Below, piece by piece: positions 1 to 32,000 of a stretch of DNA of 32,000 nucleotides. Made by a program: the position numbers and the translations under genes. The stretch is from Mycobacterium asiaticum (GTDB lineage: Bacteria; Actinomycetota; Actinomycetes; Mycobacteriales; Mycobacteriaceae), in contig NZ_LZMH01000023.1 in NCBI RefSeq assembly GCF_001673635.1, positions 88,229 to 120,228 on the forward strand. The letters run 5' to 3'. Under the pieces are notes generated by a model. It searched no databases and had not been told where the DNA came from. It saw nothing but the letters and a program-made list of their open reading frames with translations. Within the stretch, counting starts at the first letter, position 1, and every line of letters begins with the position of its first letter.

Positions 1-91
1 CCGCGTTCACCTCGCTGAGCGAGGCCTGCAAGCCCGCCAGGTTCTCGGCGGCAGCGGTCAAGAGTTGCGGTTGCGTCGTCAAATAGGACAT
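1..91 (-). CDS. PE family protein, N-terminal fragment (gene continues past the left window edge)
   Basis: The reverse complement of 91..1 reads ATG-MSYLTTQPQLLTAAAENLAGLQASLSEVNA, a typical PE-domain N-terminus. A GAAGGGA Shine-Dalgarno-like run (complement of 98-104) lies 6 nt upstream of the ATG. The ORF is too short to appear in the ORF track. Confidence 0.6.
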   Translation of the reverse strand, partial: MSYLTTQPQLLTAAAENLAGLQASLSEVNA

Positions 92-270
92 GCGGAATCC
101 CTTCACGGCCAATGTGTTTCGCAGCGACCGGAGCCCACACCGCTACGGCGTCGCGGAGCTGGCGCGTTCAGCCATTCGGGGAGTCCGGCACCTGTGAGCC
201 TAGAACGGTCCGGCCGTTAGGTGGTGAAAATCGCGTGGATAGCTGCCCTAAATTTCTGTGAATTCGCTGG

Positions 271-287
271 GGGCACCTCGGGTGTCC
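271..287 (-). terminator. Possible stem-loop downstream of the PE gene ending at 302
   Basis: gggcacc-tcg-ggtgtcc forms a 7-bp stem (one G-T pair) with a 3-nt loop, about 15 nt past the stop codon on the minus strand. No clear U-tract follows. Confidence 0.25.
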
Positions 288-301
288 GGTATGCGAATTA
301 T

Positions 302-1978
302 TTAGGCGAAGAGACCCTGGATGTCCTTGACGTTGTTGCTCAGCGCCGCCAATATGGTGAGCCCTTCGACCCCGCCGGCGATCGTGGCCAAGCCGATGTC
401 GGCCGCGATCGGATAGCCGAACGCGTTGATCAGGTTGCCCTGCGCGAGTTGCTCGACGAAGAGCTGAGCGTTGTACAGCGGCATTGCCGTCACGAAAGAA
501 AGGCCGATGTCGGCCGTGGGCAGCAGCACGGCGTAGTCGTCCGAGATGATCGACGCGACCGTGTTGACTAGCTTCTCCGGCGACGGGAGCTTCAACGCGG
601 CCGTCATCAGGTCGCCCGTGCTCGGCGGTGTGAACGAAGGCAGCGTCACCGGATTCGCGGCAAGGAGCTGCACGTCGCGGGTGAAGTCGTGGATGCCCTG
701 CTGCGTCCCGGCGACCAACGCCTCGGCGATGACGTGTGGCGGCACCTCCGGGAACAGCCCGAACGGGGTGGGCACGTCGGCGTAGCTTGTCGAGTAGCCG
801 TGGTACGGGTCGCCGTAGCCCAGGTTCACCAGCACCTTCAGGTCCGGTTGGATCAGGTTCGCCAACGGATTGCCGATCACGGGCACCGCCCGCAGCGGCG
901 CGAGCAGCGGCAGGTTCTCGGTGGGAATCACGTAGTAGCTGGTGTTCCCGGTGTATCCAGGAGATGTCGGCAGCTGCACGGCGCTGTCGACGTGGGCCAT
1001 CGTGAGGTCGAAATAGGTGGGGTGCACGAAGACGATGCCGGCCAGTGCGTTGAGGTCGGCCAGGAAGTTGATGGGGTACCGGGGGAAGTCCGCGAAGCCG
1101 TCGTATTCCAACGTGTAGTTGGCCACGTGGTAAGGGGTGTTCGAAGGCGTAGCGCCGTAGAAGTCCAGCCCCAGCGCGGCGAGATTGAGACCCGGGAACC
1201 GCGACAGCATGCCGCCGTTGGGGTTCATCTCGTTGCCGGTCAGCACGAAGTTGAGCATGCTCGGGTCCGGCGGATTGGCACCGAAGATTGACGTGCCCGC
1301 CATCAGGTTTCGCATCTCAAGGGACGCGATGATCGCGCTCTGCGAGATACCGAAGACGGTGACCGGCTTGTTGAGCGTGACGATCTGCTCGTAGAGCGTG
1401 TTGTCCAAGATCGTCAAGCCCTCTTGCACCGACGCGTTCAGGGTCAAGCTCCGTACGCCCGTCAGCGGGTACAACTGTTCTGGCGTGACGAGCGGGAATG
1501 AGACGGTTGGGTTTTGGGCGTCGGGGCGGATGTAGAGGTTGAGAGCGCCGTTGATCAGTTTTGCGGTCGGGATCGGAACTCCGGTGCCGCCCATGATGAT
1601 CGACACCGGATTGGGCGGGAAAGGCGGCAATGCGGCCGCGGTCGGCGCGAAGGTCTGCCCGGGCGCGCCGCCCAGCAAGCCCTGCAAGCCGGTGGCGATG
1701 GCGGTCTCGGCGTTGGCATAGGCGGTGGCCGCCGCGGCCAGTGACAGCTGGAATTGGTTCTGGAAAGCCGAAATCTGTGTAAGCACGGCCTGGTACTCCT
1801 GGCCGTACGCACCAAAGGCATTCGCGATCGCCGCCGACACTTCGTCAGCGGCGGCCGCCAGCACAGCCGACGTCGGTGCCGCGGCCGCCGCGCTGGCGCT
1901 GGTGAGCGCTGAGCCGATCCCCTCGATGTTCGCGGCAGCCGTCGTTATGAAATCCGGCTCGGCAAGCAGAAACGACAT
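302..1978 (-). CDS. PE family protein with a PE-PPE (serine-hydrolase-like) domain and a C-terminal extension, 558 aa
   Basis: The ORF is 302..2137. I chose the internal ATG at 1978 (MSFLLAEPDFITTAAANIEGIGSALTSASAAAAAPTSAVLAAAADEVSAAIANAFGAYGQEYQ) because it starts a canonical PE domain and has GGGAAGG 10 nt upstream. The central region has PE-PPE hallmarks: IIMGGTG, VFGISQSA nucleophile-elbow-like motif, GNEMNPNGG, YDGFADFPRYP. Confidence 0.9.
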   Translation of the reverse strand: MSFLLAEPDFITTAAANIEGIGSALTSASAAAAAPTSAVLAAAADEVSAAIANAFGAYGQEYQAVLTQISAFQNQFQLSLAAAATAYANAETAIATGLQGLLGGAPGQTFAPTAAALPPFPPNPVSIIMGGTGVPIPTAKLINGALNLYIRPDAQNPTVSFPLVTPEQLYPLTGVRSLTLNASVQEGLTILDNTLYEQIVTLNKPVTVFGISQSAIIASLEMRNLMAGTSIFGANPPDPSMLNFVLTGNEMNPNGGMLSRFPGLNLAALGLDFYGATPSNTPYHVANYTLEYDGFADFPRYPINFLADLNALAGIVFVHPTYFDLTMAHVDSAVQLPTSPGYTGNTSYYVIPTENLPLLAPLRAVPVIGNPLANLIQPDLKVLVNLGYGDPYHGYSTSYADVPTPFGLFPEVPPHVIAEALVAGTQQGIHDFTRDVQLLAANPVTLPSFTPPSTGDLMTAALKLPSPEKLVNTVASIISDDYAVLLPTADIGLSFVTAMPLYNAQLFVEQLAQGNLINAFGYPIAADIGLATIAGGVEGLTILAALSNNVKDIQGLFA

Positions 1979-2066
1979 GTATTTACGACCTTCCCGACAG
2001 GCAATGGTCGTCAGCGTAGAGGGATCTCGCGGTGCTGTCTGGCGTTTAGCCGCAGCGATACGAGGC

Positions 2067-3722
2067 TCAGGGAATGAGGGCCCGGATGTCGCTGATGTTT
2101 TGGGAGATCGCCTTCGAGATGACAAGGAACTGGACAATGCCGGCGATAGTGGCCAGTCCCACGTCCGCGGCGATCGGATAGCCGATCGCGTTGACGAGGT
2201 TGCCTTGCGCCAACTGTTCCACGAACAGCTGAGAGTCGTACAGCGGCAACGTGGTAGCGAATGCCATCGCGGTGTCGGCCGCCGGAAGCAGCACGGCGTA
2301 ATCGGTGGAGATGACCGTGGCCGCGGTGTTGACGACCTTTTCGGGTGAGGGCAGCTGGCTCAGCTTCGCGAGGATGTCCATCGGTTGCGGCGGGGTGAAC
2401 GTCGGGAACTGCGGCGGCTGGGCGGCCAGCGCCTGCAACTCGGTGTGGAAGTCGGTGATGCCCTGCTGTGTCCCCCTGGCGAACGCGTCGATGAGCGTGC
2501 CGGGACTGACCTCGGGGAACAACCCGAACGGGGTGTGCACATCGGCGTAGCCGGTCGAGTAACCCAGGTTCGGGTCGCCGTAACCCAGGTTGACGATGAC
2601 TTCCAGGTTGGGCTCGATAAGCGCGGCCAGCGGGTTGCCGATCACCGGTATCGCCCGCAACGGGGTCAGCAGCGGCAGTTCCTCGGTGGGGATCATGTAG
2701 TACGTCGTATGGCCGGAGTAACCAGGAGACGTCGGCAACTGGATGGCACTGTCGACCTGCGCGGGAGTCAGATTCAGATATTTGGTGTGCACGGTGGCGA
2801 TACCGAACACCGCGTTCAGGTCCGAGATGAAATTGATCGGGTAGCGCGGGAAACTGGCGAAGCCGTCGTACTCCTGTGTGTAGATCGCCACGTTGTACGG
2901 CGTGTTAGACGGTGTCGCGCCGTAGAAGTCCAGGCCAAGCGTTGGCAGCGTCAGGTTCGGGAACCGCGCGAGCATGCCGCCGTTGGGGTTCATCTCGTTC
3001 CCGACCAGGATGAAGTTGAGATTCTCTGGCGGGATGGGAAAGCCCGCCGCCGCCAGCTGCTGCATGTACAGCGACGAGATGATGGCGCTCTGCGAGTAGC
3101 CGAACACGGTGACGGAATTCTGGGGTATGGCCAATTGGGACTGAACGTAATTTCCGAGAATTGTCAAGCCTTCGGAAACCGACTGATTCAGTGTCAAGCT
3201 TTTGACGCCGGTGATCGGATACAACTCTTCCGGCGTGTACAGGATCTGCTGGAGACCGGTCGCATGCACATAAAGTTCATTGGCCAGCGTCGCGTATGCG
3301 GGCGGCGGTATGGGCACACCGGTCGGGCCAATGAATACCGAGGTTTTAAGGGCATCGAACGGCGGATTGCTCAGCGGCGACGCCGGGGGCAGTGCCGCCG
3401 GGGCGGCGGCCACTCCCAGGGCTCCGGTCAGGGCCGCGGCCGCTGCGTTCTCGGTTTGTACGTAGGCGTTCGCGGCCGCGGTCAGCGTCTGCTGGAACTG
3501 ACCGGCGTACGCCTCGACCTGGCCGACCACAGCCTGGAATTGCTGTCCGTGTGCGCCAAAGAGATTCGCGATCGCCGCCGATACCTCATCGGCGGCCGCC
3601 GCCAACAGCCCGGACGTCGGCGCGGCCGCGGCCGCGCTCGCCGCTCTGATCGTCGAACCGATGCTGTCGATGTCCGTAGCGATTGTCGTGATGATCTGCG
3701 GGTCCACCAACAGCTGCGTCAT
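2067..3722 (-). CDS. PE family protein with a PE-PPE domain and a C-terminal extension, 551 aa
   Basis: The N-terminus MTQLLVDPQIITTIATDIDSIGSTIRAASAAAAAPTSGLLAAAADEVSAAIANLFGAHGQQFQ is a PE domain. It also has VFGYSQSA, GNEMNPNGG and YDGFASFPRYP. A G-rich SD (GGGGGGTAGG) lies upstream of the ATG at 3722. It is a paralogue of 302..1978 and 3891..5531. Confidence 0.9.
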   Translation of the reverse strand: MTQLLVDPQIITTIATDIDSIGSTIRAASAAAAAPTSGLLAAAADEVSAAIANLFGAHGQQFQAVVGQVEAYAGQFQQTLTAAANAYVQTENAAAAALTGALGVAAAPAALPPASPLSNPPFDALKTSVFIGPTGVPIPPPAYATLANELYVHATGLQQILYTPEELYPITGVKSLTLNQSVSEGLTILGNYVQSQLAIPQNSVTVFGYSQSAIISSLYMQQLAAAGFPIPPENLNFILVGNEMNPNGGMLARFPNLTLPTLGLDFYGATPSNTPYNVAIYTQEYDGFASFPRYPINFISDLNAVFGIATVHTKYLNLTPAQVDSAIQLPTSPGYSGHTTYYMIPTEELPLLTPLRAIPVIGNPLAALIEPNLEVIVNLGYGDPNLGYSTGYADVHTPFGLFPEVSPGTLIDAFARGTQQGITDFHTELQALAAQPPQFPTFTPPQPMDILAKLSQLPSPEKVVNTAATVISTDYAVLLPAADTAMAFATTLPLYDSQLFVEQLAQGNLVNAIGYPIAADVGLATIAGIVQFLVISKAISQNISDIRALIP

Positions 3723-3744
3723 CGCCTACCCCCCGTACCCCCGG

Positions 3745-3763
3745 CCACCAGATTTACTGGTGG
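3745..3763 (-). promoter_or_regulatory. Perfect 7-bp hairpin (CCACCAG-attta-CTGGTGG) in the leader of the PE gene starting at 3722
   Basis: The inverted repeat was read directly from the sequence. It lies 23-41 nt upstream of the start codon, at the edge of the AT-rich intergenic region. A second hairpin, AATGGC-ttgtg-GCCATT, is at 3781-3797. Confidence 0.35.
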
Positions 3764-3890
3764 AAACAATTGGTCAGCGTAATGGCTTGTGGCCATTCAT
3801 GTACAAGTTTTCACGCAAAAGAAAGTTATTGAATGAAGTCTAATAGAGAACCAGCGTACAAAATGGGACGTTTGTGCAGAAATCGGCTTT

Positions 3891-5531
3891 TCAAATAGCG
3901 AGACTCTGCAAATCCTGAACGATCTCAGCAGCGGCCTCGACGACAGCAATGAACTCGATCATGCCGCCCAGCGCCGCCAGTCCGGCAGTGGCGGCGAGTG
4001 GCAGTTCAATGGCATCCCGGAGATTTCCTTGCGCGAGTTGGCTGAAGAACAACGTCGCGTCATAGGCCGGCATGGTAGTTAGAAACGCCGTGCCCAGGTC
4101 AGCCGTCGGAAGCAGAACCGAGTAGCCGGTGGACACCACCGAAGCAAAGGTGTTGACGATGTTGGCCGGTGTGGCCGGGACGGTCGGCGGCGGCGGCCCC
4201 ACGTACTGCTGGATCAGCGGGGGGAACGCGGGCGGGGTGATCACCGGCGGCGTGGTAAGTGCCGTCGGCGCGACAGCCAGGAAGTCGTTGATGCCCTGGT
4301 GGGTGCCGGCGACGAAAGCATTGGCGATCACGTCCGGTGGCACCTCGGGGAACAGCCCGAACGGTGTCGGCACGTTCGCCGGTGACGTTGAATAGCCGTA
4401 GTTCGGATCGCCGTAGCCGAGGTTGACGATCACCTTCAGATTCGGTTGGACAAGTGCCGCAATCGGTTCCCCGATGACGGGGATGGCTCGGACCGGGTCC
4501 AGCAGTGGCAGGTCCGGGTGCGGAATGATGTAGTACTCGTTGTTCGTCGGGCCCTGGGTCGGCAATTGAATGGCCGACTGCACCTGCGCCGGAGTGAGGT
4601 CGGCGTACGTCGTGTGCACGGTGAGAATGCCGAACACCGCGTTGATGTCGGACAGGATGTTGAGGGGATATCGCGGGAAGTCGGCGAACCCGTCGTATTC
4701 GAGTGTGTAGGTGGTGGTTTGGTACGGACCGTCCGGGGTGGCGCCGTAGAACGGCAGGCCGAGGGTCGTGATGTTCAGACCCGGTATGCGTGCGAGGATC
4801 CCGCCGTTGGGGTTCATCTCGTTGCCGGTCAGGATGAAGCTGAGCCGCGACGGGTCCGGCATATTCGGGCCAAGAGAGATGTAGTGCTCCATCAGCAGCG
4901 ACGAGATGATGGCGCTCTGGGAGTAACCGAAAACCGTGACGTTGTTTCCGGCCGCGAGTTGCTCTCCGATGGCCGTATTGAGGATTTGCAGTCCTTCGGA
5001 CACCGATGTCGCCAGCGGCAGCGACCTGACACCGGTGATCGGATACAGCTCTTCCGGAGTGAATAAGGCTTGGACGATCGCTCCGGGCGAGATCGGCTGT
5101 ACGAAGAGACTGTTGACGGCGTTCAGGTAGGTGGCTCCCGGTATCGGGGTGCCGGTGCCGCCCATGATGATTGCGGTGGTGGCGTTAGTCGGTGCGCCCA
5201 CGGTCGGTGTGGTCAGACCGGCCGTGACGCTTTGCACCAATTGGGCGGTGTTGATCGCTTCGGCGTTGGCGTAGTACTCCACCGCTGCGGTCAGCCGCTG
5301 AACAATCCCGGCATAGAGAGCGCCGAATTGCGCGTTGACCGTTTGGAACTCCTGGCCGAAGCTTTGGAACAGGCCGGCGATGGCCGACGACACCTCGTCG
5401 GCTGCGGCGGTCGCAATGGCGCTCGTTGGCGCTGCCGCGATCGCGGTCGCCTCCCCGAGCGCCGACCCGATCCCCGCCAACTCAGTTGCCGCAGCAGCCA
5501 ACGCGGGCGGCTGCGCGAGCACGTACGACAT
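3891..5531 (-). CDS. PE family protein with a PE-PPE domain and a C-terminal extension, 546 aa
   Basis: The ORF is 3891..5669. The internal ATG at 5531 gives MSYVLAQPPALAAAATELAGIGSALGEATAIAAAPTSAIATAAADEVSSAIAGLFQSFGQEFQ (PE domain), with GGGAGGGG upstream. It also has IIMGGTG, VFGYSQSA, GNEMNPNGG and YDGFADFPRYP. Confidence 0.9.
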   Translation of the reverse strand: MSYVLAQPPALAAAATELAGIGSALGEATAIAAAPTSAIATAAADEVSSAIAGLFQSFGQEFQTVNAQFGALYAGIVQRLTAAVEYYANAEAINTAQLVQSVTAGLTTPTVGAPTNATTAIIMGGTGTPIPGATYLNAVNSLFVQPISPGAIVQALFTPEELYPITGVRSLPLATSVSEGLQILNTAIGEQLAAGNNVTVFGYSQSAIISSLLMEHYISLGPNMPDPSRLSFILTGNEMNPNGGILARIPGLNITTLGLPFYGATPDGPYQTTTYTLEYDGFADFPRYPLNILSDINAVFGILTVHTTYADLTPAQVQSAIQLPTQGPTNNEYYIIPHPDLPLLDPVRAIPVIGEPIAALVQPNLKVIVNLGYGDPNYGYSTSPANVPTPFGLFPEVPPDVIANAFVAGTHQGINDFLAVAPTALTTPPVITPPAFPPLIQQYVGPPPPTVPATPANIVNTFASVVSTGYSVLLPTADLGTAFLTTMPAYDATLFFSQLAQGNLRDAIELPLAATAGLAALGGMIEFIAVVEAAAEIVQDLQSLAI

Positions 5532-5610
5532 CTGACCCCTCCCGGTACCGGTCGAGGGTAAAGCGATTCCGCCTCGCTGTCCGGGCTTTGACCCGAGCTC
5601 ATAGACTCCC

Positions 5611-6441
5611 TCAGCCGAGCAGCGCGCTCCGCAGCTTCGACAGGTCGGCCTCGGTGAGTCCGGCAGCACGCAGGTAGCTGTCCAGCGAGCCGAAGGACTC
5701 GTCGATCGTCTGCCATGCCGCCCAGAGGTATTCGGCGCGAACGCCGAGCACCCCGTCCGAGAGCCGCGCCTTGGTGAAGGTCTCCACCTCCGGAGTCAGC
5801 TCGACATCCGAGCGCTGCTGGATCATCTCGGTGATCCGGGTGCGCAGCTGCGGCACGGCGGCATTGCTGCGCAGATAGTCGGCGACGATCGCGTCACGGT
5901 CCACGCCCACCGCTTCCAACACCGTCGCGACCACAAACCCGGTGCGGTCCTTGCCCGCGAAGCAATGGGTGAGTACCGGCCGCCCGTCGGCCAGCAGGGT
6001 GAACACCCGGTGCACTGCGCGCTGGGCGCCGTTGCGTGTCGGGAATTCGCGGTACTCCTCGGTCATGTAACGCACCGCGTTGGCTTCGATGGCTTCATCG
6101 GATTCGTCGGAATCGCCGTTGGTGAGCAGGCGCTTGAACGCGGATTCGTGTGGTGCCTCGTCGGTTTCGTCGGCCTGGTCATCGGCAAGATCGGGAAACG
6201 GCAGCAGATGCACGTCGACCCCGTCGGGAACCCGGCCCGGACCGCGCCGGTTGACCTCGCGGGTGGAGCGCAGGTCGGCGACGTCGCTGATGCCCAGCCG
6301 GCGCAGGGTCTCCCGGCCTTGATCGTCCAGGCCGCTGAGCTCGCTGGAGCGGAACAGCCGGCCCGGCCTGATCCCGGTGGTGGCATCCGCTACGTCGCGA
6401 AAGTTCCACGCGCCGGGGAGATCTCGCAAGCCGTCAGCCAT
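5611..6441 (-). CDS. ptpB: Protein tyrosine / phosphoinositide phosphatase PtpB
   Basis: The 276-aa protein carries the CX5R P-loop HCFAGKDRTG. Long stretches match what I recall of M. tuberculosis PtpB (Rv0153c): LPGAWNFRDVAD, GRLFRSSELS, DVHLLPFPDLADD, FPTRNGAQRA, YLRSN, FTKARLSDGVLGVRAEYL. Its ATG at 6441 overlaps the fadE2 stop by 8 nt. Confidence 0.93.
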   Translation of the reverse strand: MADGLRDLPGAWNFRDVADATTGIRPGRLFRSSELSGLDDQGRETLRRLGISDVADLRSTREVNRRGPGRVPDGVDVHLLPFPDLADDQADETDEAPHESAFKRLLTNGDSDESDEAIEANAVRYMTEEYREFPTRNGAQRAVHRVFTLLADGRPVLTHCFAGKDRTGFVVATVLEAVGVDRDAIVADYLRSNAAVPQLRTRITEMIQQRSDVELTPEVETFTKARLSDGVLGVRAEYLWAAWQTIDESFGSLDSYLRAAGLTEADLSKLRSALLG

Positions 6442-7666
6442 GGTTGGTGACCGCCGCGGCCAGCGCGGACTGTTCGCGTCCCAACTCGGTGCGGGCGATG
6501 GTGCGCATGTGGACCTCGTCGGGCCCGTCGAAGATCCGCATGGCGCGGTGCCAGCCGTACAGCCGGGCCAGGGGTGTGTCGTCGCAGACGCCGGCCGCGC
6601 CGTGCACCTGGATGGCCCGGTCGATCACGTCGCACGCCACCTGCGGGGCCACCGCCTTGATCTGCGACACCAGCAGATGCGCGGCCTTGTTGCCGTGCTG
6701 GTCGATGGTCCACGCCGCCTTCTCGCAGAGCAGCCTGGCCTGGTCGATTTCGTTGCGGGACTTGGCAATTGCATGCTGGACCAAGCCCTGATCGGCCAGC
6801 GGCCGGCCGAACGCGATCCGGTTGTTGGCGCGGTTGACCATCAGCGCCAGCGCCCGCTCGGCCCCGCCGAGGGCCCGCATGCAGTGGTGGATGCGTCCCG
6901 GGCCGAGCCGGGCCTGTGCGATCGCGAAGCCGGCCCCCTCTTGGCCGAGCAGGTTGGTGGCGGGCACCCGGACGTTGTCGTAGATGATTTCACAGTGACC
7001 GTGCTGGTCCTGCCAGCCGAACACGCCGGTCGAGCGGACCACCGTCACGCCGGGGGTGTCCATCGGCACCAGCACCATCGACTGCTGCTGATGGCTGGCC
7101 GCCTCGGGATTGGTGCGGCCCATCACGATCAGGATCTTGCAGCGCGGGTCCGCCGCGCCCGATGTCCACCACTTACGGCCGTTGATCACGTAGTCGGCGC
7201 CGTCGCGCACGATCGAGGTCTCGATGTTGCGGGCGTCGCTGCTGGCCACCGCGGGCTCGGTCATCGAGAACGCGCTGCGGATGTCGCCGTTCAACAACGG
7301 TTCCAGCCAGTCCTTGCGTTGCTGCTCGGTGGCGAACAGGTGCAGCGTCTCCATGTTGCCGGTGTCGGGCGCCGCGCAGTTGAGCGCTTCCGGTGCGATC
7401 TCGAGGCTCCAACCGGTCAGCTCGGCCAGCGGTGCGTATTCGAGATTCGTCAGACCCGACTCGGCCGGCAGGAACAGGTTCCACAGGCCACGCTCTTTGG
7501 CCTTGGCCTTGAGGTCCTCGATCACCGGCGGCGCCGTGTGGTCGCCCGGGCCGGCCTCCTGGCGGTAGTTCTCGTACTCGGCTTCGGCCGGGAAGACGTG
7601 GTCCGTCATGAATTCCGTCAACCGCTTGTGATAGTCGCTGGCTTTGGCCGACATTGCGAAGTCCAT
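6434..7666 (-). CDS. fadE2: Acyl-CoA dehydrogenase (FadE2-like, ACAD10/11-type)
   Basis: ACAD signatures are present ([24 protein letters not shown]-terminal FDGPDEVH), and the position next to ptpB matches H37Rv Rv0154c. The start is set at ATG 7666 (MDFAMSAK...). ATG 7654 is an alternative. The longer ORF-track start at 7849 adds only Cys/Arg-rich, non-ACAD sequence. Confidence 0.85.
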
Positions 7667-7698
7667 CCCGCCACGATATGACAATGGCCACCAACCCC

Positions 7699-7760
7699 CG
7701 CGAGCAGACGCAGAATCGCATCTGAGAGCACTAATGGGTGTGATTCTGTGTCTGCTCGCG
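7699..7760. promoter_or_regulatory. 19-bp inverted repeat (20 bp with flanking C-G) with a 24-nt spacer, in the fadE2 / DUF1348 divergent intergenic region
   Basis: cgcgagcagacgcagaatc (7699-7717) pairs with gattctgtgtctgctcgcg (7742-7760). The single non-Watson-Crick position (7710 g / 7749 t) is a G-U wobble in plus-strand RNA. The right arm ends 3 nt before the GAAAGG SD of the gene starting at 7773. Confidence 0.6.
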
Positions 7761-7772
7761 GTAGAAAGGTGC

Positions 7773-8225
7773 ATGCCCGCCCCGTTTCCGCCGTTCACCC
7801 TCGAGACCGCTCTGCAGAAGGTGCAGGCCGCCGAGGACGCCTGGAACACCTGTGACCCCGAACGCGTGAGCCTGGCCTACACCGTCGACTCGGCGTGGCG
7901 TAACCGCGACGAGCACGTTGTCGGGCGAGAGGAGATCGTCGCGTTTCTGACCCGCAAGTGGCAGCGCGAGCTCGATTACTCGCTGCGCAAGGGCTTATGG
8001 AGTTTCCACGACAACCGCATCGCGGTGCGGTTTCAGTACGAGAGCCACGACCGCACCGGGCAGTGGTTCCGCAGTTATGGCAACGAACTATGGGAGTTCG
8101 ATTCCGAAGGTTTGATGGCGCGGCGCGAAGCCAGCATCAACGACGTACCGATCACCGAATCGGATCGGCGAATCTTCGGTCCGCGCCCGGCGAGCGAGCA
8201 CGGTGCGGACTTCCCGCTGTGGTGA
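7773..8225 (+). CDS. DUF1348 family protein (NTF2-like fold), 150 aa
   Basis: From ATG 7773 (GAAAGG SD 4-9 nt upstream) the protein reads [48 protein letters not shown]..., the pattern I associate with DUF1348 proteins. The upstream part of the ORF-track ORF (7644-7772) runs through the inverted repeat and is not protein-like. Confidence 0.75.
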
Positions 8226-8228
8226 GTT

Positions 8229-8354
8229 CTAGACAGGCGGGTAGGCCGGCGGCGGGTATCCGTTACCGGACTCCACACCGCGTAAACCCCAGGTGAGATA
8301 GCTGAAGAAGAACTCGATCTCGTCGCTTCCGTCGTAGTCAGGAACCGGGTCCAT
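8229..8354 (-). CDS. Candidate small protein, 41 aa (MDPVPDYDGSDEIEFFFSYLTWGLRGVESGNGYPPPAYPPV)
   Basis: The ATG at 8354 is preceded by a strong SD, GGAGAGGTGGAG, with a 3-nt gap (TA A). The third codon positions are GC-rich. The ORF lies divergent from the TetR gene and convergent with the DUF1348 gene, with stops 3 nt apart. I did not recognise a family. Confidence 0.45.
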   Translation of the reverse strand: MDPVPDYDGSDEIEFFFSYLTWGLRGVESGNGYPPPAYPPV

Positions 8355-8443
8355 TACTCCACCTCTCCAAGCGACTGCGTTCTCCCCAGCGAGTCTAGTC
8401 CTATCCGCTGCAGTGCGACAGGCGCGGCGTTGCTTAAACTGTC

Positions 8444-8453
8444 CAACCAGTTG
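8444..8453. promoter_or_regulatory. Candidate TetR operator core CAAC-CA-GTTG
   Basis: This 10-nt palindrome has an AACnnGTT core and lies 32 nt upstream of the TetR ATG (8485), in the 130-nt divergent intergenic region. Confidence 0.25.
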
Positions 8454-8484
8454 ATTGATAACGCAGCGACGATAGTGAGTGCAG

Positions 8485-9108
8485 ATGCCGTCCGGAAATG
8501 GCCTTTCGCGCCGTGAGGAGTTGCTGGCTGTCGCCACCAAGCTGTTTGCCGCCCGCGGCTATCACGGCACTCGGATGGACGATGTCGCCGACGTGATCGG
8601 ACTGAACAAGGCGACGGTATATCACTATTACGCCAGTAAGGCGCTGATCCTGTTCGATATCTACCGCCAGGCCGCCGAGGGCACCCTGGCCGCCGTGCAC
8701 GACGACCCGTCCTGGACGGCCCGCGAGGCGCTGTACCAGTACACCGTGCGGTTGCTGACCGGGATCGCCGGCAACCCCGAACGCGCCGCCGTCTACTTCC
8801 AGGAACAGCCCTACATCACCGAGTGGTTCACTTCCGAACAGGTCGCCGAGGTGCGCGAGAAGGAGGCCCAGGTCTATGAGCACGTGCACGGGCTCATCGA
8901 CCGTGGCATCGCCAGCGGCGAGTTCTACGAGTGCGACTCGCACGTGGTCGCGCTCGGCTACATCGGGATGACGCTGGGCAGTTACCGCTGGCTGCGGCCG
9001 AGCGGCCGGCGCACGGCCAAAGAAATCGCGGCGGAATTCAGCACCGCGCTGTTGCGCGGTTTGATTCGCGACGAGGAGATCCGCACCACCGCGCCGCTGG
9101 GTCCGTGA
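8485..9108 (+). CDS. TetR family transcriptional regulator (Rv0158-like)
   Basis: The N-terminal HTH is LSRREELLAVATKLFAARGYHGTRMDDVADVIGLNKATVYHYYASK, and the protein is close along its length to my recollection of Rv0158. ATG 8485 is preferred over GTG 8479. Confidence 0.9.
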   Translation: MPSGNGLSRREELLAVATKLFAARGYHGTRMDDVADVIGLNKATVYHYYASKALILFDIYRQAAEGTLAAVHDDPSWTAREALYQYTVRLLTGIAGNPERAAVYFQEQPYITEWFTSEQVAEVREKEAQVYEHVHGLIDRGIASGEFYECDSHVVALGYIGMTLGSYRWLRPSGRRTAKEIAAEFSTALLRGLIRDEEIRTTAPLGP

Positions 9109-9112
9109 CCGG

Positions 9113-10540
9113 TTAGTTGAAGATCGGCGGGATGATGTGCAGCACGTCGCCGAGTGTCCCGCTGAGCAGGGACAGCGCCGTCACCGGAGGCTGGCTCAGG
9201 GCGGGGCCGAAGTAGAGGTTCAGACCCGGGTTGACCATCGGAACCCACGGGTAGGCGTCCGGGAAGTACTCCGGTCCCCAGAGTCCGGCCTGAACGCCGA
9301 TCTCGACGGCCGCGCCGTATGGCGCCTGCAGCAGTCCCTGGCCCATGTAGTAGGCGAAGTTGAACGGGTTCGGGATATTGATCAGCCCGGCGGGTGTGGG
9401 CAGATCCGCGTAACCGTCGGAATAGCCGAGGTCGATCATGACCCGTAACGGTGGCTGCAGCAGGTCGGCGATCACCGGTCCGGCGTAGGGGATGTCGCGG
9501 ATCGGCTGCAGTATCGGCAGGTTCTGGGTCAGGAACATGTAGTACTCGGTGTTGCCCGTGTATCCCGGTGAGGTCGGCAGCTGTACCGCGGTGGTGGACA
9601 GCAGGTCCGGGTAATTGCTGTGCACGTAGAAGTAGCCCATCAGCGCGTTGATGTCGGCCAGGATGTTGGTCGGGTACTGCGGTACGTGCGCGATGCCGTC
9701 GTACTGCGCGGTGTAGAAGTAGGTCTCGTACGGGCTGTTCGCCGGCGTGGCGCCGTTGAAGAGCACGTCCAGACCGGGGATGTAGAAGCCTGGGAAACGC
9801 GACAGCAGACCGCCGTTGGGGTTGTTGCCGGCCGCGGCCAGGATGAAAGCCACGTCGTTCGCGTGCTGCCCACCGGCGGCGATCATGTTGACGATCTGGT
9901 TGTGGACGATCGATGCGCTCTGCGAGTAGCCGAAAACGGCGATCTTCTGGGTAGCGACGAGCGAATTGATCTCGGCGTTCAATAGGGCCACACCCCTGGC
10001 CACGGATTGCGTGTACGTCATCGTGCCAAGGTCGGGGGTTATCGGCCAGAACTGCTCCGGAGTGAAGAAGCCGAGCGGCGTGCCGCTATTGAAGATCGGC
10101 CGGATGTAGTTCTTGTTGATGTCCGCCACGTACCTGGCCAAGGGGAGCGGGTTGCCGGTGCCGCCCATGATGATCGCGGTGTCGATGTTCAATGCCGCCG
10201 CTGGCGCCGCCAATGTCGTGGCGGTCCCGCCGCCGGCGAACGTGTTCAGCAGGGCGCCGTTGAATGCTTCGGCCTGCGTGTAAGCGCGCGCCGCTTCGGA
10301 CAGCGCCCGGTTGAACTCGCTCTGGAACAGCGCTGCCTGCCGGACAACGGTCTGATACTCGTCGCCAAAAGCGTTGAAAAAGCCCGCGATCGCCGCCGAC
10401 ACCTCATCGCCGGCCGCCGCCAGCAGGCCCGACGTCCGGCCGGCCGCGGCGGCATTGGCGGCGTGGATCGCCGCCGCGATCTGGTCGACATCCGTGGCCG
10501 CCGCCGCGAGCGACTCAGGGACTGTTAGCAAATAGGACAT
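9113..10540 (-). CDS. PE family protein with a PE-PPE domain (short form, 475 aa, lacking the C-terminal extension of the other three)
   Basis: The PE domain is MSYLLTVPESLAAAATDVDQIAAAIHAANAAAAGRTSGLLAAAGDEVSAAIAGFFNAFGDEYQ. It also has IIMGGTG, VFGYSQSA, GNNPNGG and YDGIAHVPQYP. GAAGGA lies upstream of the ATG at 10540. Its stop is only 4 nt from the convergent TetR stop. Confidence 0.9.
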   Translation of the reverse strand: MSYLLTVPESLAAAATDVDQIAAAIHAANAAAAGRTSGLLAAAGDEVSAAIAGFFNAFGDEYQTVVRQAALFQSEFNRALSEAARAYTQAEAFNGALLNTFAGGGTATTLAAPAAALNIDTAIIMGGTGNPLPLARYVADINKNYIRPIFNSGTPLGFFTPEQFWPITPDLGTMTYTQSVARGVALLNAEINSLVATQKIAVFGYSQSASIVHNQIVNMIAAGGQHANDVAFILAAAGNNPNGGLLSRFPGFYIPGLDVLFNGATPANSPYETYFYTAQYDGIAHVPQYPTNILADINALMGYFYVHSNYPDLLSTTAVQLPTSPGYTGNTEYYMFLTQNLPILQPIRDIPYAGPVIADLLQPPLRVMIDLGYSDGYADLPTPAGLINIPNPFNFAYYMGQGLLQAPYGAAVEIGVQAGLWGPEYFPDAYPWVPMVNPGLNLYFGPALSQPPVTALSLLSGTLGDVLHIIPPIFN

Positions 10541-10556
10541 GGCCCCCGTCCTTCAA

Positions 10557-10574
10557 TACCCGCAACCGCGGGTA
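10557..10574 (-). terminator. GC-rich hairpin TACCCGC-aacc-GCGGGTA between the hydrolase gene and the PE gene
   Basis: A perfect 7-bp stem with a 4-nt loop lies about 57 nt after the hydrolase stop (10631) and 17 nt upstream of the PE start. It could be a terminator or a leader structure. No U-tract is present. Confidence 0.3.
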
Positions 10575-10630
10575 GTAGATATGAGAGCAAGAGTAAAGCG
10601 GGTCCGTGGGGAAATCCGGCGTTTCGGCCG

Positions 10631-11527
10631 TTAAACGCCTGCGTTCTGCAGATGCCGGTGGAAGAAGGCGATCTGGTCGGTGACGACCCGCTCGAAGGCG
10701 TCGCCGACGTAGATGTCGAAGTGCCCCTCGGGATAGGTCTTGATTTCGCCGCGTGGAGCCTTGGCGGCGTGGCGCAGGGTCGGGCCTGACGGCGCGACCG
10801 AATCGGTCTCGCAAACGCAGAACAGAATCGGGCAGCCGATCTTCGCGGCGCTACGGCCGGGACGGTAGATCAGCACCTTCAGGCCGATGCGGGCGGCGAC
10901 CTCGTTGGGCAGTTGGACACCGTCGGGCACGAGATTCAGATATCCGCTGTACGCGTCGGGCGCGGTCATCAACGCGACCTCACCTGGGCGGCCGGCCGTC
11001 GGGATCATCACCGGTGGCTTGCCCAACCGGCTGGCGATGACGTCGCGAATCCCCAATGCCGTGATGCGGGCCGCGGTCGCGGGGTTGATCGCACCTATGG
11101 ATGCGAAGCCGTCGGTGAACGGGCACTGCGCCACCGCGGCGGCGATGCCCGGCAGCCGTGCCGCCGAGGCGATCACGTGTCCACCACCAAAAGAACTACC
11201 CCACAGGGCGATTCGGTTGGAATCCACTCGCGGCTGGGTCCGGGCGAAGTTGACGGCCGCCGCCCAGTCGGCCAGCTGCATGTCGATGTCGAGCAGCTGC
11301 CGCGGCTGCCCCTCGCTGTCACCGAAGTTGCGATAGTCGAACACCAGGCAGGCATAGCCGGCCGCGCTGAACCGCTCGGCATAGGCGTCCAACCGCATCG
11401 TGCGCACCGCGCCCAGACCGTGCGCCATCACGATCAGGGGGACGACGGCGTCGCCGGCGGGCCGGTACAGCCAGGCGCTGATCCGGTCGGTGCCGGAGGT
11501 GAACCACACGTCTTCGCGCTCAGGCAT
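10631..11527 (-). CDS. Alpha/beta hydrolase, 298 aa
   Basis: It has a GSSFGG nucleophile elbow, an HG oxyanion-type motif (VMAHGLG), and a C-terminal acid/His region (ETDSVAP ... EGHFD). Confidence 0.8.
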   Translation of the reverse strand: MPEREDVWFTSGTDRISAWLYRPAGDAVVPLIVMAHGLGAVRTMRLDAYAERFSAAGYACLVFDYRNFGDSEGQPRQLLDIDMQLADWAAAVNFARTQPRVDSNRIALWGSSFGGGHVIASAARLPGIAAAVAQCPFTDGFASIGAINPATAARITALGIRDVIASRLGKPPVMIPTAGRPGEVALMTAPDAYSGYLNLVPDGVQLPNEVAARIGLKVLIYRPGRSAAKIGCPILFCVCETDSVAPSGPTLRHAAKAPRGEIKTYPEGHFDIYVGDAFERVVTDQIAFFHRHLQNAGV

Positions 11528-11611
11528 GACGCAACGATAGTGCCGCTTTATCGCCGACGAAATTATGGACTAGTGTCTAGAAAAATCGCAGCGTCGGGAT
11601 GGAGGACACTC

Positions 11612-12697
11612 ATGGCGATTCGCGTCGCCCACGTCGGCACCGGAAATGTCGGTGGGCTCGCTCTCGCCGCACTCATCACCAACCCGCAGTTCGAACTCAC
11701 CGGCGTCTGCGTCTCCACGCCGGAAAAGGTGGGTAGAGACGCCGGCGAACTCTGCGGGGTCGGACTGGACCAGCCGGTTCAGACCGGCGTGAACGCCGTT
11801 AACGACCTGGACGAGCTACTGGCCGCCAAGCCCGACTGTGTCGTCTATTGCGCGATGGGCGATACCCGGCTACCGGATGCGATGGCCGACGTGATGCGCA
11901 TCCTGGCGGCCGGCATCAACGTCGTGGGCTCGGCGCCCGGCCTCCTGCAGTATCCGTGGGGTGTGATGCCCGACAAGTACATCGGCCGGGTGGAAGCCGC
12001 TGCGCAGCAGGGTAATTCAAGTATTTTCATCACCGGTGTCGACCCCGGGTTCATCAACGACCTGTTGCCGTTCGCGCTTGCGGGAACCTGCCAGCGTATA
12101 GAGCAGGTGCGCTGCATGGAGATTCACGACTACGCGAGTTACGACGGCGCGGAGGTCATGCACTATATGGGCTTCGCGCGGCCGCTGGACGAGGTGCCGA
12201 TGCTGCTGCAACCTGGCGTGCTCAGCATCGCCTGGGGGACGGCGATCCGGCAGCTCGCCGCCGGTCTGGGTATCGAGGTCGATGAGATCACCGAGTCGTA
12301 TCGGCGCGAACCGGCGCCAGAGGACTTCGACATCGCGGTCGGACACGTGGCCAAAGGCACGCTGGCCGCACTGCAATTCGAGATTCGCGGCATGGTCAAC
12401 GGACGCCCGGCCATCGTGATCGAGCACATCACCCGGCTACGGCCGGACCTGCAGCCGGACTGGCCGCAGCCCGCAGCGGGGGGCGGCTCGTATCGCATCG
12501 AGATCACCGGTGAGCCGTCGTACGCGGTGGATATCGTGCCCAGCAGCCGCAAGGGCGACCACAACCACGCCGCGATCGTCGGCGCCGCGGGACGGATCGT
12601 CAATTCAATCCCGGCGGTCATCGCGGCCCCGCCCGGAATCCGGTCCACTCTCGACTTACCACTGATCAGCGGCAAGGGTCTGGTCACACCGAACTAA
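11612..12697 (+). CDS. NAD(P)-binding oxidoreductase of the DapB-N / amine-dehydrogenase-like family, 361 aa
   Basis: ATG 11612 is preceded by GGAGGA (11601-11606). The N-terminal Rossmann motif is IRVAHVGTGNVGG. The overall pattern is that of the actinobacterial proteins usually annotated as dihydrodipicolinate reductase-like. The upstream part of ORF 10913.. is antisense to the hydrolase gene. Confidence 0.7.
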   Translation: MAIRVAHVGTGNVGGLALAALITNPQFELTGVCVSTPEKVGRDAGELCGVGLDQPVQTGVNAVNDLDELLAAKPDCVVYCAMGDTRLPDAMADVMRILAAGINVVGSAPGLLQYPWGVMPDKYIGRVEAAAQQGNSSIFITGVDPGFINDLLPFALAGTCQRIEQVRCMEIHDYASYDGAEVMHYMGFARPLDEVPMLLQPGVLSIAWGTAIRQLAAGLGIEVDEITESYRREPAPEDFDIAVGHVAKGTLAALQFEIRGMVNGRPAIVIEHITRLRPDLQPDWPQPAAGGGSYRIEITGEPSYAVDIVPSSRKGDHNHAAIVGAAGRIVNSIPAVIAAPPGIRSTLDLPLISGKGLVTPN

Positions 12698-12714
12698 ACG
12701 GAAAGGAGCCCTTG

Positions 12715-13476
12715 ATGGGGCGAGTAGACGGCAAGGTCGCGTTGATCAGCGGTGGCGCGCGGGGGATGGGGGCAGAGGACGCGCGCCTGCTGGCGGCCGA
12801 GGGCGCCAAGGTGGTGATCGGCGATATCCGCGATGACGAGGGCGAGGCGCTCGCCTCTGAAATTAACGATGCGATCGGTGACGCGGCGCGCTATGTCCAT
12901 CTCGATGTGACCCAGCTCGACCAGTGGGAGGCTGCGGTGGCTACCGCCACCGGCGAGTTCGGCAAGCTCGACGTGCTGGTGAACAACGCCGGCATCGTCG
13001 CGGCGGGACCGCTGCGCGAGTTCCGGATGGACAAGTGGCAGAAGGTTATTGACGTCAACCTGACTGGCACGTTCCTGGGCATGCGGGCGGCCGTCGACCC
13101 GATGACCGAGGCCGGCGGCGGGTCGATCATCAACGTGTCCTCGATCGAGGGGATCCGCGGCGCGCCGCTGGTGCATCCGTATGTCGCCTCGAAGTGGGCG
13201 GTGCGCGGCATCACCAAGTCGGCGGCGCTGGAGTTGGCGCCGCTGAACATCCGGGTCAATTCGCTGCACCCGGGCTTCATCCGCACCCCGATGACCGCGC
13301 ACCTGCCCGAGGACATGGTCACCATCCCGTTGGGCCGGCCGGCCGAGGCGCGCGAGGTGGCGACATTCGTCGTCTTTTTGGCCAGCGACGAGGCGTCCTA
13401 CGCCACCGGCAGCGAGTTCATCATGGACGGCGGGCTGGTGACCGACGTGCCGCACAAGGACTTCAGCGCCGGATGA
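12715..13476 (+). CDS. Short-chain dehydrogenase/reductase (FabG3 / hydroxysteroid-dehydrogenase-like)
   Basis: It has TGGARGMG-type cofactor motif (ISGGARGMG), NNAG, and the catalytic S...YxxxK (YVASKWA). The GAAAGGAG SD lies 6 nt upstream of ATG 12715. Confidence 0.88.
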   Translation: MGRVDGKVALISGGARGMGAEDARLLAAEGAKVVIGDIRDDEGEALASEINDAIGDAARYVHLDVTQLDQWEAAVATATGEFGKLDVLVNNAGIVAAGPLREFRMDKWQKVIDVNLTGTFLGMRAAVDPMTEAGGGSIINVSSIEGIRGAPLVHPYVASKWAVRGITKSAALELAPLNIRVNSLHPGFIRTPMTAHLPEDMVTIPLGRPAEAREVATFVVFLASDEASYATGSEFIMDGGLVTDVPHKDFSAG

Positions 13477-13487
13477 GGCCGTAGCCG

Positions 13488-14831
13488 ATGCTGGAGAGCC
13501 TGGCCGCCGTGGTGGGCTCGAACCACGTCATCACCGACCCGGACGTGCTGGCCGGCCGGAGCGTCGACCACACCGGCCGGTACCGCGGCCGGGCTAGTGC
13601 GCTGGTACGTCCCGGCTCGGCGGAGGAGGTCGCCGAGGCGTTGCGGGTGTGCCGCGATGCGGGCGCGTACGTGACGGTGCAGGGCGGCCGGACGTCGCTG
13701 GTGGCCGGCACGGTACCTGAACACGACGACGTGCTGCTGTCCACCGAAAGGCTCAGTGCGATAAGCGATGTGGACACCGCGGAGCGGCGAGTGACGGCCG
13801 GTGCCGGTGCCACGCTGGCGGCGGTGCAGGGTGCCGCCGCGGCGGCGGGGCTGTTGTTCGGCGTTGATCTGGCCGCGCGTGACACCGCGACCCTCGGCGG
13901 CATGGCGTCGACGAATGCCGGCGGCTTGCGGACCGTCCGCTACGGCAACATGGGCGAGCAGGTGCTGGGACTGGATGTGGCATTGCCGGACGGCTCGGTG
14001 GTACGCCGGCACTCTGCGGTACGGCGTGACAACACCGGCTACGACCTGCCGTCGCTGTTCGTCGGAGCGGAGGGCACTCTCGGGGTGATCACCGCGCTGG
14101 ATCTGCGCCTGCACCCCACCCCGTCGCACCGGGTGACCGCGGTGTGTGGATTCGACGACCTGGACGCGCTGGTCGAGGCGGGCCGGGTGTTCGCCGACGT
14201 CGACGGAATCGCGGCGCTGGAGTTGATCGACGCCCGGGGCGCGGCGCTGACGGGGGAGCACGCCGGGGTCGGCGCCCCGGTTCCCGGTGACTGGCTGTTG
14301 CTCGTCGAATTGGCCGGCGACCACGACCAGACCGACCGGCTGGCTGAGCTGCTCGACGGCATTACGGCTGCCCGAGGTTCGGAACCGGCCGTCGGCCTGG
14401 ATGTGGCTGCGCAGCAACGGCTGTGGCGGGTGCGCGAGGCGCTGGCCGAGGTGCTTGGCGTGTACGGGCCGCCGCTGAAATTCGATGTGTCACTGCCGTT
14501 GTCGGCGGTGAACGGGTTCGCCCGGGACGCGGTCGCGCTGGTAGGGCGCCACGAGTCCGATGCGCTGCCGGTGCTGTTCGGTCACATCGGGGAGGGCAAC
14601 CTGCACCTGAACGTGCTGCGTTTCTCGACCGAGCGCGAGGCGGCGCTGTACGCCGAGATGATGGACCTGATCGCCGGCTGCGGCGGCAACGTCAGCTCCG
14701 AACACGGCGTCGGGACCCGCAAGCGGCCCTACCTGTCGATGTCGCGTGAGCCCGCCGACATTGCGGCGATGCGGACCGTCAAGGCGGCGCTGGACCCCAC
14801 GGGTTATCTCAACCCGGCCGTGCTCTTCTAA
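13488..14831 (+). CDS. FAD-linked oxidase (GlcD / D-lactate dehydrogenase-like), 447 aa
   Basis: The FAD-binding PCMH-type N-terminus is VRPGSAEEVAEALRVCRDAGAYVTVQGGRTSLVAG. It also has NAGG and a C-terminal SSEHGVG motif. It is possibly the Rv0161 counterpart, but that is memory only. Confidence 0.82.
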   Translation: MLESLAAVVGSNHVITDPDVLAGRSVDHTGRYRGRASALVRPGSAEEVAEALRVCRDAGAYVTVQGGRTSLVAGTVPEHDDVLLSTERLSAISDVDTAERRVTAGAGATLAAVQGAAAAAGLLFGVDLAARDTATLGGMASTNAGGLRTVRYGNMGEQVLGLDVALPDGSVVRRHSAVRRDNTGYDLPSLFVGAEGTLGVITALDLRLHPTPSHRVTAVCGFDDLDALVEAGRVFADVDGIAALELIDARGAALTGEHAGVGAPVPGDWLLLVELAGDHDQTDRLAELLDGITAARGSEPAVGLDVAAQQRLWRVREALAEVLGVYGPPLKFDVSLPLSAVNGFARDAVALVGRHESDALPVLFGHIGEGNLHLNVLRFSTEREAALYAEMMDLIAGCGGNVSSEHGVGTRKRPYLSMSREPADIAAMRTVKAALDPTGYLNPAVLF

Positions 14832-15376
14832 TCCGCACCTTTGATGCCGACAGCGTGCCGCAGCTGCGCCAGGAACTGCTCGCCGTCGTCGCTGCGCACC
14901 ACGTAGTGCGAGATGGCGATCCGGATGACGGTGGCCGCCTTCACCGCGGCGTTGGGGCCTGGCAGCAAGCGCTGCAAACCCGCGCGCATCTCCGGGATCA
15001 CGCCCGACATCTGAGCAATAACGTGCTCGGGTTCGATGTCGACCATGCGCACGCCGGAGTAGGAGTACTGGTAGTCGACGATGAATCGCAGTGCGGCGTC
15101 CAGCCTTTCGACGCCCTTCAGCCCGGCGGTAGCTTTAGCCAAACCGCGTTCGAAGATCTCGCGCTCGTAGCGCGAGAACGCCGAGAGCAGTTCTTCCTTG
15201 GAGGCGAACCAGCGGTACAGCGTCGGCCGCGACACCCCGGCCTGGGTGGCGACCTCGGAAAGGCTGAGTTTGGTCTTGCCGCTGCGGGCCAGCACCTCGG
15301 CCGTGGCGGCCAGGATCCGCTGACGGGTCGAGGTGTCGGTGTCCGGGATTTCGTCCACCTGGGCATTCTGGCTCAT
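14828..15376 (-). CDS. TetR family transcriptional regulator, 182 aa
   Basis: From ATG 15376 the protein has the HTH RQRILAATAEVLARSGKTKLSLSEVATQAGVSRPTLYRWFASKEELL. The start overlaps the upstream gene's stop (ATGA at 15373-15376). The stop overlaps the convergent FAD-oxidase stop (CTAA at 14828-14831). Confidence 0.88.
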   Translation of the reverse strand: MSQNAQVDEIPDTDTSTRQRILAATAEVLARSGKTKLSLSEVATQAGVSRPTLYRWFASKEELLSAFSRYEREIFERGLAKATAGLKGVERLDAALRFIVDYQYSYSGVRMVDIEPEHVIAQMSGVIPEMRAGLQRLLPGPNAAVKAATVIRIAISHYVVRSDDGEQFLAQLRHAVGIKGAD

Positions 15377-16218
15377 GAGTTCTCCCCCGGTGGCTTGTTG
15401 GGCTTGGGTGGCCTGGGTCGTACCAGCACAGACTGCTGGATGGCGCCCACCGCGCTGTGTTCGTCGAACAATGTCCCGATTGTCGTTCCGATGCCGTCCG
15501 GCCCGTAGCTGGTTTCCGCCCGGATGCCGATCCAGTCTCCCTCCGGGACCCGGAACACGTGCACGGCCAGGTCCGTGTTGAGGAAAGTCCACTTGCTGAT
15601 GTCGAGCTTGCTGCCGATGCCGTTGGCGCAGTCGGCCACCGCGAACAGCCGCTCCAGCTGGGTCATGGTCTCGCCGGCGACCAGGTCGGCGATCGGTCTG
15701 ATCCACGATTCGCCCGGACCCGCTGTCAGCGGCTCGGTCAGCCAGAGCCACTCGAGGCTGTGCACGTAGTTGCGGTCCCAGTTCATCGCTTTGATGTTGC
15801 GGTTGTACGCCTCAGACGGCGGACGGGGCAGCGGGGTGGGTGCGTGCACCACGGCGGCGGTGTCGAGCTTCTGCAATCGCCAGCCGCTGGCCCGAGCGAC
15901 CGGGCGGGGTTGGCCGTCGGGGGCCAGCGCCCGCATCTCGGCGGTCACCAGCTCGATCTGGCGGCCGCCGCGGTCCACGGAGGAACGCACCCACAGGTCG
16001 CCCTCGGCCGGGACCGGGCCAAGCAGGTCGATGACCACCCGGCTGAGCCGGGTATCCTCGCGCGCCTGGCAGCGTTCCAGCGCGCGGACCAGCAACCCTG
16101 ACACCGGGCCGCCGTGCTGGATGGCCGCCGACCAGGTGCCCCGGGCCAGGTCGGTGGCCCGGAACTTTTCGCCCGCGGCGTCGTCGGCGTCGATCAGCTC
16201 GTAGTACGAGTCGGACAT
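15373..16218 (-). CDS. TesB-like double hotdog thioesterase family protein, 281 aa
   Basis: ATG 16218 has AGAGGTG upstream. The sequence (HGGPVSGLLVRALE, two hotdog-like halves, about 280 aa) fits the actinobacterial thioesterase family (4HBT_3-type). The longer ORF-track N-terminus is Arg/Pro-rich and was rejected. Confidence 0.65.
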   Translation of the reverse strand: MSDSYYELIDADDAAGEKFRATDLARGTWSAAIQHGGPVSGLLVRALERCQAREDTRLSRVVIDLLGPVPAEGDLWVRSSVDRGGRQIELVTAEMRALAPDGQPRPVARASGWRLQKLDTAAVVHAPTPLPRPPSEAYNRNIKAMNWDRNYVHSLEWLWLTEPLTAGPGESWIRPIADLVAGETMTQLERLFAVADCANGIGSKLDISKWTFLNTDLAVHVFRVPEGDWIGIRAETSYGPDGIGTTIGTLFDEHSAVGAIQQSVLVRPRPPKPNKPPGENS

Positions 16219-16236
16219 GGCACCTCTTTGCTCGGG

Positions 16237-16269
16237 GGTTCGCTCGCGGTTCGCTTCGGGTTCGCTCAG
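16237..16269. repeat. Three phased copies of GGTTCGCT at 11-nt spacing (ggttcgctcgc / ggttcgcttcg / ggttcgctcag)
   Basis: Read directly. The copies start at 16237, 16248 and 16259 and fill most of the 47-nt gap between the SMP-30 stop (16266-16268) and the thioesterase start (16218). On the mRNA strand this is 3 x AGCGAACC. Confidence 0.7.
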
Positions 16270-17087
16270 GGCAGCCCGGCGCCGGGGACGTCCACCCGCA
16301 CGGCGTCCAGCCGGGACAGGCGGGTTCCCGCCAGTCGCTTGGGGTAAGCGTCGGTGCTGGACAACAGAAACAGGGTGCGGCGTTCCGGCCCGCCGAGCGC
16401 GCACGCGATCGCGACCCGGTCGCCCATGTCGATGCGGTCGGTCACCTCGCCGCCCTCGGTGATCCGCTCGAACTGGTGTGTCAGCGTCATGGCTGTCCAT
16501 ACTCCGCCCCCGGCGTCGAGCGCGATGCCGTCGGGCGGCCCGTCGAGCTTGTCGGCGAATATTCTTCTGTCGCTGAGGCTCCCGTCCGGGTCGATCGTGA
16601 ACGCGGTGAGCCGCCGGCCCATCGACTCGGCGACGATGAGCGTCCTGCGGTCCGGCGTGATCACCATGCCGTTGGGAAACTCGAGGTCGGCGGCGACGAC
16701 GGTCGCGTGATCATCGGGGTCGAGGCGAAGGATCACCCCGCCTTCATATGCCTGCGAGCCGATGTAGGCACGACCGCTGTCGTCGACGACCATGTCGCCG
16801 AGGTCGGCCGGAGCAAGTTCGGACAGGTCGACCAGGGGGAGAACGGTCTCGCCGTCGTAGCACAGCACCATCCGGTCCTCGGCCGACACGATCAGCAGAC
16901 AGCCGTCGGGCCGGAAGCCCAGGCCGGACGGCGAGTGTCCCGGCAACGGGACGGTGGTCAGCGAGCCACGGATGTCGGATGTGTGGACGGCTTCACCGAG
17001 CATGTCCGAGAACCACAGCAGCCCCTCGAACCAGCGCGGACCCTCGCCGAAGCAAAAGCCGTGGGCCAGCGGCGTAGGCGGCGCCAT
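16266..17087 (-). CDS. SMP-30 / gluconolactonase / LRE family protein (lactonase-like beta-propeller), 273 aa
   Basis: From ATG 17087 the protein reads MAPPTPLAHGFCFGEGPRWFEGLLWFSD..., followed by repeated propeller-blade motifs (PDG, NG, DxxG). No convincing SD is present (only AAAGGT abutting the ATG), so the transcript may be leaderless or the start may differ. Confidence 0.8.
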   Translation of the reverse strand: MAPPTPLAHGFCFGEGPRWFEGLLWFSDMLGEAVHTSDIRGSLTTVPLPGHSPSGLGFRPDGCLLIVSAEDRMVLCYDGETVLPLVDLSELAPADLGDMVVDDSGRAYIGSQAYEGGVILRLDPDDHATVVAADLEFPNGMVITPDRRTLIVAESMGRRLTAFTIDPDGSLSDRRIFADKLDGPPDGIALDAGGGVWTAMTLTHQFERITEGGEVTDRIDMGDRVAIACALGGPERRTLFLLSSTDAYPKRLAGTRLSRLDAVRVDVPGAGLP

Positions 17088-17089
17088 AC

Positions 17090-17120
17090 CTTTACAAATC
17101 ACTGCAAAAGTGTCATGCAC
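17090..17120 (+). promoter_or_regulatory. Conserved AT-rich motif, copy A: CTTTACAAAT-cactgca-AAA-g-TGTCA-tGCac
   Basis: Of 31 aligned positions, 20 are identical in all three copies (A, B, C). Copy A begins 3 nt upstream of the SMP-30 start codon, in the 117-nt divergent intergenic region. Confidence 0.65.
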
Positions 17121-17149
17121 CACGGGCTGCCGTGTCAACGCGCATGCAA

Positions 17150-17180
17150 CTTTACAAATAGTGAGCAAAGTGTCACGCTG
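17150..17180 (+). promoter_or_regulatory. Conserved AT-rich motif, copy B: CTTTACAAAT-agtgagc-AAA-g-TGTCA-cGCtg
   Basis: Copy B lies exactly 60 nt downstream of copy A. Its TGTCA ends 29 nt before GTG 17205 and 38 nt before TTG 17214. It can be read as a -35 TTTACA, a 17-nt spacer, a TGn extended -10 and the hexamer CACGCT. Confidence 0.65.
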
Positions 17181-17204
17181 AGCCGTGAGCTGCCGGAACG
17201 AGGG

Positions 17205-18095
17205 GTGAGCGCTTTGACGACAGAATCCGAACAGGTCCAGTGGTCGGTCCAGAGTCTGTTGGATCTTTTCGAGGTGGAGGCGGCCGGACCGGATCGGTTC
17301 ACCGCGCAGACCGGCTTGGCCGGGCAGGACGGCAGGCAGGTCGTGGAGGGCACCCAGGTGGTCGCCCAGGCGATCGTGGCCGTGGCGAATCGTTTCCAGG
17401 GCAAGGCGGTTCGGTCCGCGCATGCGGTGTTCGCCCGCGCCGTGCTGGTGGGCCCGCCGCTCGAGTTGGTCCTCGACGTGTTGAACGAGGGCCGGTCCAC
17501 CGCCACCGCGATCGTCTCTGCCGTGCAGAATGGCAAGCGCTGTGTCAGCGTGACCGTCCTGACCGACGTCCCGACCGGCGACGTTATTCGCCACCATGTG
17601 CCGCGGCCCGACGTCGCCGCACCCGCGGACGCGCACAACTCAGAGATGCCGATGCTGGGTCGGCAGGTGCGGGTCGTCGACGTGGTCGACGTCAACAGTC
17701 CCGACGAGGTCGGTCCGCCGGAATTGTACGCGTGGCTGCAGTACGACCCGATCCCCGACCGTGACGACCTGGCCAAGGCGCTCGTCGCGTACTTCACTGG
17801 ACACCTGGGTATTTCGACCACGATGCGCGCGCACCCGGGAATCGGCACCAGTCAGGCTCACCTGACCGTGTCGACCGCGCCGATGTCGATCTTCGTGTCG
17901 TTCCACGAACCGGTGCGCTGGGACGACTGGTTGCTCTACTCGCACGAGAGCACTCAGGTGGGTGCGGGAATGTCGTATGTGCGCGGCACGGTGCACACCG
18001 AGGCGGGCGACCTGCTTTGTTCCTTCGCGCAGGAAGCGCTGATCCGCCCGCTGCGCACCACTGACACTTCGATCGACGCCGCGGCCCGGTTCTGA
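17205..18095 (+). CDS. Acyl-CoA thioesterase II (TesB-like), about 296 aa
   Basis: It has double hotdog architecture, with SLLDLFEVEAAGPDRFTAQT... typical of TesB N-termini and a C-terminal half containing SLDHAMWFH-like HEPVRWDDWLLY. The start is ambiguous: GTG 17205 has GAGGG immediately adjacent, whereas TTG 17214 has better SD spacing. Confidence 0.8.
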   Translation: MSALTTESEQVQWSVQSLLDLFEVEAAGPDRFTAQTGLAGQDGRQVVEGTQVVAQAIVAVANRFQGKAVRSAHAVFARAVLVGPPLELVLDVLNEGRSTATAIVSAVQNGKRCVSVTVLTDVPTGDVIRHHVPRPDVAAPADAHNSEMPMLGRQVRVVDVVDVNSPDEVGPPELYAWLQYDPIPDRDDLAKALVAYFTGHLGISTTMRAHPGIGTSQAHLTVSTAPMSIFVSFHEPVRWDDWLLYSHESTQVGAGMSYVRGTVHTEAGDLLCSFAQEALIRPLRTTDTSIDAAARF

Positions 18096-18099
18096 TTCC

Positions 18100-19020
18100 A
18101 TGCGATTCACCATCACCCATCCGATGCACAGCCACCCGTATAACCCGGAGCTGGCCAGTGGGTCGGGTATCGCGACCGTGGCGGGAGCGGCGGAAAAGGC
18201 GGGATTTCACGGTTTCGGGTTCACCGACCACCCCGCCCCGTCCCAACGCTGGCTGGACGCCGGCGGACACGATGCCCTGGATCCGTTTGCGGCCCTTGGC
18301 TTTGCGGCGGCACACACGACGACCCTGCGCCTGATTCCGAACGTGGTGGTGTTGCCCTACCGAAACCCGTTCGTGGTGGCCAAATCCGGGATGACACTGG
18401 ATTTGCTTTCGGGTGGCCGGTTCACGCTGGCGGTGGGGGTGGGTTACCTGAAGAAGGAATTCGCCGCGCTTGGGGTGGATTACGACGAGCGCGCCGAGTT
18501 GTTCGAAGAAGCGCTGGAGGTGATTCGCGCGGTCTGGACCGGTGACGACATCACCTATGAGGGAAAGCATTTCACCGCACGCGGGATCACCGCGCATCCA
18601 CGTCCGAGCTCCCAGCCGCATCCACCGATCTGGATCGGCGGCAACACGGCGGCGGCGCGCAAGCGGGTCGCCGAGCATGGTGATGGTTGGTGTCCCTTTG
18701 CGGCACCGGCGGGTTTGGCGCGCACCGCGGGCACCGCGGTCATCGATTCGGTGGATGCCCTCGCGTCCGGCATCGACGACATGCGGCGGCGGTGCGAAGC
18801 GGCCGGCAAGGACCCCGCGGCCGTCGATATCACCTTCACCAACTTCGAGGGCGGCAGCCCCGCGGCCGACGACTTCAACGCCGACGCATACCTGGCCGGG
18901 GTGGAAAAGCTTGCGGCCCTGGGCGTTACCTGGCTACAGGTCGGGCTCCCCGGCGACAGCGTGTCGCATGCGGTGGAAGTCATCGACCGGTTTGGTTCGC
19001 TGGTAATCGATGTGATCTGA
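18100..19020 (+). CDS. Luciferase-like monooxygenase (LLM) class oxidoreductase, probably F420-dependent, 306 aa
   Basis: This is a TIM-barrel LLM pattern (GFHGFGFTDH, LPYRNPFVVAK, GRFTLAVGVGY, PPIWIGGN) resembling the mycobacterial F420-dependent LLM subfamily. It starts 4 nt after the tesB-like stop. Confidence 0.8.
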   Translation: MRFTITHPMHSHPYNPELASGSGIATVAGAAEKAGFHGFGFTDHPAPSQRWLDAGGHDALDPFAALGFAAAHTTTLRLIPNVVVLPYRNPFVVAKSGMTLDLLSGGRFTLAVGVGYLKKEFAALGVDYDERAELFEEALEVIRAVWTGDDITYEGKHFTARGITAHPRPSSQPHPPIWIGGNTAAARKRVAEHGDGWCPFAAPAGLARTAGTAVIDSVDALASGIDDMRRRCEAAGKDPAAVDITFTNFEGGSPAADDFNADAYLAGVEKLAALGVTWLQVGLPGDSVSHAVEVIDRFGSLVIDVI

Positions 19021-20190
19021 ATGGATTTCGCGCGCGTATCACTCTCCGATGAAGACGAGGCTTTCTACCGGCAGACCCGGGCCTTCGTCACCGAACACGT
19101 CACCGACGACGTGCGCCGCCGAAACCGCGAGTTCGGTGAGAACTTCGACGAAGGCGTGCATCTGGCATTGGGTGAAGCGGGTTACCTGGCTGGCGATTTC
19201 AAGCCCGAATCCGAGGGCGGCTTCAGCGCGGTGCGCCGGCGCATCTTCAACCTGGAGATCGGCCGGGCGCACACCCCTTGGTATCACTGGGGCACCACGT
19301 CAGCGGTCGCGCGATTGGTAGCGGAGTTCGCTCAACCGGAACTGGTGGACATGGTGCTGCCGGGGGTGCTTTCCGGGCATGTCCGGCTGTGTCTGGGCTA
19401 CACCGAACCCGAGGGAGGATCCGACGTCGCCACCTGCAAGACCCGCGCGGTGCGAGAAGCGGATGGATCGTGGGTCATCAATGGCTCCAAGATGTTCACC
19501 TCGAACGCGCAGAACGCCAAATACGTCTTCCTGCTTACCAACACCGATCCCCAAGGGCTGAAACACCGGAACCTCACCATGTTTCTGGTCCCGCTGGATT
19601 CGCCTGGCATCGAGATCCAGGGGATCCGCACCCTCGACGGCGATCGCACCAACATCGTCTTCTACAGCAACGTCCGGGTCGACGACCTGTACCGGATCGG
19701 CGGGGTGAACGATGGCTGGACGGTGATGCGGTCGGCGCTCGCGGCCGAACACGGCCTGACACAGGGCGATGACGAGGGCTTACAGGACGCTGGAACCATG
19801 GCAGGACACGGCATGCTGATGGCGGAGGCGGTCGACCGGGTCGCCGCTTTGGTCTCCATCGCCGACGACTCCGCCCAGTACCGCCTCGGACGCGATTTCG
19901 CCCGTGTCGAGGCGGCGTTGTCCACGCCCAGCATGTACGGCCGCGTCGCGATCGGGCAGACGATGCGTGATATTGCCGCCGATCTGATGGATCTGTTGGG
20001 GCCGGCATCGGCCTTGCCGACCGAGGTCAAGGGGTCACCGGATGGCGGTGTCACCGAACACCTCTTCCGGCTGTCCCTGCCGATGGGAATTTACGGGGGC
20101 AGCCTGGAAGTGTTCCGCAACATGATCGCCCAGCAGGAACTGCGGCTGGGGCGGCCGGCTTATGGCGCGGGTAAATCCGCCTCGACCTGA
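19021..20190 (+). CDS. Acyl-CoA dehydrogenase, 389 aa
   Basis: ACAD motifs are present (GYTEPEGGSDVA, INGSKMFTSNA). The ATG immediately follows the LLM stop. The C-terminal motif is IYGGSLEV rather than the usual YEGT (see findings). Confidence 0.85.
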   Translation: MDFARVSLSDEDEAFYRQTRAFVTEHVTDDVRRRNREFGENFDEGVHLALGEAGYLAGDFKPESEGGFSAVRRRIFNLEIGRAHTPWYHWGTTSAVARLVAEFAQPELVDMVLPGVLSGHVRLCLGYTEPEGGSDVATCKTRAVREADGSWVINGSKMFTSNAQNAKYVFLLTNTDPQGLKHRNLTMFLVPLDSPGIEIQGIRTLDGDRTNIVFYSNVRVDDLYRIGGVNDGWTVMRSALAAEHGLTQGDDEGLQDAGTMAGHGMLMAEAVDRVAALVSIADDSAQYRLGRDFARVEAALSTPSMYGRVAIGQTMRDIAADLMDLLGPASALPTEVKGSPDGGVTEHLFRLSLPMGIYGGSLEVFRNMIAQQELRLGRPAYGAGKSAST

Positions 20191-20843
20191 ACCTTTTCCG
20201 TATCGAAGCTCAAATAGTCTCGGATGGCCGCGCTTTCGGGTAGCGGTTCGTCGTAGCTCCAGGCGATGTCCTCGATGACCGTGCCGCCTTGGTCGATGGT
20301 GGCCGCCCAGTATGTGGCGACGCCCTTGTAGTTGCAGTACGACGACGTTTCGGTCTTGCGGAGCAAGTCGGTTCGGACGTGCTTCGGTGCCACGTAAAGC
20401 CTTGGGGCGAGCGCGGTCTCGAAGACGATCACGGTGTCGTCGGTGTCCACCAGCGGGATGCCGTCGATGGCGACGCGCAGGCGTCTGGTGGTCGGACGGC
20501 AGTCGACGCGGTGATAAGGGTTCGGCGGATAGTGCACCAGTTTGCGGCCCTCCTCGAACCAGGTGTCGACCGCGTGCCACGGAACGTGCACGTATCCGGG
20601 CGCTTCGGGTTCGGGCTCGGTAGGCAGGCCGGTGATACCTTCGGCGGGAAATGCATAGCTCAGTGGGCGATTTCGCCGGTGCACCAGCAACGCCTTCTCG
20701 GTGTCGATGACGGTCCGCCCGTGGCGGACGGCCTGAATGCGGCGCGGATGGGGTTCGATGTATACCACCTCGGCGGGTATCGGCGGCGCGAAGCGCCCCG
20801 CTGGATCGGCACTCAGTGGGCCGCGGCCGGCGACCAGGCTCAT
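20160..20843 (-). CDS. DUF427 domain protein (two DUF427-like halves), 227 aa
   Basis: ATG 20843 has GGGAGGAA upstream. A repeated pattern (...TVIDTEKALLVHRRNRPLSYAFP... and ...PLVDTDDTVIVFETALAPRLYVAP..., CNYKGVATYW) is typical of DUF427. The 3' end overlaps the convergent ACAD gene by 31 nt. Confidence 0.7.
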   Translation of the reverse strand: MSLVAGRGPLSADPAGRFAPPIPAEVVYIEPHPRRIQAVRHGRTVIDTEKALLVHRRNRPLSYAFPAEGITGLPTEPEPEAPGYVHVPWHAVDTWFEEGRKLVHYPPNPYHRVDCRPTTRRLRVAIDGIPLVDTDDTVIVFETALAPRLYVAPKHVRTDLLRKTETSSYCNYKGVATYWAATIDQGGTVIEDIAWSYDEPLPESAAIRDYLSFDTEKVQVEADLPAP

Positions 20844-20972
20844 GGCGTTCCTCCCATTCCTCCCGGTGTGTAACCGTCCACCCAAACATCCCCTTGAACG
20901 ACGAGGATCCCGCCGCCGGTGGCAAGACGATGTCGGCGGCCCTCAAATGCCGTTGCCGCTAACACTGTCGGA

Positions 20973-21758
20973 TCACCACGCTTTGGAGCCATGTCGACCC
21001 GCACCATCGGCGAATCGCTGTGCGCCTGCCTGCAACTCGGATGCCGAACGTGACAGGCTGGTGAACTCGAAGTCCATGGCCTCGGCCTCGCTCCGGCCCC
21101 ACTGATAGAGCATCGACATACGGTCGGAGCGCATGCACAGTTGCGGCAGCGCCGCAAGTTCGGCGGCAAGCTCCTCGGCGGCGGCTCGGGCGGTGCCAGT
21201 CGGCACAACGCGATTCGCCAAGCCGATGGCCAGCGCCTCGGTCGCGTCAACCGGGCGCCCGGTGAGGATCAGATCCATCGCCCGGCTGTGCCCGATCAGC
21301 CTTGGGAGCCGGACCGTACCGCCATCGATCAACGGTAATCCCCAGCGTCGGCAGAACACGCCGAAGGTTGCATCCTCCTCGACCACTCGCAAATCGCACC
21401 ACACCGCCAGCTCTAGGCCGCCAGCGACGGCATAGCCACTGACAGCGGCGACCACCGGTTTGGACAGGACCATCCGGCTAGGACCCATCGGCCCCGGACC
21501 GGTCGGGTTCACCGGGTTGAAGTCACCTGTCTCGGCTCCTTTCAGATCCGCGCCCGAGCAGAAATTTCCGCGATCCCCCCACAGCACAGCCACCGACGCG
21601 GAATCATCATTGTCGAACTCCTCGAACGCGGCGACGAGCGCGGCGGCAGCAGATCCGTTGACCGCGTTCCGGGCCTCCGGACGATCCATGATCACGGTGG
21701 TCACTGCCCCGTTCTTCTCGACCCGAATGCCGCCGGTGCTCTTGGTTTCAGTCGTCAT
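20973..21758 (-). CDS. Enoyl-CoA hydratase/isomerase (crotonase) family protein
   Basis: Crotonase motifs are present: RPEARNA, FCSGADLKG, AAVSGYAVAGGLELAVWCD. ATG 21758 (AGGTG upstream) is preferred over GTG 21764. Confidence 0.88.
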   Translation of the reverse strand: MTTETKSTGGIRVEKNGAVTTVIMDRPEARNAVNGSAAAALVAAFEEFDNDDSASVAVLWGDRGNFCSGADLKGAETGDFNPVNPTGPGPMGPSRMVLSKPVVAAVSGYAVAGGLELAVWCDLRVVEEDATFGVFCRRWGLPLIDGGTVRLPRLIGHSRAMDLILTGRPVDATEALAIGLANRVVPTGTARAAAEELAAELAALPQLCMRSDRMSMLYQWGRSEAEAMDFEFTSLSRSASELQAGAQRFADGAGRHGSKAW

Positions 21759-21845
21759 GCCCACACCTACGACGGTATCCGCACCGCCCGGACCGGAAGG
21801 GTAAATGCCCCGGTGCCCGCAGCACTACGGCGTCGGATTCGGACG

Positions 21846-21858
21846 TCGAACACTTCGA
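21846..21858. promoter_or_regulatory. Candidate operator palindrome TCGAA-CAC-TTCGA
   Basis: It has 5-bp arms (7 with one mismatch) and sits in the 220-nt divergent region between the crotonase and CoA-transferase genes. Confidence 0.2.
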
Positions 21859-21978
21859 TGGTCGGCGTGATCGGCAAGTCGCCGGTGACACCGTGCTTTG
21901 GACTTCGGTGACCGACCCGCGCGAACCAGAGGCGTTGCCGGACGATCCACCGTTGTAATGCGCGGTTAGGGTTCATTC

Positions 21979-23148
21979 ATGGCCGGACCGGTTGAAGGCA
22001 TCAGGGTCGTCGAACTCGGAGTTTGGGTGGCGGGGCCGGCGACGGGCGGCATCCTGGCCGACTGGGGCGCGGATGTCATCAAGATCGAGCCGCCGAGCGG
22101 TGATCCCGGACGGCTTTTCGGGCGGATGCTGGGTTGCGAGCTGGGGGTGAACCCGCCGTTCGAGATGGACAACCGCTCCAAGCGCAGCATCGTGCTGGAC
22201 CTCACCACCGAGTCCGGTCGCGGCACCGCCCTCGAATTGCTCGCCGAGGCAGACGTTTTCATCACCAACGTGCGACCGGGGGCGCTGCAGCGGCTGGGGC
22301 TGGATTACGAGTCGGTGTCCGCCGCCAACCCCCGACTGGTCTACGGACTGATCACCGGCTACGGCGACAGCGGGGCCGACGCCGACCGGGCGGCCTACGA
22401 CGTGGCGGCCTTCTGGTCGCGCGGCGGCATCGCGCATCTGCTCACCCGGCCCGGTGACACACCGCCCTTCCAGCGTGGCGGCATGGGCGACCATTCGGCC
22501 GGGATGACCCTGGCGGCGGCGGTCTGCGCGGCGCTGCTGGCCCGTGAGCGCACCGGCTCCGGGCAACTGGTGACCACCTCGCTCTACCGCCAGGGCGCCT
22601 ACACCGTGAGCTTCGACCTCAACACCTACCTGCTCACCGGTCAACCGATCGCGATCGGACAGCGCGCGACCATGGGCAACCCGTGCATGAACAATTACGC
22701 CGCGGGCGACGGGCGGCGCTTCTGGATCGTCGGCCTCGAGGTCGACCGGCACTGGCCCGCCCTGTGCCGAGTGGTGGGCCGGACCGAGTGGCTGGACGAC
22801 CCGAGGTATGCCGACGCGCGCGGCCGTGCCGTCAACGCAGTGCAACTCATCGCCGAACTGGACGAGATCTTCGCGACCAAGCCGCTGGCCGAGTGGTCGG
22901 AACTGTTCGCGGCCGAGCCGGACTTCTTCTGGTCGCCGATCAATTCCATCGAGGACGTCGTCGCCGACGAGCAGTTCCACGCCGCGGGCGGGATCGTCGA
23001 CGTACCGGACGGCGATTCCAGCGTGCCGATGGTGGCCACCCCGGCGGATTTTCGCGGAACGCCCTGGTCACCGCGGTCGGTAGCGCCGACCCTCGGCCAG
23101 CACACCGACGAGGTTCTCGCTGAGCTGGCCGTCCGGCGGGACTCCTGA
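21979..23148 (+). CDS. Family III CoA-transferase (CaiB/BaiF family), 389 aa
   Basis: The N-terminus GIRVVELGVWVAGPATGGILADWGADVIKIEPPSGDP and the central YDVAAFWSRGG... pattern are typical of family III CoA-transferases and racemases. Confidence 0.88.
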   Translation: MAGPVEGIRVVELGVWVAGPATGGILADWGADVIKIEPPSGDPGRLFGRMLGCELGVNPPFEMDNRSKRSIVLDLTTESGRGTALELLAEADVFITNVRPGALQRLGLDYESVSAANPRLVYGLITGYGDSGADADRAAYDVAAFWSRGGIAHLLTRPGDTPPFQRGGMGDHSAGMTLAAAVCAALLARERTGSGQLVTTSLYRQGAYTVSFDLNTYLLTGQPIAIGQRATMGNPCMNNYAAGDGRRFWIVGLEVDRHWPALCRVVGRTEWLDDPRYADARGRAVNAVQLIAELDEIFATKPLAEWSELFAAEPDFFWSPINSIEDVVADEQFHAAGGIVDVPDGDSSVPMVATPADFRGTPWSPRSVAPTLGQHTDEVLAELAVRRDS

Positions 23149-23161
23149 GCGCCCGCGACAG

Positions 23162-23192
23162 CTTTACAAATCTCCCTAAAACTGTCACGCTG
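23162..23192 (+). promoter_or_regulatory. Conserved AT-rich motif, copy C: CTTTACAAAT-ctcccta-AAA-c-TGTCA-cGCtg
   Basis: Copy C matches copy B at 23 of 31 positions. It lies in the 79-nt gap upstream of the nine-gene P450 operon, and its TGTCA ends 40 nt before ATG 23228. It is followed by the hairpin CGCTGTC-caatgccct-GACAGCG (23188-23210). Confidence 0.65.
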
Positions 23193-23227
23193 TCCAATGC
23201 CCTGACAGCGCGGCGAGGAAGGGATCG

Positions 23228-23773
23228 ATGGTCACTCCAACGTTCGACATCAGCGGGCACCCCGCGAACCGTGCTCGCCGGACCTCCGTCGACGGCGAGG
23301 TGCTACGGCATCGGCTGGACGTATTCGCGGCCCGGCCGGATGACGTCGTGCAGACGGCCGGCGGGTGGCTATTCGACCGGGTGATGGCGGGCTGGCAGGT
23401 GAATGTGATGCTGCCGGGCGGCGGCGATGACAGGTCGCTGCGCATCCTCGGTGTGCAGGTGCTGGACCTGGAATCGGAGCTGGACCTTTCGGCACCACTG
23501 AGCCAGAGTCTCGCCGTCAGCGGCGAAGCGTTCATCGCCCACGGGTGCCTGCGTGAAAAGATGCGCAAGGCCATGGGCAACCGGCTGGTCGAGGTCGCGC
23601 TGTGGGGTCAAGGTTGGCCCCTCGGTACCGACCGCAGCCTCGTCCGGACCGAGTACCAGCTCAGCGCGGCGGCCCGGGCCTTTAAGGGGCAGGCGTTACG
23701 CGCAGCCGGAATCGCCTACCAGTCAATCGATCCCAGCGAAACCTTGTTCACCGACTCAGCTTGGCTGGGCTGA
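23228..23773 (+). CDS. Conserved hypothetical protein, 181 aa (weak, degenerate PIG-L/LmbE-like N-terminal motif)
   Basis: It has a strong SD (GAGGAAGGGA) and high GC3. The segment AARPDDVVQTAGGWLFDRVMAGWQVNVML resembles the AHPDD-x4-GG-x8-G-x-V-x-V signature of LmbE/PIG-L deacetylases, but with Arg in place of the metal-binding His. Confidence 0.6.
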   Translation: MVTPTFDISGHPANRARRTSVDGEVLRHRLDVFAARPDDVVQTAGGWLFDRVMAGWQVNVMLPGGGDDRSLRILGVQVLDLESELDLSAPLSQSLAVSGEAFIAHGCLREKMRKAMGNRLVEVALWGQGWPLGTDRSLVRTEYQLSAAARAFKGQALRAAGIAYQSIDPSETLFTDSAWLG

Positions 23774-23782
23774 CGCATTGCG

Positions 23783-24487
23783 ATGAAGAAGTATTTCGGC
23801 CACACCCTGCTCTACCTGCACGAGACGATCGAGCTGGGCTCCGGGCGAAGCGACCGCTTCACCGAGGTCTTCGTCGACACCTATCAGCCCTTGATGGAGG
23901 AGCTGGGCGCTCGGCTCTTCTCGATCTGGCAGAGCACGCCCTACAACGGGCACTGGCCGCAAGTGACGATCATCTGGGAGATCGACGCGTTCGGCGATTA
24001 TGCCCGGATCGGGGCCGCGCAGGCCCGCGGCGGCAGCCACGAGGCCGCGGCCGGCAAATGGGCGGCGTTTCTGGCCGACATCGGCGCCAAGGGGGAGGGC
24101 CGGATCATGTACGCCGGACCGAGCAACAGGCCCCTGGCCCAGCTACGCGAGACCAATTTCGATGCGTCACTGGTCATTCAGGAGATCATGCAGACCAAGC
24201 CGGGCCGGCAGGACGACTACATCCGCGAACTGGAACGGTTGTATGTGCCATGGTCGGAGCGCACTGGCAAGCATTGGCTCGGTTCCTTCACCACAACCTT
24301 CCGGTTCAACGAAGTGATCCACTACTGGGCGCTGGAGGGCGGTTGGGAATGCTTCGCCAACCACTACCCGTCCTGGAAGGACAGCCCGCCCGCCGAGATC
24401 GTCACCTGGATGAGCGTGGCCCCGGCGCTGCGTGACGGTTGGGAGGACTCCATCCTGCAGGCGCTACCGCCGTCGCCACTGCAGTGA
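23783..24487 (+). CDS. NIPSNAP-like / dimeric alpha-beta-barrel protein (two repeats), 234 aa
   Basis: Two similar halves each contain a W...W(E/A)(I/L) pattern (FSIWQSTPYNGHWPQVTIIWEIDAFGDYARI and LGSFTTTFRFNEVIHYWALEGGWECF), as in NIPSNAP domains. This family call is made by eye only. Confidence 0.5.
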   Translation: MKKYFGHTLLYLHETIELGSGRSDRFTEVFVDTYQPLMEELGARLFSIWQSTPYNGHWPQVTIIWEIDAFGDYARIGAAQARGGSHEAAAGKWAAFLADIGAKGEGRIMYAGPSNRPLAQLRETNFDASLVIQEIMQTKPGRQDDYIRELERLYVPWSERTGKHWLGSFTTTFRFNEVIHYWALEGGWECFANHYPSWKDSPPAEIVTWMSVAPALRDGWEDSILQALPPSPLQ

Positions 24488-25692
24488 GTTTCTCCTACGA
24501 CCCGTTCGACGCGCGTGTGATGGCCGACCCGCTGCCGTACTACCGCACGCTGCGCGACGAGCATCCGCTGTATTACATGCCGCAGTGGGACACCTACGCG
24601 TTGTCGCGCTTCGACGACATCTGGCGGGTGCTGGAAGTCAACGACGGCACCTTCGTCGCCTCGGAAGGAACGCTGCCGGCGGCATCTGTTCTGGCCCAGC
24701 ACAATTCCGGGCCGATCCCCGACCCGCCACTGCATCCGCTACCGTTCCATGCGGTGTTCGACGCGGACCTGTACGGCGAGATCCGGCGTGCCCACTCACA
24801 ACCGTTGCGGCCCAAGTGGGTCGCGTCGCTGGAGGGCAGGATCCGTGCGTTGGCCAATGAACGCCTCGACGAGCTGATCCCGCGTGGTTCCTTCGATCTG
24901 ACCCAGGACTACGGCGGCATCGTGGTCGCCTCGATCGTCTGTGAATTACTGGGAATCGCAACGGATCTCGCTCCGCAGGTATTGGCCGCCGTCAATGCCG
25001 GCAGCCTGGCTGAGCCCGGCGAAGGCGTCGATACCGCGGAGGCCCGGCCGAACTACCTGGGCTTCCTGGTCCCAGTGGTCGAGCGGCGTCGCGCGGAGCG
25101 CAACGGCGCGTTGCCCGTCGTCGACGGACTGCTCGCCTACCGGCTGCCCGACGGCAGCGCTCTCGACGACACCGAAGTAGCCACCCAGATGCTGTGCATC
25201 TTCATCGGCGGCACCGAAACCGTGCCCAAGATCGTCGCCCACGGACTGTGGGAACTCAGCCGGCGGCCCGAGCAACTGGCGGTGGTCCGCGCCGACCCGA
25301 ACGCCAACGTGCCGGTCGCCCGCGAAGAGATGATCCGCTATTGCGCACCGGCACAATGGTTTGCCCGCACCGCGCGCAAGCCGTTCACCTTGCACGACCA
25401 CACCATCGCGCCGGGACAACGCATCATCACGCTGCTGGCATCGGCCAACCGAGACGAGCGGGAGTACCCCGACCCCGACCAGTTCATCTGGGACCGCCCC
25501 ATCAAGCGCTCCCTGGCCTTCGGGCGGGGGCAGCACTTCTGCATCGGCTACCATCTGGCCAGACTGGAAGTCGCCGTGCTGGTTCAGGAATGGCTGCGGC
25601 GGGTTCCCGACTTCGGCGTCCGCGAGCGCGACGCCACCCGGTTGCCCTCCAGCTTCCAGTGGGGCTGGAACAACATTCCGGTGGAGGTGTGA
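24484..25692 (+). CDS. Cytochrome P450, 402 aa
   Basis: It has the heme-ligand loop FGRGQHFCIGYHLA (FxxGxHxCxG), the I-helix FIGGTETV, the ExxR motif EEMIRY, and the N-terminal YDPFDARVMADPLPYYRTLRDEHPLYY. GTG 24484 overlaps the upstream stop (GTGA). Confidence 0.92.
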   Translation: MSFSYDPFDARVMADPLPYYRTLRDEHPLYYMPQWDTYALSRFDDIWRVLEVNDGTFVASEGTLPAASVLAQHNSGPIPDPPLHPLPFHAVFDADLYGEIRRAHSQPLRPKWVASLEGRIRALANERLDELIPRGSFDLTQDYGGIVVASIVCELLGIATDLAPQVLAAVNAGSLAEPGEGVDTAEARPNYLGFLVPVVERRRAERNGALPVVDGLLAYRLPDGSALDDTEVATQMLCIFIGGTETVPKIVAHGLWELSRRPEQLAVVRADPNANVPVAREEMIRYCAPAQWFARTARKPFTLHDHTIAPGQRIITLLASANRDEREYPDPDQFIWDRPIKRSLAFGRGQHFCIGYHLARLEVAVLVQEWLRRVPDFGVRERDATRLPSSFQWGWNNIPVEV

Positions 25693-25693
25693 C

Positions 25694-26662
25694 GTGTGGT
25701 CCTACCGGATCATCGCTCCCTACCTCTTCGAGCGGACCACGATTGCGGACAAGACGCCCGAGTGCCTGGTGGATCGCCAAGTGCTGCTACGGTTTCAGGC
25801 CGCTGGTATCTGTGGCAGCGATTTGCCCGCGTTTCGCGGCGCCAAGGGACGGCTGCCGGGTGACGACGGTCGCAGCGCCGCGGAGATGGACGGCTTCCCC
25901 ATTCACGAAGTGGCCGGTGAAGTCATTGCCAGCCGGCATCCCGACCACCGGCCGGGTGACCGCGTGGTGGGCTGGGCGTCGAGCTTCGACGGCCTGATGG
26001 AGCGCGTAATGAGCGACGGTGACGGACTGGCGCGCTACGACAGCGCCCTCACCCCCGCGCAGGCGGTTGGTTTGCAACCGCTGGCCTGTGTGCTGTACGC
26101 ATGCGAACAGTTGCCGGACCTCGCCGGACGCCACGTGGCCATCATCGGCCAAGGCTCCATCGGACTGCTCTTCTCCTACGTGGCCAAGGCCGCCGGCGCC
26201 CGGCGGGTGACCGGGATCGATCCGGTCGACCGCGAAAAGATCTCGTACGCCTACGGTGTCGACGACGCGGTGCGGGCCACCAGCGACAGGTGGGTAAGCC
26301 GGCTCGCCCCCGAGGACCGGCCCGACGTGGTGGTCGAAGCGGTCGGCCATCAGGTGGCAACCCTGGGGCACGCCATCGAAGCCGCCGCACCGGGCGGCAC
26401 CGTGTTCTACTTCGGGGTCGCCGATGACCCGACGTATCCGATCGATATGCGGGCCATGCTGCGCAAGAGCCTGACCCTGAAATCCGGTGTCACGCTGGAC
26501 CGTCGGCGTGTTCTGGAAGCAGCGAGCCGATTCGCGGCCGAACACCCGGGTCTGCTCGAGAATTACCTCACCCACACGTTCCCCGTCGACCAGGTCTCCG
26601 AGGCGTTTGAGCTGGCCTGCCAACCGGACCCCGGGCGAGTCAAGATCGCGGTCACGGTATGA
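25694..26662 (+). CDS. Medium-chain (zinc-type) dehydrogenase/reductase, 322 aa
   Basis: It has catalytic-zinc-type motifs (GICGSDL, IHEVAGEV) and the Rossmann motif IIGQGSIGLL. No four-Cys structural-zinc loop is present. GTG 25694 lies 1 nt after the P450 stop. Confidence 0.8.
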   Translation: MWSYRIIAPYLFERTTIADKTPECLVDRQVLLRFQAAGICGSDLPAFRGAKGRLPGDDGRSAAEMDGFPIHEVAGEVIASRHPDHRPGDRVVGWASSFDGLMERVMSDGDGLARYDSALTPAQAVGLQPLACVLYACEQLPDLAGRHVAIIGQGSIGLLFSYVAKAAGARRVTGIDPVDREKISYAYGVDDAVRATSDRWVSRLAPEDRPDVVVEAVGHQVATLGHAIEAAAPGGTVFYFGVADDPTYPIDMRAMLRKSLTLKSGVTLDRRRVLEAASRFAAEHPGLLENYLTHTFPVDQVSEAFELACQPDPGRVKIAVTV

Positions 26663-27399
26663 GTGTGTTCCGCAACAACTCCAAGTCACCCATCTGGGGC
26701 GGCTGGGTGACCGGGCCAACCCAGCACGGACCGCAGGAATTCGCCCGTGCCGGTTACGATTACGTCGGATTCGACACCCAGCACGGGTATCTCGACGACG
26801 GCGACGTGGCGAACCTGCTGCGCCACCTCGAACACGTTCCGATCGCGACCGCGGTTCGGCTGCCCAACGCCGACCCGGCACCCATCGGGCGCGTGCTGGA
26901 CGCCGGCGCCGACGCTGTCATCATCGCCATGATCGAGTCAGCCGACCAGGCCGCGGCCGCGGTGGCTGCCACCCGCTACCCCCCGGCCGGCGTACGCAGC
27001 TTCGGCCCGCTGCGGGCCGGCCTGGGCCTCGATCCTGGCGCCCTGCAATCCCGGGCGAACGTATTCGCCATGATAGAGACGGCCGCGGCTCTGCAGGATG
27101 TGGAAAACATATGCGCGGTAACGGGTTTGACTGGCATCTACCTCGGACCCGCCGACTTGGCCATCTCGTTGGGTGCGAACGTTTCAGGGGCTACCAAGGA
27201 TGAGCGGGTGCTCGAGGCGATCACCCGAACCCGCGAGGTGGCGGCCGCCGCGGGATTGGTCACCGGTATCCATGCCAGTGACGGCAAGACCGGTAACGCG
27301 ATGGCGGAGCTCGGCTTTGAGATGATCACCCTGGCATCGGAGTCGCAGGCCCTGCGCCGGGGAGCGGCCGAACACCTGCGCGAGGCGACCGGCAAATGA
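26659..27399 (+). CDS. HpcH/HpaI family aldolase (class II, 2-keto-3-deoxy-acid aldolase-like), 246 aa
   Basis: The pattern WGGWVTGP...AGYDYVGFDTQHG...VRLP...DAGADAVIIAMIES...YPPAGVRSFGP...MIET...GIYLGPADL matches the HpcH/HpaI aldolase/citrate-lyase fold. It overlaps the upstream stop in an ATGA. Confidence 0.85.
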   Translation: MSVFRNNSKSPIWGGWVTGPTQHGPQEFARAGYDYVGFDTQHGYLDDGDVANLLRHLEHVPIATAVRLPNADPAPIGRVLDAGADAVIIAMIESADQAAAAVAATRYPPAGVRSFGPLRAGLGLDPGALQSRANVFAMIETAAALQDVENICAVTGLTGIYLGPADLAISLGANVSGATKDERVLEAITRTREVAAAAGLVTGIHASDGKTGNAMAELGFEMITLASESQALRRGAAEHLREATGK

Positions 27400-27797
27400 G
27401 CGATATCGAGGCGATCCGGAGCCTGCTGTCGGAGTACGCGCTGGCCCTCGACGTGGGTGACTTCGACGGGGCCCTGCAACTGTTCGCCGCCGATGGCGAA
27501 TTCCAGGTGTACGGCAAGACGTTCAAAGGCCGCGACGACATCGGCGGTATGTTTCGCGCGGCACCCCATGGCCTGCACCTGACCGGGGCCTCACGCATCG
27601 ACATCGACCACGACACCGCCACGGCGCGATCCCAGGTGCTGTTCGTCAATGTTGTTCACCAAGCCGTCACCCAGCAGCTTCGTCCGGCTCTCTACGATGA
27701 CGACCTGACCCGCCACGACGGCCGATGGCTGTTCGGCCGCCGTCGGTGCCGGTTCGTCACCGGTACCGGACTCAGCGACACACCGGAGGCCACGTAG
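27396..27797 (+). CDS. SnoaL-like / NTF2-fold protein, 133 aa
   Basis: IEAIRSLLSEYALALDVGDFDGALQLFAADGEF is typical of SnoaL_4-type NTF2 proteins. It overlaps the aldolase stop in an ATGA. Confidence 0.75.
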   Translation: MSDIEAIRSLLSEYALALDVGDFDGALQLFAADGEFQVYGKTFKGRDDIGGMFRAAPHGLHLTGASRIDIDHDTATARSQVLFVNVVHQAVTQQLRPALYDDDLTRHDGRWLFGRRRCRFVTGTGLSDTPEAT

Positions 27798-27799
27798 CG

Positions 27800-28519
27800 A
27801 TGACGCGAGTCGCATTGGTCACCGGAGCCGCCGGCGGGCAGGGCTGGGCGATCGTGCAGCGGCTGCGAGACCGCGGCTACTTCGTCGCGGCCGTCGACGT
27901 CCGAGCCGACGAACTGGGCGCAGCGGTGAGGAGAGCAGCGGACGACGCGGTGCTCGGCATCGCGCTGGACGTCACCGATCAGCGGCAGTGGGAGGCCGCC
28001 GTCGCCGCTACCGTCGACCGATTCGGCGGACTGACGACGCTGGTCAACAACGCCGGCCTGCTGCACCGCGCCGCACTCGCCGACGAGACCCCAGCGGACT
28101 TCGAAAACTCCTGGCGGGTGAACTGTTTCGGCGCGTTCCTGGGTATGCAAGCCGCGCTGCCATATCTGCAGGAGGGCGCGGCGATCGTCAACATCTGCAG
28201 CACCGGCGCGGTCCGCCCGTTCCCGCAGCACTGTGCCTATGGCTCGGCGAAGTGGGCGCTGCGGGGCCTGACCCAGACGGCCGCAGCCGAACTCGGCCCA
28301 GCCGGCATCCGCGTGAACGCCGTCCTGCCCGGACCGATCGCCACGCCGATGCTCGACGACGCCGTCCAGCAGCGGCTTGCCGCGGTAGCGATGTTCGGCC
28401 GGCTGGGCCGTCCCGCCGAAGTCGCCGATGCAGTCGCCTTCCTGGTCTCCGAGGAGGCGTCGTTCATCACCGGGGCTGAGTTGGTCGTCGACGGTGGGCA
28501 ATGCCTGCAGATCCGCTGA
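27800..28519 (+). CDS. Short-chain dehydrogenase/reductase, 239 aa
   Basis: It has TGAAGGQG, NNAG, the catalytic S...YGSAKWA, and a PGPIATPM motif. ATG 27800 lies 2 nt after the previous stop. Confidence 0.88.
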   Translation: MTRVALVTGAAGGQGWAIVQRLRDRGYFVAAVDVRADELGAAVRRAADDAVLGIALDVTDQRQWEAAVAATVDRFGGLTTLVNNAGLLHRAALADETPADFENSWRVNCFGAFLGMQAALPYLQEGAAIVNICSTGAVRPFPQHCAYGSAKWALRGLTQTAAAELGPAGIRVNAVLPGPIATPMLDDAVQQRLAAVAMFGRLGRPAEVADAVAFLVSEEASFITGAELVVDGGQCLQIR

Positions 28520-29427
28520 GCGTCAGGCAGGTCGACCGGTTGGACCCGGAGTTGCGCCAAGTCGCGGTGACCCGCACCGTCTTCACCGCCGACGCGATCC
28601 CGCTGATCCGTGAGTCGATGAACCAGCGGCGCGCGCAGGCGCACCATGACGCCGCGGGCGTGCGGGTCGAACATGAGGTTGCCGCCAGTGTGCCGGTGCG
28701 CATCTATCGATGCGGCGGCACACAGGCGCCGGCGGTCGTCTACTGCCACGCGGGCGGGTTTGCGCTGGGCAACCTCGATACCGACCACCGGCAGTGCCTG
28801 GAACTCGCCCGCCGCGGACGCTGCTGCGTGGTGTCCGTCGACTACCGGCTGGCACCCGAGCACCCTTTCCCGGCAGCCCTGGATGACGCCGCCGCGGTGC
28901 TGAACTGGCTGGCGGACAACGCAACCCGACTGGGCATCGACTCAGCAAGGATGGCCGTGGCGGGCAGCAGCGCGGGCGGCGCCCTCGCCGCGGGCCTGGC
29001 GCACCGGGCTGCGGACGGCAAGTCACCGCCGGTGGTATTTCAGCTGCTCCATCAACCCGTACTCGACGATCGCCCCACCGCGTCCAAAACCGAATTCCGG
29101 GCGACTCCCGCGTTCGACGGCGAGGGCGCCGAATTGATGTGGCGCCACTATCTGGCCGGTCAGTCACCGAGTGCACAGTCGGTGCCGGCCCGGCGATCCC
29201 AAATGAACCGCATGGCACCGGCTTTGATCACTTGCGCCGAGATCGACCCGTTTCGCGACGAAGCGGTGGAGTACGGGTGGCGGCTGCTGCGCGCCGGTGT
29301 CTCCGCCGAACTGCACGTCTTTCCCGGCGCCTGTCACGGGTTCGATTCGCTGCTGCCGGAATGGCATGCGTCGCAGCGCCTGTTCGCGCTGCAAGGCGAC
29401 GCCCTGTCGCGGGCGTTCAGAAGGTGA
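28501..29427 (+). CDS. Alpha/beta hydrolase, hormone-sensitive-lipase-type esterase, 308 aa
   Basis: It has the oxyanion motif HAGGF (an HGGG variant), the nucleophile elbow GSSAGG, and the C-terminal DPFRDE and HGF motifs. The start overlaps the SDR 3' end by 19 nt. Confidence 0.82.
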   Translation: MPADPLSVRQVDRLDPELRQVAVTRTVFTADAIPLIRESMNQRRAQAHHDAAGVRVEHEVAASVPVRIYRCGGTQAPAVVYCHAGGFALGNLDTDHRQCLELARRGRCCVVSVDYRLAPEHPFPAALDDAAAVLNWLADNATRLGIDSARMAVAGSSAGGALAAGLAHRAADGKSPPVVFQLLHQPVLDDRPTASKTEFRATPAFDGEGAELMWRHYLAGQSPSAQSVPARRSQMNRMAPALITCAEIDPFRDEAVEYGWRLLRAGVSAELHVFPGACHGFDSLLPEWHASQRLFALQGDALSRAFRR

Positions 29428-30517
29428 TGAGCTGGCGTACGGAGGTGCCGTCGGCCAAGTGGTCCATCGCCTGATTGATGTCCTCGAGCCGGATCGTCGA
29501 CGACACCAGGGATTCCACCGGCAACCGGCCCGAGCGCCACAGCGCGACGAACCGGGGAATATCGCGACTGGGTACCGCCGATCCGAGATAGCTGCCGATC
29601 AGCGACCGGCCTTCGGCGACAAAACCCAACGGTGACAGGTTGATCCGGGCATCCGGACGGGGCAGTCCCACGGTGATCGTGCGCCCACCCGGCGCGGTGA
29701 TCCCGATCGCGGTTTCCAATGCCAACGGGTGCCCGACGGCTTCCACCACTACATCGGCCTTGATGCCTGCCGCCTGTTCCGGAGTGTAGGTTTCGTGCGC
29801 GCCCAAAGCGGCTGCCTTGGCGAGCTTTTCGGGCAACTGGTCCACGCCGATCACTCGTACGCCGTCGTAGGTGAGTGCGGTGAGCACCGCGGCCATGCCC
29901 ACACCGCCCAACCCCACCACCGCCACGGACTGGCCCGGCCGGGGATTGCCCACGTTGAGCACCGCGCCCCCGCCGGTCAGCACCGCACAGCCCAGCAGCG
30001 CCGCGACGCCGGGTGGCACGTCGGACGGCACCGGCACCGCGCTGGCCAGATTGACCACGGCGTGCGTCGCGAAGCCCGACACCCCGAGGTGGTGATACAC
30101 CGGGTGACCCTCCCGGCCCAGCCGGATGCCGCCGCCGAGCAGCGTCCCGGCGTTGTTGGCGGCGCTGCCCGGTATGCACGGCGTCATGCCCTCGGTCGCG
30201 CAGCCCGCGCAGTGGCCGCAGCGCGGCAGGAACACCAGCACCACCCGCTGACCGACGGCCAGGTCCGCCACGCCCTCACCGAGGGCCTCCACGATCCCCG
30301 CAGCTTCGTGGCCCAACAGCATCGGCACCGGCCGGACCCGGTTGCCGTCCACCACCGACAGGTCCGAATGGCAAATGCCGGCGGCCTCGATGCGTACCGC
30401 AACTTCGCCGGGACCGGGCCCGTCCAGGTCGACGTCGACGATGCTGATCGGCCGGGATTCGGCGTACGGGCGGGGGGCTCCGATGCGCTGCAGCACCGCG
30501 CCCCGGATGCCAAACAT
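29417..30517 (-). CDS. adhE1: Zinc-dependent alcohol dehydrogenase (AdhE1 / Rv0162c-like)
   Basis: It has GICHSD, GHEAAG, the structural-zinc loop CGHCAGCATEGMTPC, and the Rossmann motif VVGLGGVG. Its position next to the thioesterase and TB18.5 homologues matches H37Rv. The start is ATG 30517 or TTG 30529. Confidence 0.85.
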   Translation of the reverse strand: MFGIRGAVLQRIGAPRPYAESRPISIVDVDLDGPGPGEVAVRIEAAGICHSDLSVVDGNRVRPVPMLLGHEAAGIVEALGEGVADLAVGQRVVLVFLPRCGHCAGCATEGMTPCIPGSAANNAGTLLGGGIRLGREGHPVYHHLGVSGFATHAVVNLASAVPVPSDVPPGVAALLGCAVLTGGGAVLNVGNPRPGQSVAVVGLGGVGMAAVLTALTYDGVRVIGVDQLPEKLAKAAALGAHETYTPEQAAGIKADVVVEAVGHPLALETAIGITAPGGRTITVGLPRPDARINLSPLGFVAEGRSLIGSYLGSAVPSRDIPRFVALWRSGRLPVESLVSSTIRLEDINQAMDHLADGTSVRQLITF

Positions 30518-30531
30518 GTTGGAATACAACC

Positions 30532-30993
30532 ATGACGTCAGTGCCGGACGCGAACGATCTCACCAGCGCCGACTTTCCGGTGCACTGGCCGGTTCTCACC
30601 CGCTGGGCCGACAACGACATGTTCGGGCACCTGAACAATGCGGTGTACTACCAGCTCTTCGACACCGCGATCAACGGCTGGATCGCCAGCGGCGCGGGCG
30701 TCGACCCGTTGACCATCCCGGAGCTGGGCATCGTCGCGGAATCGGGCTGTCGGTATCTCGTCGAGCTGGCCTTCCCGGAGCGGCTCAGCGTGGGGTTGGC
30801 GGTGACGCGACTGGGGCGCAGCAGCGTCACCTACCGCCTGGCGATCTGGAAGCAAGACCCAGCAACCGGCGAGCCCGGACCGATCGCCGCGCTGGGTCAC
30901 TGGGTGCACGTCTACGTTGACCGGGTCGGCCGCAGGCCGGTGCCGATTCCCGAGGTCATCCGCTCCCTACTGGCCACCGCCTGCCTGAATTAG
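30532..30993 (+). CDS. 4HBT/YbgC-type hotdog acyl-CoA thioesterase (Rv0163-like), 153 aa
   Basis: RWADNDMFGHLNNAVYYQLFD is the classic 4HBT N-terminal motif. The gene sits in the syntenic position. Confidence 0.8.
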   Translation: MTSVPDANDLTSADFPVHWPVLTRWADNDMFGHLNNAVYYQLFDTAINGWIASGAGVDPLTIPELGIVAESGCRYLVELAFPERLSVGLAVTRLGRSSVTYRLAIWKQDPATGEPGPIAALGHWVHVYVDRVGRRPVPIPEVIRSLLATACLN

Positions 30994-31022
30994 CCATCGT
31001 TTGCCGCACGTATGCTTCGCCA

Positions 31023-31460
31023 ATGCCAGTTATGAGCAAGACGGTCGAGGTCAATGCCGACGCCGGCGCGATCATGGGCATCGTCTCCGACATCGAGCGG
31101 TACCCGGAATGGAACGAAGGCGTCAAGGGCGCCTGGGTGTTGGCCCGCTACGACGACGGCCGCGCCAGCCAGGTCCGGCTGGACACCAATCTCAACGGCT
31201 TCGAAGGCGTCTACATCCACGCCGTTTATTACCCGGGCGAAAACCAGATCCAGACCGTGATGCAGCAGGGCGATCTATTCGCCAAGCAGGAGCAGCTGTT
31301 CAGTGTGGTGGCCACCGGCGCCAGCAGCCTGCTGACGGTCGACATCGACGTGGAACCCAGCATGCCGGTGCCCGCCCCGATGGCGAAGATGCTGCTGAAC
31401 CAGGTGCTGGACCAGCTGGCCGCCAACGTCAAGCAGCGGGCCGAGCAACTGGCTAGCTGA
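31023..31460 (+). CDS. SRPBCC / polyketide-cyclase-like protein TB18.5 (Rv0164-like), 145 aa
   Basis: The protein is near-identical in long stretches to my recollection of Rv0164 (SKTVEV.AD...IERYPEWNEGVKGAWVLARYDDGR.SQVRLDT, YIHAVYYPGENQIQTVMQQG.LFAKQEQLFSVVATGA.SLLTVD). ATG 31032 is an alternative start. Confidence 0.88.
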   Translation: MPVMSKTVEVNADAGAIMGIVSDIERYPEWNEGVKGAWVLARYDDGRASQVRLDTNLNGFEGVYIHAVYYPGENQIQTVMQQGDLFAKQEQLFSVVATGASSLLTVDIDVEPSMPVPAPMAKMLLNQVLDQLAANVKQRAEQLAS

Positions 31461-31463
31461 ACT

Positions 31464-31567
31464 AGTGGCGATCGCAAGGGCGGCGTAGCCGGGCGCCGCG
31501 GGTCGCCACTATGAAAGTGGGGATCGCAAGGGCGGTGTAGCCGGGCGCTGCGGGTCGCCACTATGAA
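31464..31567. repeat. Tandem direct repeat, 2 x 52 bp (MIRU/VNTR-like structured intergenic repeat)
   Basis: Unit 1 (31464-31515) and unit 2 (31516-31567) are identical at 49 of 52 positions. Each unit has an outer 10-bp stem (agtggcgatc / ggtcgccact) and an inner 6-bp stem (gcggcg / cgccgc). The repeat fills the whole gap between convergent genes. Confidence 0.85.
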
Positions 31568-32000
31568 CTGAAGATCCCGGTCCGGTCCAGCGTCTCGGTC
31601 AACCGGCGGGCCGCGTCGGTGAACTGCCACACCGTGTGCTCGACCACCGCGACGGCGTCCCGGGCCCGCAACCCGGCGATCAGCCGGCGATGGTTGTCGA
31701 TCGCTGACGCTCCCCACTGCGGATCGGCGGCGTACAGCTGCGCCGGCATATAGCGCGCGGCGTTCAGCAGAAACCAGGCCAGCTTGATCCGGCCGCTGGC
31801 CTGGTTGAACACCCGGTGGAAAGAGAACTCCAGCGAGGCGATGGCTTCGGTGTCGGCGGCTGACACGGCCGCGGCGAGCAGGTCGTTGATCCGTTCGAGC
31901 TCGGCAATGTCGCGTTCGGTGATGCGGTCGGTGGCGGTGACGGCCAGCTCCCGCGCGATGGTGGCCTGCAGCCAGAAGATGTCTTCGATGTCCTGGCGGG
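31561..32000 (-). CDS. mce1R: GntR/FadR-family regulator, C-terminal FCD domain only (Mce1R / Rv0165c-like); the N-terminus lies beyond the window
   Basis: The frame is open from 32000 down to the TAG at 31563-31561. It encodes ...RQDIEDIFWLQATIARELAVTATDRITERDIAELERINDLLAAAVSAADTEAIASLEFSFHRVFNQASGRIKLAWFLLNAARYM..., which is FCD-domain-like. The position after TB18.5 matches H37Rv. Confidence 0.75.
   Translation of the reverse strand, partial: RQDIEDIFWLQATIARELAVTATDRITERDIAELERINDLLAAAVSAADTEAIASLEFSFHRVFNQASGRIKLAWFLLNAARYMPAQLYAADPQWGASAIDNHRRLIAGLRARDAVAVVEHTVWQFTDAARRLTETLDRTGIFSS

Follow-up and report, generated by a model that had tools for sequence, protein, structure and literature searches.

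The conserved motif that recurs between divergent operons in a 32-kb stretch of Mycobacterium asiaticum DNA (the window, meaning the whole stretch that was analysed) is probably the operator of the TetR-family regulator encoded at 14828-15376, placed inside the core promoters of a conserved catabolic gene cluster. From sequence comparison, that is from the motif and its conservation, its positions, its dyad, the promoter geometry around it and its linkage to the TetR gene, we infer that this TetR binds the motif and that it represses rather than activates the adjoining operons. The operator overlaps the promoters and transcription starts predicted from sequence and leaderless geometry, including those of the regulator's own operon. 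The coordinates of all features are given in Table 1.

A pattern search of the 32-kb window for CTTTACAAAT-N7-AAAnTGTCAnGC returned three plus-strand copies, starting at 17090 (copy A), 17150 (copy B) and 23162 (copy C). Copies A and B match exactly and copy C carries one mismatch; the three remained the sole matches when up to three mismatches were allowed. The two same-strand copies 60 bp apart described in the first-pass annotation were thus recovered directly from the window sequence, while the base between AAA and TGTCA, which it had given as free to vary, is G in both A and B and varies in copy C only. Motif matches occurred in 0 of 100 dinucleotide-preserving shuffles, and at the window's base composition the 18 specified bases should be matched by chance about 1e-8 times. 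The central 7 nt of copies A and B differ at all seven positions and the flanking blocks are identical, which argues for selection on the blocks rather than a recent duplication. GC content is about 0.58-0.60 in the intergenic region that holds A and B versus 0.66 for the window.

Table 1 Features of the window, with predicted promoter elements
Feature	Position	Strand	Remark
Left flank			several PE-PPE genes, ptbB-like phosphatase, fadE2-like gene, Rv0158-like TetR, FAD oxidase
Rv0158-like TetR	8479-9108		second TetR gene of the window
TetR-family regulator, 182 aa	14828-15376	-	last gene of the SMP-30 operon; PF00440 TetR_N, 2e-13
4HBT_3 thioesterase	15373-16269	-	
SMP-30/SGL lactonase-like gene	16266-17087, or to 17102	-	
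Intergenic region, 117 nt	17088-17204		between SMP-30/SGL ATG 17087 (-) and GTG 17205 (+)
Copy A	17090-17118	+	CTTTACAAATCACTGCAAAAGTGTCATGC
Copy A, putative operator	17090-17117	+	28-bp imperfect palindrome CTTTACAAAT CACTGCA AAAGTGTCATG
Predicted transcription start and leaderless GTG, SMP-30 operon	17100-17102	-	6 nt past GACACT
Predicted -10 GACACT, SMP-30 operon	17109-17114	-	within the right half of copy A
Predicted -35 TTGACA, SMP-30 operon	17133-17138	-	also a conserved alignment block
Copy B	17150-17178	+	CTTTACAAATAGTGAGCAAAGTGTCACGC
Copy B, putative operator	17150-17177	+	coincides with the predicted tesB-LLM-ACAD core promoter
Predicted -35 TTTACA, tesB	17151-17156	+	left half-site of copy B
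Predicted extended -10, tesB	17171-17179	+	TGT + CACGCT
Predicted transcription start, tesB	~17185-17186	+	
tesB-like thioesterase	TTG 17214 to 18095	+	
F420-type LLM oxidoreductase	18100-19020	+	TIGR03619
Acyl-CoA dehydrogenase (ACAD)	19021-20190	+	
DUF427 protein, enoyl-CoA hydratase, family III CoA-transferase			beyond the tesB-LLM-ACAD operon
Copy C	23162-23190	+	CTTTACAAATCTCCCTAAAACTGTCACGC
Copy C, putative operator	23162-23189	+	coincides with the predicted core promoter of the orf181-NIPSNAP-like-P450-ADH-aldolase operon
Predicted -35 TTTACA, orf181	23163-23168	+	
Predicted -10 hexamer CACGCT, orf181	23186-23191	+	
Predicted transcription start, orf181	~23197	+	
ATG CCC TGA	23197-23205	+	downstream of the copy C hexamer
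orf181 (181 aa), NIPSNAP-like, cytochrome P450, Zn-ADH, HpcH-type aldolase	23228-27399	+	past copy C
SDR, esterase			further past the copy C operon
Right flank			Zn-ADH, 4HBT protein

A matrix built from 173 distinct sites places the dyad axis between motif positions 14 and 15, with a score of 11.2 against 7.0 for the runner-up. The high-information pairs C1/G28, T3/A26, A5/T24, C6/G23 and A7/T22 are symmetric about this axis, so that the earlier reading of the motif as an operator with an imperfect dyad gained one clear symmetry axis. This makes the element a 28-bp imperfect palindrome whose half-site is CnTnACA (C-n-T-n-A-C-A ... T-G-T-n-A-n-G). Symmetry covers just 5-6 of the 10 half-site positions, and those that break it are conserved as well (T2, T4, A8 and A9 versus C27, C25, G21 and A20); the inverted repeat looked for in a TetR operator is therefore present, though imperfect. 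The gap between the ACA and TGT cores measures 14 bp, wider than in a typical single-dimer TetR operator, and may point to binding by two dimers as in QacR. For testing, the operator consensus can be written as CTTTAC(A/G)AA-N10-(A/G)n(G/C/A)TGTCA(C/T)G.

Read rightward, copies B and C have the layout of a promoter, in which TTTACA, 14 nt, TGT and CACGCT correspond to a -35 element, a 17-nt spacer, a TGn extension and a -10 hexamer. Among the matches listed, CACGCT is found in 67 of 68 B-type and all 31 C-type sites, and a start codon stands 5 nt past it in 28 of the 31 C-type sites. The A-type hexamer is CAyGCA, without the final T, in 59 of 59 listed matches, and the final T occurs only where a rightward gene follows (again among the matches listed). 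This final T is needed for sigma-70-type -10 recognition. The rightward promoter geometry first proposed for the motif (-35 TTTACA, 17 nt, TGn, CACGCT) holds for B and C and fails for A.

Start codons that are supported by homology lie 6-7 nt past the hexamer in five gene contexts: P450 in five fast-growing species, ACAD (with ATG at locus L042, GTG at L075 and differing spacers), tesB (L088, GTG 7 nt past the hexamer), a SnoaL-like gene (L066) and orf181 (L060). This position matches the signature of mycobacterial leaderless mRNAs, and the leaderless geometry places the predicted transcription start about 7 nt past CACGCT. In the window, the tesB start codon is more likely TTG 17214 than GTG 17205, as indicated by the alignment of orthologs, including the one at L088. 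The 117-nt gap noted between the divergent operons was confirmed as a stretch of DNA, although its right border at the GTG probably does not mark the start of tesB.

A generic sigma-70 scanner did not call the rightward promoters, CACGCT scoring below its threshold. Its minus-strand candidate inside copy B, GTGACA-N16-TAAAGT, was set aside since the hexamer reads TAAAGC in most other species. Both CACGCT and the leftward hexamer GACACT share A2 and T6 with TANNNT and lack its first T; for the non-TANNNT -10 class, alternative sigma factors were suggested by Cortes et al. (PMC3898074). According to the same work, mycobacterial -10 elements lie 7-12 bp upstream of transcription starts, promoters with a TGn extended -10 are strong in mycobacteria, and leaderless mycobacterial mRNAs use GTG as freely as ATG (PMC3898074). 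We also considered a conserved leaderless mini-ORF after copy B and rejected it because the codon there is often a non-start (CTG, GAA, GGA).

Copy A overlaps the predicted -10, transcription start and first codons of the leftward SMP-30 operon. On the minus strand, the arrangement TTGACA-N18-GACACT-N6-(G/A)TG is present at 60 of 60 A-type loci among the matches listed, with 53 GTG and 7 ATG start codons. GACACT is read from the strand complementary to the right half of the operator, and the start codon sits in the operator's centre, which explains why conservation of the central bases is confined to A-type copies. The conserved left half of copy A lies downstream of the predicted leftward start, where promoter function cannot explain conservation and a bound protein can.

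In 46 A-type loci among the matches listed, the leftward GTG or ATG opens a mini-ORF of 7-14 codons (V/M-F-C-K...); in about 40 of the 46, the TGA of this mini-ORF and the ATG of SGL overlap as ATGA. At 12 loci, including the window, the leftward start codon is instead fused in frame to SGL, and in M. marinum and at L088 the fused GTG or ATG is the sole in-frame SGL start. The SMP-30 frame of the window is open from GTG 17102-17100, inside copy A. The leaderless or short-leader SMP-30 mRNA suggested at first pass would be expected only if translation starts at this GTG, 15 nt upstream of the ATG on which the suggestion had been based. The leaderless geometry gives precise predictions of transcription starts and would correct two start-codon annotations.

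Promoter and operator readings of the motif appear to hold together. In copies B and C, the operator itself would be the promoter: its left half TTTACA would serve as the -35 element, the TGT of its right half as the extended -10, and the adjoining CACGCT as the -10 hexamer. A bound repressor would then occupy the entire RNA polymerase site at the tesB-LLM-ACAD and orf181-P450 operons, and repressor and polymerase would compete for the same 30 bp. The copy A element faces away from the genes that it would control, the SMP-30-thioesterase-TetR operon; here, occupancy may block open-complex formation or initiation, and through copy A the TetR would repress its own synthesis. Some species would have a further operator directly before the TetR gene. 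Release of the repressor would be brought about by a pathway ligand, perhaps an acyl-CoA or a lipid-derived compound.

To follow the motif outside the window, one genome per prokaryotic species was scanned with the exact pattern CTTTACAAAT-N7-AAAnTGTCA, which yielded at least 120 loci; as the exact pattern was required, conservation at its positions is partly a matter of construction. About 95 of the at least 120 loci lie on high-GC contigs and belong to Mycobacterium or Actinomycetota, and the remaining ones come from AT-rich genomes, where chance matches are expected. At the mycobacterial loci, conservation runs on to ...TGTCACGCTG, beyond what the search pattern demanded. Species with the TetR regulator include M. 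marinum, M. ulcerans, M. gordonae, M. szulgai, M. malmoense, M. haemophilum, M. xenopi and M. asiaticum.

Mapping of the window proteins revealed the same gene cluster at nearly all mycobacterial loci among the matches listed, motif and TetR's cluster travelling together in about 50 species-level loci. The first-pass annotation had advised a scan of related genomes for the genes downstream of the motif; across the roughly 95 loci listed, these are mostly tesB and orf181 orthologs of one cluster, with tesB orthologs (72-96% identity) following the motif at at least 65 sites and orf181 orthologs at at least 21; an ACAD ortholog follows it at at least two loci (L042 and L075). It had also named scattering over unrelated sites and absence from orthologous regions as outcomes that would speak against the motif. 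What we found was at most three exact matches per assembly (among 80 listed loci with contig names) and presence of the motif upstream of tesB and orf181 orthologs. So few sites per assembly mark a small local regulon and not a dispersed repeat.

A search at up to four mismatches located an A-type copy beside the SGL gene in about 60 loci among the matches listed, with the consensus CTTTACAAAaCAccGcaaAAGTGTCAyGCA...GgTGTCAAt; in other genomes, this SMP-30-adjacent copy has one mismatch to the exact pattern. In species whose thioesterase and TetR genes are separated by a gap, a degenerate copy (CTTTACGAAGTATCGCCAAgGTGTCACGG) is found about 9 nt from the TetR start. All four site types are present at the M. 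marinum/ulcerans locus, which was fetched via the TetR protein and not via the motif; the M. marinum ortholog of the TetR is ACC38856.1. The alignment of orthologs puts the distance between A and B at 60 to 1210 bp across species. The 60-bp spacing noted at first pass is specific to this species group, and we rejected its interpretation as helical phasing for cooperative binding because the spacing is not conserved.

The TetR gene closes a minus-strand operon in which each gene boundary (SMP-30, thioesterase, TetR) is a 4-nt overlap. Genes were assigned by Pfam and NCBIfam scans, and the 181-aa orf181 product had no Pfam match. Taken together, the cluster encodes a P450, an F420-type oxidoreductase, an acyl-CoA dehydrogenase, a hydratase, a CoA-transferase, thioesterases, a lactonase, an aldolase and an esterase. 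We take the flanks of the window to match the M. tuberculosis gene order Rv0151c-Rv0161 and Rv0162c-Rv0164, the cluster of about 14.6 kb (14828-29427) presumably sitting where Rv0161 and Rv0162c are adjacent in M. tuberculosis. Cluster and TetR are, on this assumption, missing in M. tuberculosis between the Rv0161-like and Rv0162c-like genes, while Rv0158 is present. The cluster may represent catabolic capacity perhaps lost by the tubercle bacillus.

Several observations tie the motif to this regulator. A TetR_N protein is encoded at the locus, as a TetR repressor system would require, and a TetR ortholog is present at every cluster locus that extends far enough (among the matches listed). The recognition helix GVSRPTLYRWF is invariant across motif-sharing orthologs and paralogs. 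In the fast growers (at least five loci: L010, L011, L069, L072 and L100) the cluster is rearranged, and the motif lies between P450 and a divergent TetR gene whose product is 72-75% identical to that of the window. The TetR at 14828-15376, named early on as the candidate binder, is strengthened in this role by its place next to the motif at these five loci and by the degenerate copy before the TetR gene.

The predicted structure of the TetR is all-helical, with a standard TetR fold and moderate confidence (pLDDT 75). Its best Foldseek matches are 6o6n, 6o6p, 6c31 and 5gpa (TM ~0.6, 16-23% identity), and the nearest solved folds are those of FasR, Rv0078 and FadR, which are acyl-CoA or lipid sensors. 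A lipid-derived inducer would weakly fit these folds. A sequence search of the PDB returned no close relative, and the neighbours from the fold search are generic TetR proteins.

A more far-reaching version of the proposed mechanism, to which we assign a rather low probability, takes the motif as a reusable two-faced promoter-operator module with an unusual binding mode, copied to P450, ACAD, SnoaL-like and SDR genes across the Mycobacteriaceae. Rightward, such a module would supply the -35 and extended -10; leftward, the leaderless V/M-F-C-K mini-ORF would draw its -10, transcription start and start codon from it and would be translationally coupled to the first gene. A repressor on this one site would compete both with RNA polymerase and with leaderless initiation by the 70S ribosome, and two dimers, or else an asymmetric complex, would account for the conserved asymmetry and for the wide gap between the half-sites.

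It is improbable that the motif is a promoter only, read by a housekeeping or an alternative sigma factor, with an incidental dyad and a TetR that binds elsewhere or regulates other genes. The exact bipartite geometry (-35, 17 nt, TGn, hexamer), the conserved asymmetry and the start codons 6-7 nt past the hexamer would all be expected of such an element, and the C, G and C of CACGCT are conserved beyond the needs of a housekeeping sigma factor. A promoter for rightward genes would, however, hardly explain why copy A is kept in about 60 listed loci though its hexamer is without the essential last T, why its left half is conserved downstream of the leftward start, or why the element faces towards the regulated gene at some sites and away from it at others. 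The motif also disagrees with the consensus sequences known for ECF, SigF and other sigma factors, and a single TetR lineage is tightly linked with it. The site at L042 adjoins an ECF sigma gene, but this gene is part of an unrelated ogt operon and points away from the site, and we dropped it as a lead for that reason.

The element could instead be the operator of a different regulator, such as the Rv0158-like TetR or a global lipid regulator, the local TetR having its targets elsewhere; we give this little credence. For five motif sites outside the cluster (L042, L059, L066, L075 and L083), the 8 kb fetched contain no TetR ortholog, and the window has another TetR gene at a distance of 8 kb. 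Against this, the motif still adjoins the ortholog of the 14828-15376 TetR where fast growers have rearranged the cluster, and degenerate copies stand directly upstream of TetR genes that have their own promoter gap. We further count against it that M. tuberculosis, by our reading, has Rv0158 and is without the cluster and its TetR.

A dispersed repeat, mobile-element remnant, structured RNA or chance similarity in AT-rich DNA, for which a short AT-rich sequence with three copies of the same orientation in 6 kb might be mistaken, is effectively refuted by the A/B centres that differ between identical flanks, the lack of flanking repeats, the fixed positions upstream of orthologous genes in the roughly 95 loci listed, the negligible chance expectation and the lack of any match to Rfam covariance models at E <= 1 in 16500-23600.

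The operator of the 14828-15376 TetR thus stands as the preferred reading. It assigns a small regulon to a TetR regulator that is conserved in many non-tuberculous mycobacteria and has no description in the sources searched, and the promoter-operator pair could possibly serve as an inducible expression switch once its ligand is known.

For comparison with known systems, we looked for established mycobacterial sites. The KstR and KstR2 motifs (TnnAACnnGTTnnA and AnCAAGnnCTTGnT) are absent from the window, and from the two intergenic regions even with two mismatches; the pattern search did not find the CRP site TGTGA-N6-TCACA, and neither intergenic region contains the ECF pattern GGAAC-N15-19-CGT(T/C) or the SigF pattern G(G/T)TT-N14-17-GGGTA. 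The first-pass statement that the motif matches none of the KstR, KstR2, CRP and ECF motifs is borne out by these searches. In the literature on mycobacterial TetR operators that was searched, neither motif nor regulator is described, and no motif similar to CTTTACAAAT-N7-AAAnTGTCAnGC was found in the papers on Mce3R and FasR.

The system closest in logic is KstR/KstR2. There, too, a TetR regulator acts on its own gene and on lipid-catabolic genes close by (acyl-CoA dehydrogenase, hydratase, P450, thioesterase) by way of an inverted repeat that is conserved, lies over promoter elements and was found via orthologous intergenic regions, the KstR operator overlapping a putative -10 (PMC1995591). 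In contrast, the sequences are unrelated, the motif described here is longer (28 bp versus 14 bp for KstR) and less symmetric, the TetR of the window is distant from KstR (NCBIfam score of 32.5 bits against a cutoff of 280), and its regulon appears small and local. The system would therefore work like KstR/KstR2 while lying outside those regulons.

QacR, which controls an efflux pump, binds its 28-bp IR1 as two dimers. The motif resembles IR1 in being an imperfect palindrome of about 28 bp over a promoter, longer than one TetR dimer normally covers, but shares no sequence similarity with it and belongs to a catabolic cluster rather than an efflux pump. FasR, Rv0078 and FadR are the best fold matches and, like the proposed system, lipid-linked actinobacterial regulators, yet they share just 16-23% identity with the window's TetR; FasR is moreover an activator, and the site used in its crystallography (TACCCGTACGTAGAACTCGCCAGTA) is unrelated (PMC7382501).

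The position of start codons 6-7 nt past a -10-like hexamer agrees with leaderless mRNAs (Cortes 2013, PMC3898074). The mini-ORF of the A-type loci likewise resembles leaderless short ORFs that form an unannotated first cistron with ATGA coupling (Shell 2015, PMC4633059; Canestrari 2020, bioRxiv 10.1101/834739). It differs from them in that its F-C-K is partly dictated by the overlapping operator, and in having a single Cys codon instead of a poly-Cys run, with no sign of an attenuator role. By analogy, it would be an instance of a known mycobacterial feature. As a whole, the motif system is most likely a new but ordinary case of a well-known gene switch, and it leaves TetR regulation as understood unchanged.

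At copy A, the candidate TetR operator next to the SMP-30 gene, the matching (A-type) sites of other loci share a conserved mini-ORF of 7-14 codons that begins V/M-F-C-K. Its first codon lies 6 nt past GACACT, the predicted -10 element of the leftward SMP-30-thioesterase-TetR operon, and within the operator itself. The mini-ORF stop overlaps the SMP-30 ATG as ATGA in approximately 40 of 46 loci, and 12 loci, the window and M. marinum among them, have the mini-ORF fused in frame to SMP-30. Because of this shared frame, the true SMP-30 start in the window may lie 15 nt upstream of the annotated one.

Start codons also follow CACGCT, the predicted rightward -10 hexamer of copies B and C. Among 31 C-type sites (those at orf181 orthologs), 28 carried a GTG, ATG or TTG 5 nt past the hexamer; the ORFs opened by these codons were variable in length and showed no conservation. 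In one species (L088 1842-1867, minus strand), the tesB 5' UTR is deleted and a GTG start lies 7 nt past CACGCT: a naturally occurring, predicted leaderless version of the tesB promoter. Within copy B (17149-17176), a generic promoter scan additionally flagged the minus-strand sequence GTGACA-N16-TAAAGT. As most other species have TAAAGC in place of TAAAGT, this element is probably not a conserved promoter.

Where a gap separates the thioesterase and TetR genes, a fourth, degenerate type of candidate operator, CTTTACGAAGTATCGCCAAgGTGTCACGG, sits ~9 nt away from the start codon of TetR, suggesting that TetR has its own self-regulated promoter in these species. The window lacks this type because its thioesterase and TetR genes overlap by 4 nt. 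The TetR-P450 intergenic region of a fast grower (L011 5410-5475) contains additional half-sites, ATTACAGG-N10-AGTGTCACG and GTGTCA-N7-TGACAC, which suggest that the TetR gene is preceded by further operators that differ in geometry.

Coordinates of predicted elements and flanking genes (L-numbers, loci from the public-genome motif scan)
Feature	Sequence	Position	Strand	Remark
Predicted leaderless mini-ORF start	window	17100-17102	minus	A-type sites, loci L001-L120
Two-codon ORF ATG CCC TGA	window	23197-23205		5 nt past CACGCT of copy C
Degenerate fourth-type operator	L044	6819-6844		
Degenerate fourth-type operator	L081	5358		
Degenerate fourth-type operator	L087	3465		
Degenerate fourth-type operator	L089	1273		
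Degenerate fourth-type operator	L090	2628		
Degenerate fourth-type operator	L121	9943-10000		
Rv0161-like FAD oxidase	window	13488-14831		one cluster border
Rv0162c-like Zn-ADH	window	29417-30529		other cluster border
Second TetR	window	8479-9108		TetR_C_24

Gene content around the operators varies. In L006 (~5735-6221), L007, L023, L029 and ~30 other loci, an additional gene of 158-163 aa, absent from the window, separates copies A and B, which then lie 545-630 bp apart; its sole match was a weak one to Polyketide_cyc2 (SRPBCC-like; E 0.019). The first gene of the copy C operon (23228-23773) gave no significant Pfam or NCBIfam match, and the second (23783-24487) only a sub-threshold one to NIPSNAP. 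Both are retained beside the P450 gene in slow growers, the second also in fast growers.

Motif copies were likewise found outside the cluster: in M. senegalense (L042 5081-5720) upstream of a predicted leaderless ACAD and 4HBT_3 thioesterase, adjoining an ECF sigma-ogt operon; in L066 upstream of a SnoaL_4 gene, adjoining rpsP; and in Mycolicibacter (L059, L083) upstream of an SDR gene. These genes are possible additional regulon members.

In the window, the cluster spans ~14.6 kb (14828-29427) between Rv0161-like and Rv0162c-like genes. Elsewhere in the window lie four genes for PE plus PE-PPE domain proteins (302-5669 and 9113-10540), interspersed with a ptbB-like phosphatase, a fadE2-like gene, a DUF1348 protein and the second TetR.

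The genes on either side of the cluster are arranged like Rv0151c-Rv0164 of M. tuberculosis, so that M. tuberculosis seems to lack the cluster at the corresponding position.

Follow-up and report, generated by a model that had tools for sequence, protein, structure and literature searches.

The window considered here, by which is meant the whole 32,000-nucleotide stretch of Mycobacterium asiaticum DNA that was analysed (ca 66% G+C), contains an operon with a P450 gene that is preceded by a short sequence motif, other copies of which stand some 6 kb away before other genes. The question then arises as to whether these copies form a real family of control elements and, if so, what they do and which protein would act through them. 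The initial annotation had proposed that the copy before the P450 operon joins the two loci into one regulon under a TetR-family protein. It had also seen in the leader of that operon, then counted at nine genes where 23228-29427 holds eight open reading frames, two mutually exclusive RNA structures.

That the copies belong together is evident from their rarity. The pattern CTTTACAAAT-N7-AAAnTGTCA is found at exactly three places in the window, 17091, 17151 and 23163 (copies A, B and C), where no occurrence is expected by chance, and TTTACAAAT-N7-AAANTGTCA gives three matches, all on the plus strand, even when three mismatches are tolerated, and none in 100 dinucleotide shuffles. A position weight matrix (PWM) built from 18 orthologous sites, with a reporting threshold of 8 bits, scores copies A, B and C at 42-50 bits (copy C at 49.8 bits) and returns no fourth or weaker site at or above 8 bits in the 32-kb window; the top score in 20 shuffled windows is 10 bits. 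Copies B (CTTTACAAATAGTGAGCAAAGTGTCACGCTG) and C (CTTTACAAATCTCCCTAAAACTGTCACGCTG) are identical at 23 of 31 positions and, since their spacer bases differ at seven of seven, they are not recent duplicates. From the end of TGTCA to the start codon there are 40 nt for copy C (ATG 23228) and 38 nt for copy B (TTG 17214). This identity, these distances and both inverted repeats of the P450 leader are present in the window just as first described, and the third copy is, given three exact matches against none in shuffles together with its orthologous conservation, a true member of a cis-element family. Elsewhere in the window, the genes with a PE-PPE domain number four (302-5669 and 9113-10540), and an unusually A+T-rich intergenic stretch between two PE-PPE genes (3723-3890) contains a one-mismatch TTTTCAAAT with no full motif.

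Orthologous loci were collected by way of the 181-residue protein that is encoded first in the P450 operon and by way of the TetR protein. Taken as a set, 12 lineages of Mycobacterium and Mycolicibacterium hold all three copies at orthologous positions, with adjacent intergenic DNA that diverges. Two M. asiaticum lineages, M. camsae and M. intermedium have copies A, B and C; M. marinum and M. terramassiliense keep B and C, copy A having diverged; and M. decipiens retains A and B next to the TetR gene, most of the surrounding gene island being lost. Copy C is conserved before the orthologous operon in every lineage examined. The 29 distinct sites in the 12 lineages give the consensus A-n-CTTTACAAAT-N7-(A)AAgTGTCACGCTG, in which CTTTAC and TGTCA are invariant at 29 of 29 sites, partly by construction, as several bases were fixed by the collecting pattern. 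The AAA after CTTTAC and the CGC after TGTCA are kept in 90-97% of the sites, and the spacer is free. In a seven-species alignment of copy C the blocks CTTTACAAA and TGTCACGCTGTC are invariant, as are CTTTACAAA and TGTCACGCTG(TC) across the alignments, the spacers, flanks and leader lengths being variable. In this regard, the near-equal distances to the two start codons, offered at first as a sign of a promoter-operator module, lose their force: the distance from motif to start is 36-118 nt for copy C and 11-60 nt for copy B in other species, a three- to five-fold variation, and the match of 40 and 38 nt is a coincidence of the M. asiaticum window. Long copy C leaders are found in M. marinum and M. 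terramassiliense, and in one M. asiaticum lineage a G+C-rich insertion of ca 80 nt lengthens the leader that runs from copy C to the start codon (L003 9885-9965).

Table 1. Features of the window that bear on the motif module, with the basis of each assignment
Feature	Position	Strand	Basis or remark
Copy A, motif across -10, +1 and first codons of the leaderless divergent operon	17090..17120	+	
Copy B, promoter-operator module (operator presumed)	17150..17180	+	Before the TesB-like / F420-LLM / acyl-CoA dehydrogenase operon 17214-20190
Copy B elements: -35 17151-17156, TGT-CACGCT 17171-17179, predicted +1 G 17187	17151..17187	+	Same module geometry
Copy C, 31-bp motif CTTTACAAAT-N7-AAACTGTCACGCTG	23162..23192	+	Core promoter and presumed operator of the P450 operon; exact match, PWM, alignment
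-35 hexamer TTTACA, copy C promoter	23163..23168	+	Orthologous hexamer at -36..-31 of M. marinum TSS 462927
Extended -10 TGT and -10 CACGCT (A at position 2, T at position 6)	23183..23191	+	17 bp after the -35; orthologue at -16..-8 of the measured TSS
Predicted +1, G	23199	+	Transferred from M. marinum; 29-nt 5'UTR
Inverted repeat CGCTGTC 23188-23194 / GACAGCG 23204-23210	23188..23210	.	Left arm is part of the motif
Target operon, eight ORFs	23228..29427	+	Pfam, synteny
Promoter of the divergent operon: -35 TTGACA 17138-17133, 18-bp spacer, -10 GACACT 17114-17109, 6 nt, leaderless GTG 17102-17100	17100..17138	-	
Divergent operon: SMP-30/gluconolactonase-like (SGL) 16266-17102, acyl-CoA thioesterase 15373-16200, TetR 14828-15376	14828..17102	-	Pfam, synteny
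TetR-family regulator, candidate motif-binding repressor	14828..15376	-	PF00440

As to sites further afield, a scan of genome contigs used an N11 spacer between CTTTACAAA and TGTCA, where the motif has N12, and its outcome (82 chance-like matches, one Mycobacteriaceae record) is thereby uninformative on distribution. A metagenome scan with the same N11 spacer, equally uninformative on distribution, gave five matches, among which the contigs L091/L094 and L092 are natural variants, shorter by one base, that adjoin TetR homologues.

The first function that can be assigned to the motif is that of a promoter. Copies B and C and all orthologues of the B and C type read TTTACA-N14-TGT-CACGCT, the layout of a sigma-70-type (SigA) promoter with an extended -10, for which a -35-like hexamer, a spacer of 16-18 bp, TGn, a -10 with A at position 2 and T at position 6, and a start 6-8 nt past the -10 are characteristic. 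In M. marinum, a transcription start site (TSS) mapped by Cappable-seq, 462927(+), stands 93 nt before MMAR_0397, the orthologue of the 181-residue gene (PMC8022548 Table S2, where sequences span -70 to +11), and our own count on the M. marinum locus confirmed this distance. The sequence listed upstream of the site has TTTACA at -36 to -31 and CACGCT at -13 to -8, such that transcription starts 8 nt past CACGCT, and the context of the start reads CACGCT-GTCCGAT-G(+1) in M. marinum and CACGCT-GTCCAAT-G in the window. The suggestion that copy C acts as a promoter module is borne out by this start site: by orthology, copy C serves the P450 operon as its core promoter, G 23199 being the predicted +1, and the predicted 5'UTR contains the Shine-Dalgarno sequence GAGGAAGGG at 23215-23223. 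In the portion of the PMC8022548 start-site table that was covered, only the two island promoters carry the motif, and for M. marinum no start is recorded at copy B or at the TetR gene. Rearranged loci in other species provide three independent fits to the same start point, as the TesB-like gene of M. intermedium reads CACGCT-N7-GTG, which leaves no room for a leader, and the second P450 genes of M. holsaticum and of the MAG L101 both read CACGCT-N6-GTG.

Expression data for the same species show the two loci responding together. RNA-seq ratios of hypoxia over normoxia, which refer to one species and one condition (PMC8022548 Table S1), place the motif-bearing operons at 4-6-fold up in hypoxia. 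The values are 2.5 for MMAR_0390, 4.1 for MMAR_0391, 5.1 for MMAR_0392 and 2.1 for MMAR_0393, and, from the P450 operon, 4.65 for MMAR_0397, 4.83 for MMAR_0398, 4.56 for cyp191A3 (the M. marinum orthologue of the P450 in the window), 5.66 for MMAR_0400 and 6.23 for MMAR_0402. The CoA-transferase gene MMAR_0396, which sits between both loci with a leaderless start site of its own, is not induced (1.16); MMAR_0388 stands at 0.92, adhE at 0.58 and the TetR gene MMAR_0389, likewise not hypoxia-induced, at 0.61. Moreover, the copy C start site 462927 is itself 5.7-fold higher in hypoxia (FDR 8.6e-7, PMC8022548). The co-induction that had been predicted for the two loci is, therefore, seen in one orthologous species under one condition, with the gene between them not induced, and on this M. 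marinum basis the motif module links the two loci into one small regulon. The hypoxia induction as such could be due to another factor.

Copy A differs from copies B and C in lying across the start of a divergent operon. On the minus strand, the 12 lineages share TTGACA-N18-GACACT-N6-GTG followed by ATTTGTAAAG, with a spacer of variable sequence and with GTG replaced by ATG in two lineages. The M. marinum counterpart MMAR_0391 has a leaderless start site, 457804(-), at distance 0, its +1 being the G of the GTG (PMC8022548 Table S2), with TTGACA at -36 to -31 and GACACT at -12 to -7. Only ATG or GTG occurs at the leaderless start positions, in agreement with the finding that an ATG or GTG at the 5' end is required, and is enough, for leaderless translation in mycobacteria (PMC4633059). 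In the window, GTG 17102-17100 is in frame with ATG 17087 and lies five codons further upstream, adding V-I-C-K-G, which is encoded by the left block of copy A; the SGL gene most likely starts at this leaderless GTG, which corrects the start at ATG 17087. The arrangement resembles the mycobacterial leaderless promoters and 5' small ORFs described by Shell et al. 2015 (PMC4633059), in which a -10 element stands 6-7 nt before an ATG or GTG that serves as both +1 and start codon, and differs from that set in that the first four or five codons (V-I-C-K-G) are here the left block of the motif. A candidate promoter for the divergent operon on the reverse strand of copy B, GTGACA-16-TAAAGT from a sigma-70 scan, was set aside, as its final T is not conserved and the measured start site uses TTGACA-N18-GACACT. 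In M. terramassiliense (L007 3270-3355) and M. decipiens (L098 9921-10003) the same leaderless codon opens an ORF of 14-15 codons that ends in an ATGA stop/start overlap with the SGL or the TetR gene, which suggests translational coupling.

Which protein would act at the motif is indicated by the company that the motif keeps. The island TetR is 76-93% identical across slow-growing mycobacteria, and the motif stays with its gene and with its paralogues through five different gene arrangements, standing directly before the gene of the TetR or of a paralogue in M. terramassiliense, M. marinum, M. decipiens, M. holsaticum, L101, L091/L094 and L092. In M. terramassiliense and M. marinum this is an extra site, and in the metagenomic contigs L092 and L091/L094 the motif and the start of the TetR gene are 2-8 nt apart. 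Two TetR paralogues each occur in M. holsaticum and L101; one is divided from a P450 gene by 38 bp of which the motif makes up essentially all, and the other is followed by the motif and a leaderless aldehyde dehydrogenase gene. Where the TesB-like and 181-residue genes are lacking, a single site remains, between SGL and the NIPSNAP-like/P450 operon. It is this association through rearrangement that makes the TetR at 14828-15376, named in the initial annotation as the regulator, the best candidate and a likely repressor, as far as gene neighbourhoods can indicate. The helix-turn-helix (HTH) segment is near-identical among TetR proteins that are 64-86% identical overall, and the motif positions A7-T9, A17-A19 and G27-C28 are conserved without being explained by sigma contacts, which points to a sequence-specific protein. 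The dyad symmetry of the motif is weak (CnTnACA-N14-TGTnAnG, best axis 0.48 as against 0.35-0.46 at other axes), and its half-sites, ca 20 bp apart, are unusually spaced for one TetR dimer. Searches with the TetR of PDB and NCBIfam returned at most generic HTH similarity (UidR, Mce3R and others, at 41 bits or less).

The reading to which these observations lend most weight, and to which we would give a probability of about 0.62, is that the 31-bp module is a core promoter of the housekeeping-sigma type and, most probably, also an operator of the island TetR, gating three transcription units. Copy C would drive the eight-gene P450 operon from a start ca 8 nt past CACGCT at G 23199, and copy B would likewise drive the operon of the TesB-like, LLM and acyl-CoA dehydrogenase genes. 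As copy A overlaps the leaderless operon that ends in the TetR gene, the putative repressor would control its own synthesis. Bound at all three sites, the TetR would shut all three units until released by a ligand, presumably an acyl-CoA or a substrate derived from lipid.

Such a regulon would be of a known class, that of TetR local regulons, and it involves no new regulatory principle. No description of the system was found in the literature searched on the motif, on the island between Rv0161 and Rv0162c, on TetR operators of leaderless genes and on CYP191. The closest comparison is with KstR and KstR2, the TetR repressors of cholesterol catabolism in mycobacteria, where again a TetR regulator has a motif before several lipid-catabolic operons, including P450, acyl-CoA dehydrogenase and CoA-transferase genes, with sites that lie over promoters and with autoregulation. 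KstR has a palindromic operator of 14 bp, TnnAACnnGTTnnA, whereas the present element is ca 31 bp long, asymmetric, unrelated to that palindrome and doubles as -35 and extended -10; in addition, the present regulon is so far local, with three sites within 6 kb, the island being the extent covered. Nor is the island TetR a KstR orthologue by the NCBIfam KstR model, which it matches at 32.5 bits where the cutoff is 280. The Tn10 tetR/tetA arrangement, or 'type I' divergent TetR, shares with the proposed regulon divergent units, a short intergenic region, operators over both promoters and autoregulation, but here the TetR gene comes third in a leaderless operon and is not a lone divergent gene, there is no clear palindrome, and a third operator 6 kb away would control a second operon. 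A long operator of ca 28-30 bp whose outer half-sites stand about two helical turns apart would suit a pair of dimers, as at the two-dimer operators of the QacR/CgmR type; those operators are clearly palindromic, and here only five of seven outer positions are symmetric.

A bolder version of this reading, which we regard as tentative, is that the module is a strand-symmetric, reversible promoter cassette in which a single operator would control two back-to-back promoters that overlap in full. What serves as -35 on one strand (TTTACA or GTGACA) would then be the extended -10 of the other (TGT-AAAGnT or TGT-CACGCT). In M. holsaticum (L099 9963-10000) the 38-bp gap between a TetR paralogue and the second P450 gene, which has a ferredoxin gene with it, holds one motif copy, and on both strands a start codon lies 6 nt past a -10-like hexamer. 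Were the cassette real, this gap would be the whole of it, with both mRNAs leaderless, and its copies would have been redeployed in either orientation before at least six genes, namely SGL, TetR, TesB-like, 181-residue, NIPSNAP-like/P450, second P450 and aldehyde dehydrogenase.

The same observations also lend themselves to a plainer account, in which the motif is a strong promoter architecture shared for the principal sigma factor, with no dedicated repressor, and co-induction follows a global signal such as hypoxia. The measured M. marinum start sites fit the promoter reading, the reverse strand also reads as -35 GTGACA, TGT and AAAGnT (GTGACA-16-TAAAGT in copy B by the sigma-70 scan), and the dyad symmetry of the motif is weak. 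The account is rendered unlikely by some ten conserved positions of no relevance to sigma contacts (C0, A7-T9, A17-A19 and C/G/C inside the -10), by the persistence of the motif beside one TetR lineage through many rearrangements and by copy A, which retains the full motif though its promoter uses other hexamers. Moreover, mycobacterial promoters rarely conserve a -35, which counts against the account as well.

Less probable again is that the motif is bound by another nearby regulator, whether Mce1R (GntR/FCD), encoded downstream of the island, the Rv0158-type TetR at 8479-9108 or a hypoxia-responsive factor. In slow growers, a GntR/FCD gene and an Rv0158-like TetR do flank the island, and the regulon is hypoxia-induced in the M. 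marinum data. Yet Mycolicibacterium loci keep the motif with no GntR gene within 10 kb and with two paralogues of the island TetR, and identity between the Rv0158-like protein and the island TetR is only 30%. From gene order we take it, too, that M. tuberculosis has kept the Rv0158-like TetR while apparently lacking the island, and this counts against a binder of that type.

For the RNA structures, by which two mutually exclusive leader hairpins would regulate the P450 operon after transcription has started, the prospects are poor. Both inverted repeats do exist, that of Table 1 and the alternative pair CTGTCA 23182-23187 / TGACAG 23203-23208, and the right arm falls within a semi-conserved box, GCCC(A)TGACAGCGC, of which a right-arm-like form recurs in four orthologous leaders. 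Against this, both left arms (23182-23194) are upstream of the +1 G 23199 placed by orthology, and hence outside the predicted transcript. The fold, at -15.8 kcal/mol, is to be compared with -12.9 +/- 2.7 for shuffled sequences (z = -1.05), 32 of 200 of which are as stable. Covariation of the arms, which had been named as a check, did not appear in the orthologous leaders, whose alignment folds at -0.82 kcal/mol with no compensatory pair; M. camsae lacks the right arm, and in other orthologues 9 to ca 60 nt separate the two arms; and no Rfam family was found in the window or the leader. In other words, the proposal of two exclusive structures falls, and the invariance of CGCTGTC arises from its being part of the DNA motif and of the -10 region, not from pairing. 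A box GCCC(A)TGAC(n)AGCGC is present in the 5'UTR of the P450 operon (23200-23212 in the window; also L003, L007 and L008) at variable distance from the promoter, and resembles an inverted copy of the TGTCAYG block. A conserved upstream ORF starting at the GCCCATGAC box of the copy C leader was considered and rejected: M. asiaticum-2 has it in frame, M. terramassiliense as a short ORF and M. intermedium out of frame.

Finally, that the motif is a chance similarity or a small mobile repeat of the MITE type, as a short AT-rich sequence in a genome of 66% G+C might be, is extremely improbable given that no chance matches are expected, that the sites are orthologous and fixed in orientation across genera, and that they have neither terminal repeats nor target duplications.

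The genes that the module would control lie in an island (window 13488-30529). The P450 operon encodes, in order, the 181-residue LmbE-fold-like protein, a NIPSNAP-like protein, a P450 of the CYP191 family, a Zn-ADH, an HpcH/HpaI aldolase, a SnoaL-like protein, an SDR and an alpha/beta-hydrolase esterase, and the plus-strand operon at 17214-20190 a TesB-like thioesterase, an F420-type LLM oxidoreductase and an acyl-CoA dehydrogenase; between the two operons are genes for DUF427, an enoyl-CoA hydratase and a family III CoA-transferase (21979-23148). The 181-residue product (23228-23773, plus strand) has no Pfam or NCBIfam match. An AlphaFold2 model of it, at pLDDT 78, is similar to the LmbE/PIG-L deacetylase fold, as in MshB, teicoplanin deacetylase and GalB hydratase, with a TM of ca 0.5. 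As the AHPDD metal motif is not conserved, the protein may be no metal hydrolase.

The borders of the island are read from M. decipiens (L098), which keeps only the TetR, the TesB-like gene and DUF427. There, pntAa/pntAb/pntB, the Rv0158-like TetR and PE genes lie on one side and adhE1, Rv0163/0164-like genes, Mce1R and fadD5 on the other, and from these flanking genes the island is placed between the orthologues of Rv0161 (FAD-linked oxidase) and Rv0162c (adhE1). In M. tuberculosis, the island is presumably missing between Rv0161 and Rv0162c, on a reading of gene order. In non-tuberculous mycobacteria it adjoins mce1R/fadD5/mce1. The slot between DUF427 and the CoA-transferase is variable, being occupied by the enoyl-CoA hydratase in the window (20973-21764, minus strand), by DUF222/HNH (13E12-type) in M. 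asiaticum and M. camsae (cf. L001 7140-8729), by an APH/EcKL-like kinase in M. marinum and by a PE-PGRS gene in M. terramassiliense. A Baeyer-Villiger-type flavin monooxygenase gene (BVMO) lies between the SDR and esterase genes in M. terramassiliense (L007 15312-16802), M. holsaticum (L099 1-545) and L101 (88-1632), and M. marinum lists a 'monooxygenase', MMAR_0403, after the SDR; the window is without such a gene. The order P450-ADH-BVMO-esterase suggests, from gene content, sub-terminal oxidation of an alkyl chain or a ketone.

With this, a control element, a likely repressor and the transcription units are defined for an island of ca 15 kb for lipid or ketone oxidation, with genes for CYP191, an ADH, an aldolase, an SDR, an esterase, thioesterases and an F420-dependent LLM oxidoreductase. 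Through its control element, the island offers a handle on the inducer and the substrate of an orphan P450 family.
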